A stretch of 41,322 bases of DNA, taken from contig CAZJPB010000001.1 of the NCBI GenBank assembly GCA_964547785.1, positions 1 through 41,322 on the forward strand. Reading direction: 5' to 3'. Each line of letters opens with the position of its first letter. Position 1 is the stretch's first letter. A model generated the notes under the pieces. The model ran no database searches, had not been told where the DNA came from, and was given only the letters and a program-made list of their open reading frames with translations. This DNA is from an uncultured Pseudomonadota bacterium (GTDB lineage: Bacteria > Babelota > Babeliae > Babelales > CAIQNR01). Of this stretch, positions 1 through 41,322 are shown piece after piece. Made by a program: the position numbers and the translations under genes.

Positions 1-102
1 CAAAAACACCTTTCGACTTTGTATAATTATTATTTTTTTAATTGTAATGCTCTAAGCTCATTTTGGTTAACTCTGATTTCTTCTTTTTCATCATCCTCTT
101 CT

Positions 103-408
103 TCAAAGTCTTCTTCCAGAATCAGAAATTAAATCTGCGAGACTAAAATGAGCAGCTGCAGGCGCTGCTACTTGAGCCACTGCCACTTGAGCTGCTGCCA
201 CAAGACGCATCTTACTTATTTCATCCATTAATATAAGAGAATCAGCATGTAATATAAGAGAATCAGCATGTTCTGGACTTACAGCTTTTGGACCCAAAAC
301 CAAAGTGCCATTCACATCTACATAAGCATTTGGATACGTTGGCCAAGCTCCTGCAAAAAAAACAAAATTAATTATTAAGAATAAAGCTATATATTTTTTC
401 ATTTTCAT
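103..408 (-). CDS. small secreted repeat-containing protein (ORFan)
   Basis: 101-aa ORF with a hydrophobic signal-peptide-like N-terminus (MKMKKYIALFLIINFVFFAGA). Contains internal tandem DNA repeats. No family recognised. The 3' end may be frameshifted (see findings). Confidence 0.45.
   Translation of the reverse strand: MKMKKYIALFLIINFVFFAGAWPTYPNAYVDVNGTLVLGPKAVSPEHADSLILHADSLILMDEISKMRLVAAAQVAVAQVAAPAAAHFSLADLISDSGRRL
229..270. repeat. perfect 2 x 21-bp tandem repeat inside a CDS
   Basis: taatataagagaatcagcatg occurs at 229-249 and again at 250-270, encoding HADSLIL twice on the minus strand. A second 15-bp imperfect tandem repeat lies at 171-185 / 186-200 (13/15 identical). Confidence 0.95.
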
Positions 409-429
409 AAACGTTCTTTCTTAAAATAA

Positions 430-921
430 TTATTTTTTAAATATATTAGTATAATCTCCATCAAAATCTTCTTCTACCGGCACTTCAACTTCAAGCCTTT
501 TGATTGCTTCTAGAGCTTCTCTAAATAGTCGCCCCTTGTGTATTGCTTCTAGAGCTTCTCTAATAGCCGCCCCTTGTGTTCCAGATGGAGCTGCTTGCAA
601 AAGACGTTGATATAATGCGCCTTGCGTTCCAGGTTGAACGCCTTTCAAAATCTCAGCTATACCCATTAACGATTTTCCCATTTTTGCTATTTCTGCTTCT
701 TCTGCTACTACTTCTTCTTCTGTCTTTCTTAACTGATCAACTTGAGCTACTTTTGGTTGTATTGGTGCATTACAAATACTAGAAACTTGTAATAAAGCTA
801 GAAGTTGTGACTCTAGCTTTATTTCTGCTGCGGCAGGATCAGGATTTGCTTCTGCAGCAAAGAGCGTGTTACAAGAAACAATGAACAGAAAAAAGAAAGT
901 TTTTTTAGAATAATCACTCAT
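430..921 (-). CDS. secreted repeat-containing protein (ORFan)
   Basis: 163-aa ORF with a signal-peptide-like N-terminus (KKTFFFLFIVSCNTLFAAEA). Has repeated GTQGA and REALEAI motifs and an acidic C-terminus (EEDFDGDY). No family recognised. Confidence 0.5.
   Translation of the reverse strand: MSDYSKKTFFFLFIVSCNTLFAAEANPDPAAAEIKLESQLLALLQVSSICNAPIQPKVAQVDQLRKTEEEVVAEEAEIAKMGKSLMGIAEILKGVQPGTQGALYQRLLQAAPSGTQGAAIREALEAIHKGRLFREALEAIKRLEVEVPVEEDFDGDYTNIFKK
503..579. repeat. 39/38-bp tandem duplication inside a CDS
   Basis: attgcttctagagcttctctaaatagtcgccccttgtgt (503-541) is followed by attgcttctagagcttctctaatagccgccccttgtgt (542-579). The copies differ by one substitution and a 1-nt indel. 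Confidence 0.9.
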
Positions 922-1017
922 TAAAGTCCTTACAAATATTAAAAATTATTATGCATTCTATAATAATTATTTATACAAAATTCACAAATTAATCGTACCT
1001 TGCATCATTTTATCACT

Positions 1018-1692
1018 TTATTTAGTTGCAACTCTACAAATTACTGCTCCTACAATTTTTGTCGGACGCAATCGTAAAAGCGCTTTGCTTGCATATTTTA
1101 ATGTTGATCCAGTAGTCATAACATCATCTAGCAACAAAATCCGCTTATTTTTATAAAAATGCGCATCTTTAGACAAAGCAAAAATATCTTTGACATTAAC
1201 TTGACGATCTTTTAACGAAAGCATCCCCTGTATTTTTGTTTTGCTCTTTCGAACAAGAAGATTCACGACAGGCTTACCACTTTGCCTACTGATTGCGTGG
1301 GCCAATTCTTCTGATTGATTAAACCAACGACGCGCATACCGCGTCCAATGCAACGGCACAGGAACAATAATATCAAAATCTGCATACTGCAAAGAAGTTT
1401 GCTGCCACATCATCCTTCCAAGCAAGGCAAACACCGCTTTGTTGCCATAATTTTTACTTTGAATAAGCATACGCAAAGGATCGACATAATCACTGACTGC
1501 AAAAACTGTGATCATTGTATTTTCTGTGATAACTAAAGGTGCTGAAACAATCGGTCTGATCATCGCAACACATGTTTGGCATACGATAGATTCTTTTGCG
1601 ATTAATTTTTTACAAAAAACACAAACAGCGGGAATAATGATCTGATACAATGCATAGAGATACTCTTTACACGCCGAAACTACTGAATGCAT
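1018..1692 (-). CDS. comF: ComF family protein (phosphoribosyltransferase-domain competence protein)
   Basis: N-terminal Cys pairs (CVFCKK...CQTC) and a C-terminal PRTase motif (ILLLDDVMTTGSTL). The ORF-track start at 1695 is TTG, so I prefer the ATG at 1690-1692. That ATG shares one base with the lspA TGA stop (TGATG). Confidence 0.8.
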   Translation of the reverse strand: MHSVVSACKEYLYALYQIIIPAVCVFCKKLIAKESIVCQTCVAMIRPIVSAPLVITENTMITVFAVSDYVDPLRMLIQSKNYGNKAVFALLGRMMWQQTSLQYADFDIIVPVPLHWTRYARRWFNQSEELAHAISRQSGKPVVNLLVRKSKTKIQGMLSLKDRQVNVKDIFALSKDAHFYKNKRILLLDDVMTTGSTLKYASKALLRLRPTKIVGAVICRVATK

Positions 1693-2159
1693 CAAGATTC
1701 TGACTCAGTCATAGTCTGCAATAACATGATACAAACACCTGCAACAATGCATATATCTGCGATATTAAAAATAGGAAATGTCCACGAACCCCAAGAAATC
1801 TGAATAAAATCAACTACTGCTTTATGATACAATCGATCAATAAAATTAGCTGTGCCACCAACAATAACGAGTGTTTCTGCATACGTACAATAGCCATTCA
1901 TGCGCCTTTGATAAGCATACCAAGAAAAATAAAATAGAAAAAAACCAGAGACAAGGGTAATCGCAACAAAAACAAGCGTTTTTGAACTTGCAAACATGCT
2001 CCAGGATATTCCATAATTATAGACAACATTAAAAGATAAAAATGAATTAAAGCAGACTGGATATTTAAAATGTGATACTGCCCATGATTTTGAAAAAAAA
2101 TCTATAAAAGCAAGCAGCCACAAGTTCCTTACGTACGCATAACATTTGTGATCCTTCAT
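1692..2159 (-). CDS. lspA: lipoprotein signal peptidase (signal peptidase II)
   Basis: 155-aa polytopic membrane protein with LspA-like motifs ([24 protein letters not shown]). ATGA overlap with the pheT stop. Confidence 0.85.
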
Positions 2160-4489
2160 CGAATGCGCACTCCTAAACCATGCACTGCTTTTTCAACAGC
2201 TAATTGAACTTCTATCAACATATCTTTCGTAACCGATTGCTCTTCGTCTTGCACAAAATATCGAAACGTAACTGATTTTTCATCCTGCCATTCAGGTCGC
2301 TGAAAAACATCTTGCAACTGAACTTCTTTAATCAATCGATGCGCTAACGCAATCGTCATTTGTAATGTTTCAACCGAATACGAAAGTGGCGTCATCATGC
2401 TTATATCGAGATAACTTCCTTGATATTTAGAAAAAGGAACAAATCGTTTTTCAGCCTGTTTATGTTCGAGCACATATGTCGCATCAAATTCAAAAGCCCA
2501 CGCATGGCCACCACCTAATCCATGCATGATGGCTCCATTGATCATACCGACTTTGCCAACAATGGTATCCTGTGAAATAATATCAGCAACTTGATACGCA
2601 TGCGCCCACAAAGGTTTTTGTAATGATTTTTTTAAAGTAATTTTTATACCGCACAAAGCGTACAAATCTTTTAAAAGATCAGCCTGCTTATAAAAATCAA
2701 TTTCATTTTTTCGCTGATACAGAATGCCTGCTATCTTTTTTTGTTCAATAACTTTTGATTGCGCAGGATCGGTATGCCACGCACGACCATATTCAAAGAA
2801 AGCAGCCTGTTCATGCTTTGCTGCAATCTCATCAACATTTTTAAGCAAAGGAATAACGAGCGAATCGACTAATGTTGTCGCTTGTTCAGAAAGTGGATGC
2901 GCAATTTCTACGGGCAATACAATATTCCAATCTATTTTTTTTAAAAAATCATTATCTAAAAGTGCGTAATTATAAACCTCTTGCATTTTGCCCGTCACTG
3001 CCAAAAACTGTTTTATTGCGTAGAGTCGAGATTGCCAAGCATCTACAAAAACTTTTTTTGCAACTACTGGTAATTTTTCGGGGATATGTTCGTAACCATA
3101 CAAACGACCAACTTCTTCAACAATATCTTCTTTGATTTTTATATCTTTAGTTGCTCGATACGATGGAACCGTGATCGTAAATGCTTGATCATCATTTTTT
3201 TTGGTGACAATAACTTTGTAATGGGCTGATTCCAAAATAGTTTTAATGTCATCTTTTTTAAACGTAATGCCCAAGCGATCTTCTATAAAACTTTGGGTTA
3301 TATTGATTACAATAGGTTTTACCAATGAACCAATCGCAACACCTGATGGTACACTATCTTTTGCAATACCATCTTGTATCAAGAGTTGCGCAAATCGCTT
3401 GAGCCCTTGCAATGCCTGCTCTGGATCAAGTTCTTTTTCAAAACGCGCTGAACTTTCTGATCGCAATTTATGAAAACATGATGATCTTCGTATAGAGCCA
3501 CCACTAAATGTTGCCGCTTCAACCAACAATGAATCTGTTGTTGTGCTAACTCCAGAAGCCATGCCCCCTTTGATACCAGCCAAGGCTAAAGCCTGCGTAT
3601 CATTAGCTATCACGATATCTGTTTCTTGCAACGTAAGATGTTCGTTATTCAAAACAATAAGTTGCTCTCCATTCTTTGCTTTGCGAGGACCTATATATTT
3701 TGAAACTTTTTGAGCATCGAATGCGTGCAATGGTTGACCAATATCAAACATAACGTAATTAGTTGCATCAACAACATAATCTATCGGTCTTTGTCCAACG
3801 CGTGACAATCTAAAACCCATCCATAAAACTGAAGGGCTCAACATACTATTTTTGTAATAAAGCATCGAAAAAAAAGACACTTCTTGTGTATCGATGCTTA
3901 ACGTAAAAGGGAATGCTTGCGTTGCCTGATATTCTTTTTCGTATTGTTCTATTGATATCGGTGCAAAAAAATCATCTTCTGATCGTAATTTTGTTTTTAA
4001 AAATGGTGCGACTTCGCGCGCAAAACCTCTATGGCTCCACAAATCCGGACGGTGCGTAATAGACTTATTATCAATATCAATGATAACATCAGTTGTTTCG
4101 ATTTTTTTACGCCATGAACCATGTTCTAACAATGATTGCTCTAAAGCAAATACGCCTACCAATCCTTCTTTTTCGATATATATATCGCTGTACAAAAGCC
4201 ATGAATAAAGAGATCCTTCTTTTTTGACAAAATAGATCGCACTCATAATAGCATCTGAACGGAATGGCAGACTTATTGTTTGTCTAATTTCTGGTACAAA
4301 AAACGTGATTGAATTTTCTGATATCTCTTGAACCTTTCCTGCATACCACGATCCAAGATCTAAAGAATATTCAGTTGTTGTCTCAATTTCTGCAACTTTA
4401 GTATTAAAATGATGCACAAGTGCCTGCAGATCAAGAGCGTCCCAAGCAATACTGAGATGATCACAAACCCAGCGTAATGATAATTTCAT
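2156..4489 (-). CDS. pheT: phenylalanine--tRNA ligase beta subunit
   Basis: 777-aa ORF with PheT-like B3/B4 and B5 regions ([39 protein letters not shown]) and a C-terminal FDX-ACB-like domain. No pheS is adjacent. Confidence 0.95.
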
Positions 4490-4634
4490 GATAGGTCCTT
4501 CTAGAAAGAATTATGAAATTTTAGAGTAAAATAAAACTAAAACATCCGCAACTTATCATGGTTCTAGTCTTGAGAAAAAGACCGTGGTATTCTAGATAAT
4601 CATAGAATTAGAAACAATAAGCGAGGAATAATCC

Positions 4635-5546
4635 ATGGCTGGAAAAATACTTTTATTTTATAAATATATAAAACTAGAAAACCCGCAAGAAATAGCTGAC
4701 TGGCAAAGAAAACTTTGCCTCTCTTTAGAGCTTAAAGGTAGAATAATTCTTGCTTGCGAAGGAATTAATGGTACTGTTGGCGGATCAGAAGAAGCTACAA
4801 AAAAGTATATCGAGGCCATGGAAGCGCACCCTTTATTTACCAATATTGATTTTAAAGACGCTGCCGGCAGTGCAGCACATTTCCCGCGCCTTCGCATCAT
4901 GGTTAAAAAAGAAATTGTAAATCTTGGCATCGATCCAGAAAAGCTAACCATCAAAGACACGGGCCAGTATCTCACGCCGCAAGAAGCTCACGAACTCATG
5001 AATCAAGCACCTGAAGATCTTGTGATCCTTGATACACGCAATGATTACGAAACAGCAATCGGAACATTTACCAATGCCATCGCACCGAACACTCGTTATT
5101 TCAGAGAATTCCCTGCATATATCGACAAAAATCTTGATCTTTTTAAAGACAAGCAAGTGCTTATGACCTGCACAGGCGGCGTTCGCTGTGAACGTGCATC
5201 TGCGTATGTAAAGCTCAAAGGCGTTGCTAAAAATGTTATGCATCTTAAAGGCGGTATTCATCGCTATATCGAGCAATATCCAGATGGCCACTTTAAGGGC
5301 TCAAATTATGTTTTTGATGCGCGTATTTCTCACGCTGTTTCTAATGATCTTTTAAGCGAATGCAACCTTTGCAAAACAGCAACTGATTATTACGAAAATT
5401 GCAAAAATGCGTTTTGCAATAAACAATTCCTTGTCTGCGCGTCTTGTAAAGATGCATTTGGACAATCATGCAGTGTAAGTTGCGTTGAACTTATTAAAAA
5501 TAATAAAGTTTCTGTACGCACAAAAGAAGCTCGTATCGCTGCATAA
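4635..5546 (+). CDS. trhO: rhodanese-domain tRNA uridine(34) hydroxylase (UPF0176/YceA family)
   Basis: N-terminal FYKY...GRIILACEGINGTV and the rhodanese active-site loop CTGGVRCE. Cys-rich C-terminal tail. GAGGAA RBS lies upstream of the ATG. Confidence 0.85.
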   Translation: MAGKILLFYKYIKLENPQEIADWQRKLCLSLELKGRIILACEGINGTVGGSEEATKKYIEAMEAHPLFTNIDFKDAAGSAAHFPRLRIMVKKEIVNLGIDPEKLTIKDTGQYLTPQEAHELMNQAPEDLVILDTRNDYETAIGTFTNAIAPNTRYFREFPAYIDKNLDLFKDKQVLMTCTGGVRCERASAYVKLKGVAKNVMHLKGGIHRYIEQYPDGHFKGSNYVFDARISHAVSNDLLSECNLCKTATDYYENCKNAFCNKQFLVCASCKDAFGQSCSVSCVELIKNNKVSVRTKEARIAA

Positions 5547-5560
5547 GCAAAAGGAAATTA

Positions 5561-6577
5561 ATGTCTTTCGTAATCCAAGAAAACATAGCCCTGCACGATA
5601 AAAATTGGTTCAGAACGGGCGGAGCCGCTCGTTATTTTTGCCAACCAAAAACAGGCTTAGAATTCCAAGAAGCTTTATTTTTTGCACAAACTCATGGTCT
5701 TGAAATTTTTGTTCTAGGCCAAGGAGCAAACGTACTCATAAGCGACGAAGGCTTTGATGGCCTTGTTATTCAGCCACAAAATACTGACTATACAAGACTA
5801 GAAGCAATTTCGAACACGATGCACTTAGTAACTTGCGGTGCTGGGCTTACGATGGATGCACTTATCGAAAAAACACTTGCTGATAGTCTTACCGGGCTTG
5901 AAGTTTTTAGCGGCATTCCGGGAACATTAGGCGGATCGACGTTTATTAACTTGCATTACTTTATTCATTTTTTAAGTGATTTTATTCATAAAGCTTCTGT
6001 CATCAAACGATCGACAGGCGAAATTTTTATGGTTGACGCTGCATGGTTCACATTTGGATACAATCAATCAACACTCATGAATCATGAGTATTACGTTATA
6101 TCAGTAACACTCAAACTAAAAAAATCTAGCGATACCGAAGTTGCTTACGCGCAAGGCAGGCGCTACGAAATCATCCGTCATCGCAATTCACGATATCCAA
6201 CGGCCAATACATGCGGAAGTTTTTTTAGAAATTTTCACGAAGACGAAGTCTCTTTAATTTCTAACAATAGAAAAATGATTTTTATAGCATTCTATCTTGA
6301 TAAAATCGGCGTTAAAGGCGTTCAAGAAAAAGGTGGTGCAAAAGTTTCGTGGCAACATGCTAATATGCTCGTCAACACAGGAACAGCAACATCGCAAGAT
6401 ATTATTGATCTAGCGCGCACTTTACAAATAAAGGTCTATCGTGAATTTGGTATTTTGCCGCAACCAGAATGTCTTTTGATTGGCTTTAAAACGTATCCTT
6501 TAGTAACGGCTTACGAACTTTCCTTGCTGCAACAGTCGCCAACACTGAATCACTCTGCCCATCAGAAAACCACTTAA
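5561..6577 (+). CDS. murB: UDP-N-acetylenolpyruvoylglucosamine reductase
   Basis: MurB-like FAD-binding N-terminus (NWFRTGGAARYF, FVLGQGANVLISDEGFDGLVI) and C-terminal region (GSFFRN, QHANMLVN). AAAGGAAA RBS. Confidence 0.9.
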   Translation: MSFVIQENIALHDKNWFRTGGAARYFCQPKTGLEFQEALFFAQTHGLEIFVLGQGANVLISDEGFDGLVIQPQNTDYTRLEAISNTMHLVTCGAGLTMDALIEKTLADSLTGLEVFSGIPGTLGGSTFINLHYFIHFLSDFIHKASVIKRSTGEIFMVDAAWFTFGYNQSTLMNHEYYVISVTLKLKKSSDTEVAYAQGRRYEIIRHRNSRYPTANTCGSFFRNFHEDEVSLISNNRKMIFIAFYLDKIGVKGVQEKGGAKVSWQHANMLVNTGTATSQDIIDLARTLQIKVYREFGILPQPECLLIGFKTYPLVTAYELSLLQQSPTLNHSAHQKTT

Positions 6578-7060
6578 AAGCGCTGTGCTTGCAACATCAA
6601 TTGCATAGAGCAAAAAATTATTTTTATACAGAGGATAAAGAGCGATCATCGCACCATTAAAAAATTTTATGCAAAAAAATAACAGCAAAATAATCAAAAT
6701 ATCTTTGCTGCCTTTTATACGAATAATACGTCTTGAAGCATCTACTACTTCTGGTTGTTTTTTTAAAATACGCCACATTCCAAGACCAATGCCAAGCAAT
6801 GCTCCTAAAAGATAGATTCTAACAATACACCAACTAATGCCATATTTTTTGTACATAAAAAATAACGATGCACTTAAAAAAAATGATGAGAAAATTATTA
6901 AAGAAAAAAATGAAACAGCACGATCTTTTAAAGCATACATTCCACGCATTATGCAAAATAATAATGCAAACCAAGCCCAGACAGGCACTTGTACAAAAAA
7001 ATCTATCATAAAAACTTTCAACGTAAAAAAATAGCACGCATTCCAAAAGCAACCAACCAT
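6500..7060 (-). CDS. polytopic membrane protein, family not recognised
   Basis: 186-aa ORF with several hydrophobic helices. Its 3' end overlaps the convergent murB by 78 nt. An alternative ATG at 7007-7009 (MIDFF...) would avoid overlap with the upstream gene. Confidence 0.5.
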   Translation of the reverse strand: MVGCFWNACYFFTLKVFMIDFFVQVPVWAWFALLFCIMRGMYALKDRAVSFFSLIIFSSFFLSASLFFMYKKYGISWCIVRIYLLGALLGIGLGMWRILKKQPEVVDASRRIIRIKGSKDILIILLLFFCIKFFNGAMIALYPLYKNNFLLYAIDVASTALLSGFLMGRVIQCWRLLQQGKFVSRY

Positions 7061-7368
7061 AAAGGCATTCCAACAAAATTATATTCCCGTCTATCTAAAT
7101 TTGAACTTATAAAAGCATTATGCATAAGAACATGAGCAGCTCCTGCAAACAAAAATAGTGTCCTAAAACTTACATCTCTTGAAGCCAAACCTGCTCCTAA
7201 ATAAAGCCCAGGAATTATTACTGCAGAAGTAAAATGAGTAGCTTTTTCTGCGCAAGTTGAATTAACATCTTGCGGCCAAAAATAATTTTTCATCGCGGCA
7301 ACACTTGTGTTCACATAACTTTGAACACAAAACAGACTCAAGATCGTTAGTGCTTTTATTTTTTTCAT
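7018..7368 (-). CDS. small signal-peptide membrane protein, tandem paralog A
   Basis: 116 aa. The N-terminal ~60 aa are nearly colinear with the neighbouring ORF 7399-7776 (CVQSYVN.SVAAMKNYFWP...STCAEKATHFTSA.IIPGL). Confidence 0.6.
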   Translation of the reverse strand: MKKIKALTILSLFCVQSYVNTSVAAMKNYFWPQDVNSTCAEKATHFTSAVIIPGLYLGAGLASRDVSFRTLFLFAGAAHVLMHNAFISSNLDRREYNFVGMPLWLVAFGMRAIFLR

Positions 7369-7398
7369 ATTTTTTCCTTATAAAATTTAAAAATTATT

Positions 7399-7776
7399 TT
7401 AAGCAGACAGTCCGCCGCCCAAAACAGCTGCCCAAGCCAATACACCAACAGCTCCCGAAACAAGAGATGCTCCAAAAAGATTACTTCCTGGCCTTCCTGT
7501 ATGAATACTTGCAGTACTTAAAGTATTATGCATAGCGACATGAGCAATTCCTGCACACAAAAATGGTATTTTGAAAATTGAATCTCTTAACAAACAACTT
7601 GCTCCTAAACAAAGTCCTGGAATTATTGCTGCTGAAGTAAAATGAGTAGCCTTTTCTGCGCAAGTTGAACTAACACCTTTCGGCCAGAAATAATTTTTCA
7701 TCGCAGCGACACTTGCGTTCACATAACTCTGAACACACAATAAGCTTAAAAAAGCTCCAATTTTTATATATTTCAT
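7399..7776 (-). CDS. small signal-peptide membrane protein, tandem paralog B
   Basis: 125 aa, paralog of 7018-7368. Gly/Ala-rich hydrophobic C-terminus. Confidence 0.6.
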   Translation of the reverse strand: MKYIKIGAFLSLLCVQSYVNASVAAMKNYFWPKGVSSTCAEKATHFTSAAIIPGLCLGASCLLRDSIFKIPFLCAGIAHVAMHNTLSTASIHTGRPGSNLFGASLVSGAVGVLAWAAVLGGGLSA

Positions 7777-7882
7777 TTTTTTCCTTTTACTTATATAGAA
7801 TATTTACTATTAGTCATTTTATTATAAATAAAAGGGTTTGTCAAATGCGAAAAATAAAAAGTTAAGCTTGGATATTTGTTTT

Positions 7883-8575
7883 TTACAGCGCCTCGTCGCT
7901 GACTAGCGTCTCTTCATCAAAATATTCAAGGATCTTTAAGCCAGAAAGACCTTCTGGCATCTGTTCTCTGTAGCAAAAATAACGCACAGGTTTATCTTGT
8001 TTTATTTTTGGCAGTGCCGCAATAACCGAATCATACTCAGGCATAGCCTCTTCATCGTAATATTCAAGAATTACAAGCTCGGTAGAAAGGCCTGTCGGTG
8101 TTTTAGTTTTATAACAAAAATAAGAAGGCTTTTTGTCTGCCTCCTGAACATCGGTTGGCATTGATTCTAGCTTAACAATAGACACTGAAGGTTTTTTAGC
8201 TTCTGGCTTTTGCAAGATTTTTTTTACTGATTTTTTAATATTTTTTGCAACACGCCTTTTTAATAAATGCTTTTTTTGTTTTTGTATGTCTTTTAAAGAC
8301 ATTTGCCAACTATCAAGTTCATAAAAATCACGCCCTGCTTTATACATTTTTTTTTCTCTTTGCTCTTCATCATCAGACAGGCCGCGCTGTTGCAACTTTT
8401 TATAACAGGCAAAACAATACGGCTTAGGCTCATTTTCCACAAAAAATACATCTAAAATCGTAAGTGGCGCATTGCATACAGAACAATAAAACTGCTGCTG
8501 TTCATGCTTTACGAATGCTTTTACAAAAAAAGAACTTTGCAGCACGCAAAAAATCATGATTATTTTTTTATACAT
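7883..8575 (-). CDS. secreted protein with a CxxC...CxxC motif, a basic linker and a duplicated C-terminal module (ORFan)
   Basis: 230 aa with a signal-peptide-like N-terminus. Contains CSVCNAPL...CFACYKK and a Lys-rich centre. Two C-terminal repeats: YFCYKTKTPTGLSTELVILEYYDEE and YFCYREQMPEGLSGLKILEYFDEE. Confidence 0.6.
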   Translation of the reverse strand: MYKKIIMIFCVLQSSFFVKAFVKHEQQQFYCSVCNAPLTILDVFFVENEPKPYCFACYKKLQQRGLSDDEEQREKKMYKAGRDFYELDSWQMSLKDIQKQKKHLLKRRVAKNIKKSVKKILQKPEAKKPSVSIVKLESMPTDVQEADKKPSYFCYKTKTPTGLSTELVILEYYDEEAMPEYDSVIAALPKIKQDKPVRYFCYREQMPEGLSGLKILEYFDEETLVSDEAL

Positions 8576-8650
8576 AAAATTTCCTTAAAAAAAATAATTA
8601 CATTAAAAACATGTTATAATTTAAACCCTTCAATTTAAAAAAACTTTCGA

Positions 8651-8832
8651 ACTCTCGTCATCCTCAGGGAGCAATGCGACCGCAAGGATCCAGACTTCGA
8701 AAGTTTTTTTAAAAATTATTAACTTTTTTATTTCTAAACTAACTGCTTTCTGTTATAAAAATCACACCATAGCTATTACAAAACAACAACTGGATCCTTG
8801 CGGTCGCGCTGCTCCCTGAGGATGACGAGAGT
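8651..8832. repeat. GC-rich palindromic element, diverged family member (E1)
   Basis: The 43-bp arms 8651-8693 and 8790-8832 are inverted repeats with 2 mismatches. The arm termini (tcgtcatcct...aggatcca) are shared with the elements at 35561 and 41029. The 96-bp AT-rich interior makes a strong GC contrast with the arms. Confidence 0.85.
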
Positions 8833-8872
8833 ATATTTTTACGATATACTGGATCTTTTAGAAGGTGCAAGA

Positions 8873-9580
8873 ATGTTGTTTTTTAATGAATTTATTTTTT
8901 TTATACAAATTATAGCCGTAAGTTTTTTTGGTCTTGGCTCAGTGCTCTTTGGCAGCGCTGGATGCGCGTCTTTTATAACGCTGTGCGCGCTTTTAAGTAA
9001 TCTTTTTATACAAAAACAGATCATGCTTTTTGGCCTTTCTATCGTTGCGTGCGATGCACTTTCGATTGGCTCTGACATCGGTATTCATCTTATGTATGAA
9101 TATTTTGGACCACATATTACCAAAAAAACTATCTGGCTCTGTCTTTATATCAGCATCTTTTTTATAAGCATAGCTCAGCTATTTTTATGGTATCAACCTA
9201 ATAGCTTTGATATTACGAATGGCGCTTATACGACAATACTTGCTCCTATGCCCTTTATCATAACGAGTTCTTGCTTAGTTGCCCTTGCAACAAAAGCTCT
9301 GAATTATGCCATTTATCATGCACTTTCTTTGCGTTGGGGCACTGCACATTTTTTCAAGAAAAATATTATTGCGCTTTTGGTGAGTCAGCTTTTTGATACC
9401 ATTGCTTTTAGTTGCATAGCCCTTTCTGGAACCGTTCATTCGGTGCTTCATGTTATTTTATTTTCACTTTTGATAAAAAGCATTATCATTTTTTCTGGCG
9501 TTCCTTTTATAACATTTTGCCGTCGATTTATACCGTTACAACCTTTTACCAAACAGACTTTACAACAACATGAAATTTGA
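8873..9580 (+). CDS. yhhQ: queuosine-precursor transporter (YhhQ/VUT family, DUF165)
   Basis: Polytopic membrane protein with the YhhQ-like motif VSQLFDTIAF. Its 3' end overlaps the tgt start by 11 nt. The ORF-track start at 8798 reads through repeat element E1, so I prefer the ATG at 8873, which is preceded by a GAAGGTG RBS. Confidence 0.75.
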   Translation: MLFFNEFIFFIQIIAVSFFGLGSVLFGSAGCASFITLCALLSNLFIQKQIMLFGLSIVACDALSIGSDIGIHLMYEYFGPHITKKTIWLCLYISIFFISIAQLFLWYQPNSFDITNGAYTTILAPMPFIITSSCLVALATKALNYAIYHALSLRWGTAHFFKKNIIALLVSQLFDTIAFSCIALSGTVHSVLHVILFSLLIKSIIIFSGVPFITFCRRFIPLQPFTKQTLQQHEI

Positions 9581-10691
9581 AATCATTCATCAATCAAAAA
9601 AATCAAAAGCCCGCGTTGGTCGGATTCATACACCTCACGGGATTATCGATACACCGAATTTTGTACCAGTTGGCACAAACGGAAGTTTAAAAGCACTTGA
9701 TAGCGTCTTAACCGATCAATTGGACATTCAACTTATGTTTTGCAATACGTATCATTTAATCGTGCAGCCTGGAACAAAACTTATTAAACATGCAGGCGGC
9801 CTACACACCTTTATGAATCGAAAGCAACCTTTAATCACTGATTCTGGCGGCTTTCAGGTCTTTAGTTTAATGTATGGATCAGTGAATGATGAACTAAAAA
9901 GCAAGGGGACCAAAAAACAATCGAATTCTATTTTAAAAATATCAGAAGAAGGTGTTTTGTTTAGATCGTATCGTGATGGTTCTCCTATCCTGCTGACTCC
10001 AGAATCTTCTGTGCAAGCGCAAAAAGATCTTGCCGCTGATATTATTATTCCTCTTGATGAGCTTCCACCCTACCATTTGCATCCTAAAAAACTCAAAATA
10101 TCGTTTGAAAGGACGCATCGCTGGCAAAAACGATCACTTGATGAGCATTACAAAGCTACGCAAAACCAAGCGATGTACGCAGTCATTCATGGCGGCGTTG
10201 ATCCTGAGCTACGAAAACAAAGCTGTAACATTTTGACCAAACTTGCTTTTGATGGATTTGCTATCGGTGGATCTTTAGGAAAAAATCATGAACAACTTTT
10301 TAACGTAATCAATGATACGGTCATTCATTTGCCTACCGAATATCCGAAACATCTTTTAGGCATCGGCGATGTAATTGCATTAGAACCTGCAATTGCGCAA
10401 GGTATTGATACATTTGATTCTTCTCATCCAACGCGCTGTGCGCGCCACGGATTGCTTTTTACGTCAAACGGGATGATTAAATTGATGAATGCGCAGTATC
10501 AAGAAGTGTTTCAACCTATTGATAAAGACTGCAGCTGCTATACCTGCGCACATTATACTATTGCGTATATTCGGCATCTTTTTAAAGCGCACGAACTGAC
10601 AGCGTATCATCTTGCAAGCATTCATAATGTTCATTTTATGATCACGCTCATGAAAGACTACAGGAAAAAAATCTTAGAAGATCTTTTGTAA
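9570..10691 (+). CDS. tgt: queuine/preQ tRNA-ribosyltransferase (tRNA-guanine transglycosylase)
   Basis: Tgt-like motifs: RVGRIHTPHGIIDTPNFVPVGT, TDSGGFQVFSL, GFAIGG, and the zinc site CSCYTC...H. Confidence 0.95.
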   Translation: MKFEIIHQSKKSKARVGRIHTPHGIIDTPNFVPVGTNGSLKALDSVLTDQLDIQLMFCNTYHLIVQPGTKLIKHAGGLHTFMNRKQPLITDSGGFQVFSLMYGSVNDELKSKGTKKQSNSILKISEEGVLFRSYRDGSPILLTPESSVQAQKDLAADIIIPLDELPPYHLHPKKLKISFERTHRWQKRSLDEHYKATQNQAMYAVIHGGVDPELRKQSCNILTKLAFDGFAIGGSLGKNHEQLFNVINDTVIHLPTEYPKHLLGIGDVIALEPAIAQGIDTFDSSHPTRCARHGLLFTSNGMIKLMNAQYQEVFQPIDKDCSCYTCAHYTIAYIRHLFKAHELTAYHLASIHNVHFMITLMKDYRKKILEDLL

Positions 10692-10759
10692 AAAAAATAA
10701 GAGCCACTTTTTTACAAGCAGCTCTTATTTTTCATCATTACGCTCTTTTTTTTATTTTT
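10691..10759. repeat. conserved 3'-flank module, copy R1 (contains a terminator hairpin)
   Basis: aaaaaaataagagccacttttttacaagcagctcttatttttcatcattacgctctttttttta recurs with few changes at 11709-11774 and 12899-12963, each time directly downstream of a paralogous minus-strand gene. Confidence 0.9.
10697..10732. terminator. bidirectional rho-independent terminator (tgt on plus strand, paralog P1 on minus strand)
   Basis: Stem ataagagc (10697-10704) pairs with gctcttat (10721-10728). Extra inner pairs are possible. A-run upstream and T-run downstream give a T-tract on both strands. Confidence 0.6.
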
Positions 10760-11671
10760 TTATAAATAATAAGGATTTCCAGTTAATTCAACAGATATTT
10801 TATCATACCTTGTTGGATCTATTAACTTGTCTGAACGAGAATAGCGCCTACAGTAGGCCAAACTCTCATCACTGTTTTCATCTTGCAAAGAATAATATTT
10901 TGGATTAGCTAATAACAATTCTTTTCTAGTATCAAAAATAGGAGATATTTCAGGATATTTTTCTTCTAAACGTTTCACATTCAAGCTGAAAGTTGGCATC
11001 AACAAAGCTAATATGCTAGTTACTCTTGCAGTTGCTGCACAAAATTCTATACGTAATTCAGAAAATTCTGCTGCTGTAAGATTCGGTTTTGTTGCAGAAT
11101 TTTTTAATTCATTAAATCTATCTTTTAATTCTTCAGCAAATTTTTTTGTTTCTGGATTTTTATTTTTATTGCATACTATTTTTACAAGATCATTCAATAC
11201 ATTAATTTCAGCTGCCATTAAGCTTTGCAAGAGATTAATTTCTTTTTCATCAATTTTTGTACTTAATACTGAAAAAAAAGATGAATCACTTTTTACAGTA
11301 TTTTTTTTAAAAAAATACTTACCCAAACAAAATGATCCATATGCTACTCCGGCTACCGTTACAAATGGCATAAAATTTCTTGCAACAAATCCTTTAGTTC
11401 GGTCCCAAAATGATGGCTTTGCCGCTTGCTTTACAAATTCCCTCATAGTATTTGGAGTTTTTGGCGCTTGCTCAGAGAAAGATCTTTTTCCTGCAGCTTG
11501 AGCTAAAGAAGCAACTGATGATGCTTTGGTTGACCTTAAAGCAGTAGTCATAAGACCTACTCTGCTTGCAGCTGCGCCATTTTTAAAAGTAGTTCGCATT
11601 GCAGCCATTGGTTGAACTTGATTAACAACACTAAGTGCGCATAATAGCGCTATTGAATATATAGATTTCAT
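10760..11671 (-). CDS. secreted/membrane-anchored protein, conserved-leader family member P1
   Basis: 303 aa. The N-terminal ~115 aa are homologous to P2 (MKSIYSIALLCALSVVNQVQPMAAMR...ASRVGLM.TALRST...ASLAQAAG.RSFS...KGFVARNFMPFVT). The C-terminal ~190 aa are unrelated to P2 and P3. Confidence 0.7.
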   Translation of the reverse strand: MKSIYSIALLCALSVVNQVQPMAAMRTTFKNGAAASRVGLMTTALRSTKASSVASLAQAAGKRSFSEQAPKTPNTMREFVKQAAKPSFWDRTKGFVARNFMPFVTVAGVAYGSFCLGKYFFKKNTVKSDSSFFSVLSTKIDEKEINLLQSLMAAEINVLNDLVKIVCNKNKNPETKKFAEELKDRFNELKNSATKPNLTAAEFSELRIEFCAATARVTSILALLMPTFSLNVKRLEEKYPEISPIFDTRKELLLANPKYYSLQDENSDESLAYCRRYSRSDKLIDPTRYDKISVELTGNPYYL

Positions 11672-11708
11672 TAGTATTTCCTTATAGTTTTTATAAAATT
11701 ATTGTGAT

Positions 11709-11774
11709 AAAAAAAAAGAGCCACTTTAAATAAACAAGCAACTCTTATTTTTCATCATTACGCTCTTTTTTTTA
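11709..11774. repeat. conserved 3'-flank module, copy R2 (degenerate hairpin)
   Basis: aaaaaaaaagagccactttaaataaacaagcaactcttatttttcatcattacgctctttttttt. The second half is identical to R1. The hairpin stem is weakened. Confidence 0.85.
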
Positions 11775-12782
11775 TTATCTTCCTAAAAGCCAGTTCCAAG
11801 TACGAGTCAAATAGCCTTCTTCAACTTTTGTTAAAAAATCTATACCTTCTCGTTCGCTTAAAGCTTTAATTGCTGCTTTTGTTGCTTCTTTTGTTTGACG
11901 CGCAGTTTTCCAATTTTTATCGCAATATTCTAATGCTTTTCTCATTTGTTTAATAAGTTTTTTAGAATCTTTACAATCAAGCCCTTGAGCAAAAACTATG
12001 TCTACTTCTCCATTAGGAAAAAATAAATATCTGTGATAATAAATATTTTGTTGTTTTTGCATATTTTCATCAATCATACATAAAGTTCTTTGAACTGCTT
12101 TTTCCAATTCACTAAATGAATCATAATTCGAATGAGTATAAAATCCATATTCATATAAAGTAGAACCACCTTCATGATGCAATTCTGCTAAAGCCAAATA
12201 TTCAATGTTTCCTGTTTTGTATGGATGCCCACCCTGAAGATAAACAAGTTCTAATGCATAGATTTCACCACCAACACCAATAGTTGTTCTTTCTGTTCTT
12301 GATAGATTAACATCATATTTACCATCAAGTTTTCTTTGCTTAACGTTATCCCAAACATTTTGCTCAGCTTGAACTGGCGCATCTTGAGCTAGTGTTCCTT
12401 TAAGTTTAGAAGCTTCATACATTGCGTGCACTTGCTTTACTTCTTTACGATATGCCAATGCTGCAACCGAAAACAATCCAGTTGCTGTTACGAATGGCAT
12501 AAAATTTCTTGCAACAAATCCTTTGGTTCGAGTTGCAGCTTGCTTTGCAGCTTGTTGCATACTTTCTACCGTTCCTGCAACTTTTGCAGAGAAAGATCTT
12601 TGCCCTGCAGCTTGAGCTAATGAAGCAATTGGTGCTCTCGTTGATCTTAAAGCAGTAGCCATAAGACCTACTCTGCTTGCAGCCATTGCATTTCTTGCAC
12701 CAGCTCGCATTGCAGCCATTGGTTGAACTTGATTAACAACACTAAGTGCGCATAACAGCGCTATTGAATATATAGATTTCAT
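11775..12782 (-). CDS. secreted/membrane-anchored protein, conserved-leader family member P2
   Basis: 335 aa. The first ~76 nt of the CDS match P1 with 1 mismatch. The C-terminal domain is unrelated to P1. The extreme C-terminus (EEGYLTRTWNWLLGR) resembles that of P3 (KKGYFARFADWALQK). Confidence 0.7.
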   Translation of the reverse strand: MKSIYSIALLCALSVVNQVQPMAAMRAGARNAMAASRVGLMATALRSTRAPIASLAQAAGQRSFSAKVAGTVESMQQAAKQAATRTKGFVARNFMPFVTATGLFSVAALAYRKEVKQVHAMYEASKLKGTLAQDAPVQAEQNVWDNVKQRKLDGKYDVNLSRTERTTIGVGGEIYALELVYLQGGHPYKTGNIEYLALAELHHEGGSTLYEYGFYTHSNYDSFSELEKAVQRTLCMIDENMQKQQNIYYHRYLFFPNGEVDIVFAQGLDCKDSKKLIKQMRKALEYCDKNWKTARQTKEATKAAIKALSEREGIDFLTKVEEGYLTRTWNWLLGR

Positions 12783-12898
12783 TGTATTTCCTTTATATTT
12801 TAATGAAAAAAGCTATTTCTAATTGAAATAATATCATAAAGAATGATTATTGCAAGCGGACTATGCAAGCCTTTTAAGCCTGTCAGCTTAATTTTTAA

Positions 12899-12963
12899 TT
12901 AAAAAATAAGAGCCACTTTTTTACAAGCAGCTCTTATTTTTTAAAAATTATGCTCTTTTTTTA
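12899..12963. repeat. conserved 3'-flank module, copy R3
   Basis: aaaaaaaataagagccacttttttacaagcagctcttattttttaaaaattatgctcttttttt. The hairpin is identical to R1. Confidence 0.9.
12906..12942. terminator. rho-independent terminator hairpin downstream of P3
   Basis: Stem ataagagc (12906-12913) pairs with gctcttat (12930-12937), flanked by an A-run and a T-run. Confidence 0.55.
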
Positions 12964-13629
12964 TTATTTTTGTAGCGCCCAATCAGCAAAGCGTGCAAAA
13001 TAACCTTTTTTGTCTTTTTCTAAAAAAAACGAATATTTTCTACGATCTCTTTTTTCTAAATCTTTTATGGCTTTGATTAAACCTGGAATTTCATCTTTAG
13101 AAGCATGAGCAAATAAATCAGTCAAAGTATCTTGAAATAATAAATCCTTTGAGTCTCTTTCCGTTGCATTATAAATTACATAAATCTTCTTATCTGTTAT
13201 TAAAGCACGTTTTGTATAATCTCTATTTTCTCGAAGAGACGTTTCACCTTCTAAACAAATATCTTCTACTATTTTTGGATCACAAGTTAAGCCTACACCT
13301 AAACGAGCAGAAAAAGCTGATGGAAATTTTTCATCAAAACACCAAACCGTTTGTTCTTCCAATCTACCAATATTTTGTTCTTCTAGTTTTTTTGCTAATG
13401 TTCTTTCTGCTAGTGCTTTTGCATGAACAATCTTTTGATTTGCAACATTATAGTAATGTTGAGGAGAATGAGGATATGCCAATCGTGCTACAGTAAGCAA
13501 TCCAGTTGCCGTTACGAATGGCATAAAATTTCTTGCCACAAATCCTTTAGCTCCATTCGCAGCCATTGGTTGAGCTTGATTAACAACACTAAGTGCGCAC
13601 AAAAGCGCTATTGCATATATAGATTTCAT
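12964..13629 (-). CDS. secreted/membrane-anchored protein, conserved-leader family member P3 (short leader)
   Basis: 221 aa. Same signal peptide (MKSIYAIALLCALSVVNQAQPMAA) and TM segment (KGFVARNFMPFVTATGL) as P1/P2. It lacks the ~45-aa Arg/Ala/Ser-rich segment between them. Confidence 0.7.
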   Translation of the reverse strand: MKSIYAIALLCALSVVNQAQPMAANGAKGFVARNFMPFVTATGLLTVARLAYPHSPQHYYNVANQKIVHAKALAERTLAKKLEEQNIGRLEEQTVWCFDEKFPSAFSARLGVGLTCDPKIVEDICLEGETSLRENRDYTKRALITDKKIYVIYNATERDSKDLLFQDTLTDLFAHASKDEIPGLIKAIKDLEKRDRRKYSFFLEKDKKGYFARFADWALQK

Positions 13630-13680
13630 TGTATTTCCTTATCGTTTAATGAAAAAACTAGCAAAATAACTTGTTTTATT

Positions 13681-13760
13681 TTCTAAAAAAATGAATATTT
13701 TCTGTCATCTCTTTTTTCTAAATCTTTTACGGCTTTGATTAAACCTGGAATTTTTTCTTC
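13681..13760 (-). pseudogene. remnant of a fourth P-family gene (3'-terminal fragment)
   Basis: About 90% identical by eye to 13018-13092 inside P3. On the minus strand it translates as EKIPGLIKAVKDLEKRDDRKYSFF then a stop, compared with P3 EIPGLIKAIKDLEKRDRRKYSFF. Confidence 0.6.
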
Positions 13761-13765
13761 ATAAA

Positions 13766-14680
13766 TTATAATTTTGGACTTGGCCAATTACCAGCAATGT
13801 GCGCGTGCAAATGATATATAACCTGAGAAGAATTGCTGCCATTATTAATGTGCAAAGTATAAGGTCTTTTATCGGCTATTTTGTTAGCAAGCAAAATCAT
13901 ATCAAGCAGCACTTCTGCATATTTTTTAAGATTACAAAAATCAGTTTTTAAATTAGCAACGTGTTCTCGCGGAGAAATTAAAAAATCAGCAGTAACTGTA
14001 GGCCTATGTTTTAAAAATGCAAACGCATGTTCACTTGTTGCAATAATGTTTCCTGGTGCTGTTTTATCTAAAATCTTACAAAAAACACAATCTTTTTTAT
14101 TAATACATTTTTCGCTAGATGCTTTTGTGTAATGCAAAGTTACTTTAAAAGGTTTAATCATGTCTGTATTTTGATTCTTTGGCACATTGCTATCAATAAA
14201 TAAAGTAAAATCATATCCTTCCATTACAGCCAAAATAAGATTAAAAAAGCCTAAAAAATTTTCGAAATTTTTAGATCTCCACAAATAATCAAAATCATAC
14301 AAACTTGATGGTAGCCATATTGTTTCAAGTTCCATGATTCCATCGCTCTTATAATACACATTGGCAACATGATAATTTGAATGTAAAGATGCGCAAATTT
14401 TTTCACTTTTTCCATCTGCAGCTAAAAATGATCTATGGCCACCAATGCTTCTTTCTGTAGCACCATCAGCCATAAGACTCGCTTCTGAGCTAGACTTGCA
14501 TCCAAATGGAAAATTTTCTATGTCATGTTTTTTTTGTTGCAATACCTTTGTTTGCACACTAACAAGTGTATCAAATGAACAAAGCAAAAGACTAAAGAGT
14601 AATAAAAAAAATATCATATATCCTCGCATTAAAGAACAACCAACATCCTTACAGCATGCTGATCCCATAGGTTTTGTCAA
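13766..14680 (-). CDS. HIT-family nucleotide hydrolase/transferase with ~190-aa N-terminal extension
   Basis: The C-terminal ~110 aa carry the CVFC motif and the histidine triad IYHLHAHI. The N-terminus has a hydrophobic segment (MIFFLLLFSLLLCSF). The ORF-track start is TTG. ATG alternatives exist at 14666-14668, 14627-14629 and 14615-14617. Confidence 0.75.
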   Translation of the reverse strand: MTKPMGSACCKDVGCSLMRGYMIFFLLLFSLLLCSFDTLVSVQTKVLQQKKHDIENFPFGCKSSSEASLMADGATERSIGGHRSFLAADGKSEKICASLHSNYHVANVYYKSDGIMELETIWLPSSLYDFDYLWRSKNFENFLGFFNLILAVMEGYDFTLFIDSNVPKNQNTDMIKPFKVTLHYTKASSEKCINKKDCVFCKILDKTAPGNIIATSEHAFAFLKHRPTVTADFLISPREHVANLKTDFCNLKKYAEVLLDMILLANKIADKRPYTLHINNGSNSSQVIYHLHAHIAGNWPSPKL

Positions 14681-14683
14681 TTT

Positions 14684-15313
14684 TTACACTTTCGAAAGTA
14701 TCGATTCAGAGCGATCTATTAAAATTTTTAAACGACGATAATCCTCCCCTACAATTAATTGAATAGTCTCTATAAATGTAATACAAGATTCTAAGCTCAA
14801 AAGCTTATGTTCAGCTTGCGTTTGCAATAAAGAAATCAATAATTCATCCACTTGAATCTGAATATTTGTTTTTAAAATAATATGCAAATAAGCGCACGAT
14901 TTAAAAAAAAGCTGCATTTCATCAGGCGTTGCTAATCGCACAAACGCATGCATTTTAGGCGGTTCAGGAGCAATTTGATAAAAGACTTCATCATGTTTTA
15001 AAAAACCTACAATTAAACACGAAAAAGTCGTATGCATATATTCAAATATTTGAGGCTGCTCAATGCGCAATTCTTCTTCTGTTTTTTTATATACAAATGC
15101 CGTCCTGTAAGGATCTAATGACCCTGTTTGAATTGCATATACAAGCCCAAAAACAAGCTTATCTTGCGTGGCAATCGTAAGTAATGATCCAAAAGCAGGA
15201 AAAGCATCCCACTGCCAACTTTGAGCAGTAAATGTCTGCAAAGAGCTTTGTATAACTTCAGCCAAATAAAGTTGTTTGTTGTTTTTGTTGTTCTGATTCT
15301 GTTGCCGCGTCAT
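14684..15313 (-). CDS. hypothetical cytoplasmic protein
   Basis: 209-aa ORF with no signal peptide and no family recognised with confidence. The annotated ATG overlaps the rnhB 3' end by 56 nt. A TTG start overlapping the rnhB stop (TTTGGCTGA) is possible. Confidence 0.5.
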   Translation of the reverse strand: MTRQQNQNNKNNKQLYLAEVIQSSLQTFTAQSWQWDAFPAFGSLLTIATQDKLVFGLVYAIQTGSLDPYRTAFVYKKTEEELRIEQPQIFEYMHTTFSCLIVGFLKHDEVFYQIAPEPPKMHAFVRLATPDEMQLFFKSCAYLHIILKTNIQIQVDELLISLLQTQAEHKLLSLESCITFIETIQLIVGEDYRRLKILIDRSESILSKV

Positions 15314-15947
15314 GCATTACTCCTTTAATAAAAGTAGCTCGATGAATAAACGAAGGGCCATGCATTTTTAAAGCTTCTTGATGATCTCTGGTTCCATACC
15401 CTTTATGCTCATCAAGCGCATACAGAGGGTAATCGTGAGCCTGTCTTTTTAAAAGCGCATCCCGTTTAACCTTAGCCAAAATTGATGCCGCAGCGATAGA
15501 AATTGAACGACTCTCGCCAAATGGAAAGCTCATTATTTCAAAAGTACCGTACGCAACAGCCAAAGGCATAGCATCGATTAAAACAAGCTTTAGGCGCGCT
15601 GCCCGTTCTGATGATTGTGAATAAAGAGCGCACAAAGCCTGCTTCATCGCTTGTTGGGTCGCTTGATAAATATTATGCGTATCAATTGCAAAGGCTGAAC
15701 GAATTCCATATGCATACCAACTATTTTTTATAATCCAGTCCGCAGCTATCATTCTTTGCGTTTCAGTTAGAATTTTAGAATCTTTTAAAAACTCATGGCT
15801 TGCAAAAGGATGCAAAATGACCGCAGAAGTAACTACTGGCCCTGCAAAGCAACCTCTTCCAACTTCGTCAATACCACAAACATAAGCCTGTTCAGACCAG
15901 ACTTTAGCTTCAAATTCTGATGATGAAACTTTTTTTTCTAAGCCCAT
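15258..15947 (-). CDS. rnhB: ribonuclease HII
   Basis: RNase HII motifs: GIDEVGRGCFAGPVV, DSKILT, AASILAKV, GYGT..H. Confidence 0.9.
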   Translation of the reverse strand: MGLEKKVSSSEFEAKVWSEQAYVCGIDEVGRGCFAGPVVTSAVILHPFASHEFLKDSKILTETQRMIAADWIIKNSWYAYGIRSAFAIDTHNIYQATQQAMKQALCALYSQSSERAARLKLVLIDAMPLAVAYGTFEIMSFPFGESRSISIAAASILAKVKRDALLKRQAHDYPLYALDEHKGYGTRDHQEALKMHGPSFIHRATFIKGVMHDAATESEQQKQQTTLFG

Positions 15948-16106
15948 TTTTTAAAACAAATCACTTTCGAAAAAACTTTTCCATTTGACAAGTTTAAAGT
16001 TGTTGGTACTCTATTAGAAAATACGCAGTGTTTTTATTTATTTGTTTAACTATGCTCTTTTTTATTACGTATTAAAGAGTAAGACTTTGCAAAAAGGAGT
16101 CAAATT

Positions 16107-16778
16107 ATGTCATCTACAGCTTTACGAGTCAAAGAATTATTACGAGAAAAAGGTTGGACTACAAAAGTTCTTGCCGAAAAAACTGGTATGTCAGAAAGCT
16201 ATCTTACTCATATAAAAAATGGGACAAGACGCTGGAACGAAGACTCATTAAAAAAATTAGCGAATGCTTTTGAGATCACCCCTATCGATCTCTTTGCAGA
16301 AAAACGCAAACGTACGGATAATATTGATAGCAATATTAGCATGCCACAGCGCTCTGACGTTGAACTCAAAGTTCAAGTCGTTCCTGTTGTTGGAGAAATC
16401 CCTTCTAATCCATCACCGTACAACAACCAAATGATCCAAACAACGACTGGCTACAAAGATGTCTTTGTGCCAACTTTAAACTTAAATGATTCAGCAATGT
16501 TTGCCTTTGCTGTTGATAACAACTCATTAGCGCCAGTATTTGTAAAAGGCGACCTCTTGATTGTTTCACCAGAAGTATGGACCAAATCTGGCGACATCGT
16601 TGCAGTAGAATATGGTAATGATACCCCTATCAAAGCAATTATGCAGGCTACTATGAGCGATGACTTTATCGTTTTAGAAACTCCAAGCAGAAAACAAGCT
16701 CCTATTGCTCTTGTGCGCGGAAAAGATCATTTTAGAATTATTGGCCGCGTTGTACAACGCATTCAAAAATTCCTATAA
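16107..16778 (+). CDS. XRE-family HTH regulator fused to an S24 (LexA/CI-like) peptidase domain
   Basis: N-terminal HTH (KVLAEKTGMSESYLTHIKNGTRRW). C-terminal S24-like region with candidate Ser (DNNSLAPVFVKGDLLIV, compare GDSM...GD) and Lys (PIKAIM). AAGGAG RBS. Confidence 0.75.
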   Translation: MSSTALRVKELLREKGWTTKVLAEKTGMSESYLTHIKNGTRRWNEDSLKKLANAFEITPIDLFAEKRKRTDNIDSNISMPQRSDVELKVQVVPVVGEIPSNPSPYNNQMIQTTTGYKDVFVPTLNLNDSAMFAFAVDNNSLAPVFVKGDLLIVSPEVWTKSGDIVAVEYGNDTPIKAIMQATMSDDFIVLETPSRKQAPIALVRGKDHFRIIGRVVQRIQKFL

Positions 16779-16793
16779 TTTTTATAAGCTCTT

Positions 16794-16859
16794 AAAAAAG
16801 ATAGCTTCCTTAAAAAGCCGGTATATTCTTGCTTTTAAAAGTGGAGCTATCTTTTTTTT
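16794..16859 (+). terminator. long imperfect hairpin with T-tract downstream of the XRE-S24 gene
   Basis: aaaaaagatagct (16794-16806) pairs with agctatctttttt (16846-16858). Inner pairing is cttaaaaagc / gcttttaaaag. The T-run continues after the stem. Confidence 0.55.
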
Positions 16860-16973
16860 ATGATTCTAGTACTCTTTTTGTAGCAGTTTGCTAAATAAAA
16901 TAAATTCTGAGTGATATTTTATAAGAGCGCATGGTGCGCGATTTCCACTTAGTAAACAATGCAAAGGTATGTT

Positions 16974-17531
16974 ATGAATCGTTATGAGATTCTTCTTTTA
17001 GCCGTGCCTCATATGACTGAGGACGAGTCTACTGCCATAGAACGTGGCATCGAAAAAATAGTACAAGGTGTTCCGGGAAGTGTTATCACTTCTTATGACA
17101 AATGGGGTAAATGCAAACTTGCTTATCCTATTGGAGAACATGAATACGGCCTTTATTTTTTAATTCGTTTTACGCTCACTGATCCTAAAAGCGTTTTTGA
17201 TGCAATTCATACGTTTTTAACCATGAAATATAGCGAGTCAGTCATTAGACATCTTATGAAAAAATTAGATAAAAATGAGCCTGCTGTATATGTTCGTCAA
17301 GAAATTGTAGAAGAAGCTCCAACAGGTGACGTTCGTGATTTTTTACGAAAAAATAAAATGGAAGGCTTGCTCCCTTCTGTAGAAGGTGGCGAAGAAAAGC
17401 CAGAACGCGAACACCGCAGAGATCGCGGTCCTAGAACTCCTTATCAATCATCATATAATAGACATCCACGAAAAGATAAAGATGCCGCAGCTCCTACTTT
17501 TACAAAACCTGTTGATACCGAAAAGGTTTGA
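16974..17531 (+). CDS. rpsF: 30S ribosomal protein S6 with extended charged C-terminal tail
   Basis: S6-like N-terminus ([10 protein letters not shown]...[12 protein letters not shown]). I prefer the ATG at 16974, preceded by an AAAGG RBS, over the ORF-track start at 16959. TGA stop. Confidence 0.85.
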
Positions 17532-17533
17532 CC

Positions 17534-17821
17534 ATGACTAAAAAAATAAAATTAAAAGTTAGTTCTCGTCTTTTAAAAAAGAAAAATCGTCGTAGTTCTT
17601 CGAACCAAAAAAAACAATGCCGTTTTTGCGCAAATGATGAACAAGCATTATTGCTCAACTACAAAAACACGCATGTTTTAAAACATTTTTTAACAGAACG
17701 TGGTAAAATTTTACCTTCACGTATTTCTGGAAACTGTGCTATGCATCAACGTGGCATGGGCGACGCGATTAAATGCGCTCGAACAATGGCTCTCTTGCCT
17801 TATTGTTCATCAGCTTATTAA
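17534..17821 (+). CDS. rpsR: 30S ribosomal protein S18 with basic N-terminal extension
   Basis: S18 core (CRFC...[31 protein letters not shown]...[13 protein letters not shown]). The ATG at 17534 follows an AAAGG RBS. The ORF-track start at 17528 is TTG. Confidence 0.9.
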
Positions 17822-17883
17822 AACGTTTTAAGTGAGAAAAACTCTATGAATATATATTGTTTTTCTCACTTTTTTTATGTCTT

Positions 17884-18633
17884 ATGAAACATGCTTACAG
17901 ACTTATTATTGCTTACGATGGTACAGATTATTACGGCTGGCAATTTCAAAACGATCGACCTTCTGTAGAGGGCGTTATCAGAAAAACCTTTTTAAGAAGC
18001 TTTAAACAAAAAGATGTTCTTTTTGTTGGCGCGTCTCGCACGGATGCTGGTGTTCATGCACGCGGTCAGACTGCTCGATTAAAAACAGATCTATTGCTTG
18101 AGCCTCACAAACTTATGACTATTTTGAATCGTGCATTGCCGCGCGATATTCAGATCGTTTCTTGCATTCATGCTCCAGATCGATTCCATCCGCATCATGA
18201 CGTGCTCATGAAAACATACACCTATTCTTTTTCTCTACAAAAACCATCGCCGCAAGAATCTCGATTTTTATATTATTTTCCCTGGGACATTGATATAAAA
18301 ACCATGCAAGAAGCGTTACGCGTATTCGAAGGCACGCATGATTTTAGTTATTTTTGCAAAGAAGCTGTTGCAGAAAAATCAAAAATCAAAACGATAACAT
18401 CAATTATGCTCGAAGAAAAAAATACACATTTTATCATCACGATAAAAGGTACATCGTTTTTGCGTTACATGATCAGACGAATCGTTGGCGCAGCATTTGC
18501 CGTTGCAAGTCATCAAAATGTTTCTTTACAAGAGCTTAAAGAGACCTTATCTCAAAAAAACAAACGGGCTAAATTATTGATTACCGCACCTGCTCATGGA
18601 TTATGCTTATCTACTATTGACTATAAAAATTAA
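17884..18633 (+). CDS. truA: tRNA pseudouridine(38-40) synthase
   Basis: TruA motifs: YRLIIAYDGTDYYGWQ, GASRTDAGVHARGQ, FLRYMIRRIVG. The start is taken at the internal ATG 17884 (MKHAYRL...). Confidence 0.9.
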   Translation: MKHAYRLIIAYDGTDYYGWQFQNDRPSVEGVIRKTFLRSFKQKDVLFVGASRTDAGVHARGQTARLKTDLLLEPHKLMTILNRALPRDIQIVSCIHAPDRFHPHHDVLMKTYTYSFSLQKPSPQESRFLYYFPWDIDIKTMQEALRVFEGTHDFSYFCKEAVAEKSKIKTITSIMLEEKNTHFIITIKGTSFLRYMIRRIVGAAFAVASHQNVSLQELKETLSQKNKRAKLLITAPAHGLCLSTIDYKN

Positions 18634-18651
18634 AAAAAGGAATAAACTTGC

Positions 18652-19215
18652 ATGAATACTATAATCAAAAAAATACTCTTTTGTGTTGGATTAATTGCAC
18701 TCATTGGCGGCAGTTATTACGGCTTATCATACATAAAAAAATCTCGCATTAATGATGGGCTTGTTTGTTACAACGATCTACGCGATAGGCCTTTTATAAA
18801 ACAATTATTCAAAGACAATTGGTACCTTTTAACCGCTGATCCAAACAGCGATGTTGATTTTGTTTTTGGAACGCTCTCTCCAAATACGCACGAAGCTAAA
18901 TATTTTGGAAAAATGGATATTACGATGATGTTCGAAAATAATGTGCCAGCTGGAGTTGTCACGTATTATATGCTTACAAAAGCGCTAGGAAGGGTTGTTT
19001 ATTTAGCAGTTGATGAAAAGTTTCGCGGCAAAGGATACGGAGAAAAACTTTTACGTTACGCGTGCGATCAGCTCAAAGCAAAAGGCGCTCTTTCTGTAAA
19101 ATTATTCGTGAGAAGCGAAAATGCTCGCGCTCGAAAATTATACGAAAAAGTTGGTTTTGAACCAGCAGAATCAGAACCCCTATCAGTAGGGCTTTGGTAT
19201 AGAAAAAAATTATAA
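18652..19215 (+). CDS. GNAT-family N-acetyltransferase with N-terminal TM segment
   Basis: Acetyl-CoA-binding motif LAVDEKFRGKGYGEKLLRYA. N-terminal hydrophobic helix ILFCVGLIALIGG. Confidence 0.8.
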   Translation: MNTIIKKILFCVGLIALIGGSYYGLSYIKKSRINDGLVCYNDLRDRPFIKQLFKDNWYLLTADPNSDVDFVFGTLSPNTHEAKYFGKMDITMMFENNVPAGVVTYYMLTKALGRVVYLAVDEKFRGKGYGEKLLRYACDQLKAKGALSVKLFVRSENARARKLYEKVGFEPAESEPLSVGLWYRKKL

Positions 19216-19231
19216 AAAAGGAACCACTTTT

Positions 19232-19513
19232 ATGAAAAAATATATTTTGATTTTTACTCTTTTATGCACTACACAAAACATTTTTACAGAAGATTTGTTT
19301 TTAGAAGAATTTGAAACAGAATTTTTTAACGAAACCGCTTTACCAGAAACACCTTTTAGCCCTATCATTATTACGCCGCAACCAAAAGTTTTTAAGCTTT
19401 CTGACATTCCTTTTTATTTAAAAATCACTGCTATCGGTTTTTATGAATCAAAACTAAAACCTGCTTATTACGCACTCATTGCGTACATAAAATCTTTCCA
19501 GACAAAAAAATAA
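19232..19513 (+). CDS. small secreted protein (ORFan)
   Basis: 93 aa with a signal-peptide-like N-terminus (MKKYILIFTLLCTTQNIFT). AAAGGA RBS. Confidence 0.5.
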   Translation: MKKYILIFTLLCTTQNIFTEDLFLEEFETEFFNETALPETPFSPIIITPQPKVFKLSDIPFYLKITAIGFYESKLKPAYYALIAYIKSFQTKK

Positions 19514-19577
19514 AATCGTTGCTTAATTTTTTGTGTCTTCTTTATCCTGAAGTAAATTTTAACAAAAGGAGACACAA

Positions 19578-20078
19578 ATGAATGCAAAAATACTATTTTT
19601 AATGTTAAGTGCTATGCATGTTATGCACGCTTCAGAAAAAGATGCTCAAAAAAATCCTGCAGAAAATCGAGCAACAAATCGACGTAATGCGTTGCCTTCT
19701 CTTGAATTCGAAGATGACACTAAACGCGCTTTTGCAGAACTAGAAAGACGAGATACGCCCAATCCATGGGTTGAATTACAACCTACTTGCACGCCGCCGC
19801 GATCTATTTCGCCAAATGCACCAGCAACACCTTTAGCTCTTGCCTATCCTCATTCACCTTTATCACCTGACATTGATTATGATCTAGAATATCCTAGAGA
19901 TCGAGAATCCAGGATAAAATCTTATGGCACTTCAAAAAAACCTAAACGGTCCGAAACATATCCGTATATTAAAAATAGTCAAAACAAAAAAGAATGCTGC
20001 GGTGGAACATGTTGCGAAGGAATTTGCAAACTTTTAGAGTTGATTGGAAGATTATTTACGAGTGGCGTACCCTGCTAA
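19578..20078 (+). CDS. secreted Pro-rich protein with Cys-rich C-terminus (ORFan)
   Basis: 166 aa with a signal-peptide-like N-terminus and an AAAGGAG RBS. Pro/Ser-rich centre (TPPRSISPNAPATPLALAYPHSPLSP). C-terminal CCGGTCCEGIC. Confidence 0.55.
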   Translation: MNAKILFLMLSAMHVMHASEKDAQKNPAENRATNRRNALPSLEFEDDTKRAFAELERRDTPNPWVELQPTCTPPRSISPNAPATPLALAYPHSPLSPDIDYDLEYPRDRESRIKSYGTSKKPKRSETYPYIKNSQNKKECCGGTCCEGICKLLELIGRLFTSGVPC

Positions 20079-20170
20079 TTATCAAAAATAAGCTAAAAAT
20101 CTTGCCAATTTTATTTTTTTCGGCAAAAATACAGTCTTAAAATTATAATTAAAATATAAAGGAATTTGCG

Positions 20171-20578
20171 ATGAATAGATCTTTAACAATTTTTGCTTTT
20201 TTATCTTCATTAGTATGCTGCATACATGCTTCTGAACGTCCTAAAAGCCCTCTTCCAGAACCAACGGATTCATTAACCGCATCAATAGCAAGCGCATCAA
20301 GTACTCCATCAGAACAAGAATATCAAGACAATAATGCAGAACAACCCATGGATGCTTTAACTGCTGCTGCAAGTTCTCAAGGTACAGGATTCGATATTCC
20401 TGCTGGACATTTTGGACCTGCGATGCGTGAAAACCCATTTGATAGACCAGGAGGAAGCTTAGAAACTGAAGAACCAAGACATAGTGCTAGTCTATGCTGC
20501 AGCACAAGATTGCTTGCATACGTAAAATCCTGGTGGTCTTCTAGTACTGCTTCAGAAGAAAAAGATAAAAATGAATAA
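20171..20578 (+). CDS. secreted low-complexity protein (ORFan)
   Basis: 135 aa with a signal-peptide-like N-terminus (FAFLSSLVCCIHAS). Ser/Ala/Glu/Pro-rich. Confidence 0.55.
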   Translation: MNRSLTIFAFLSSLVCCIHASERPKSPLPEPTDSLTASIASASSTPSEQEYQDNNAEQPMDALTAAASSQGTGFDIPAGHFGPAMRENPFDRPGGSLETEEPRHSASLCCSTRLLAYVKSWWSSSTASEEKDKNE

Positions 20579-20584
20579 AAACAT

Positions 20585-21451
20585 ATGAAAAATAAAATAA
20601 TTATCATGCTCTTTTTTTCTGCGTTCATGACAAAAGCTGCTTCAACAGAACCACAACGATCTAATAGTACAGCTTCTTCTGACACAGAAGAAACATTTGA
20701 GATACCTAAGACCCCTCCTCAAGCAGACCCTCTTACTAATCCAAGTACGACGTATGAAACGCTTTTATCTGCCGCTGCTCTTCTTGGTAGCGCAGCAAAA
20801 AGTCTTGCTAGTGGAGCAAGCGCCCTTGCAACTGCTGCTTTAGCTCCAGCTTCAGACGTTTATGATGATAGAATACATAGATTAGGAGAAGAAATTCGCA
20901 CAGCAGCCGCAAGAGCTAATTATGCAAAATTAAAAACAATCTTAGACCAAAGAGGGCCTATAGAATTTTATGCAGCCGCACTAATTCCAAGCGGTGATAA
21001 ATTTAGAGCTGTTGAAACTGTTTGTTATGTTCAAGGTGACACAATAAATTGCTTAGAATTATTTGCTTCGATAAAAAATGGCGGTTTACTTTGTTTAAAT
21101 ATTCGAGAAGATGATGACAATTTACTTCAGGCACTTATTCGACAAGAAGTAGCAATACCAAAACCAATATTTTTAAAATTATTAGAATTAGGAGCACCTT
21201 TAGAATCTAATAATCCAAAAGAAAAAAATGTCTCTTTTACTTTGCGAGATTTATTAAGCAAGGCTTCTGGAGAAAGAAAAATATATCTAGAAAGTATTGC
21301 TAGCCTAATTCATGCTGAAAATTCTAAACGGTATCATTGTTCTATGCTAGGAGTAACGAATCTAAAAGATGTGGCAACACAAACAGACATTACCGTTAAT
21401 CCTAAAGCAACATTAGAAACATTATCAATAACAGCATCATCTGCTACATAA
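20585..21451 (+). CDS. secreted protein, possibly with degenerate ankyrin-like repeats (ORFan)
   Basis: 288 aa with a signal-peptide-like N-terminus. Segments such as NLLQALIRQEV...IFLKLLELGAPLESNN loosely resemble the ankyrin LL..GA..N pattern. This assignment is weak. Confidence 0.55.
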   Translation: MKNKIIIMLFFSAFMTKAASTEPQRSNSTASSDTEETFEIPKTPPQADPLTNPSTTYETLLSAAALLGSAAKSLASGASALATAALAPASDVYDDRIHRLGEEIRTAAARANYAKLKTILDQRGPIEFYAAALIPSGDKFRAVETVCYVQGDTINCLELFASIKNGGLLCLNIREDDDNLLQALIRQEVAIPKPIFLKLLELGAPLESNNPKEKNVSFTLRDLLSKASGERKIYLESIASLIHAENSKRYHCSMLGVTNLKDVATQTDITVNPKATLETLSITASSAT

Positions 21452-21455
21452 TCCT

Positions 21456-22208
21456 ATGAACACGCATCAATTTGCCTTTTTTTATGATAACGTTTTTTCA
21501 GTCTATTCTCACGAACTTGTTTTAACTGATCAAGATTTAGTGCGCCGTCTTACTACTATTATTCGTTGTAAAATTGGTCAATCAATTATACTCTTTAATC
21601 AAAAAGTTCATGTTGCATGCACGATCAAAACAATATCACAAAAAAATATTACGGTTTTTTGCAAACCCGTAACAACCAATACACTATTGTCGCCCGAACT
21701 ATACGTCCTACTGCCTCTTTTAAAACGAGAAGCTTTTGAAGAAGCCATCTACAACTGCACAGAACTTGGTGTCACCGGTATACAGCTCATTACGACAGAA
21801 AAATGTTCGCGTCAAAAATTGCAAGAACACGAAATGCTTCGCATCACCAAAATTATGCACGCAGCAGCAGAACAATCAAAACAATTTGCATATCCAAATC
21901 TGCTCAATCAAGGCAAAATATGTTCGTTAACAGAATTTTTACAACAAGAAAAAACTCGCAACTTTTTAAGTGCTGCAACAAAATTATATGCAAATCAATA
22001 TGGCACCCCTTTAAAAACAACCTTAGACCATGATAAACAATCTAAAATCTATTGCATTACCATCGGACCAGAAGGCGATTTTACCGCGCACGAAAAACAA
22101 TTATTAGAAAATTTTGGATTCAAATCATCTTTGTTAACCGCTACGATATTACGATCCCAACAGGCTTTAACGATTATGACTGGCTTTTTAAGAACATTTT
22201 TAACTTAA
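21456..22208 (+). CDS. rsmE: 16S rRNA (uracil1498-N3)-methyltransferase
   Basis: RsmE-like architecture with a PUA-like N-terminus, LLKREAFEEAIYNCTELGV and the C-terminal IGPEGDFT..E motif. Confidence 0.8.
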   Translation: MNTHQFAFFYDNVFSVYSHELVLTDQDLVRRLTTIIRCKIGQSIILFNQKVHVACTIKTISQKNITVFCKPVTTNTLLSPELYVLLPLLKREAFEEAIYNCTELGVTGIQLITTEKCSRQKLQEHEMLRITKIMHAAAEQSKQFAYPNLLNQGKICSLTEFLQQEKTRNFLSAATKLYANQYGTPLKTTLDHDKQSKIYCITIGPEGDFTAHEKQLLENFGFKSSLLTATILRSQQALTIMTGFLRTFLT

Positions 22209-22288
22209 AATTCTCTATGTTTTTATAAAAAAAATGATACTCTGCTTAAGATTTCACATAAGTAGGTTATGTAACCATAAGGATTTTT

Positions 22289-22846
22289 ATGAATAAAAAA
22301 ATAGCATTATACACACTTTTAACTTTTTGTAATATGCATGCTGCAAGCGATGAAGAATTTGCAAAAGCAATGCTTGCAAGCGTATTTGGTTTGAGAACGC
22401 CTAGCATAGAACGAAGGCTTCAAGCATTAGAAAATTTCGGTATAGTGCTTCCAATCGCTGTAGATGCCGCTATTAAAAAAACAACAGAAAGCGCTGAAAT
22501 AATAAGAAGACTTCAAGTCGAAAATGCAGAATTTCGAACACAACAAACAAGAACAGACATCTGATTAGATGAACTTGAAAGACTTACAAAGGGAACAAGA
22601 ACTGATCTTGATGAAATTAGTATGCGTCATGCAACTCGTATGGATCAATCAGAAAAAGCATCAGTTCATTCTGCTCAAAATTTAGGAGCCAGAATGGATA
22701 CTTTATATGCTCTTATACAAGCGCAAAAAGAACACTTTCAGAGTCAAATTGAAACACAAAAAGAACATGTTCAAAGTCAAATAATTTCAACACAATCACA
22801 AATAGCCGCTTTAGAAGCTCAAATTGCTGCCACAAAACTTTCCTAA
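22289..22846 (+). pseudogene. secreted coiled-coil protein interrupted by one in-frame TGA (22562-22564)
   Basis: ORFs 22289-22564 and 22622-22846 are in the same frame, and the frame is open from 22565. The sequence around the stop (RTDI*LDELERLTKGTR) aligns with the paralog 22870-23499 (RITTLIDELETHKTKHR). Confidence 0.55.
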
Positions 22847-22869
22847 CTTTTAATAAAAAAGAAAAAATC

Positions 22870-23499
22870 ATGAAAACAAAAATATTATTTTTTGCACTTT
22901 TAACTTTTTGTAAAGCATATGCTGCAACCGCAGAAAATGTAGACATAGAACCGACTTTACCAGAAGAACCGACCCTTTTAGTTCAATTACAAAGACAAAT
23001 TGATGCTACTGATGCAAGAATAACGACATTAATAGATGAACTAGAAACACATAAAACTAAACATCGTATTGATCGTGAAAGCCTAGAAAAAGAATTAAGA
23101 ATACATGGAGAAGTCACAACAGCAATTGCTGAATCGGTAACAAGAGAATCTGAAACATTAAATGCACAATACGAAACATTAAGCCTACAGGTAGAAAGAC
23201 TAAAATCTGCTATGAGTGTAAATATAGCTTGCTTAAGATCGCACATGAATTTTACAGAACAACAAATCAGCGCATTAATAGACAGATCAGAAGAAACAAT
23301 AACTGCTAAAATGAAAGCCCTAGAAACTAACATAGAAACGATAAAAACAGCACAAGACAAATATGCTCGTAGAATGGCTCAGTTAGAAAAAGCTCTCACA
23401 ACAGACAGACAACATAATCATGCACAAACAACTGAGTTAACAACTCAAGTAGCTTATTTAACCGAACAAATAACTGTACTACGAAGTTTTTTTGCTTAA
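22870..23499 (+). CDS. secreted coiled-coil protein (paralog of 22289-22846)
   Basis: 209 aa. The signal peptide MKTKILFFALLTFCKAYAA resembles MNKKIALYTLLTFCNMHAA of the neighbour. Heptad-rich, Glu/Thr/Leu-rich sequence. Confidence 0.65.
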   Translation: MKTKILFFALLTFCKAYAATAENVDIEPTLPEEPTLLVQLQRQIDATDARITTLIDELETHKTKHRIDRESLEKELRIHGEVTTAIAESVTRESETLNAQYETLSLQVERLKSAMSVNIACLRSHMNFTEQQISALIDRSEETITAKMKALETNIETIKTAQDKYARRMAQLEKALTTDRQHNHAQTTELTTQVAYLTEQITVLRSFFA

Positions 23500-23512
23500 A
23501 ATTACAGCAACA

Positions 23513-24199
23513 TCACGTTGATTCTTTGTATTCCATAGTCTTTAAATATAAAGGGACTAATGGTTTATAAGTTTCTTGATTATTATTCCACGCCTTGAGT
23601 GCACGTTCTGCAACTACAGAAAGTTCAACATATTCTGTTAACGTTTGCTCAAATAACGCATGCGGGAATAAATTCAATAATAATTCTTGGTGCAAAGCAA
23701 CTCCATTGCCGATAAACATAATTTTTTTATCTTTATATTCGCAAGAAAGTTGATATAAAAAGGTTCCATAAAATTCCCATCCAATTTTTATACTATTTTT
23801 AATCTTAATGCCAAAATAAAGATCATTATTAAATGCATTCAAAAGCGCAACAACTGGATATTCCGTTGCATCATACGGATGCAAAAATGCCTTAAGACCA
23901 TCGACAGCAATGAGCGGGATATTGAGCGCGCACAAAAGACCATTCACGGTTGCAATAACAACACGTAATGTCGTAAAAGGGCTTGGGCCGCAATTAACCG
24001 CTATAAAAGAAAGGTCTTGGTAAGGCATAGCATTATTTTTTAATAACGCATTCATGTTGACCATAAGATTCTTGCTCACGGTCATTTTGTCCTGAACAAA
24101 AGAATCTACGCATTCAGGACCTTCATAAAGACCACACGAAACGGAAGTATACGAAGCCGAAATAACGATGTATGAATAATTTATTTTTTGTTTTTGCAT
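23513..24199 (-). CDS. tsaB: tRNA threonylcarbamoyladenosine biosynthesis protein TsaB (YeaZ family)
   Basis: ASKHA-fold N-terminus with IAVNCGPSPFTTLRVVIATVNGL (compare GPGSFTGLRIG). Confidence 0.75.
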   Translation of the reverse strand: MQKQKINYSYIVISASYTSVSCGLYEGPECVDSFVQDKMTVSKNLMVNMNALLKNNAMPYQDLSFIAVNCGPSPFTTLRVVIATVNGLLCALNIPLIAVDGLKAFLHPYDATEYPVVALLNAFNNDLYFGIKIKNSIKIGWEFYGTFLYQLSCEYKDKKIMFIGNGVALHQELLLNLFPHALFEQTLTEYVELSVVAERALKAWNNNQETYKPLVPLYLKTMEYKEST

Positions 24200-24360
24200 T
24201 TTTGCTGCTGATAAAATATGCCGAAAGTATCAAATTCCAAAGTTTTTTCCTTGCGCGGGATAACCTTTCCGCAGTTTAAACATTTCCAACCATCAAAATT
24301 TAAAAAATGATCAAAAAACGACTGTAGCACCATCAGACCAGAACATTTTTTGCATTTCAT
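24181..24360 (-). CDS. small zinc-ribbon protein (59 aa), absent from the ORF track
   Basis: My own translation is MKCKKCSGLMVLQSFFDHFLNFDGWKCLNCGKVIPRKEKTLEFDTFGIFYQQQKCKNKK. It has CxxC...CxxC and a strong AAGGGAGA RBS 5 nt upstream of the ATG. It overlaps the tsaB start by 19 nt. Confidence 0.5.
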   Translation of the reverse strand: MKCKKCSGLMVLQSFFDHFLNFDGWKCLNCGKVIPRKEKTLEFDTFGIFYQQQKCKNKK

Positions 24361-24420
24361 ATTTTCTCCCTTTTTTTCACTTTTTTCTTTTACAAAGAAT
24401 AACAGATTTAGAAAGATATT

Positions 24421-24831
24421 CTAATCAGCATCCATCTGTTTTTGAAAGATCTTGTACGAAAGATATGAATCTAAGATTAAAGCTGCGGCCAAAGAATGTA
24501 TGTCCTCTTTGTTTTTTGCCTTTTGTAATTTATGAGCATGTTGACTCGTTAATCGTTCATATCACAAAATCCATCGAACGGCTGGAAATTTTCTTTCTAA
24601 ATCTTCTTTTTAAAGCACTATTTTTTTTGTCTGCTCGCTTTCTGTTCCTCGTAAAGTTTTTGGATACCCGATAACTATTTCACTGATTTTTTCATCTTGC
24701 AATAAATGCTCAATAAAAACAAACAATGTATCTTTTTCTATAGTTTTTAAAGGTCGTGCTAAAATACAAGATGCGTCAGAAATAGCTGTTCCTATCCATC
24801 TATCTCCAAGATCTAATGCCGCTATTTTCAT
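24421..24831 (-). pseudogene. ruvX: ruvX/yqgF (putative pre-16S rRNA nuclease / Holliday-junction-resolvase-like) with two in-frame stops
   Basis: The N-terminal 73 aa are YqgF-like (MKIAALDLGDRWIGTAISD...IVIGYPKTLRGTES). The same frame continues through TAA (24610-24612) and TGA (24562-24564) into YqgF C-terminal motifs (YERLTS...AAALILDSYL), ending at TAG 24421-24423. Total length is 137 codons. Confidence 0.7.
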
Positions 24832-24938
24832 GCATAATCTTTCTTTTAAGAAACATTAATTAGTAAGACAAACAGTATAAATTTTTTTTCAATTTGGTAC
24901 ATTTAAAACATTATATCGTAACATAAAGGAAAAATCGC

Positions 24939-26270
24939 ATGCTTTTGCAGATTGTAACATCTATTCGTGATGCTATTTGTTTTTCGCCCATCTATTTAGG
25001 GTTGATTGCTGGAATAGCCATCCTCCTTACCGTAGCTTTAAAAGGTGTTCAATTCCGTTATTTTTTTAAAAGCTGGAAACTAGCTTTAGGATCATCTAAC
25101 GAAACAACAACGACCACAGAAAAAGGTGACATGTCTGTCTTCCAGGCATTTTTAAGCGCTCTGAATATCAGTATTGGAAACGGTTGTTTAGCAGGAGTCG
25201 CTGCAGCTTTGCATATTGGTGGACCTGGAGTTGTTTTTTGGATGTTTTGCGCAGGCGCTTTAGAAATGGTATTTAGGTTCGCTGAAGTTTTTTTATCCGT
25301 ATCCTTTTCAAAATTAGCACGCAATAAAACCGCTTCTGTTCTTGGCGGACCTTTTTTATATATCGACAAATTACCTTTTGGAGCAGCTTTAGCAACATTG
25401 TATGCCATCTGTTGCTTTATATTTGGATTAGTTGGCGGCAACGCAATGCAATGCAATTCGATCAGCACGGTCTTACAGCATACTTTTCATATCCCCGCAT
25501 CGATGATTGCAATAGCTCTTGGATCATTTGTTTTATATGTTATGTTTGGTGGCGCAAAACGGATTGTCAAGATTTCTGATACCATTATTCCTTTTAAAGT
25601 TGGTCTCTTTTTTATTACCATTTTGCTCATCCTTGGCTACTATCGTCACGAACTGCTTCCGGCTTTATGGCTCATATTTGAATCTGCATTTTATCCAAAA
25701 GCTCTTGCTGGAGCTGCCGTTGGAATGGGCGTCAGGCAAATGATTGGTCTTTCTATATCACGAACCGTTAATGCGTGCGAGGCTGGATTAGGAACAGCTG
25801 CCATTTTTTACGGCAACACAAACAACAGTAATCCTATGAAAGACGCACTCACGAGCATGCTCAGTGTTTTTATGAGCATTAATGTCGTCACACTTTTAGT
25901 CTCTCTTGCTTTGATTGCAAGTGGCGTCTGGAATGGAAACGCTGATGGTGCTGCTCTTGTCGCGCAAGCATACGAATCAGTCTTTGGCATCGCTGGCGGC
26001 TATATTGTTACCGCGTTAACTATGATTTTTGGGCTTGGCGTTTTTGTTCCGTATGGTTATATCGCGCGCCAGTGCTGGCTTTACATCACGAACGGAAAAT
26101 ATGAAACTCTCTTTATTTTTATTTTTACGGGCGCTGCAATTACTGGATCTTTGATGTCGATAGAGCTCGTTTGGACAATGATTGATATTATTGTTGCCTG
26201 TCTTTTAACCATAAATCTCAGTGCTGTTTTATTCTTGCTTGGCTACTTACGATCAAACAGTAAGTTGTAA
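24939..26270 (+). CDS. alanine/glycine:cation symporter (AGCS family)
   Basis: 443-aa polytopic membrane protein with AGCS-like motifs (GVQFRYF, GGPGVVFWMF, EAGLGTAA). Confidence 0.85.
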   Translation: MLLQIVTSIRDAICFSPIYLGLIAGIAILLTVALKGVQFRYFFKSWKLALGSSNETTTTTEKGDMSVFQAFLSALNISIGNGCLAGVAAALHIGGPGVVFWMFCAGALEMVFRFAEVFLSVSFSKLARNKTASVLGGPFLYIDKLPFGAALATLYAICCFIFGLVGGNAMQCNSISTVLQHTFHIPASMIAIALGSFVLYVMFGGAKRIVKISDTIIPFKVGLFFITILLILGYYRHELLPALWLIFESAFYPKALAGAAVGMGVRQMIGLSISRTVNACEAGLGTAAIFYGNTNNSNPMKDALTSMLSVFMSINVVTLLVSLALIASGVWNGNADGAALVAQAYESVFGIAGGYIVTALTMIFGLGVFVPYGYIARQCWLYITNGKYETLFIFIFTGAAITGSLMSIELVWTMIDIIVACLLTINLSAVLFLLGYLRSNSKL

Positions 26271-26279
26271 AATTTTCAA

Positions 26280-28124
26280 TTATTCAACGGTAACTGATTT
26301 TGCAAGGTTTCGCGGGCGATCGATTGAGCAACCTTTAACTTTTGCAATTGCGTACATTAACAATTGCATAATGCCTGTCATTTGAATAATGCCAAAATGA
26401 TGTTCCGTTTTTGGAAGCACAATTGCATGATCTGCAAGGTCTTTGAGTTCCTGTTGCCCTTCAAAAACAAATGCTAAAATGTGTCCCTTGCGCGCTTTGA
26501 TTTCTTGCGCGCTTGAAACTAACTTTTGATAAATGATCGGATCAGGATGAGAAAAAATACAGACAGGTGTATGCTCATCAATAAGTGCCAAAGGACCATG
26601 TTTTAGTTCGCCTGCAGGATATGCTTGAGAAAAAATATACGCTATTTCTTTAAGTTTTAATGCTGCTTCTAGCGCAAAAGGATAGCTGCTATGCCTTCCT
26701 AAAAAAATAAAATTTGCATAACGCGCATACAAAGGCGCCAAAACATCAAAAATATATTCTTTATAAGCAACAAGATTATTTTCTAAAAACTCACCTGCTA
26801 ACAATAATGCATCCTGTTCATGTTCAAATTGATTTTTATCAATAATACCACGTTCTAATGCAATCTTTTGAGCTAACCAATAGAGAGAAACGATTTGTGT
26901 GGTGAATGCTTTTGTTGATGCAACGGCCATCTCTGGGCCTGCATACGTCAATAAAACGCCATCAGCTTCGCGCGCTAATGAACTAGAAAGAACATTTGTT
27001 ACGGCTAATATTTTTTGATTATATTTTTTTAAAAATCGAGCGATTTCTAACGTATCTGCTGTCTCTCCAGACTGAGAAACCAAAATATATACTATTTTTT
27101 CTCGAGGGAAAAAAGTGCGATACCTAAATTCAGAAGCTAAGGCCGCTGTTGTCGGAATAGCAACATGTTCTTCGAAAAAAAATTCAGCTATCCTGCCTGC
27201 ATGCCACGACGTTCCGCAACCAATAATTTTTATAGCATCGATATTTTTAAAAAAATCGCCTGAAAAACCGATTGTGGTAAAAAACGAATCTTGCATATTT
27301 TGATAATGCGCAATTGTTTTATAAATAGCTGATTTTTGTTCGTAAATTTCTTTAAGCATAAAATGTTCATAGCCATCTTTTTCTGATGCTATCCACACTT
27401 TATCAAGAAATTGAACGGTAAGTCTAAGTGGTGTATTAAAAAAATCGACTGCCTGAGCCTGCTCTTTTGAAATATAAACAATGGTATGCTCTGGAATAAA
27501 AATAACTTTTTCTACTAATCCAGAAAACGCGAGCACATCGGACGCTACAAACATTTCGTTATCGCCAACGCCGATGCACAAAGGAGAATTTTTTCGCAAT
27601 GCAATCATAACATCCGGAAAATCTTCCATCATAATCACGATTGCATAAGCACCAACAAGACGCGATGCGAGTATCTGCGCAGCATATCGATAATCTTGAT
27701 GTTCGGTTAATGCTTGCTCAAAAAGATGGGCTATGATTTCGCTATCAGTTTGCGAAGAAAAAATATGCCCTAAAGCTTCTAGTTCAGCTTTTAAAGCAAC
27801 ATGATTTTCTATAATACCATTATGAACGACTGCAATTTTTTTTTTACAATCTAAATGAGGATGAGCATTGTTTTCGGAAGGAATGCCATGCGTTGACCAA
27901 CGAGTATGACCTATACCAACAAATCCATCAACAGCATTTTTATCTAAAGCAGCTTCTAACGAAGCTATGCCGCCAACCGTTTTTACGCATACAAGTTTTT
28001 GAGAATTTTTTTCGATACACGCAAAACCAGAAGAGTCATAGCCACGATACTCTAAACGAGAAAGCCCCTGCATCACCAAAGCACAACTTTTACGATGTCC
28101 TATATAACCAACAACGCTACACAT
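26280..28124 (-). CDS. glmS: glutamine--fructose-6-phosphate aminotransferase (isomerizing)
   Basis: 614 aa. N-terminal Cys nucleophile (MCSVVGYIG), GHTRWSTHG, two SIS domains, C-terminal ...AKSVTVE. Confidence 0.95.
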   Translation of the reverse strand: MCSVVGYIGHRKSCALVMQGLSRLEYRGYDSSGFACIEKNSQKLVCVKTVGGIASLEAALDKNAVDGFVGIGHTRWSTHGIPSENNAHPHLDCKKKIAVVHNGIIENHVALKAELEALGHIFSSQTDSEIIAHLFEQALTEHQDYRYAAQILASRLVGAYAIVIMMEDFPDVMIALRKNSPLCIGVGDNEMFVASDVLAFSGLVEKVIFIPEHTIVYISKEQAQAVDFFNTPLRLTVQFLDKVWIASEKDGYEHFMLKEIYEQKSAIYKTIAHYQNMQDSFFTTIGFSGDFFKNIDAIKIIGCGTSWHAGRIAEFFFEEHVAIPTTAALASEFRYRTFFPREKIVYILVSQSGETADTLEIARFLKKYNQKILAVTNVLSSSLAREADGVLLTYAGPEMAVASTKAFTTQIVSLYWLAQKIALERGIIDKNQFEHEQDALLLAGEFLENNLVAYKEYIFDVLAPLYARYANFIFLGRHSSYPFALEAALKLKEIAYIFSQAYPAGELKHGPLALIDEHTPVCIFSHPDPIIYQKLVSSAQEIKARKGHILAFVFEGQQELKDLADHAIVLPKTEHHFGIIQMTGIMQLLMYAIAKVKGCSIDRPRNLAKSVTVE

Positions 28125-28190
28125 CGCTACTCATTACTTTAAAAAGCATTCTGATTGTATTGATAAACACACCAAAACAATCAACCATTC

Positions 28191-28616
28191 TTAACGTTTT
28201 ACGAATTGGAATTTACGACGTGCACCCTTTTGACCAGGTTTTTTACGCTCTTTATTACGAGGATCAACGGTCAAGAAGCCATTTTCTCTTAAAAGCGCAC
28301 GAAATGAATCATCTTCTTTAACCAAAGCGCGAGCTATGCCAAGTCTTATTGCATCAGATTGAGCACATTTTCCGCCACCATAAACATTTACAACGATATC
28401 GTATTTAACAAGAGCATCGCACACAATAAGTGATTTGATAGCATTTGCTCTAGTTTCTTCGGTAGGAAAATAATCAGCACATTTCATAGAATTGATCGCA
28501 ACGCCACCTTGGCCTTTACGAAGCCATACACGAGCAACAGCTGATTTACGACGCCCAACAACACCAATAATTGATTGATTTTTTACTGTTTTTTGTTCTT
28601 CTTTAGCTCTGACCAT
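28191..28616 (-). CDS. rpsI: 30S ribosomal protein S9
   Basis: S9 motifs: GRRKSAVARVWL, GGGKCAQSDAIRLGIARAL, and a C-terminal ...ARRKFQFVKR. AAGGGTGG RBS. Confidence 0.95.
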   Translation of the reverse strand: MVRAKEEQKTVKNQSIIGVVGRRKSAVARVWLRKGQGGVAINSMKCADYFPTEETRANAIKSLIVCDALVKYDIVVNVYGGGKCAQSDAIRLGIARALVKEDDSFRALLRENGFLTVDPRNKERKKPGQKGARRKFQFVKR

Positions 28617-28669
28617 CTGATCTTATACCACCCTTAAAAAGGAATTTTTTATTATTTTATGATTTTGAA

Positions 28670-28697
28670 AGTCTAACACGATCATGAATCTTGTCAA
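28670..28697 (-). promoter_or_regulatory. candidate sigma70-type promoter for rpsI
   Basis: On the minus strand, TTGACA (28692-28697) is followed by a 16-nt spacer and TAGACT (28670-28675), about 54 nt upstream of the rpsI ATG. This is pattern match only. Confidence 0.3.
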
Positions 28698-28712
28698 TTC
28701 TAACGATTTTTC

Positions 28713-28787
<75 letters not shown>

Positions 28788-28850
28788 AGTCTAAAAAAGC
28801 TCAGGATAACCCTTTACAAAGCTTGAGTCAAAATTGCACACAAATGTTTA

Positions 28851-29237
28851 TTAAAAAAAGTTATTTGATCGATCTCTATACGACTGCTCTTCTACCAATT
28901 CTTGGCACGACAAACAACGCGTTGCATTCGGATAGAGCTCAAGGCGTCGCTGAGAAATATTCTGCTGACAATCTGCGCAAATACCATATTCTCCAGAATC
29001 TAGCATTTTGAGAGCTTTTTCGATCACCTTGTATTCTTCATATTCATTATTATGCAAAGAGCTTTTCAAGCTTTCAAAAGCCGCTGAAATTGCTTGATCA
29101 CCTGGATCTTGCACTTGGCTTCCTGAATCATCATCTTGCTGTAACTGAGCAATAGCATGCTCTAATTCTTTTTTTCGATTCAGCAGTACTGTTTTTATTT
29201 TTTCAAGTTCTTTGATGGTTCTTTTTGCTTCACTCAC
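28851..29237 (-). CDS. DksA/TraR-family C4 zinc-finger protein
   Basis: 128 aa. Coiled-coil N-terminal half and C-terminal CADCQQNISQRRLELYPNATRCLSCQ (CxxC-x17-CxxC). Confidence 0.75.
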   Translation of the reverse strand: MSEAKRTIKELEKIKTVLLNRKKELEHAIAQLQQDDDSGSQVQDPGDQAISAAFESLKSSLHNNEYEEYKVIEKALKMLDSGEYGICADCQQNISQRRLELYPNATRCLSCQELVEEQSYRDRSNNFF

Positions 29238-29703
29238 TTTTTTTCCTTTTATTTTGAAAAAATTTTTTTAATATGGCCGCGCATTCCTCTTCATTAATAC
29301 CCCCTTTAATCACGGAAATATTCTTGTTATATAAAGGAATAAAAAAATCTCTGTCAAGATGATTCCCAAAAAGATGCGAATGCGCTCCAAAAAAAACATG
29401 CTTTATTCGGCTCAATCGCAAGGCTCCCATACACATTAAACAGGGCTCAAGTGTAACATACAAACGACAGTTTTCAAGCCGCCAATTATTTTTTTGCAAA
29501 GCAGCTTTTTGTAGTGCTTCCATTTCTGCATGAGCAGTTTGTGTTTTGTTGCGCTCGACCTTATTAGAGCCGTATCCAATTATCTCTTCTTTATCTGAAA
29601 CAATAAGCGCTCCAATCGGAACCTCTTGCTCTTCAAAAGCCTGCTTGGCATAGTGTAAAGCAATCTGCATATAATATTCATCTGAAGCGTTATCTTGATT
29701 CAT
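29230..29703 (-). CDS. tadA: tRNA-specific adenosine deaminase
   Basis: CDA-fold zinc motifs HAEMEAL and PCLMCMGAL. 157 aa. Its 3' end overlaps the start of the downstream DksA/TraR-like gene (28851-29237) by 8 nt. Confidence 0.9.
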   Translation of the reverse strand: MNQDNASDEYYMQIALHYAKQAFEEQEVPIGALIVSDKEEIIGYGSNKVERNKTQTAHAEMEALQKAALQKNNWRLENCRLYVTLEPCLMCMGALRLSRIKHVFFGAHSHLFGNHLDRDFFIPLYNKNISVIKGGINEEECAAILKKFFQNKRKKSE

Positions 29704-29886
29704 AAAAAAAGCCTTTATTAAAAAAATTGTATTTTTTGATTTTGTCCTGTTAGTAGTGAATTATCATTTTTTAAAGTATACTTACATACTATAATTTTTA
29801 GTTTTTTTGTATAAAAAATAAAAATAAAATCAGAACTATATAACGTTTGTATTAAAAATGAGTAGGAATGCAAAAGGGGCCATTGT

Positions 29887-32295
29887 ATGTCTAAAGAATT
29901 AGAAAAAAAAAATGAATATGGTGCGACCTCAATTCGCGTCATGGAAGGACTTGAAGCGGTACGAAAACGTCCTGCGATGTATATCGGATCTACTGGACCG
30001 CAAGGATTGCATCATTTAGTCTACGAAGTCGTTGACAACTCTGTTGATGAAGCGCTTGCAGGCTACTGTACCACTATAAAAGTTATTTTACATACCGATG
30101 GATCGTGCTCTGTAGAAGATAATGGTCGCGGTATTCCTACTGATATTCATCCTACGGAAAAAATATCTGCTGCTGAAGTTGTATTAACCAAACTGCATGC
30201 CGGCGGTAAATTTGACAAAGATTCTTATCGTTTTTCTGGCGGTCTTCATGGCGTCGGTGTTTCTGTAGTCAACGCTCTTTCTATCAAACTTTATTTAGAA
30301 ATTTATAAAAACGGTTCAGTCTATAGCCAAAGCTACGAAAAAGGTAAACCGCTTGCACCGCTAGCACTCTCTGGAGAAACAACAAAACCAAATGGCACCA
30401 TGGTTCGCTTTATTCCTGATGGCTCAATTTTCACCGAAACTACGACCTTCTCGTTTGATACGCTCTCTGCTCGTTTACGTGAACTTGCTTTTTTAAACAA
30501 AGGCTTGCGTATCAATATTTTTGATGAATCAACCGCAAAAGAACATTCTTTCTTTTTCGAAGGTGGCATTGTTTCGTTAATTGAATTTATTAACGAGAAA
30601 AAAAATCCTATTTTTCCTGAAGTTATTTATTTTCAGCAAGAAGACAAAGACTATGTTCTTGAAATCGCAATGCAATACAACGAAGGATATGCAGAACAAT
30701 TATATTCATTCGTGAACAACATTAATACGATTGATGGCGGAACGCACGTTGCTGGCTTTAAAGCTGCACTTACTAAAACATGTAATAAACGCGCAACTAC
30801 TTTAGGAATGCTCAAACAAGGCAATAATCTTTCGAGCGAAGATGTTCGAGAAGGATTAGTCGCTGTTATTAATATCAAAGTTCCTGAACCACAATTTGAA
30901 GGTCAAACAAAAGGAAAACTTGGCAACAGCGAAGTCAAACGGATTGTAGAAACTTGGTCATTTGCAAGTCTTGATACCTACTTTGAAGAACATCCTGCGA
31001 TTATTAAAAAAATTATTCAAAAAGCTGAACTTGCTCAACGAGCGCGAGAAGCGGCAAAAAAAGCTCGCGATTTAACACGCAGAAAAACTGAACTTGAAAG
31101 TACTATTTTGCCAGGAAAGCTCACTGATTGCTCTAACGAAAATCCTGCTGACACTGAATTGTTTATCGTAGAAGGAGAATCTGCAGGCGGTTCTGCAAAA
31201 CAAGGACGAGATCGTTTTTTTCAAGCAATCTTGCCACTCAAAGGTAAAATTTTAAACGTCGAAAAAGCGCGCCTTGATCGCATTCTTTCTAACGAAGAAA
31301 TTAAAGCGCTCATTGCTGCTATTGGTGCAGGAATTGCTGAAGAATTAAATGTAGAAAAAGTTCGTTATCACAAAATTATTTTAATGACTGACGCTGACGT
31401 TGATGGCTCGCATATTCGAACATTACTTTTAACTTTCTTTTTTAGATATATGAAACCAGTCATTGAAAATGGTTATCTCTATATCGCTCAACCGCCACTT
31501 TATAAAGCAAAATTAGGCAAAAAAGAACAGTATCTTAAAGATGAACGCGCTTTGCGAGATTTTTTATTTGATTGGGCTCGAGAACAACTTATATGCACCA
31601 TCGACAATCATAATTTAACCGAAATAGCTTGGTTAAATTATTTACAAAATATCACTAAATACGAAAACGAACTTGATAAATTATGTATCATCTTCAGATT
31701 AAATCATTCTCAAGCGCATAAACTTTTACTGACTATTCGCGAACATAATCTTTCTTTACATTCAGAACCTCATGATATTATTGACGCATTACGATCTTCT
31801 TTTAAAGGATATAAAGTTTCTATCACCTGCCAAGAAGCACAAAAAGAACTTGTAGATGCACCTTTAGAATGGATCACTTTTGAAATTTTACACAAATCAT
31901 GGCAAGTGCCTTTAACATTTTTTACTTGCGAAGAAACATATCTTGTTTTAAAAAATATTGATGCACTTTTTGATGCTGAAAAATCTTGGGTGCTCGAAAT
32001 AAAAGATAAAAATAAATCCGTAACAGGAACTGGCATCATTAATTTAGTAACTATGATTAGAACCATCAGCAAACCATACATGCATATACAACGCTACAAA
32101 GGTCTTGGAGAAATGAACGCTGAACAATTGTGGGAAACCGCAATGGATCGTGACACACGTTCTTTATTGCAAGTCTCTATCGAAGATGCGTTAGAAGCTG
32201 ATGCTTGGTTTGCAACGTTAATGGGTGATGATGTAAGTGGAAGAAAGGAATTTATTGAAAAAAATGGCCGATTTGCAAAAAACCTCGATGTTTAA
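29887..32295 (+). CDS. gyrB: DNA gyrase subunit B
   Basis: 802 aa. Contains [24 protein letters not shown], the GHKL ATPase motifs, the Toprim EGESAGG and [10 protein letters not shown], and the C-terminal [17 protein letters not shown]. No gyrA is adjacent. Confidence 0.97.
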
Positions 32296-33259
32296 TTTAG
32301 ATCTTATTCCTAAGAATAGTAGGCTCGTGATAGGACTTTCGGGAGGTCCCGATTCTGTCTATCTTTTGCACAGATTACATGAACTTAAAAATAAGCATGG
32401 GTTTTTTTTGATTGCTGTTCATTTTGATCATGAATGGCGCGAATCATCAAAAGCAGATGCGGCATTTTGTAAAAAATTATGCACAGAATTAGATGTAGCT
32501 TTTGTTCTTGAGCGCGCAAGTACTCTTAAAAAACAATTTATTTCTAATGGATCAAAAGAAGCTCTTGCTCGAGACATGCGCAGATATGTTTTTGAAAAAA
32601 CCTTAAAAGAGTACGATGCCGACGCGGTGTTACTAGCTCACCATCTTGACGACCAACAAGAAACTTTTTTTATTAATTTAATTCGAGGCACATCACTAAC
32701 TGGCCTTTGCGGCATGGCATCCATCAATGCTTTTTATGTGAGACCAATGCTCGATGTTCCAAAAAAAGAAATTTTAGAATACTTAGAAGCATATTCTATT
32801 CCATTTTGTGTTGATCCAACAAATACTGATGATGCTTTTCTGCGCAATCGCATACGTTCTTCCGTAATGCCAGCCTTACTTACATGCGATGATCGCGCGA
32901 AAAACAATCTTACAAAAACCATGCATCAATTACAACAAATAGAAAATTTTTTAAAAGAACTTACTCTTGAAGCTCTTAGTGTCATTGCTGCACCATCCGA
33001 TGGCGTGGATGATGACGGTGAACCAATAAAGTATTTTAATGTTAATTTAGAAACTTTTTTTAAATTACCTGTATATATGCAAATGAGATCTTTAAGCACT
33101 TGGATTAGGCTCGAAATGGATGACTGCTCAATATCAGAAAGCTTTTTAGAGGAAGTAATCAGATTTTTAGAAAGTCCTCGCGGCGGAAAACATCAAATTT
33201 CTCCAACCTGGTCAATGACTAAAAAAAAGGGAATCGCCTCACTTGAACGGAATAGTTAA
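32237..33259 (+). CDS. tilS: tRNA(Ile)-lysidine synthetase
   Basis: PP-loop motif GLSGGPDSV, plus HFDH and AHHLDDQ.ETF. The ORF-track start at 32237 is GTG and overlaps gyrB by 59 nt. ATG alternatives at 32264 and 32288 are equally plausible. Confidence 0.85.
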
Positions 33260-33263
33260 TGCT

Positions 33264-33785
33264 TTAAGGCCTGTCTATTCTTTCAGCTAAATCAGCAATA
33301 GCTCCTGTAAGATTTTCATGAAATTCTTCTATGGTTAACTGTGATACAGATTCTGCTAACACTGGATCTATTCTGCGCATTTTTATAGTAAAATCCCTTA
33401 ATACCAATGGATCATTGTAAGGTAATTGAGTTTCTAGCAAAAGCCCTGCTTCTTCTCTCTCTTTTTTTAATTTTCTTACATATTTAAAGTAAAAAAAGGG
33501 AACATAAAAACAATTTGGGCACTCCCTATAAATATCTTGCCTTTGATAAGTACTTAAAAGTGTATCAAACTTCATCATATATTTTTCTAATGACTCAAGA
33601 TTTTGTAATGGAGTGCTTGCATTGATTTGATAAATGTGCCTAAAGCCAATGTTTCCAAGATCATGATAGTCTTCTGGTATGACATAATAAAATGATTGCT
33701 CTAAAACATTAGCTCGTCGTTTTTGATCACTTGCCTGAATATTCATCAACATTAAGCTCATTAAAAAAAATAGTTTAGCCTTCAC
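33264..33785 (-). CDS. secreted protein (ORFan)
   Basis: 173 aa with a signal-peptide-like N-terminus (MKAKLFFLMSLMLMNIQAS). No family recognised. Confidence 0.55.
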   Translation of the reverse strand: MKAKLFFLMSLMLMNIQASDQKRRANVLEQSFYYVIPEDYHDLGNIGFRHIYQINASTPLQNLESLEKYMMKFDTLLSTYQRQDIYRECPNCFYVPFFYFKYVRKLKKEREEAGLLLETQLPYNDPLVLRDFTIKMRRIDPVLAESVSQLTIEEFHENLTGAIADLAERIDRP

Positions 33786-33859
33786 ACGATTCCTTTTAGT
33801 AATTAAGATTTATTTTTTTTATGTTAGATTGCTACACTAGATCATAGTTATCAAAATGC

Positions 33860-34879
33860 ATGATCTTTAAAAAAAGCCTTGAAAGCACGAGAATGATAAT
33901 AAAAAAATCAAGATCTCCTTTTATCTATTCTTTATTGTTTCATTGTTTGCTTTTTTTTATTCTATCTTTAATGCTTCTAGAAAATAAAACAAAAAATAAT
34001 GTTTCTCACAAAGCACTTTACGATGTTATAAAAAATTTACAAAACAGACAAGAACAAGATACGCATAATATTCAAAAACAAACAGAAGCTGATGATCAAA
34101 CTCCCGATCTAGCAAGATTTGTTGTACCTGCTCCTGTTGTATATTATGGCAATCAAGCGATGATGAATATGCCAACTCCAATAAAAGGCTCTGCTACGGG
34201 AACTTCTAGCTTTGATAAAAATCAATCAACGTTGCCAACTCCTGCAGTTCAACAGGTCGCACAAGAACAAATTAAGCCATCTTCTGAACGATATACGCAA
34301 GAAGCGCAATCGATTCCTCAAGAATCTGCAACCATTCAAGAAACACTTCCTACAGAAATTTTATCTGCAACTTCTTATATTTTTTCCGATAACGCTTTTG
34401 TAGAAAAAACTGGCCCTGCTAAAAAATTAACCCTTGCGGATCTTTTTAAAAATGCGCCTGCCGATATTTCTCAATTTGCAAAAGAAGGACAAAAAACTGC
34501 AACGCAAGCAGGCACCGAAAACGGAGACGTGAATGGATCGGGGCAACAGATAACGATTAAAGAAGGCGACATGAAATATTATACGCTCTGGGCAAAGTTT
34601 TTAAATCATCTAAATCAAGCAGCTCGATTCAATCGTCGCGGCAAAGAACATATTATTTCTCAACTCCTGCACGAAGGAAAAATCGAATACCTTTTACAAT
34701 GTGGCATTACGATTGACGCTTCAGGAAACCTTATTGATATTGCGATCACTCATTCTTCTGGATCAAGAAGATTTGATGAACTTTGTAAAGCTGACATTCA
34801 TGCTGCTGTTCCTTTTCCGCCGCTGCCTGCATCACTGAATAAAAAAACTGCCTGCTTTGAAGTAAGCGTCTATCCATAA
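33860..34879 (+). CDS. TonB-like energy-transducer protein (tentative)
   Basis: N-terminal TM helix (IYSLLFHCLLFFILSLMLL), a long Gln/Pro/Thr-rich linker, and a C-terminal ~90 aa resembling the TonB C-terminal domain (GITIDASGNLIDIAITHSSGSRRFDELCKADIHAAVPFPPLP). The start is uncertain, with an alternative ATG at 33893. Confidence 0.5.
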   Translation: MIFKKSLESTRMIIKKSRSPFIYSLLFHCLLFFILSLMLLENKTKNNVSHKALYDVIKNLQNRQEQDTHNIQKQTEADDQTPDLARFVVPAPVVYYGNQAMMNMPTPIKGSATGTSSFDKNQSTLPTPAVQQVAQEQIKPSSERYTQEAQSIPQESATIQETLPTEILSATSYIFSDNAFVEKTGPAKKLTLADLFKNAPADISQFAKEGQKTATQAGTENGDVNGSGQQITIKEGDMKYYTLWAKFLNHLNQAARFNRRGKEHIISQLLHEGKIEYLLQCGITIDASGNLIDIAITHSSGSRRFDELCKADIHAAVPFPPLPASLNKKTACFEVSVYP

Positions 34880-34951
34880 ATCCTTGTATCTATGCCCTCT
34901 GTGCGTGGTATTATAAAAAACATACAATACTTTGCAAAAAAAGGAGCGCGT

Positions 34952-35488
34952 ATGAAAATAAAGCTATTTGTTTTATTATTTTTTAATCAAGTCTTAGAAC
35001 CTTCGGTCCCTGTTCATTCTGAATTATCAACACAAGTTACTGATACTATTTTGCCAGGATCGCAAGAAGTTCATCAAAAACTAGGTGTTCAAGCAGTCGA
35101 AATTGAATACGCCCTTATCACCTTTACTAAACGAACAAATGATGAAGCTTTGCTTTCGCATTTAGCGCTGCAATGGAAAGGTGATTATATCGAAAAGCTT
35201 CCCGCCGCGCTCTACACAAAACAATATGATCATATGCCACTCAAAGCGCTAGAAGAGAATTTAGTAAGCGAAGGCAAGTGGAATAAAGAAAAACAGACAC
35301 TCTCTTTTACGCTTAGAAAACCGCTTTATTTGTATGGCACTACTACATTTTCTCTCGTTTTTTCGGTCACGCAAGAACTAGAAGCAAAAATAAAACAAGG
35401 CTCATTTGTGATTATTTCATCTTCTTTGCCACGAGCTTTTCAGCAATCTGTGCCAGAAAAAACACTCATTCTTTCTTACCATTGTTAA
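34952..35488 (+). CDS. secreted protein (ORFan)
   Basis: The ATG at 34952 is preceded by an AAGGAG RBS. Signal-peptide-like MKIKLFVLLFFNQVL. The ORF-track start at 34892 is less likely. Confidence 0.55.
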   Translation: MKIKLFVLLFFNQVLEPSVPVHSELSTQVTDTILPGSQEVHQKLGVQAVEIEYALITFTKRTNDEALLSHLALQWKGDYIEKLPAALYTKQYDHMPLKALEENLVSEGKWNKEKQTLSFTLRKPLYLYGTTTFSLVFSVTQELEAKIKQGSFVIISSSLPRAFQQSVPEKTLILSYHC

Positions 35489-35560
35489 ATTGCTGATAAT
35501 ATAAATTTCTTCAATTCAAACATAAAAGTATTAATAATTTTTTGAAAAAATCTCGAATTC

Positions 35561-35839
35561 TCGTCATCCTGAGGCGCGATCCAAGCGCCGTGAGGATCCA
35601 TCAGCCGTCGCGCACATGCGCTATGGCCAGATGTCGCAGCATAGAAAAGCGAAGATGGACAGAATTTATAAAGCATAGTTTTTGATGTACTGTATCATCA
35701 TTATAATATTTTTATAATTGATTCGATTGCGTTGTTTTCTGAAAATAATAATTTGAAAAAATAATCTATAATCATTAGTTTTTTAATTCCAGTAACGCCT
35801 GGATCCTCACGGCGCTTGGATCGCGCCTCAGGATGACGA
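35561..35839. repeat. GC-rich palindromic element E2 (MITE-like / inverton-like), perfect 40-bp terminal inverted repeats
   Basis: tcgtcatcctgaggcgcgatccaagcgccgtgaggatcca (35561-35600) is the exact reverse complement of 35800-35839. A ~68-bp GC-rich extension follows the left arm, then a ~130-bp AT-rich core. A nearly identical arm plus extension lies at 41029. Confidence 0.9.
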
Positions 35840-35893
35840 TCAAAGAGACAAATCATTATTTTGAAACTAAAATTAAATATAAAAAGGAGTTTT

Positions 35894-37243
35894 ATGGCAC
35901 GCATTGTAATTTTAGGAGCAGGCCTTACCGGCCTTTCAACCGCTTATCATCTTGAAAAAAATAATATTTTTGATTTTTCTATCTTCGAAAAAGAAGAGAC
36001 TGTCGGCGGATTATGCAGATCAGTAACAGAAAATGGTTTTACCTTTGATTTTACGGGCCACTTGCTGCACGCAAATGATCCTTATTTTTTTAATTTTTTA
36101 GAAACCATTGTTGGACTCCAAAACCTTGCAACCATCAACCGCCGTTCCTTTATTTATTCTCATGATGCGTATACAGCCTATCCTTTTCAGACAAATCTGT
36201 ATGGATTGCCGCACGAAGTCATTATTGAATGCATTACCGGATTTGTAGAAAAACCAGCATTACAAAAAAATCCTCGCTCATTTTATGATTGGGCTTTGCA
36301 AAAATTTGGTTCCGGCATCACAAAACATTTTTTTAAACCGTATCAAGAAAAAATATTTGCGCACGATGTTACAAAAATCACTGCTTCGTGGACAGGAAGA
36401 TTTGTTCCAGAAACATCATTGGCCACTATTTTGCGCGGTGCATTTAATGAACCTAAAGACCAGAGCATCGGTTACAACGCTCAATTTTTTTATCCAAAAC
36501 AGGGCGGCATTAATTTTTGGATAACTAAATTAGCTCAGCACATTAAAACTAACATACAGACAGATGCAAAAGTTACCGAGATTGACCTGAAACATAAAAT
36601 GGTATTTTTTGAAAACGGGCAAACCGAGCAATACGAAATTCTGATTAATACCATGCCTCTTGATCGTTTTCTAAAATTTTTAAAAACATCGACTGCATCA
36701 TCTTTATCATCGTGCGCCAAAAAATTACTCTGCAACTCGGTCATTAATTTTAATCTTGGCATCAACAGGCCCGACATTTCTGATAAACATTGGATTTATT
36801 TGCCAGAAAAAAAGTTTATTCCCTACCGGCTTGGATTTTATCATAATTTTTCTGAATTAATGGCTCCTAAAAATTGCAGTTCGCTCTACGGAGAAATTGC
36901 ATACCTGCATAAACTTAATCAGCCAGAATCTGAGCTCATCGCGCAGGCAAAAAAACAATTGCAAAAATTACTATCGTTTACTGATCAAGAAATAATTGCT
37001 GAAAAAGTTATACAGATTGATCATGCCTATGTTTTGTATGATTTTTGGCGAGAAAAAAATATTGCAAACATTCATCAAAACTTAATTGATCAAAATGTTT
37101 ATTCAATTGGCAGATACGGCGCATGGAAATATGCAAGTATGCAGGAAAGCCTACTGGATGGTAAGGCAATGGCAGAAACATTGCTAGAGCACGAAAACAT
37201 TATAGCTCCTTACAAAAACATTAATCTTTGCAAAGAGCTATAA
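35894..37243 (+). CDS. FAD-dependent oxidoreductase (amine-oxidase / UDP-galactopyranose-mutase-like fold)
   Basis: Dinucleotide-binding N-terminus (ARIVILGAGLTGLSTAY...E...GGLCRS) and C-terminal GRYGAWKYASMQESLLDG. The ATG at 35894 is preceded by an AAGGAG RBS. The ORF-track start at 35861 is TTG. Confidence 0.8.
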   Translation: MARIVILGAGLTGLSTAYHLEKNNIFDFSIFEKEETVGGLCRSVTENGFTFDFTGHLLHANDPYFFNFLETIVGLQNLATINRRSFIYSHDAYTAYPFQTNLYGLPHEVIIECITGFVEKPALQKNPRSFYDWALQKFGSGITKHFFKPYQEKIFAHDVTKITASWTGRFVPETSLATILRGAFNEPKDQSIGYNAQFFYPKQGGINFWITKLAQHIKTNIQTDAKVTEIDLKHKMVFFENGQTEQYEILINTMPLDRFLKFLKTSTASSLSSCAKKLLCNSVINFNLGINRPDISDKHWIYLPEKKFIPYRLGFYHNFSELMAPKNCSSLYGEIAYLHKLNQPESELIAQAKKQLQKLLSFTDQEIIAEKVIQIDHAYVLYDFWREKNIANIHQNLIDQNVYSIGRYGAWKYASMQESLLDGKAMAETLLEHENIIAPYKNINLCKEL

Positions 37244-37265
37244 CATTCAAAATTACGTATTATTT

Positions 37266-38147
37266 TTATTGCATCCAGCTAACTTCGTCACCAAAACCTG
37301 GTACTGGTGCCAATACTGGCGCTGGCCCTTTACCTGTTGGCGTTGCCCAGACTGCTGATGCTCCCAATAAATCTTTTACAGGCATTGCTGCTGGCATTAC
37401 TGGCGAAGGAAGCTCAACTAACGTTTGATTAAAAGCTTCTAGTGCTGCAACTTTTTCAGTTAAAGTATCAACTTGCATTTGTAGATATTCAATATGAGCA
37501 ATGAGAGCCATATTAAACATGGCCACATCCTCTGGTAAGCTAGGAATAAAAAATCTTTTATTATCAATAATAAATTTTGCTAATCCAGTACTTTCTCTTT
37601 CTTGAGAAGAACCTAAAACTGATCTATAATATTGGTTTACATAAGCAATAGGATTACGATATATTCCAGATTTTGCAAATCTTGAAATTCCAAACCCTTC
37701 ATCATTTTTTGCTCTATCAAGATTAGTCCTTACATCAATATTTTGAACTTTTTGAGCCATTACTGGCGCTACACTTGCTGCCGCCACTACTGGCGTTGCT
37801 GTTTTTAATGCATAGTATTGAGTTTCTAATTGCGAGAGCGGCATATTTAATGTACGTCTTAATTCCATTAATTTTTGCATATTAACATTACTTAAATCAG
37901 CTAAATTTTCCAATGTTACATCCGGTTTCAAAGATCCATCTGAATCTCGAACAACTCTGTCAAAGAGACATTGCATGCTACGTATCATCGTCTTATCGTC
38001 ATTTGTAAGATCTTTTATGTCTTTACTTAACATTCTTTGAAATCCAGAATCTGATAAAAAATTGCTTAAAGGCACCGAGCTCGCTCCTTGCATTAACTGA
38101 CTTGATAAACATGCGATTGTCATAATCATTATTATTGAATTTTTCAT
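37266..38147 (-). CDS. secreted protein with C-terminal coiled coil and Pro/Ala-rich tail (ORFan)
   Basis: 293 aa with a signal-peptide-like N-terminus (IIMIMTIACLSSQLMQGAS). The segment ALIAHIEYLQMQVDTLTEKVAALE resembles ALIQHIISLQKEIFSLQKEVADLK of the next gene. Confidence 0.6.
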   Translation of the reverse strand: MKNSIIMIMTIACLSSQLMQGASSVPLSNFLSDSGFQRMLSKDIKDLTNDDKTMIRSMQCLFDRVVRDSDGSLKPDVTLENLADLSNVNMQKLMELRRTLNMPLSQLETQYYALKTATPVVAAASVAPVMAQKVQNIDVRTNLDRAKNDEGFGISRFAKSGIYRNPIAYVNQYYRSVLGSSQERESTGLAKFIIDNKRFFIPSLPEDVAMFNMALIAHIEYLQMQVDTLTEKVAALEAFNQTLVELPSPVMPAAMPVKDLLGASAVWATPTGKGPAPVLAPVPGFGDEVSWMQ

Positions 38148-38184
38148 AATTCATTCCTCCTTTTTTATTTTGTTTTTTAATTTT

Positions 38185-38580
38185 TTATGACAATAAACTT
38201 TCCGCTAATGCTACATCTATTTCGGATTGAATCCGCGCTTCAACTTTTAAGTCAGCAACTTCTTTTTGCAAAGAAAAAATTTCTTTTTGTAAACTAATAA
38301 TATGTTGAATTAATGCGTAAACTTTTGTAGCAAGATCTGTCATAGAACTAGCTTGATTTACCGTAAAATCATGAATTTGAAAATCATTAAACATAGATCC
38401 CTGCCAAGCTGCATACCCTTTTGTATCAAAAAATAGCCTTGCATATTCTTTAGGGTGTAATGCCATTCGATCTAATACAGAAACGCTTGCTCTCATTGGG
38501 GCTGCTGCTGCGGCAGCCTGTATATGACTGCTTACACTTAAAACAATTAATCCAATCGCGAAAAATATATTCTTTTTCAT
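38185..38580 (-). CDS. small secreted coiled-coil protein (ORFan, distant paralog of 37266-38147)
   Basis: 131 aa with signal peptide MKKNIFFAIGLIVLSVSSHIQAAAAAA and an internal SLQKE repeat. Confidence 0.55.
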   Translation of the reverse strand: MKKNIFFAIGLIVLSVSSHIQAAAAAAPMRASVSVLDRMALHPKEYARLFFDTKGYAAWQGSMFNDFQIHDFTVNQASSMTDLATKVYALIQHIISLQKEIFSLQKEVADLKVEARIQSEIDVALAESLLS

Positions 38581-38780
38581 ATTCCATTTCCCCTTTTTTT
38601 AGAATAAAAAAGTCTTTTAACTTATAACTCAGCATAATAAAATGATTTTCTATTTGTAAATAGTTTTTTTACATAAGCTTAATGTATGCGAATTTTTATC
38701 AAAACAACGATCGATAATAAAATATTTTTACAAATTTAACTCACTCATTTACGCTTATTCTTTTAAAAAAAGGTAAAAAA

Positions 38781-39686
38781 ATGAACTCATTCTATAAAAA
38801 TAAAAATGTGCTCGTAACTGGCGGTGCTGGTTTTATAGGCTCACATCTTGTTGAAAAACTTGTTGCTGCAAGCGCTCGCGTTACCGTACTCGATTCTTTT
38901 GTAACTGGATCGATGGAAAATCTTGCAACCGTACAACATAAAATTACGATTATTAATGATGACATTCGTTCTTACGATGCCTGTTTACAAGCTTGTCGCA
39001 ATCAAGAGTACGTTTTTCATCTAGCTGCGCATATTTCCGTTCCTGATTCTATGCAAAATCCTTTGCTGTGCCAAGAAGTCAATATCAAGGGCACGTATCA
39101 TATGCTGGAAGCTGCGCGAATTCATAACATCAAACAGTTTATATTTTCATCGTCGTGCGCTGTGTATGGTCAAAAAGATACACCTTGCACAGAAACTGAT
39201 GCCTGCAATCCAACATCCTGTTACGCTTATTCAAAACTCATAGGCGAGCAACTTTGCAAACAATATGCTACGCTATTTTCACTTCCAACGGTATGTTTGC
39301 GTTATTTTAATGTCTTTGGTCCGCGCCAAAATCCTCACGGTCCGTATGCTGGAGTAATGGCACAATTTAAAGAACAGATTATTGAACATAAACCTGTTAC
39401 TATTTTTGGCGATGGTCTTCAGAGTCGCGATTTTGTTCCTGTTGAAACGATTGTAAAAGCGAATCTTTTGCTTGCACAACTTGCTGATAATAAATCGCTT
39501 GGACAAGCAATTAATGTTGGCACAGAAACAAGTACTTCGATTTTGGATATTTTTAATCAACTTAAAAAGAATATACCATCTTATAACCTAAAGCCGATTT
39601 TTAAGCCTGCACGCGAAGGAGACATTCTCTTTTCTCAAGCTGACTGCTCACTTTTAAAAGATATACTTGCGAAAATACCTTCTTAA
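38781..39686 (+). CDS. NAD-dependent nucleotide-sugar epimerase/dehydratase (SDR family)
   Basis: Contains GGAGFIGSHLVEKL, a catalytic YAYSK (YxxxK) and RYFNVFGPRQ. Confidence 0.9.
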   Translation: MNSFYKNKNVLVTGGAGFIGSHLVEKLVAASARVTVLDSFVTGSMENLATVQHKITIINDDIRSYDACLQACRNQEYVFHLAAHISVPDSMQNPLLCQEVNIKGTYHMLEAARIHNIKQFIFSSSCAVYGQKDTPCTETDACNPTSCYAYSKLIGEQLCKQYATLFSLPTVCLRYFNVFGPRQNPHGPYAGVMAQFKEQIIEHKPVTIFGDGLQSRDFVPVETIVKANLLLAQLADNKSLGQAINVGTETSTSILDIFNQLKKNIPSYNLKPIFKPAREGDILFSQADCSLLKDILAKIPS

Positions 39687-39750
39687 TTTTATTTTTTTGC
39701 TATAATTAAAAACATTACTTTTTTTTAATTATACATAGGTCAAACAAACA

Positions 39751-40917
39751 ATGAGCAAAAAAGATTTTTATACTATTTTAGGTGTCTCAAAATCAGCAAC
39801 AAAAGATGACATTAAAGCTGCCTACCGAAAATTAGCCGTCAAATACCATCCTGACAAAAACCCAGACGACAAAGAAGCTGAAGAAAAATTCAAAGAAGCC
39901 GCGCACGCATATGAAATTTTATCAGATGACGCAAAACGTCAACAATATGATCAAGTTGGTCATGCAAATTACGAAAATATGAGCTCTGGTGGTGGTCACG
40001 GCCACGGTCCTGGCGGAATGGATATGAATGATATCTTTGAACAATTTAGCGATATCTTTAGTAGTGGTGGATTTGAAGATTTTTTCCAATCTGGAAAAGG
40101 TGGCAGAAAAAAATCTAAAAAAAATATCGGCCCTGAACCAAAACGTGGACATGATCTTTACAAAGAAGTAACCCTTACTTTAAAAGATGCTTTTCTTGGC
40201 AAAAAAGAAGAACTTAATTTTTATCATTTTTTTGTCTGTGATACCTGCTCAGGAAAAGGATTAAAGGCTAATACTTCTGTGACACTCTGCACATCCTGCA
40301 AAGGCGCTGGACAAGTGCAATTCAAACAAGGATTCTTTGCTTATTCGCAACCTTGCACCGCTTGCCAAGGCAATGGTTACCTTATCCCTTCTCCTTGCGC
40401 TACATGCAAAGGCCAATCACGCATACAAAAATATGATAAATTTTCTGTCACGATTCCTGCAGGAATTTATGATGGCGCTGAATTAAGAATCGCTCAAAAA
40501 GGTGATGCTGGTGTTTACGAAGGGCCTACTGGAGATTTATTTTTAAAAATAAAAATATTGCCAGACAAAAATTTTCAACGAGAAGAGCACGATCTTGTTT
40601 GCTCAGTAGCATTAACCTATCCTCAACTTGTTTTAGGCTCGCAAATTGAAATTGAAAGTATCGATGGTACAAAAGAACCTGTCAAGATTCCTAAGGGGTG
40701 CGCTATTGGAGAACGAATTATTTTACCTGGAAAAGGCTTTCCAAACTTAAGAAACAAAACAAAAGGTAATTTAATTATTATTCCTAAATGTGCTATTCCA
40801 AAAAAACTATCCACTACTGCAAAAGATCTTTTGACTCAATATTCTGACGAAATTGGCCTTGAAACTTCGCAAAATGATGGCAGTATTATTGGATTTTTTA
40901 AGAAATTTTTAGGATAA
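39751..40917 (+). CDS. dnaJ: molecular chaperone DnaJ
   Basis: J domain ([33 protein letters not shown]), a Gly/Phe-rich region, and four CxxCxGxG-type zinc motifs ([32 protein letters not shown]). No dnaK or grpE is adjacent. Confidence 0.95.
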
Positions 40918-41028
40918 AGAAAATTTTTGATACCGAGAGTGTTGATATTTTCTTGTAATTAATAACCGCCAAAGATTATCAGCTTAAAAATAAAAAGTTA
41001 ATAATTTTTAAAAAAAAATTTCGAATGT

Positions 41029-41322
41029 TCGTCATCCTGAGGCGCGATCCAAGCGCCGTGAGGATCCATCAGCCGTCGCGCAAAGCGCTATGGCCAGATG
41101 TCGCGTCGTAGTGAAATGAAGACGGACAGAATTTACTGAAATTAAAAATTTAATGATTATAAAAAGAATAATCAAAATTTTACCCAAATCTTTAATTATT
41201 CTTCTGGAACAATATAATTGAATCAATTGTAAAAAAATATAACGTGATGTGATGATACAGTAAAAAAATTGCTTTATAAATCCTGGATCCTCACGGCGCT
41301 TGGATCGCGCCTCAGGATGACG
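41029..41322. repeat. GC-rich palindromic element E3 (second copy of the E2 type; right arm cut by the window end)
   Basis: The left arm 41029-41068 is identical to E2's. The right arm 41284-41322 is the inverse copy. The extension is ~85% similar to E2's by eye. The AT-rich core is homologous to the E2 core but in reverse orientation. Confidence 0.9.

What the first reader, a model, noticed from the sequence alone, without database searches (positions are those of the whole stretch)
12588..12719. Conserved leader contains an acid-free Arg/Ala/Ser-rich segment ending in RSFS, resembling a mitochondrial presequence
In P2, residues ~22-65 read MAAMRAGARNAMAASRVGLMATALRSTRAPIASLAQAAGQRSFS. In P1 (nt 11474-11608) the segment reads MAAMRTTFKNGAAASRVGLMTTALRSTKASSVASLAQAAGKRSFS.

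Both stretches have 6-7 Arg/Lys, no Asp or Glu, and abundant Ala/Ser/Thr/Leu. Both end in R-S-F-S. That ending fits the R-3 processing motif (R-x-[FYL] then [SA]) known for the mitochondrial processing peptidase.

The segment follows a bacterial-type signal peptide and precedes a hydrophobic anchor. P3 lacks exactly this segment, so it behaves as a separable module.

My inference is a bipartite leader: bacterial export followed by targeting to a host organelle. That would be a plausible effector strategy if this organism lives inside a eukaryote. The alternative is a disordered basic linker.
Basis: inference. Interest (0 to 1): 0.6.

Follow-up and report, generated by a model that had tools for sequence, protein, structure and literature searches.

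The report
Basic spacer in orphan leader cassette
Two of three tandem orphan genes in a small host-dependent (probably Dependentiae) bacterium carry a real acid-free Arg/Ala/Ser stretch between a signal peptide and a hydrophobic helix, but it looks like a mitochondrial address only in composition and is more likely a basic membrane-flanking spacer.

Summary
P2 residues 22-65 (12588-12719, minus strand) and P1 residues 22-66 (11474-11608) read as described: no Asp/Glu, 6-7 Arg/Lys, ending in RSFS. They lie between a signal-peptide-like N-terminus and a moderately hydrophobic helix. P3 lacks a larger block, P2 residues 25-86, not exactly this segment.

The genome is about 0.93 Mb. It has three ATP/ADP translocases, and its nearest relatives are Dependentiae MAGs, so a host-associated lifestyle is plausible.

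The mitochondrial-presequence reading rests on composition alone:
- Helical amphipathicity is no higher than in shuffled sequences.
- The R-x-[FYL]-[SA] motif is expected by chance about 0.05 times per 45 residues.
- About 8% of the genome's ORFs hold an equally acid-free basic window.
- P1 and P2 diverge almost neutrally in the module (pN/pS about 0.8).
- Arg-rich sequence directly after a signal peptide is disfavoured for Sec export.
- No type III or IV secretion marker was found.

The family is confined to this species' population. An intact fourth paralog, from a metagenome contig that overlaps this locus, has only the signal peptide.

I favour a fast-evolving basic low-complexity spacer within a recombining leader cassette (confidence 0.45). 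Host-mitochondrial targeting is not excluded (about 0.1). TargetP, MitoFates and SignalP could not be run.

The parts
10760..11671 (-). P1 gene (303 aa): leader cassette plus a C-terminal domain unrelated to that of P2 and P3
   Evidence: ORF list. BLASTP of P1 against P2 aligns only residues 1-109. The AAGGAAATAC RBS is conserved.
11600..11671 (-). P1 signal-peptide-like segment (residues 1-24)
   Evidence: Identical in protein to P2. Between P1 and P2, pN is 0 and pS is 0.06.
11474..11599 (-). P1 acid-free basic module (residues 25-66, ending in RSFS)
11309..11395 (-). P1 conserved KGFVARNFMPFVT motif plus hydrophobic helix (residues 93-121)
   Evidence: Invariant columns in alignment A1.
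11775..12782 (-). P2 gene (335 aa)
   Evidence: No Pfam or NCBIfam family match.
12711..12782 (-). P2 signal-peptide-like segment (residues 1-24)
12588..12710 (-). P2 acid-free Arg/Ala/Ser module (residues 25-65, ending in RSFS).
   Evidence: GC is 0.47 against 0.32 for the rest of the gene, while GC3 is equally low (0.18 against 0.15).
12525..12587 (-). P2 linker (residues 66-86). It contains Glu and is also absent from P3.
   Evidence: Alignment A1. pN/pS is 0.374/0.404.
12450..12524 (-). P2 KGFVARN motif plus moderately hydrophobic helix (residues 87-111)
   Evidence: Kyte-Doolittle 18-residue mean is 1.56. pN/pS is 0.154/0.495.
12964..13629 (-). P3 gene (221 aa). The signal peptide is joined almost directly to the KGFVARN motif and helix, with no module.
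13680..13760 (-). Relic 3' end of a fourth paralog. An intact form, P0004 (210 aa, signal peptide plus domain only), is encoded on a 1041-nt metagenome contig that overlaps this locus.
   Evidence: Profile hit with E 3.7e-8 and one TAG stop. The 1041-nt contig of run X3 overlaps 13301-13736.

Best explanation
The segment is a real, fast-evolving, low-complexity basic spacer. It sits inside a shared N-terminal leader cassette of a tandem ORFan family confined to this species' population, in a host-dependent, probably Dependentiae, bacterium.

The cassette has four parts in order:
- a signal-peptide-like segment;
- an optional Arg/Ala/Ser spacer;
- a conserved KGFVARNFMPFVT motif;
- a moderately hydrophobic helix.

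The cassette is kept similar among paralogs by recombination at the 5' end and is fused to unrelated C-terminal domains.

Proposed role (inferred, not shown): the spacer acts as a positively charged membrane-flanking segment. Held on the cytoplasmic side under the positive-inside rule, it would fix the orientation of the following helix. The variable C-terminal domain would then face outward, the same side as in the paralog that has only a signal peptide. The spacer's sequence is barely constrained, and only its bulk composition might matter.

Shown: the anatomy, the restricted distribution, the divergence pattern and the lack of amphipathic periodicity.
Inferred: the topology and the role.
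For: 1. Anatomy and paralog comparison. The module lies between two hydrophobic segments. The net charge of the inter-segment region is +10 in P2. That is the joint highest, with the unrelated C2:979, among 35 ORFs that have a signal peptide plus one later hydrophobic segment.

2. Sec transport. Arg is rate-limiting for Sec transport and is depleted in Sec substrates (PMC9110029). An Arg-rich stretch straight after a signal peptide is therefore more likely retained than exported.

3. Location of the C-domain. P0004 has a signal peptide joined directly to the P3-type C-domain. That places the domain outside the cytoplasm. In P2 and P3 this is consistent only with a loop-in, C-out topology or with full export.

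4. Cleavage site. No canonical (-3,-1) signal-peptidase site lies in the c-region QPMAA. The only candidate is ALS|VV, inside the h-region.

5. Divergence between P1 and P2 (pN/pS):
- signal peptide: 0/0.06;
- module: 0.165/0.202, near neutral;
- linker: 0.374/0.404;
- motif plus helix: 0.154/0.495, purifying.
Beyond the helix the two proteins cannot be aligned. This gradient fits 5' gene conversion of a leader cassette.

6. Composition. Module GC is high only at codon positions 1 and 2. The bias is therefore at the amino-acid level and does not indicate foreign DNA.

7. Amphipathicity is not above shuffles.
Against: - The first hydrophobic segment has an h-region of only 13 residues. That is typical of cleaved signal peptides in this genome (median 12) and short for a membrane span. 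The N-out, loop-in, C-out topology is therefore uncertain.
- The second helix is only marginally hydrophobic (Kyte-Doolittle 1.56) and may not be a membrane anchor.
- The module is dispensable in P3 and P0004. With pN/pS about 0.8 it could have no role at all.
- No topology predictor (SignalP, DeepTMHMM) could be run, and AlphaFold models were uninformative (pLDDT 38 and 43).
Confidence: 0.45

Rival explanations
1. Bipartite leader. The signal peptide drives Sec export. After cleavage, the exposed Arg/Ala/Ser stretch acts as a mitochondrial presequence in the host and is cut by MPP at RSF|S. The following helix would then serve as a stop-transfer anchor in a mitochondrial membrane.
For: - Composition fits: acid-free, net +6 to +7, about 40 residues, rich in Ala/Ser/Thr/Leu.
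- P2 uses 6 Arg and 0 Lys, in a genome where R/(R+K) is 0.33.
- The R-3-type motif RSFS is present.
- The organism has three ATP/ADP translocases and a reduced genome.
- A cultured Dependentiae member makes the host mitochondrion wrap around it, and 44% of its CDS carry signal peptides (PMC6561590).
- There is a precedent for a signal peptide and an organelle signal in succession, in the Liberibacter Sec-dependent effector Las5315 (PMC4933711).
- A secretin is present.
Against: - There is no helical amphipathicity above shuffles and no 100-degree periodicity.
- The motif is expected by chance 0.046 times per 45 residues.
- 8% of ORFs have comparable acid-free basic windows.
- PMC5525287 states, citing earlier work, that random peptides from bacteria readily act as mitochondrial targeting sequences, so resemblance has low specificity.
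- An Arg-rich stretch after a signal peptide hinders Sec export (PMC9110029).
- The hydrophobic helix could arrest in the bacterial inner membrane.
- No VirB4 or FHIPEP marker was found, although the genome is only 88% complete.
- The module is near-neutral between P1 and P2, and the absence of new acidic residues is not significant (P about 0.3).
- There is no conservation outside this species' population.
Confidence: 0.1
2. Exported basic linker. The signal peptide is cleaved. The module then becomes a flexible or helical cationic N-terminal arm in the periplasm or on the cell surface. It would bind anionic envelope or host-membrane lipids next to the hydrophobic helix.
For: - The signal-peptide layout is typical for this genome.
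- The second helix is only marginally hydrophobic, so it might pass through Sec.
- The paralog P0004 indicates that the C-domain is exported.
- A few unrelated ORFs show a signal peptide followed by an acid-free basic stretch: C2:979, C13:8447 and C16:1482.
Against: - Post-signal-peptide regions in this genome are not generally basic or Arg-rich. Mean Arg count is 0.79 against 0.95 in control windows, and mean net charge is -0.6.
- Arg is disfavoured in Sec-translocated segments (PMC9110029).
- No canonical cleavage site lies in the c-region.
Confidence: 0.25
3. A functionless low-complexity insertion, an Ala/Arg-rich expansion that is tolerated in a rapidly turning-over ORFan family.
For: - pN/pS is about 0.8 in the module and about 0.9 in the linker.
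- The module is dispensable in P3 and P0004.
- The family shows a relic copy and possible strain-level rearrangements.
Against: - The composition is extreme for this genome: 32% Ala against 8% genome-wide, and Arg preferred over Lys.
- The bias is encoded at codon positions 1 and 2 against the AT mutational bias.
- The same position in the unrelated C2:979 and in the remotely leader-related C23:1262 also holds an acid-poor basic stretch.
Confidence: 0.15

Closest known systems
Mitochondrial matrix-targeting presequences cleaved by MPP (R-2/R-3 motifs)
   Same: Length of about 40 residues, no acidic residues, net charge +6 to +7, enrichment in Ala/Ser/Thr/Leu/Arg, and an R-x-F-S ending. A downstream hydrophobic segment recalls the bipartite inner-membrane sorting signals.
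   Different: The module is not at the N-terminus of the primary product. Amphipathic periodicity is not above shuffles. It is encoded by a bacterium and preceded by a Sec-type signal peptide. There is no evidence of import.
Sec-dependent effector Las5315 of Candidatus Liberibacter asiaticus (signal peptide plus chloroplast targeting signal in succession; PMC4933711)
   Same: An intracellular bacterium with a reduced genome. The concept is a Sec signal peptide followed directly by a host-organelle address.
   Different: Las5315 was shown experimentally to localise to chloroplasts once its signal peptide is removed, and candidates in that study were selected for lacking a transmembrane domain. 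Here nothing has been shown, and a hydrophobic helix follows the module. There is no sequence similarity.
Signal-peptide-bearing ORFan and putative effector families of Dependentiae (Chromulinavorax destructans; PMC6561590)
   Same: The same kind of organism and gene class. [quoted passage not shown]
   Different: This family has its own leader cassette with an optional basic module, and it has no homologs in 260 other genomes of the phylum.
Positively charged cytoplasmic loops of bacterial membrane proteins (positive-inside rule)
   Same: A net positive, acid-poor stretch bracketed by two hydrophobic segments.
   Different: The stretch is unusually long (about 77 residues between the segments) and Ala-rich. 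The first hydrophobic segment looks like a cleavable signal peptide and not like a full membrane span.
Chlamydial Inc proteins (bilobed hydrophobic domain)
   Same: Family-specific membrane-associated proteins of an intracellular bacterium. In P3 two hydrophobic segments lie close together.
   Different: There is no N-terminal type III signal region before the first hydrophobic segment, and no type III secretion marker was found. In P1 and P2 the two lobes are separated by about 77 residues.

Membership tests
Mitochondrial presequence (MTS) | Positively charged, essentially acid-free stretch of about 15-60 residues rich in Ala/Leu/Ser/Arg | tested here: met
   P2 has 6 Arg and 0 D/E in 44 residues. 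P1 has 7 K/R and 0 D/E in 45 residues.
Mitochondrial presequence (MTS) | Ability to form an amphipathic helix, seen as a high hydrophobic moment near 100 degrees | tested here: not met
   Maximum muH over 18 residues is 0.45 (P2) and 0.36 (P1). The fraction of composition-preserving shuffles reaching the observed value is 0.37-0.88. The angle scan has no peak at 100 degrees.
Mitochondrial presequence (MTS) | Located at the N-terminus of the polypeptide that meets the host import machinery | tested here: inconclusive
   The module starts at residue 22-25, behind a signal-peptide-like segment. Exposure needs signal-peptidase cleavage, but the c-region has no canonical (-3,-1) site.
Mitochondrial presequence (MTS) | MPP cleavage motif (R-2 or R-3) | tested here: inconclusive
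   RSF|S fits R-x-[FYL]-[SA]. That pattern occurs 268 times in 265 k residues, which is 0.046 expected per 45 residues.
Mitochondrial presequence (MTS) | Positive score from dedicated predictors, or demonstrated import | not testable with these tools
   TargetP, MitoFates and MitoProt are not available here, and no experiments are possible.
Sec-type (SPase I) signal peptide | Layout of a basic n-region, a hydrophobic h-region of about 10-15 residues and a polar c-region | tested here: met
   MK / SIYSIALLCALSVV / NQVQPMAA. The h-region is 13 residues, against a median of 12 for 298 crude signal-peptide ORFs of this genome.
Sec-type (SPase I) signal peptide | Small residues at -3 and -1 at the end of the c-region | tested here: inconclusive
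   Only ALS|VV, inside the h-region, satisfies the rule. M-A-A has Met at -3. The rule discriminates weakly here: 89% of signal-peptide ORFs pass against 67% of control positions.
Positive-inside cytoplasmic loop of a two-helix membrane anchor | Net positive loop flanked by two membrane-spanning hydrophobic segments | tested here: inconclusive
   Loop net charge is +10. The first segment is only 13 residues long, and the second has a Kyte-Doolittle mean of 1.56, which is marginal.
Bacterial lipoprotein signal peptide | Lipobox [LVI][ASTVI][GAS]C | tested here: not met
   The sequence reads A-L-L-C, with Leu at -1. P0004 has no Cys in this position.

The most novel reading that the evidence does not exclude
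A Dependentiae parasite sends a recombining family of proteins to its host's mitochondria through a bipartite leader, a Sec signal peptide followed by a presequence-like module and a stop-transfer helix. That would give a molecular handle on the mitochondrial remodelling seen in cultured Dependentiae. It would also be the first signal peptide plus MTS address described for a bacterium.
Probability: 0.1. Interest if true: 0.75.

Novelty: new member of a known kind. Interest (0 to 1): 0.3.

Why it matters
How Dependentiae manipulate their protist hosts is unknown. They appear to lack type III and IV systems yet encode hundreds of proteins with signal peptides. If the module were a mitochondrial address, it would point to a Sec-based route for delivering effectors to organelles. 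It would also identify candidate effectors behind the mitochondrial wrapping phenotype.

On present evidence the locus is a typical fast-turning-over, population-restricted family of signal-peptide ORFans. It is useful mainly as an example of a leader cassette being recombined onto different C-terminal domains.

Tried and rejected
- **Homology searches.** Neither the 5.8-billion-protein search nor the full HMMER search of 1.84 billion representatives found anything beyond P1-P3 and P0004. Pfam and NCBIfam gave only sub-threshold noise. The ESM Atlas gave no usable hit.
- **Relatives.** The leader was not found in 40 relatives, including four genomes of the same genus. It was also not found in 260 other genomes of the phylum. 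The P1 C-domain gave only chance-level hits, E 0.005-0.009 per genome over 261 genomes.
- **Metagenome scans.** An exact DNA pattern and back-translated peptide patterns both found nothing.
- **Structure.** AlphaFold2 on P2 alone gave pLDDT 38.5, and P3 with a 3-row alignment gave 42.9. Both are too poor for a fold search.
- **Internal-duplication origin of the module.** The module against the pre-TM motif plus helix gave z = 0.57. The QAAGKRSFS against QAAKPSFW repeat gave p about 0.11. Neither is supported.
- **A genome-wide class of signal peptide plus basic segment.** Post-signal-peptide windows are not enriched in Arg or net charge. Only a handful of ORFs show the pattern, and only C13:8447 is significantly amphipathic.
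- **C2:979 as a distant paralog.** No detectable similarity.
- **Selection for the acid-free state, from P1/P2 divergence.** Not significant, P about 0.3.
- **Terminator scan.** None found.
- **RNA evidence.** No RNA holder was listed among the sequencing runs.
- **Population variants of the module.** These could not be read from the contig tables. X3 and X7 have no cover over 12572-12675. X4 shows a divergent allele with a 1-nt gap at 12687, and I could not follow its consequences.
- **Tools unavailable.** No binding prediction was attempted.

Full report
**What is at the locus**

Three tandem genes lie on the minus strand between tgt and a HIT-domain gene:
- P1, 10760-11671, 303 aa;
- P2, 11775-12782, 335 aa;
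- P3, 12964-13629, 221 aa.

Each has the same strong RBS, AAGGAAATAC(A/T)A, before the ATG, so residue 1 is the real start.

The alignment shows a shared leader with these parts:
- A signal-peptide-like N-terminus, MKSIY(S/A)IALLCALSVVNQ(V/A)QPMAA.
- In P1 and P2 only, a short linker that does contain acidic residues.
- The invariant motif KGFVARNFMPFVT, which runs into a hydrophobic helix.

One detail is wrong. P3 lacks P2 residues 25-86, which is the module plus the linker, not just the acid-free stretch.

**The rest of the proteins**

Beyond the helix, P1 and P2 share no detectable similarity. P2 and P3 share a weakly similar C-terminal domain.

No Pfam or NCBIfam family matches. Two very large protein searches found only the three window proteins plus one 210-aa protein, P0004.

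P0004 has a related signal peptide joined directly to a P3-like C-domain, with neither module nor hydrophobic helix.
- Its only contig on record is 1041 nt long.
- A 1041-nt contig of a wastewater metagenome run overlaps window 13301-13736 with six differences.
- Where the window has only a relic 3' fragment (13680-13760), that population therefore very probably has an intact fourth paralog. This rests on matching contig length and on the overlap. I did not read the contig's sequence.

The family was not found in four genomes of the same genus, in 260 other genomes of the phylum, or in JGI metagenomes. In relatives, the slot after tgt holds other, unrelated signal-peptide ORFans.

**The organism**

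- The assembly is 0.93 Mb, 88% complete, with about 35% GC.
- The best tgt relatives include several MAGs labelled Candidatus Dependentiae. Other labels are mixed, automatic ones.
- The genome has three tandem TLC ATP/ADP translocase genes and one secretin. No VirB4 or FHIPEP marker was found.
- The locus occurs in freshwater and wastewater metagenomes from several studies.

In the cultured Dependentiae member Chromulinavorax destructans, 44% of CDS carry signal peptides and the host mitochondrion is reorganised around the bacterium (PMC6561590).

**Testing the presequence reading**

*Composition.* It fits: zero Asp/Glu, net +6 to +7, 32% Ala in P2 against 8% genome-wide, and Arg preferred over Lys although the genome uses Lys 2:1. 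The high GC of the module (0.47 against 0.32) sits in codon positions 1 and 2 only, and GC3 is equal. The bias is therefore at the amino-acid level and is not foreign DNA.

*Amphipathicity.* This defining structural property is not there.
- Maximum hydrophobic moment at 100 degrees is no higher than in composition-preserving shuffles for 11- or 18-residue windows.
- The angle scan has no helical peak.

*Cleavage motif.* R-x-[FYL]-[SA] is expected 0.046 times per 45 residues.

*Base rate.* 66 of 816 crude ORFs contain a 44-residue window that is acid-free, non-TM and holds at least 6 basic residues. PMC5525287 states, citing Baker & Schatz 1987, Lemire 1989 and Lucattini 2004, that random peptides from bacteria readily act as mitochondrial targeting sequences. 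Resemblance therefore has low specificity.

*Constraint.* P1 against P2 gives pN/pS of 0.165/0.202 in the module, close to neutral. About 15 replacements without a new acidic residue is unsurprising (P about 0.3). P1 and P2 are one observation, not two.

*Mechanics.*
- Arg is rate-limiting for Sec transport and is selected against in Sec substrates (PMC9110029).
- The c-region QPMAA lacks a canonical -3/-1 site.
- A hydrophobic helix follows the module, and no dedicated injection system was found.

**What I think it is**

The pattern of synonymous divergence along P1 against P2 rises from the 5' end:

| Region | pS |
|---|---|
| Signal peptide | 0.06 |
| Module | 0.20 |
| Linker | 0.40 |
| Motif plus helix | 0.50 |
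| Beyond the helix | not alignable |

This points to a leader cassette that is homogenised or transferred by recombination from the 5' end onto different C-terminal domains. Contig joints between the paralogs' leaders in two metagenomes are compatible with this, but they could be assembly collapse.

Within the cassette, the signal peptide and the KGFVARN motif plus helix are constrained. The module is not.

The inter-segment region of P2 has net charge +10. Together with the unrelated ORF C2:979, that is the extreme among 35 ORFs with a signal peptide and one later hydrophobic segment. P0004 indicates that the C-domain is extracytoplasmic.

The simplest model is that the basic stretch stays on the cytoplasmic side and orients the following helix so that the C-domain faces out. 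The short h-region (13 residues) and the marginal hydrophobicity of the second helix (Kyte-Doolittle 1.56) keep this uncertain. An exported cationic arm, or a functionless low-complexity insertion, remain real alternatives.

**Side observations on other ORFs**

- C23:1262 has a leader remotely similar to the family's (hhalign probability 73%), followed by its own acid-free Arg/Ala stretch.
- A few other ORFs show a signal peptide followed by an acid-free basic stretch: C2:979, C13:8447 and the ankyrin-like C16:1482.
- This is not a genome-wide property of post-signal-peptide regions. Only C13:8447 is significantly amphipathic.

**Verdict**

The family is a new member of the known class of Dependentiae signal-peptide ORFans. 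The mitochondrial-address reading is attractive in context, but it is supported by composition alone and failed the one structural test available. I give it about 0.1.

Both AlphaFold models were too poor to use.

Noticed in passing
window 13680-13760 (-); P0004: This is a relic 3' end of a fourth paralog. An intact 210-aa version (signal peptide plus P3-like domain, no module, no helix) very probably lies on a 1041-nt wastewater metagenome contig that overlaps 13301-13736.
   Followed up: partly
G000:C23:1262-2293 (+) = L040:1262-2293: A 343-aa ORFan whose first 38 residues align to the family leader (hhalign probability 73%, GFFAR against GFVAR). It is followed by its own acid-free Arg/Ala-rich stretch of about 40 residues.
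   Followed up: partly
G000:C2:979-1857 (-): An unrelated 292-aa ORF with the same architecture: a signal peptide, a 76-residue acid-poor region of net charge +10, and a marginally hydrophobic helix (Kyte-Doolittle 1.55). It has no detectable homology to P1 or P2.
   Followed up: partly
G000:C16:1482-2705 (+); C13:8447-11002 (+); C13:5597-6253 (-): All three ORFs begin with a signal peptide. C16:1482 continues with an acid-free basic stretch ending RRTF and then ankyrin-like repeats (by eye). C13:8447 has the only significantly amphipathic basic stretch after a signal peptide (p 0.005). C13:5597 ends in a RING-like Cys pattern (by eye).
   Followed up: no
G000:C40:1357-5591 (-): Three tandem TLC-family ATP/ADP translocase genes, a hallmark of energy parasitism.
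   Followed up: no
window 10700-13800, runs X1 and X7: Contigs join P1 sequence to P2 sequence at two points: 11363 to 12493 and 11673 to 12784. This is either strain-level recombination or deletion between paralogs, or assembly collapse on the repeated leader.
   Followed up: no
G000:C63:1244-2632 (+): Three tandem small paralogs (138-157 aa). They share a signal peptide ending Q(S/Q)(M/V)NA and have a C-terminal hydrophobic segment. This is another locally amplified envelope family.
   Followed up: no
L005, L034 (same-genus genomes, downstream of tgt): The slot after tgt holds different, unrelated signal-peptide ORFans in each relative. It is a variable hotspot for secreted ORFans.
   Followed up: partly

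Follow-up and report, generated by a model that had tools for sequence, protein, structure and literature searches.

Long inverted repeats directly upstream of a gene for a flavin-type oxidoreductase raise the question whether the DNA between them acts as an invertible promoter switch, represents a non-autonomous transposon or is something else altogether. A preliminary description of the DNA under study, a stretch of 41,322 nucleotides to which we refer as the window, put forward the former two possibilities. We conclude that the element (designated E2) is very probably one of many non-coding mosaic repeats of around 300-400 bp that are built around a dimer of REP hairpins and occur in a Babeliales/Dependentiae genome, and not a promoter switch.

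Composition of E2 and its position between the flanking genes

The two arms of E2 are 40 nt each, are 100% complementary and enclose 199 nt, in agreement with the preliminary description. Each arm can also fold upon itself in the way that was described, by means of an outer stem (ATCCT/AGGAT) and an inner stem (GGCGC/GCGCC) around a 7-nt loop (DNA fold, -8.2 kcal/mol). The left arm reads T-CGTC, then ATCCT-GA-GGCGC-GATCCAA-GCGCC-GTG-AGGAT, then CCA, and the stem of this hairpin type (type A) thus consists of 5 bp, a 2x3 internal loop and another 5 bp. The reported asymmetry of the interior was recovered as well. The GC-rich extension that follows the left arm measures 62 nt (referred to as the G module; it runs TCAGCCGTCGCGC...GATGGACAG) and gives way to an AT-rich core, and the GC content within the element ranges from 62% in the arms to 21% in the core.

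On the basis of the sequence that is conserved within the family (see below), the full element extends from around 35500 to around 35881 and therefore exceeds the inverted repeat. Of the 405-bp spacer from the upstream stop codon (35488) to the downstream ATG (35894), 94% is taken up by the element. From left to right one finds an AT-rich outer module, an arm, the G module, the AT-rich core, the second arm and another outer module (Table 1). The left-hand outer module contains a terminal 'T motif' (TATAAATTTCTTCAATTCAAACATAAAAG), followed by ...TTTTTTGAAAAAATCTCGAATTC, and the right-hand one stops just short of the ribosome-binding site. The ATG was correctly located beyond the right arm, with 54 nt between the two. 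E2 has stop codons in all six frames and its longest open stretch comprises 65 codons.

Table 1. Positions of the elements, their constituent parts and the genes that flank E2.
Feature	Position	Strand	Basis or remarks
E1	8651..8832	.	type-B arms 8651-8693 and 8790-8832; arms 43 nt, 95% complementary
Upstream gene, hypothetical 198-aa protein	34892..35488	+	synteny with relatives; stop codon 11 nt before E2
E2, X-type outer module	35500..35560	+	AT-rich, 16% GC; aligned to outward flanks of family members; X-type score
E2, left arm	35561..35600	+	type-A CGTC-tagged REP hairpin; inverted-repeat match, fold, description in PMC3733652
E2, G module	35601..35662	+	62 nt, 56% GC
E2, core	35663..35799	+	AT-rich, 21% GC; TATAAT at 35702-35707; around 70% identity among 7 family members
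E2, right arm	35800..35839	-	type-A CGTC REP hairpin as the left arm, opposite orientation, tag outward
E2, Y-type outer module	35840..35881	+	GATCAAAGAGACAAATCATTATTTTGAAACTAAAATTAAATATA; flank alignment; moderate assignment, weakest Y score (16)
Downstream gene	35883..37243	+	ribosome-binding site AAAGGAG 35883-35889, ATG 35894
E3, cut off by the window end	40977..41322	.	inverted repeat 41029-41322
E3, X module	40977-41028
E3, type-A arm	41029-41068
E3, G module	41069-41129
E3, core	41130-41283
E3, second arm	41284-41322

The product of the downstream gene is a protein of 449 amino acids that resembles flavin amine-oxidases and protoporphyrinogen oxidases (Pfam PF01593 and PF13450). It is 99% identical to P0001, and its closest named homologues are from Candidatus Babeliales, on the strength of which the organism was placed in Babeliales/Dependentiae. 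The RNA of the spacer with E2 is predicted to fold at -139 kcal/mol (z -11.9). If the two genes are co-transcribed, E2 would place a perfect RNA duplex of 40 bp ahead of the ribosome-binding site of the oxidoreductase gene, and it is this predicted fold that suggests that the element may affect the expression of the downstream gene.

E2 belongs to a family of modular elements

The 40-mer of the E2 arms occurs three times in the window, against 0 expected (100 shuffles), and the right arm of E3 constitutes a fourth copy that is cut by the window end. The search for further copies, as advised in the preliminary description, yielded E1 and E3 within the window and at least 13 more elements in contigs of the same population. 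The arms of E1 and E2 have their ends in common and differ in the inner stem. The interior of E1 (96 nt) is AT-rich and opens with an X-type module. The arms of E3 are identical to those of E2, and its core runs in the opposite sense. The window is matched at 99.8-99.98% identity by two contigs (L105 and L107) that come from a public metagenome assembly, and L105 shows the complete E3 with an X module at its right-hand side. The inverted repeat of E3 is really around 90 nt per side, since each arm is flanked on its outer side by an AT-rich module.

The elements in the population were gathered by scanning metagenome contigs for the junction of arm and G, which provided 13 further loci. In total, 16 distinct dimers were found in around 170 kb of the same Babeliales population (3 in the window and at least 13 beyond). 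The tags of the hairpins point outward in all 16, and all dimers are intergenic when the doubtful ORF calls that overlap them are disregarded. Hairpins of type A pair with type A, and types B and C occur as heterodimers; the spacer between the paired hairpins ranges from 96 to 310 bp. Alignment of the outward flanks of all arms revealed three unrelated types of outer module (X, Y and Z) of around 70 nt each, which have a terminal motif (TATAGCWAAANCCWTCAGCTTARAAA) in common. The T motif as such (TCAGCTTA) shows no excess in the window (36 matches versus 48 expected); the fuller motif CTTCAGCTTAAAA is found mostly at around 45-55 nt from a hairpin on hairpin-bearing contigs. The modules are shuffled among copies, and in one contig (L119) one element is nested within another.

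With respect to gene context, 5 elements are flanked by co-directional genes, 4 by convergent and 3 by divergent ones, a distribution close to that expected if they were placed at random in intergenic DNA. The adjoining genes are housekeeping genes, encoding RuvC, MutL, PrmC, IscS and the like.

The interior of E2 is in all likelihood not an invertible switch

If E2 were a phase-variable inverton, inversion of the interior by a site-specific recombinase would point a promoter either at the oxidoreductase gene or in the other direction. The perfect inverted repeats around some 200 bp just upstream of a gene, and the TATAAT within the interior, are the features that suggest such an arrangement. 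Moreover, the cores of E2 and E3 are opposite in sense relative to arm and G (reverse-complement score 63, direct score 20.5, null 18.9 +/- 3.1). The two cores appear inverted, however, because G adjoins a different arm in each element. An exchange between the arms would invert G along with the core. Elements of that arrangement were not observed, so the difference does not represent an inversion. This was corroborated by setting the elements with an E2-like core in a common frame, with the X module at the left and the Y module at the right. The core has the same orientation in all six comparable elements with unlike outer modules and is thus fixed relative to these modules; G is found at the X side in three of them, at the Y side in one, and is absent from two. 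A seventh element, which has a weak core match only, also carries G at the Y side, and E3 has X modules on both sides.

The other data likewise argue against a switch. In an independent assembly, which is 99.77% identical over 11.4 kb, the orientation of E2 is the same and none of the 26 differences falls within the element. As reported before, a transposase or recombinase was not found in the window: Pfam domains of either kind were absent from the ORFs of at least 100 amino acids, from the precomputed domains for 26280-32295, and also from the genes that adjoin the other elements in the around 170 kb of contigs. The TATAAT is present at the position indicated in the preliminary description, but a promoter scan of the region recovered 2 sites versus 2.8 expected, neither of which uses it, and its occurrence is therefore not significant. 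Finally, the element is also found between convergent genes, as in the case of E3. An invertible promoter switch is not supported by these observations and we consider an inverton extremely unlikely. For the annotation this implies that the inverted repeats upstream of the oxidoreductase gene mark a repeat family and not a phase switch, which removes a false lead.

The arms are CGTC-tagged REP hairpins

The superfamily of CGTC-tagged REPs was described by Di Nocera, De Gregorio & Rocco (2013, BMC Genomics 14:522; PMC3733652). It is divided into the families CGTC-1 to -4 and includes dRS3 of Neisseria (equated with CGTC-1) and RPE-4 and RPE-6 of Rickettsia. Its members have an unpaired CGTC tag (with TGTC and CCTC as variants), a stem that pairs first A-T and then T-A, and a CCA tail; the four published families have stems of 8-9 bp and loops of 4-5 nt. 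They form both homo- and heterodimers, among which the HH configuration (tags outside) predominates, and they have no associated transposase gene (PMC3733652).

All six arms in the window begin with (T)CGTC ahead of the first paired base, and CGTCATYC occurs 6 times in the window versus 1.1 expected. The arms of E2 and E3 follow the pattern CGTC/AT CCT...AGG AT/CCA, and in E1 the tail is CCAG. Thus, the E2 family has in common with the CGTC REPs the tag, the A-T/T-A opening of the stem, the CCA tail, the HH dimers in homo- and heterologous combinations, the intergenic location and the lack of an adjacent transposase. Some of its dimers even lie within palindromes that contain TTCGAA, as in Halothiobacillus (PMC3733652). 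The stem is different in that it is bipartite (5 bp, an internal loop, 4-6 bp) instead of a continuous 8-9 bp, the loop of type A measures 7 nt, and the spacer of 96-310 bp exceeds the usual 20-100 bp. Considering that stem and loop of type A fit none of the families CGTC-1 to -4, we treated it as a further CGTC variant. The Dependentiae and several other phyla matched in this study fall outside the five phyla reported, and the CGTC-tagged REPs are thereby extended to these groups, with a variant that has a bipartite stem.

The similarity reaches beyond the arms. In Neisseria, dRS3 and the AT-richer RS modules that it flanks make up the NIMEs, which show a GC profile of peaks and troughs. The E2 family likewise combines short GC-rich inverted repeats of the CGTC class with AT-richer modules (50-150 bp in the case of RS), such that the same GC wave arises; the RS modules, too, come in several families that are shuffled between copies, and the core of E2 would compare to an RS element. 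The elements can thus be viewed as NIME-like mosaics outside Neisseria. Nevertheless, NIMEs form long arrays, whereas units of the E2 family are single and occasionally nested; the arms are 40 nt versus 20 nt, outer modules and the G module come in addition, and there is no sign of a link to surface-antigen variation.

The dRS3-RS-dRS3 units are targets of a phage-encoded transposase, and this raises the possibility that E2 is a recombination or integration site in which mosaic modules accumulate by repeated recombination. The tag, stem opening and tail that the arms share with CGTC-1, and hence with dRS3 (PMC3733652), the common GC wave, the shuffled modules and the nested element in L119 would all fit. 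Such an enzyme or a prophage was, however, absent from the DNA examined, the elements are single units and not arrays, and the hairpin motif had no counterpart in mobile DNA (0 matches in viral contigs, and no match of arm plus G to plasmids and phages in a blastn search). We therefore hold an integration-target role to be very unlikely.

Pairs of inverted REP hairpins are also the repeat unit of REPINs and of the BIMEs of E. coli, which have motifs between the hairpins as well, and the heterologous pairs in the E2 family are reminiscent of the Y/Z pairs in BIMEs. In published cases REPINs and BIMEs are present in hundreds of copies per genome. Their tag is GTAG and not CGTC, their spacer is much shorter, and GTAG REPs are mobilised by RAYT Y1 transposases, whereas no RAYT was found in the DNA that we retrieved.

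A search of the whole window against Rfam using the gathering thresholds returned only a tRNA, and an E-value search of 35400-35950, the region of the GC-rich module for which such a search had been suggested, returned only chance matches of the snoRNA type, thus no family. A literature search for the string GTCATCCTGAGG retrieved primer matches only. We also compared the core CUGAGG...CGAAGG by eye to hammerhead and K-turn motifs and rejected both, as the required A9 or the register of the 3-nt bulge is not kept.

The hairpin recurs in many phyla and its inner stem covaries

To establish the distribution of the hairpin, genomes were scanned (one per species) with the pattern TCGTCATCCTSAGG-N12-24-AGGATCC, for which a rough estimate predicts around 30 chance matches. 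The handle CGTCATCCTGAGG...AGGATCC was found in at least 104 genome stretches from many phyla, and it was multi-copy in several genomes. Several to dozens of copies were present in three gammaproteobacterial MAGs, a genome labelled Acidimicrobiia, a Vicinamibacteria genome, several Fibrobacter, a Caenarcanales MAG, a Patescibacteria MAG, Omnitrophica, Acidobacteriota and another Babeliales genome. One gammaproteobacterial MAG contains compact heterodimers of 105 nt with the tags outward and a spacer of 25-30 nt, and in nearly all gammaproteobacterial copies the left and right arms differ and share only the handles.

Comparison of 122 unique hairpins showed constant handles and an inner stem that differs in sequence yet remains paired. 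For 18 hairpins of equal length the covariation of the inner stem amounted to 0.153, versus 0.067 +/- 0.016 in shuffled sets (reached by 0 of 500 shuffles), and it collapsed in slid controls. Similarly, 12 cells were changed on both sides of the inner stem where 4.6 were expected, a number that was also reached by 0 of 500 shuffles. The outer stem is uninformative in this respect because it is fixed by the search pattern. The covariation of the inner stems points to the fold, and not a binding sequence, as the target of selection. Loops of the type C-GNA-G or CAAAG were found in 44 of the 122 hairpins, and about a third of the loops are C-GNA-G. C-GNA-G forms an unusually stable mini-hairpin loop in DNA and is not known as an RNA tetraloop. 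The preference for this loop hints that the fold matters in single-stranded DNA, although it does not prove this.

An all-against-all BLASTP comparison of 1852 ORFs, taken from the hairpin-bearing loci and the window, identified no conserved neighbour gene among the 104 loci listed, and the clusters near hairpins that included several genomes were only heterogeneous or housekeeping families.

These findings bear on the possibility that E2 is a classical cut-and-paste MITE, that is, a deletion derivative of an IS whose transposase binds the double-stranded inverted repeats and duplicates a short target, for instance TA. The preliminary description proposed a non-autonomous repeat of this kind, and to the extent that the element is small, multi-copy, non-coding, intergenic and bounded by inverted repeats this part of the proposal stands; the arms, however, do not look like the ends of an IS and are CGTC REP hairpins. 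The outermost conserved ends read TATAGC..., which makes a TA target conceivable, and relatives are without hairpins at the same sites. There is also a general likeness to the Correia elements and to QMITE2 of Coxiella, which are non-coding, measure 150-400 bp, have terminal inverted repeats and can reside in 5' or 3' UTRs; QMITE2 even carries a REP. Unlike in these MITEs, the ends in the E2 family are conserved as hairpin folds and not as matching sequences, as is clear from the B/C heterodimers, from the gammaproteobacterial pairs with only the handles in common, and from the covarying inner stems. In addition, there are three unrelated types of outer module, a cognate IS or transposase domain was found neither in the around 170 kb nor beside any element, and no defined target duplication could be read. 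A MITE of the classical type is therefore quite unlikely.

Gain and loss of the elements in related genomes

Two relatives, with an oxidoreductase that is 67% identical at the amino-acid level, have kept the gene order TonB-like/hypothetical/oxidoreductase/epimerase/DnaJ. At the site of E2 they have 99 and 116 bp of DNA that is devoid of the element hairpins, and at the site of E3 (after DnaJ) the genes are separated by 5 bp or else by an ordinary terminator. No element hairpins were found in the 13-21 kb available for these two relatives, which suggests that the hairpin dimers are lineage-specific. At the E2 site, however, one relative (L108) retains sequence that resembles a terminal-plus-Y outer module, and a small GC hairpin comes after it. 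The hairpins may thus be younger than part of the mosaic, or they may have disappeared from the relatives. At the level of the strain no empty site was found, as the overlapping contigs carry the same elements.

The search for a target-site duplication, as suggested in the preliminary description, did not yield a consistent direct repeat at the ends of the elements in the flank alignment. A TATAGC-like motif marks the ends as far as they can be traced, and the palindromic TTCGAA beside the arms could hide a target-site duplication.

The arms and the first part of G are strongly conserved

Seven homologous elements were compared pairwise. Identity amounts to 98-99% in the arms and 96% in the first 36 nt of G, and drops to 83% in the rest of G, 70% in the cores and 62-71% in the outer modules. 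A passive repeat should decay evenly after insertion, which implies that the hairpins are under selection or are homogenised.

The G module itself was found in 10 unique variants and contains an imperfect palindrome of 35 nt (CATC-A-GCCGT-C-GCGC-ACAT-GCGC-T-ATGGC-CA-GATG), the first base of which is the last base of the CCA tail of the arm. The CCA tail directly precedes G in all 18 copies (CCA/TCAGCC...GGACA/G), although this constancy is partly built in, since the retrieval pattern spans the junction of arm and G. The module adjoins hairpins of types A, B and C, on either side of the core and before two unrelated types of interior. It is optional, being absent from two family members, and it was not found free-standing in the around 170 kb examined. 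Arm and G together are predicted to adopt the same three-hairpin fold in E2 and E3 (z -3.8 and -3.9).

The high conservation could also stem from a function for the host and not from selfish spread, for example when the hairpins, or arm plus G, act at the RNA level as a stabiliser of 3' ends, a terminator, an RNase III site or a small RNA, and this function keeps the arms invariant. In line with this are the identity of 96-99% in the arms and the start of G where the rest drifts, the shared three-hairpin fold and the z-score of the whole spacer. Reports on REPs, moreover, place them mainly downstream of genes and assume that they act as RNA. On the other hand, the absence of an Rfam match and of an intrinsic-terminator pattern in the region, the occurrence of elements in divergent promoter regions at the frequency that chance predicts, and the preference for a loop of the DNA mini-hairpin type all argue against an RNA element. 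Given that the dimers are symmetric, a strand preference cannot be read from them. On balance, an RNA element exploited by the host appears unlikely. Selfish spread, an RNA role in the host and a role as integration target are not mutually exclusive.

A possible mode of spread

The E2 family most likely consists of primarily selfish repeats, of the kind of the NIMEs, BIMEs and REPINs. Its constant parts are the two facing GC-rich CGTC REP hairpins with their tags outward (the HH dimer), and its interchangeable parts are the X, Y and Z outer modules, the RS-like core and the optional 62-nt G module, which may follow either CCA tail. As to the way in which E2 moves, we infer that an enzyme acting in trans would read the hairpins as folded single-stranded DNA, in analogy to the RAYT Y1 transposases and the GTAG REPs or REPINs. 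In this way the hairpins would multiply and might also become homogenised. The AT-rich modules would travel as passengers or be recombined between copies, as in the NIMEs of Neisseria and the BIMEs of E. coli. A mobilising enzyme for the E2 family was not encountered in the DNA that was retrieved, just as published work on the CGTC REPs had found none, and the spread via a single-strand transposase route is proposed tentatively. The conservation of the arms and the constant position of G at the CCA tail point to an active process in which the hairpin is read, and both provide testable leads toward the mobiliser of the CGTC REPs.

A more far-reaching and rather doubtful possibility is that the hairpin defines a clade of CGTC REPs across many phyla, with an invariant 5' handle of 13 nt (CGTCATCCTGAGG), a 3' handle of 7 nt (AGGATCC) and a free inner stem, which would be served by a widely distributed enzyme that reads the handles together with the hairpin geometry on single-stranded DNA. 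G could then represent a nested mini-element that inserts in a site- and orientation-specific manner at the CCA tail. If this were true, the nested G would constitute direct evidence of active machinery and offer a handle on what mobilises the CGTC REPs. A small Babeliales genome with dense copies would form a compact place to seek the enzyme for these repeats.

Mosaic elements and their hairpins

In the contig L119, which comes from the same population as the window, one element was found inserted within another (2775-3139): a complete element made up of a Z module and a type-C arm splits a type-A arm together with the initial 14 nt of a core. The partner type-C arm of this nested element is located 1.6 kb away, past an ORF of 446 amino acids that had no Pfam match.

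At the site orthologous to that of E2 (the mosaic repeat upstream of the flavin-oxidoreductase gene), the hairpin-free relative L108 carries a terminal-motif/Y-like sequence, CTTTCAGCTTATAACTAAGTGCTCATTCTTGC, followed by a small GC hairpin and an inverted copy, AATGAGAC (9902-10000). This stretch may be what remains of the element, or else its precursor. When the spacer is folded in silico as RNA, the ribosome-binding region of the oxidoreductase gene, AAGGAGUUU (35883-35891), is predicted to pair with E2's left end, AAAUUUCUU (35503-35511), which could be chance in such AT-rich sequence.

The gammaproteobacterial MAG CAZELI01 (L002-L104) contains compact tags-outward heterodimers of 105 nt, in which the handles are constant and around six interchangeable inner stem-loops, with loops that are mostly C-GAA-G or C-GTA-G, are exchanged among copies like cassettes. 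The genome labelled Acidimicrobiia SLM_MC1B_68-O05 (L020 4145-6453) differs from the dimer arrangement of the other genomes: three hairpins in this stretch have the same orientation and are spaced by ~1.1 kb.

Gene content and strain differences

Neither hypothetical gene between E2 and E3, the family member at the end of the window, had any Pfam match (see table). Since the epimerase gene directly follows the oxidoreductase gene in both syntenic relatives (L108 and L109), the pair is a lineage-specific insertion.

Contig L107 is 99.77% identical to the window, and the 26 differences that separate them are clustered: 10 lie in a 49-bp stretch inside gyrB (30906-30954) and 11 in a 110-bp stretch where the contig ends (37095-37203). 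This pattern suggests tracts of recombination between strains, or chimeric assembly.

Elsewhere in the window, a terminator-like repeat of ~41-48 nt (AAAAAATAAGAGCCAC...GCTCTTATTTTT) occurs after each of three tandem paralogues, all of which lacked a Pfam match. The two small genes spanned by a direct repeat are tandem paralogues as well.

Genes and repeats in the window
Feature	Position	Strand	Remarks
Two hypothetical genes	37266-38147, 38185-38580	minus	between oxidoreductase and epimerase genes
Three tandem paralogous genes	10760-11671, 11775-12782, 12964-13629	minus	region 10692-13764
Direct repeat, 288 nt, 78% identical	7092-7379 / 7500-7787		covers two small hypothetical genes
Two adjacent small hypothetical genes	7018-7368, 7399-7776		spanned by the 288-nt direct repeat

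What the first reader, a model, noticed from the sequence alone, without database searches (positions are those of the whole stretch)
41029..41322. Second copy of the element has its AT-rich core inverted relative to the GC-rich extension
The left arm is identical to E2, and the extension is closely similar to E2.

The AT-rich core aligns with the E2 core only after reverse complementation. I aligned the reverse complement of 41131-41283 against 35661-35799 by hand. Colinear shared blocks are:
- tttataaagca
- tactgtatcatca
- aattgattc
- tataatcatta
- tttttaatt
- cagtaa

In E2 the order is arm, extension, tttataaagca...cagtaa, arm. In E3 the order is arm, extension, ttactg...tgctttataaa, arm.

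Recombination between the 40-bp arms would carry the extension with it, so it cannot produce this rearrangement. An internal ~150-bp segment has therefore flipped, or the extension has moved to the other side. The breakpoints fall at short A/T motifs: gaattta|taaagc versus gaattta|ctgaaa.

The cores have diverged (roughly 70% identity by eye), so this looks like an old or recurrent event. It would fit a family of invertible modules.
Basis: seen in the sequence. Interest (0 to 1): 0.65.

Follow-up and report, generated by a model that had tools for sequence, protein, structure and literature searches.

The report
Hairpin-bounded mosaic repeat, extension swaps sides
Two copies of a small intergenic repeat really do differ in how their AT-rich middle sits relative to a GC-rich add-on, but this is because the optional 60-base add-on sits beside the opposite end hairpin, not because the middle flips; the repeats look like relatives of the hairpin-bounded mosaic repeats of Neisseria.

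Summary
The E3 core aligns with the E2 core only as its reverse complement (blastn E=4e-14; local score 85 against 23.6±3.7 for shuffles). Arm plus extension align on the same strand at 91%.

The "flipping core" interpretation is not the best one. A census of 31 distinct arm pairs from the same organism's metagenome contigs shows a modular element: outer flank A, 40-nt GC-rich arm, optional 60-nt extension, AT-rich core, inverted arm, outer flank B.
- Most copies have no extension.
- Where present (8 loci), the extension always lies directly 3' of an arm. It is on the A side in 3 loci and on the other side in 5, E3 among them.
- The E2/E3-type core keeps one fixed orientation relative to the A/B flanks in 15 of 15 copies.
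- E3's core is 95% identical to an extension-less copy. Its extension is 100% identical to extensions on either side of much more diverged cores.

The arms resemble the NTS/SRM hairpins recognised by Ssn single-strand nucleases. One contig carries a 96-aa GIY-YIG gene between two such arms. The units resemble Neisseria mosaic elements (dRS3-RS-dRS3).

No recombinase, above-chance promoter signal or mixed orientation was found. The case is ordinary in kind and a new variant in detail.

The parts
35496..35560 (+). E2 outer flank, type A (AT-rich, diverged copy of TATAGCATAACGCCATCAGCTTAGAAATAAAAAAGTTAATAATTTTTAAAAAAATTCTCGAATTC)
   Evidence: It aligns with 24 other type-A flanks. GC is 15%.
35561..35600 (+). 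E2 left arm: GC-rich, NTS/SRM-like hairpin (CGTC-ATCCT..GGCGC..GCGCC..AGGAT-CCA)
   Evidence: As single-stranded DNA it folds at -8.2 kcal/mol, z=-2.3. 47 of 62 arms are identical to the consensus.
35601..35661 (+). E2 extension: optional arm-attached module of two hairpins; the most diverged of the eight arm-pair copies found
35662..35799 (+). E2 core, type C1, '+' orientation (GAATTTATAAAGCA ... CAGTAACGCC)
   Evidence: Alignment of 18 C1 cores. GC is about 21%.
35800..35839 (-). E2 right arm (inverted copy of the left arm)
   Evidence: I3: 40 nt, 100% complementary.
35840..35885 (-). E2 outer flank, type B (weak, diverged copy of TCTCGAAGATGAAGCATTATTTTTAAGCTGAAGGTTTTTAGCTATA)
   Evidence: Read by eye against the type-B alignment. 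The score is low (22), so the assignment is tentative.
40964..41028 (+). E3 outer flank, type A
41029..41068 (+). E3 left arm (NTS/SRM-like hairpin)
41069..41128 (+). E3 extension (consensus form; 100% identical to the extensions of L116 and L135:12810)
41129..41283 (-). E3 core, type C1, '-' orientation (reads TTACTG ... TGCTTTATAAATCC on the + strand); 95% identical over aligned columns to the core of the extension-less copy L126
41284..41322 (-). E3 right arm, cut by the window end. In the contig that continues (L113/L133) it is followed by a second type-A flank.
8651..8832 (.). E1: related unit with a different arm subtype (CGTCATCCTCAGGGAGCAATGCGACCGCAAGGATCC) and no extension. Its interior begins with an inverted type-A flank module.
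   Evidence: (I2, I6, I10, D10).

Best explanation
E2 and E3 are two copies of a dispersed, non-coding, modular repeat of an AT-rich uncultured bacterium found in freshwater and wastewater metagenomes.

The canonical unit has five parts:
- an outer AT-rich flank of type A
- a 40-nt GC-rich hairpin arm
- an AT-rich core of 125-160 nt, of several families, with its own 7-nt inverted ends (GGATTTA)
- the inverted arm
- an outer flank of type B

The arms are oriented hairpins of the NTS/SRM kind. Those are the repeats bound and cut nearby, in single-stranded DNA, by small GIY-YIG 'Ssn' nucleases. The whole unit is built like a Neisseria intergenic mosaic element (hairpin, spacer, hairpin).

The GC-rich extension is a separate, optional 60-nt module of two hairpins. 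It is always attached to the 3' side of an arm. Because the two arms are inverted copies of each other, it can sit at either end.
- E2 has it at the arm next to the TTTATAAAGCA end of the core.
- E3 has it at the arm next to the CAGTAA end.
- That makes the core look inverted relative to the extension, although the core itself did not flip.

Shown: the module structure, the two positions of the extension, and the fixed core-to-flank orientation.

Inferred: how the extension got there. My preferred route is exchange of end modules between dispersed copies by recombination or gene conversion. It would use the identical arm, or the shared outer terminus, on one side and the short GGATTTA motif on the other. 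On this route E3 is a chimera. Its left end (flank A, arm, extension) is of the L116 type, and its body (core, arm, flank A) is of the L126 type. That would also explain why E3 has type-A flanks at both ends.

Also inferred: the Ssn-like nuclease encoded between two such arms in contig L145 maintains or spreads the arms.
For: Census: there are 31 distinct arm pairs. The extension is present in 8 loci. In all of these, and in two loci with other arm subtypes, it directly follows GGATCCA of an arm in the same polarity.
- A side: E2, L116, L150.
- Other side: E3, L135:8262, L135:12770, L117, L141.
- No copy has two extensions.

Core orientation: all 15 C1 copies with one A and one B flank have flank A at the TTTATAAAGCA end.

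Unequal divergence:
- 47 of 62 arms are identical to the consensus.
- Extensions are 83-100% identical, mean 94%.
- C1 cores are on average 84% identical over aligned columns.
- E3's extension is 100% identical to those of L116 (A side) and L135:12810 (other side).
- E3's core is closest to the extension-less L126 (95%) and L135:2174 (90%).
- Presence of the extension therefore does not follow core lineage.

Junctions are clean. Without the extension the sequence reads CCA|GGATTTA. With it, CCA|TCAGCC...GGACA|GGATTTA (L150) or GAATTTA (E2, E3).

The extension is structured. It forms two hairpins, with 87.5% of cells paired against 20-46% in slid controls. Three pairs show changes on both sides.

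The arms resemble NTS in four respects: the same CGTC 5' flank, the AT..CC/GG..AT stem ends, a C directly after the palindrome, and the 3' CYRG. This compares with PMC11893778.

GIY-YIG link: a 96-aa single-domain GIY-YIG ORF (Pfam E=1e-14) lies between two arms in L145. Homologues in three unrelated MAGs are likewise bracketed by inverted GTCAT hairpins.

NIME-like traits: GC is 62% in the arms and about 20% in the cores, there are several core families, cores have short inverted ends, and arrays occur with mixed arm subtypes (PMC1797815).
Against: - The arms do not match the published degenerate SRM search sequence. They are 40 nt with a two-part stem, while that pattern allows 35 nt at most.
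- L145 comes from the same metagenome assembly and has identical arms. It is not shown to belong to the same genome as the window.
- No empty site, target duplication or intermediate was found, so the route (conversion, insertion or loss) remains inference.
- E3 needs a change of outer flank under either reading, because it has type A on both sides.
- A different core type is inverted relative to its flanks in one copy (L136). Inversion between arms has therefore happened at least once in the family.
- Read data could not test for mixed orientations at E2 or E3.
Confidence: 0.72

Rival explanations
1. The core is a programmed invertible segment, an inverton or phase-variable promoter. A site-specific recombinase acts at the short A/T-rich inverted ends, and E2 and E3 are the two states.
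For: The core has 7-nt inverted ends, GGATTTA/TAAATCC. A conserved TATAAT lies inside many C1 cores. One C2-type core is inverted relative to its flanks (L136).
Against: - Orientation is fixed relative to the flanks in 15 of 15 C1 copies.
- Four other loci have the extension on the same side as E3 without any inversion relative to the flanks.
- No recombinase was found among the ORFs scanned with Pfam in the window or the genes called on the E2 and E3 contigs.
- Promoter-like sites are at chance level: 2 against 2.1 expected, and 4 against 3.0.
- Most copies lie between gene 3' ends, where a promoter would serve nothing (38 of 48 sides).
- The E3 and E2 loci are identical in contigs of the public assembly, and six arm pairs assembled in both sets of public contigs are identical between the two.
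- The cores are about 30% diverged.
Confidence: 0.04
2. The extension is itself a small mobile insertion. It targets the junction just 3' of an arm (GGATCCA^GGATTTA), which exists at both ends of every unit. E2 and E3 received independent insertions at opposite ends.
For: - The insertion is a clean 60 nt, with intact GGATTTA after it in L150.
- It has short imperfect inverted ends (TCAGCCGTC / GACGGACAGA) and a possible CA duplication.
- It lies next to three different arm subtypes.
- It is 93-100% identical across copies with diverged cores, apart from E2's more diverged copy.
- It is structured, which would suit recognition as single-stranded DNA.
Against: - No free-standing copy away from an arm was found, apart from one degenerate fragment in L122.
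- There is no candidate enzyme.
- Insertion alone does not explain E3's two type-A flanks.
- Eight copies are too few to define a target duplication.
Confidence: 0.17
3. The ancestral element carried the extension at both ends, as a long terminal inverted repeat of about 100 nt. E2 and E3 lost it from opposite ends, and most copies lost both.
For: The extension always has the same polarity relative to its arm, as a long inverted repeat would.
Against: - None of the 31 arm pairs has two extensions.
- Identical extensions sit beside cores that differ by 15-25%. That points to recent spread or homogenisation rather than old retention.
- Precise loss back to CCA|GGATTTA in 23 or more copies is unlikely.
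Confidence: 0.05

Closest known systems
NTS / SRM hairpin repeats and their Ssn (GIY-YIG, cd10448) single-strand nucleases (Chenal et al. 2025, PMC11893778)
   Same: - Oriented hairpin with the same non-palindromic ends: CGTC-AT..CC stem ... GG..AT-CYRG.
- A C directly after the palindrome.
- Tens of intergenic copies per genome.
- A gene of about 95 aa encoding a single-domain GIY-YIG protein, bracketed by an inverted pair of the hairpins (L145).
   Different: - The arms are 40 nt with a two-part stem and do not match the published degenerate SRM pattern.
- The arms are nearly invariant, while everything around them diverges.
- An extra 60-nt two-hairpin module can follow the hairpin.
- Nuclease activity and cd10448 membership were not tested.
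Neisserial intergenic mosaic elements (dRS3-RS-dRS3; Bentley et al. 2007, PMC1797815)
   Same: - GC-richer inverted hairpin repeats flank AT-richer spacers of 50-150 bp.
- The spacers fall into many families, some with short inverted ends.
- There is a GC wave along the unit.
- Units sometimes join into arrays with mixed modules.
- Module content varies between copies, as expected of recombination substrates.
   Different: - The organism and the hairpin sequence are different.
- Most copies here are single units with conserved outer flanks (A, B) ending in TATAGC, more like a MITE than the long arrays of Neisseria.
- No link to surface-protein genes was seen.
REP / BIME / REPIN repeats with RAYT (IS200/IS605-like) transposases
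   Same: - Hairpin repeats in inverted pairs.
- Mosaic combinations with variable inter-hairpin motifs.
- Location at gene 3' ends.
- A gene for the cognate single-strand DNA enzyme flanked by the hairpins.
   Different: The associated enzyme is a GIY-YIG nuclease, not a Y1 transposase, and no RAYT was seen. The spacing between the hairpins (125-230 nt) is much larger than in REPINs.
MITEs such as Correia elements
   Same: - Size of 300-420 bp with terminal inverted repeats.
- Many dispersed intergenic copies.
- Internal deletion and insertion variants.
   Different: No target duplication or empty site has been shown, and no transposase partner is known. Divergence is very uneven along the element.
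Invertible promoters (fimS, Bacteroides invertons)
   Same: A short segment found in two orientations relative to a neighbouring sequence, with short inverted ends.
   Different: There is no recombinase, no promoter signal above chance and no mixed orientation at a locus. Orientation is fixed relative to the outer flanks.

Membership tests
SRM/NTS (Ssn-related motif) | Hairpin-forming semi-palindrome of 20-50 nt | tested here: met
   The arm folds as single-stranded DNA with ATCCT/AGGAT and GGCGC/GCGCC stems at -8.2 kcal/mol, z=-2.3; 4 of 200 shuffles fold as well.
SRM/NTS (Ssn-related motif) | Oriented, conserved non-palindromic flanks: 5' CGTC(AT) before the palindrome, and C then YRG after it | tested here: met
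   The arm reads CGTC-ATCCT...AGGAT-CCAG. NTS reads CGTCATTCCCGCGMAVGCGGGAATCYRG. Sequence; NTS consensus; functional importance of these bases.
SRM/NTS (Ssn-related motif) | Match to the published degenerate search sequence HGTCWYN(0-2)YYVSBRHN(0-5)WNVSBRGN(0-2)RNCYNB | tested here: not met
The only match in the window is an unrelated site at 28034.
SRM/NTS (Ssn-related motif) | Many intergenic copies per genome | tested here: met
   At least 31 arm pairs plus solitary arms occur on 39 contigs. Arm depth is about 30-100 times the unique depth in four metagenomes. Copies lie between genes.
SRM/NTS (Ssn-related motif) | An ssn gene (single-domain GIY-YIG of about 94 aa) flanked by the motif on both sides | tested here: met
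   L145:1933-2423 reads arm, 96-aa GIY-YIG ORF (PF01541, E=1e-14), inverted arm. It is from the same assembly with identical arms, but is not proven to be the same genome as the window.
Ssn nuclease family | Membership of CDD family cd10448 and site-specific cleavage of single-stranded DNA upstream of the hairpin | not testable with these tools
   No CDD library or assay is available here. NCBIfam gives only sub-threshold GIY-YIG-type hits, and no solved relative was found.
NIME (dRS3-RS-dRS3) | Inverted hairpin repeats flanking 50-150-bp spacers of multiple families, with a GC peak and trough pattern | tested here: met
   Inner segments, extension included, are 125-229 nt in the ordinary units, longer where other sequence is nested (L141, 289 nt) or a gene is carried (L145, 411 nt). 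They comprise the C1 and C2 families and at least three further sequence types. GC is 62% in the arms and 19-22% in the cores. Cores carry 7-nt inverted ends.
NIME (dRS3-RS-dRS3) | The dRS3 sequence ATTCCC-N8-GGGAAT and occurrence in Neisseria | tested here: not met
   The arm stem is ATCCT/AGGAT with a 23-nt interior. The host is an AT-rich bacterium (35.6% GC) from freshwater and wastewater metagenomes.
Inverton / invertible promoter | A site-specific recombinase gene nearby or in the genome acting on inverted repeats at the segment ends | tested here: not met
   No recombinase domain was found in the 20 window ORFs scanned with Pfam, nor among the genes called on the E2 and E3 contigs L153 and L113. 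Only 7-nt inverted ends are present.
Inverton / invertible promoter | Both orientations present at one locus in a population | tested here: inconclusive
   The E3 and E2 loci are identical in contigs of the public assembly, and six arm pairs assembled in both sets of public contigs are identical between the two. Short-read contigs break at the arms, so minority forms cannot be seen.
Inverton / invertible promoter | A promoter inside the invertible segment | tested here: not met
   Promoter-like sites number 2 against 2.1 expected (E2) and 4 against 3.0 expected (E3).
MITE | Terminal inverted repeats, target-site duplication, and an autonomous partner sharing the ends | tested here: inconclusive
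   The outer ends share TATAGC..TCAGCTTA.AAATAA in inverted orientation. No empty site or clear duplication was found. The only coding relative (L145) encodes a GIY-YIG nuclease, not a known transposase.
REP/BIME with RAYT | A Y1 (IS200/IS605-like) transposase flanked by the hairpins | not tested
   None appeared among the proteins scanned. The roughly 300 kb of related contigs were not scanned systematically.

The most novel reading that the evidence does not exclude
The 40-nt arms and the 60-nt extension may be two different single-strand-DNA recognition hairpins of an Ssn-type system. This system would actively reshuffle its own spacers by nuclease-initiated, copy-to-copy conversion that installs 'arm' or 'arm plus extension' cassettes at either end of a unit. 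That would make these repeats a working example of how NTS/NIME-like mosaics are built. The extension would be a new, separately mobile class of Ssn-related motif.
Probability: 0.15. Interest if true: 0.7.

Novelty: new variant of a known kind. Interest (0 to 1): 0.38.

Why it matters
How NTS/SRM hairpins multiply, and how Neisseria-type mosaic elements are assembled, is still open; the 2025 Ssn paper only raises hypotheses. This family offers a clean, small system outside Neisseria for that question.
- The hairpin arms are nearly invariant.
- The spacers have diverged.
- An optional structured add-on has clearly been placed at either end of different copies.
- A candidate cognate nuclease gene sits between the same arms.

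That makes module exchange directly testable. For genome annotation, it warns that apparent 'inversions' inside palindromic repeats can be side-swaps of an optional module.

Tried and rejected
- **Genome scan with a loose arm pattern.** It used the only genome-contig scan and returned 112 loci from many phyla, none with the extension or core. It did show that CGTCATCCTSAGG...AGGATCC hairpins are widespread, and by chance it brought in three GIY-YIG loci.
- **Laying Logan contigs of four metagenome runs on E2 and E3.** Contigs break at the arms and unique depth is only 3-6, so orientation heterogeneity could not be tested. The 'skips 60/61' joints are contigs of extension-less copies elsewhere, not excision at these loci.
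- **Rfam.**
  - At gathering score it finds only a tRNA.
  - At E<=1 nothing matches E2.
  - E3 gives a sub-threshold MIR7533 hit on both strands (49 bits against a gathering score of 230). I read this as an artefact of any long hairpin.
- **Promoter and terminator scan.** Hits are at chance level.
- **PDB sequence search and NCBIfam for the GIY-YIG ORF.** Nothing useful came back.
- **Organism identification.**
  - A search of papers for the assembly accessions found nothing.
  - The organism therefore remains unnamed.
- **Supplements of the Ssn paper.** None are held as text.
- **Exact-protein look-ups for the gene downstream of E2.**
  - Both failed.
  - The upstream gene worked.
- **Outer flanks A and B as gene-end or gene-start signals.** I rejected this. 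Both flank types face gene 3' ends about equally: A 20 of 25, B 18 of 23.
- **The extension as a ribozyme or known RNA.** There is no Rfam support.

Full report
**Observation**

The window holds three related palindromic units: E1 (8651-8832), E2 (35561-35839) and E3 (41029-41322, cut by the window end).
- The four arms of E2 and E3 are 39-40 nt and 100% identical or complementary.
- Arm plus extension align on the same strand at 90.7% over 108 nt, E=3e-40.
- The AT-rich cores align only on opposite strands, at 70.6% over 160 columns, E=3.8e-14. The best same-strand hit has E=0.4.
- In a local alignment the reverse-strand score is 85. Dinucleotide shuffles give 23.6±3.7 with a maximum of 44, and 0 of 1000 reach 85. 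The forward score of 25 is at chance.

A public contig that is identical across the stretch compared continues past the window end (L113 = L133). E3's right arm there is followed by an AT-rich sequence that is the inverted copy of the sequence left of E3's left arm.

I scanned metagenome contigs with a 28-nt stretch of the arm. It returned 39 loci from two assemblies of the same organism, holding 37 arm pairs, of which 31 are distinct.

Aligning the flanks shows that the repeat extends 46-65 nt outside the arms, with two flank types:
- Type A: TATAGCATAACGCCATCAGCTTAGAAATAAAAAAGTTAATAATTTTTAAAAAAATTCTCGAATTC.
- Type B: TATAGCTAAAAACCTTCAGCTTAAAAATAATGCTTCATCTTCGCGA.
- The two types share only their outer ends.

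The canonical unit is flank A, arm, core, inverted arm, flank B. Cores fall into at least two families, C1 (which includes E2 and E3) and C2, plus several further sequence types. All begin and end with GGATTTA / TAAATCC. GC is 62% in the arms, 57% in the extension, and 15-22% in cores and flanks.

**The extension is optional and sits on either side**

Only 8 of the 31 distinct arm pairs carry the extension.
- In every case it directly follows GGATCCA of an arm in the same polarity. The junction reads CCA|TCAGCC...GGACA|GGATTTA, where copies without it read CCA|GGATTTA.
- Relative to the core and flanks, it is on the A side in E2, L116 and L150.
- It is on the opposite side in L135:8262, L135:12770, L117, L141 and E3.
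- No copy has two extensions.
- Variants of the extension also follow two other arm subtypes (L143, L142).

All 15 C1 copies that have one A and one B flank carry flank A at the TTTATAAAGCA end of the core. The C1 core therefore does not flip freely. In E3 the right half (core, arm, flank A) is canonical. It is the left end that differs, reading flank A, arm, extension in place of flank B, arm.

**Unequal divergence**

- 47 of 62 arms are identical to the consensus, and all but one of the rest differ at one or two positions.
- Extensions are 83-100% identical, mean 94%.
- C1 cores average 84% over aligned columns.
- E3's extension is 100% identical to that of L116 (A side) and of L135:12810 (other side).
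- E3's core is closest to two extension-less copies, L126 at 95% and L135:2174 at 90%.

Presence of the extension therefore does not follow core lineage. It has been installed recently, or is homogenised together with the arms.

A single exchange would give E3's exact structure, including its two A flanks. It would join a left end of the L116 type (flank A, arm, extension) to a body of the L126 type at the GGATTTA motif. This is inference. An independent insertion of the extension 3' of the arm is the main alternative.

**The extension is structured**

It folds into two hairpins. Across eight variants, 87.5% of cells pair, against 20-46% when partners are slid. Three pairs change on both sides, and one G-T pair is invariant. 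With so few sequences this is suggestive only.

**What the arms are**

Each arm is itself a hairpin with oriented ends, CGTC-ATCCT...AGGAT-CCAG.

One arm pair (L145) encloses a 96-aa single-domain GIY-YIG ORF (Pfam E=1e-14). Homologues of this ORF turned up in three unrelated MAG loci that had been fetched only for an arm-like pattern. In all three, the gene is bracketed by an inverted pair of GTCAT hairpins.

This is the published Ssn system (PMC11893778).
- The NTS repeat of Neisseria (CGTCATTCCCGCGMAVGCGGGAATCYRG) and the related SRM motifs flank genes for small GIY-YIG nucleases.
- Those nucleases bind the hairpin in single-stranded DNA and cut a few nucleotides upstream.
- The bases just 5' of the palindrome, and the C after it, are critical.

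The arms here share exactly those ends. They have a longer, two-part stem and fail the paper's literal degenerate pattern. I therefore call them SRM-like, a variant.

The unit as a whole matches the description of neisserial intergenic mosaic elements (PMC1797815). Those have inverted hairpin repeats around 50-150-bp spacers of many families, short inverted spacer ends, a GC wave, and dynamic module content. Arrays and units with mixed arm subtypes occur here too.

Both ends of the units mostly face gene 3' ends (38 of 48 sides), as REP/BIME repeats do.

**Tests of the invertible-switch reading**

- No recombinase domain was found in the 20 window ORFs scanned with Pfam or among the genes called on the E2 and E3 contigs.
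- Promoter-like sites are at chance level and there are no terminator-like sites.
- Rfam gives nothing real.
- The E3 and E2 loci are identical in contigs of the public assembly. Six arm pairs that were assembled in both sets of public contigs are identical between the two.
- Contigs from four metagenome runs break at the arms, so minority orientations could not be assessed.
- One C2 core (L136) is inverted relative to its A/B flanks. Recombination between the identical inverted arms would produce this. Rearrangement does happen over evolutionary time, but it carries everything between the arms with it and is not what separates E2 from E3.

**Verdict**

A family of programmed invertible modules does not.

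The elements are a new variant of a known kind: SRM/NTS-like hairpin-bounded mosaic repeats with a likely Ssn-type partner. Interest is moderate. The case is a tidy system for asking how such mosaics are assembled, but it is not a new principle.

Noticed in passing
L145:1933-2423 (metagenome contig JACCDG011806592.1): A 96-aa single-domain GIY-YIG ORF lies between two E2-type arms in inverted orientation, with type-B-like outer flanks. About 110 nt downstream, a third arm is followed by the same 40-nt AT-rich leader (GTTTTATAATGATTT..AAGTTATCTGATT) in front of another ORF.
   Followed up: partly
L013:~1000-1400, L068:~1500-2000, L086:~5250-5720 (genome-contig loci from unrelated MAGs): Homologues (47-52% identity) of the L145 GIY-YIG ORF are each bracketed by an inverted pair of GTCAT hairpins of a different sequence. 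This independently reproduces the published ssn-SRM association.
   Followed up: partly
window:8651-8832 (E1): This unit has a different arm subtype and its two arms differ at 2 positions. Its interior starts with an inverted type-A flank module, and a partial type-A module also lies outside the left arm. The left arm therefore sits in the middle of a longer AT-rich palindrome (AAAAAAACTTTCGAA ... TTCGAAAGTTTTTTT).
   Followed up: partly
L128:~5100-5440 = L137; L143:5330-5850; L141:2773-3141: These are arrays and nested units mixing arm subtypes. In L128/L137 the unit next to the E2-type arm has a left arm of one subtype and a right arm of another. In L143 an arm plus extension variant abuts a complete second unit. 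In L141 an arm of the third subtype is nested inside an E2-type unit.
   Followed up: partly
window:10692-10732 and 12901-12941 (also 11709-11749): Identical 41-nt palindromic sequences (AAAAAATAAGAGCCACTTTTTTACAAGCAGCTCTTATTTTT) follow members of a tandem family of three paralogous genes on the minus strand (about 10.7-13.7 kb, repeats D2-D9). They look like shared terminators of duplicated genes.
   Followed up: no
window:7092-7379 and 7500-7787: Two adjacent small ORFs (116 and 125 aa, minus strand) are 78% identical at the DNA level over 288 nt, a local tandem duplication.
   Followed up: no
C1 cores, e.g. L122:1981-2208, L121:3840-4064: A TATAAT, preceded at 16-17 nt by TTRYTG, is conserved in most C1 cores and points towards the CAGTAA end. 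In E2 a 7-nt deletion shortens the spacer. The generic promoter scan on E2 and E3 was at chance level.
   Followed up: partly
L113:3822-4134 (E3 with flanks): Rfam MIR7533, a microRNA precursor family, scores 49 and 47 bits on the two strands against a gathering score of 230. I take this as an artefact of a long perfect hairpin.
   Followed up: yes
L153:3594-3785 and 3810-3965 (= E2 in the public assembly): The public gene calls place two small ORFs (63 and 51 aa, minus strand) inside the repeat. They are probably spurious.
   Followed up: no
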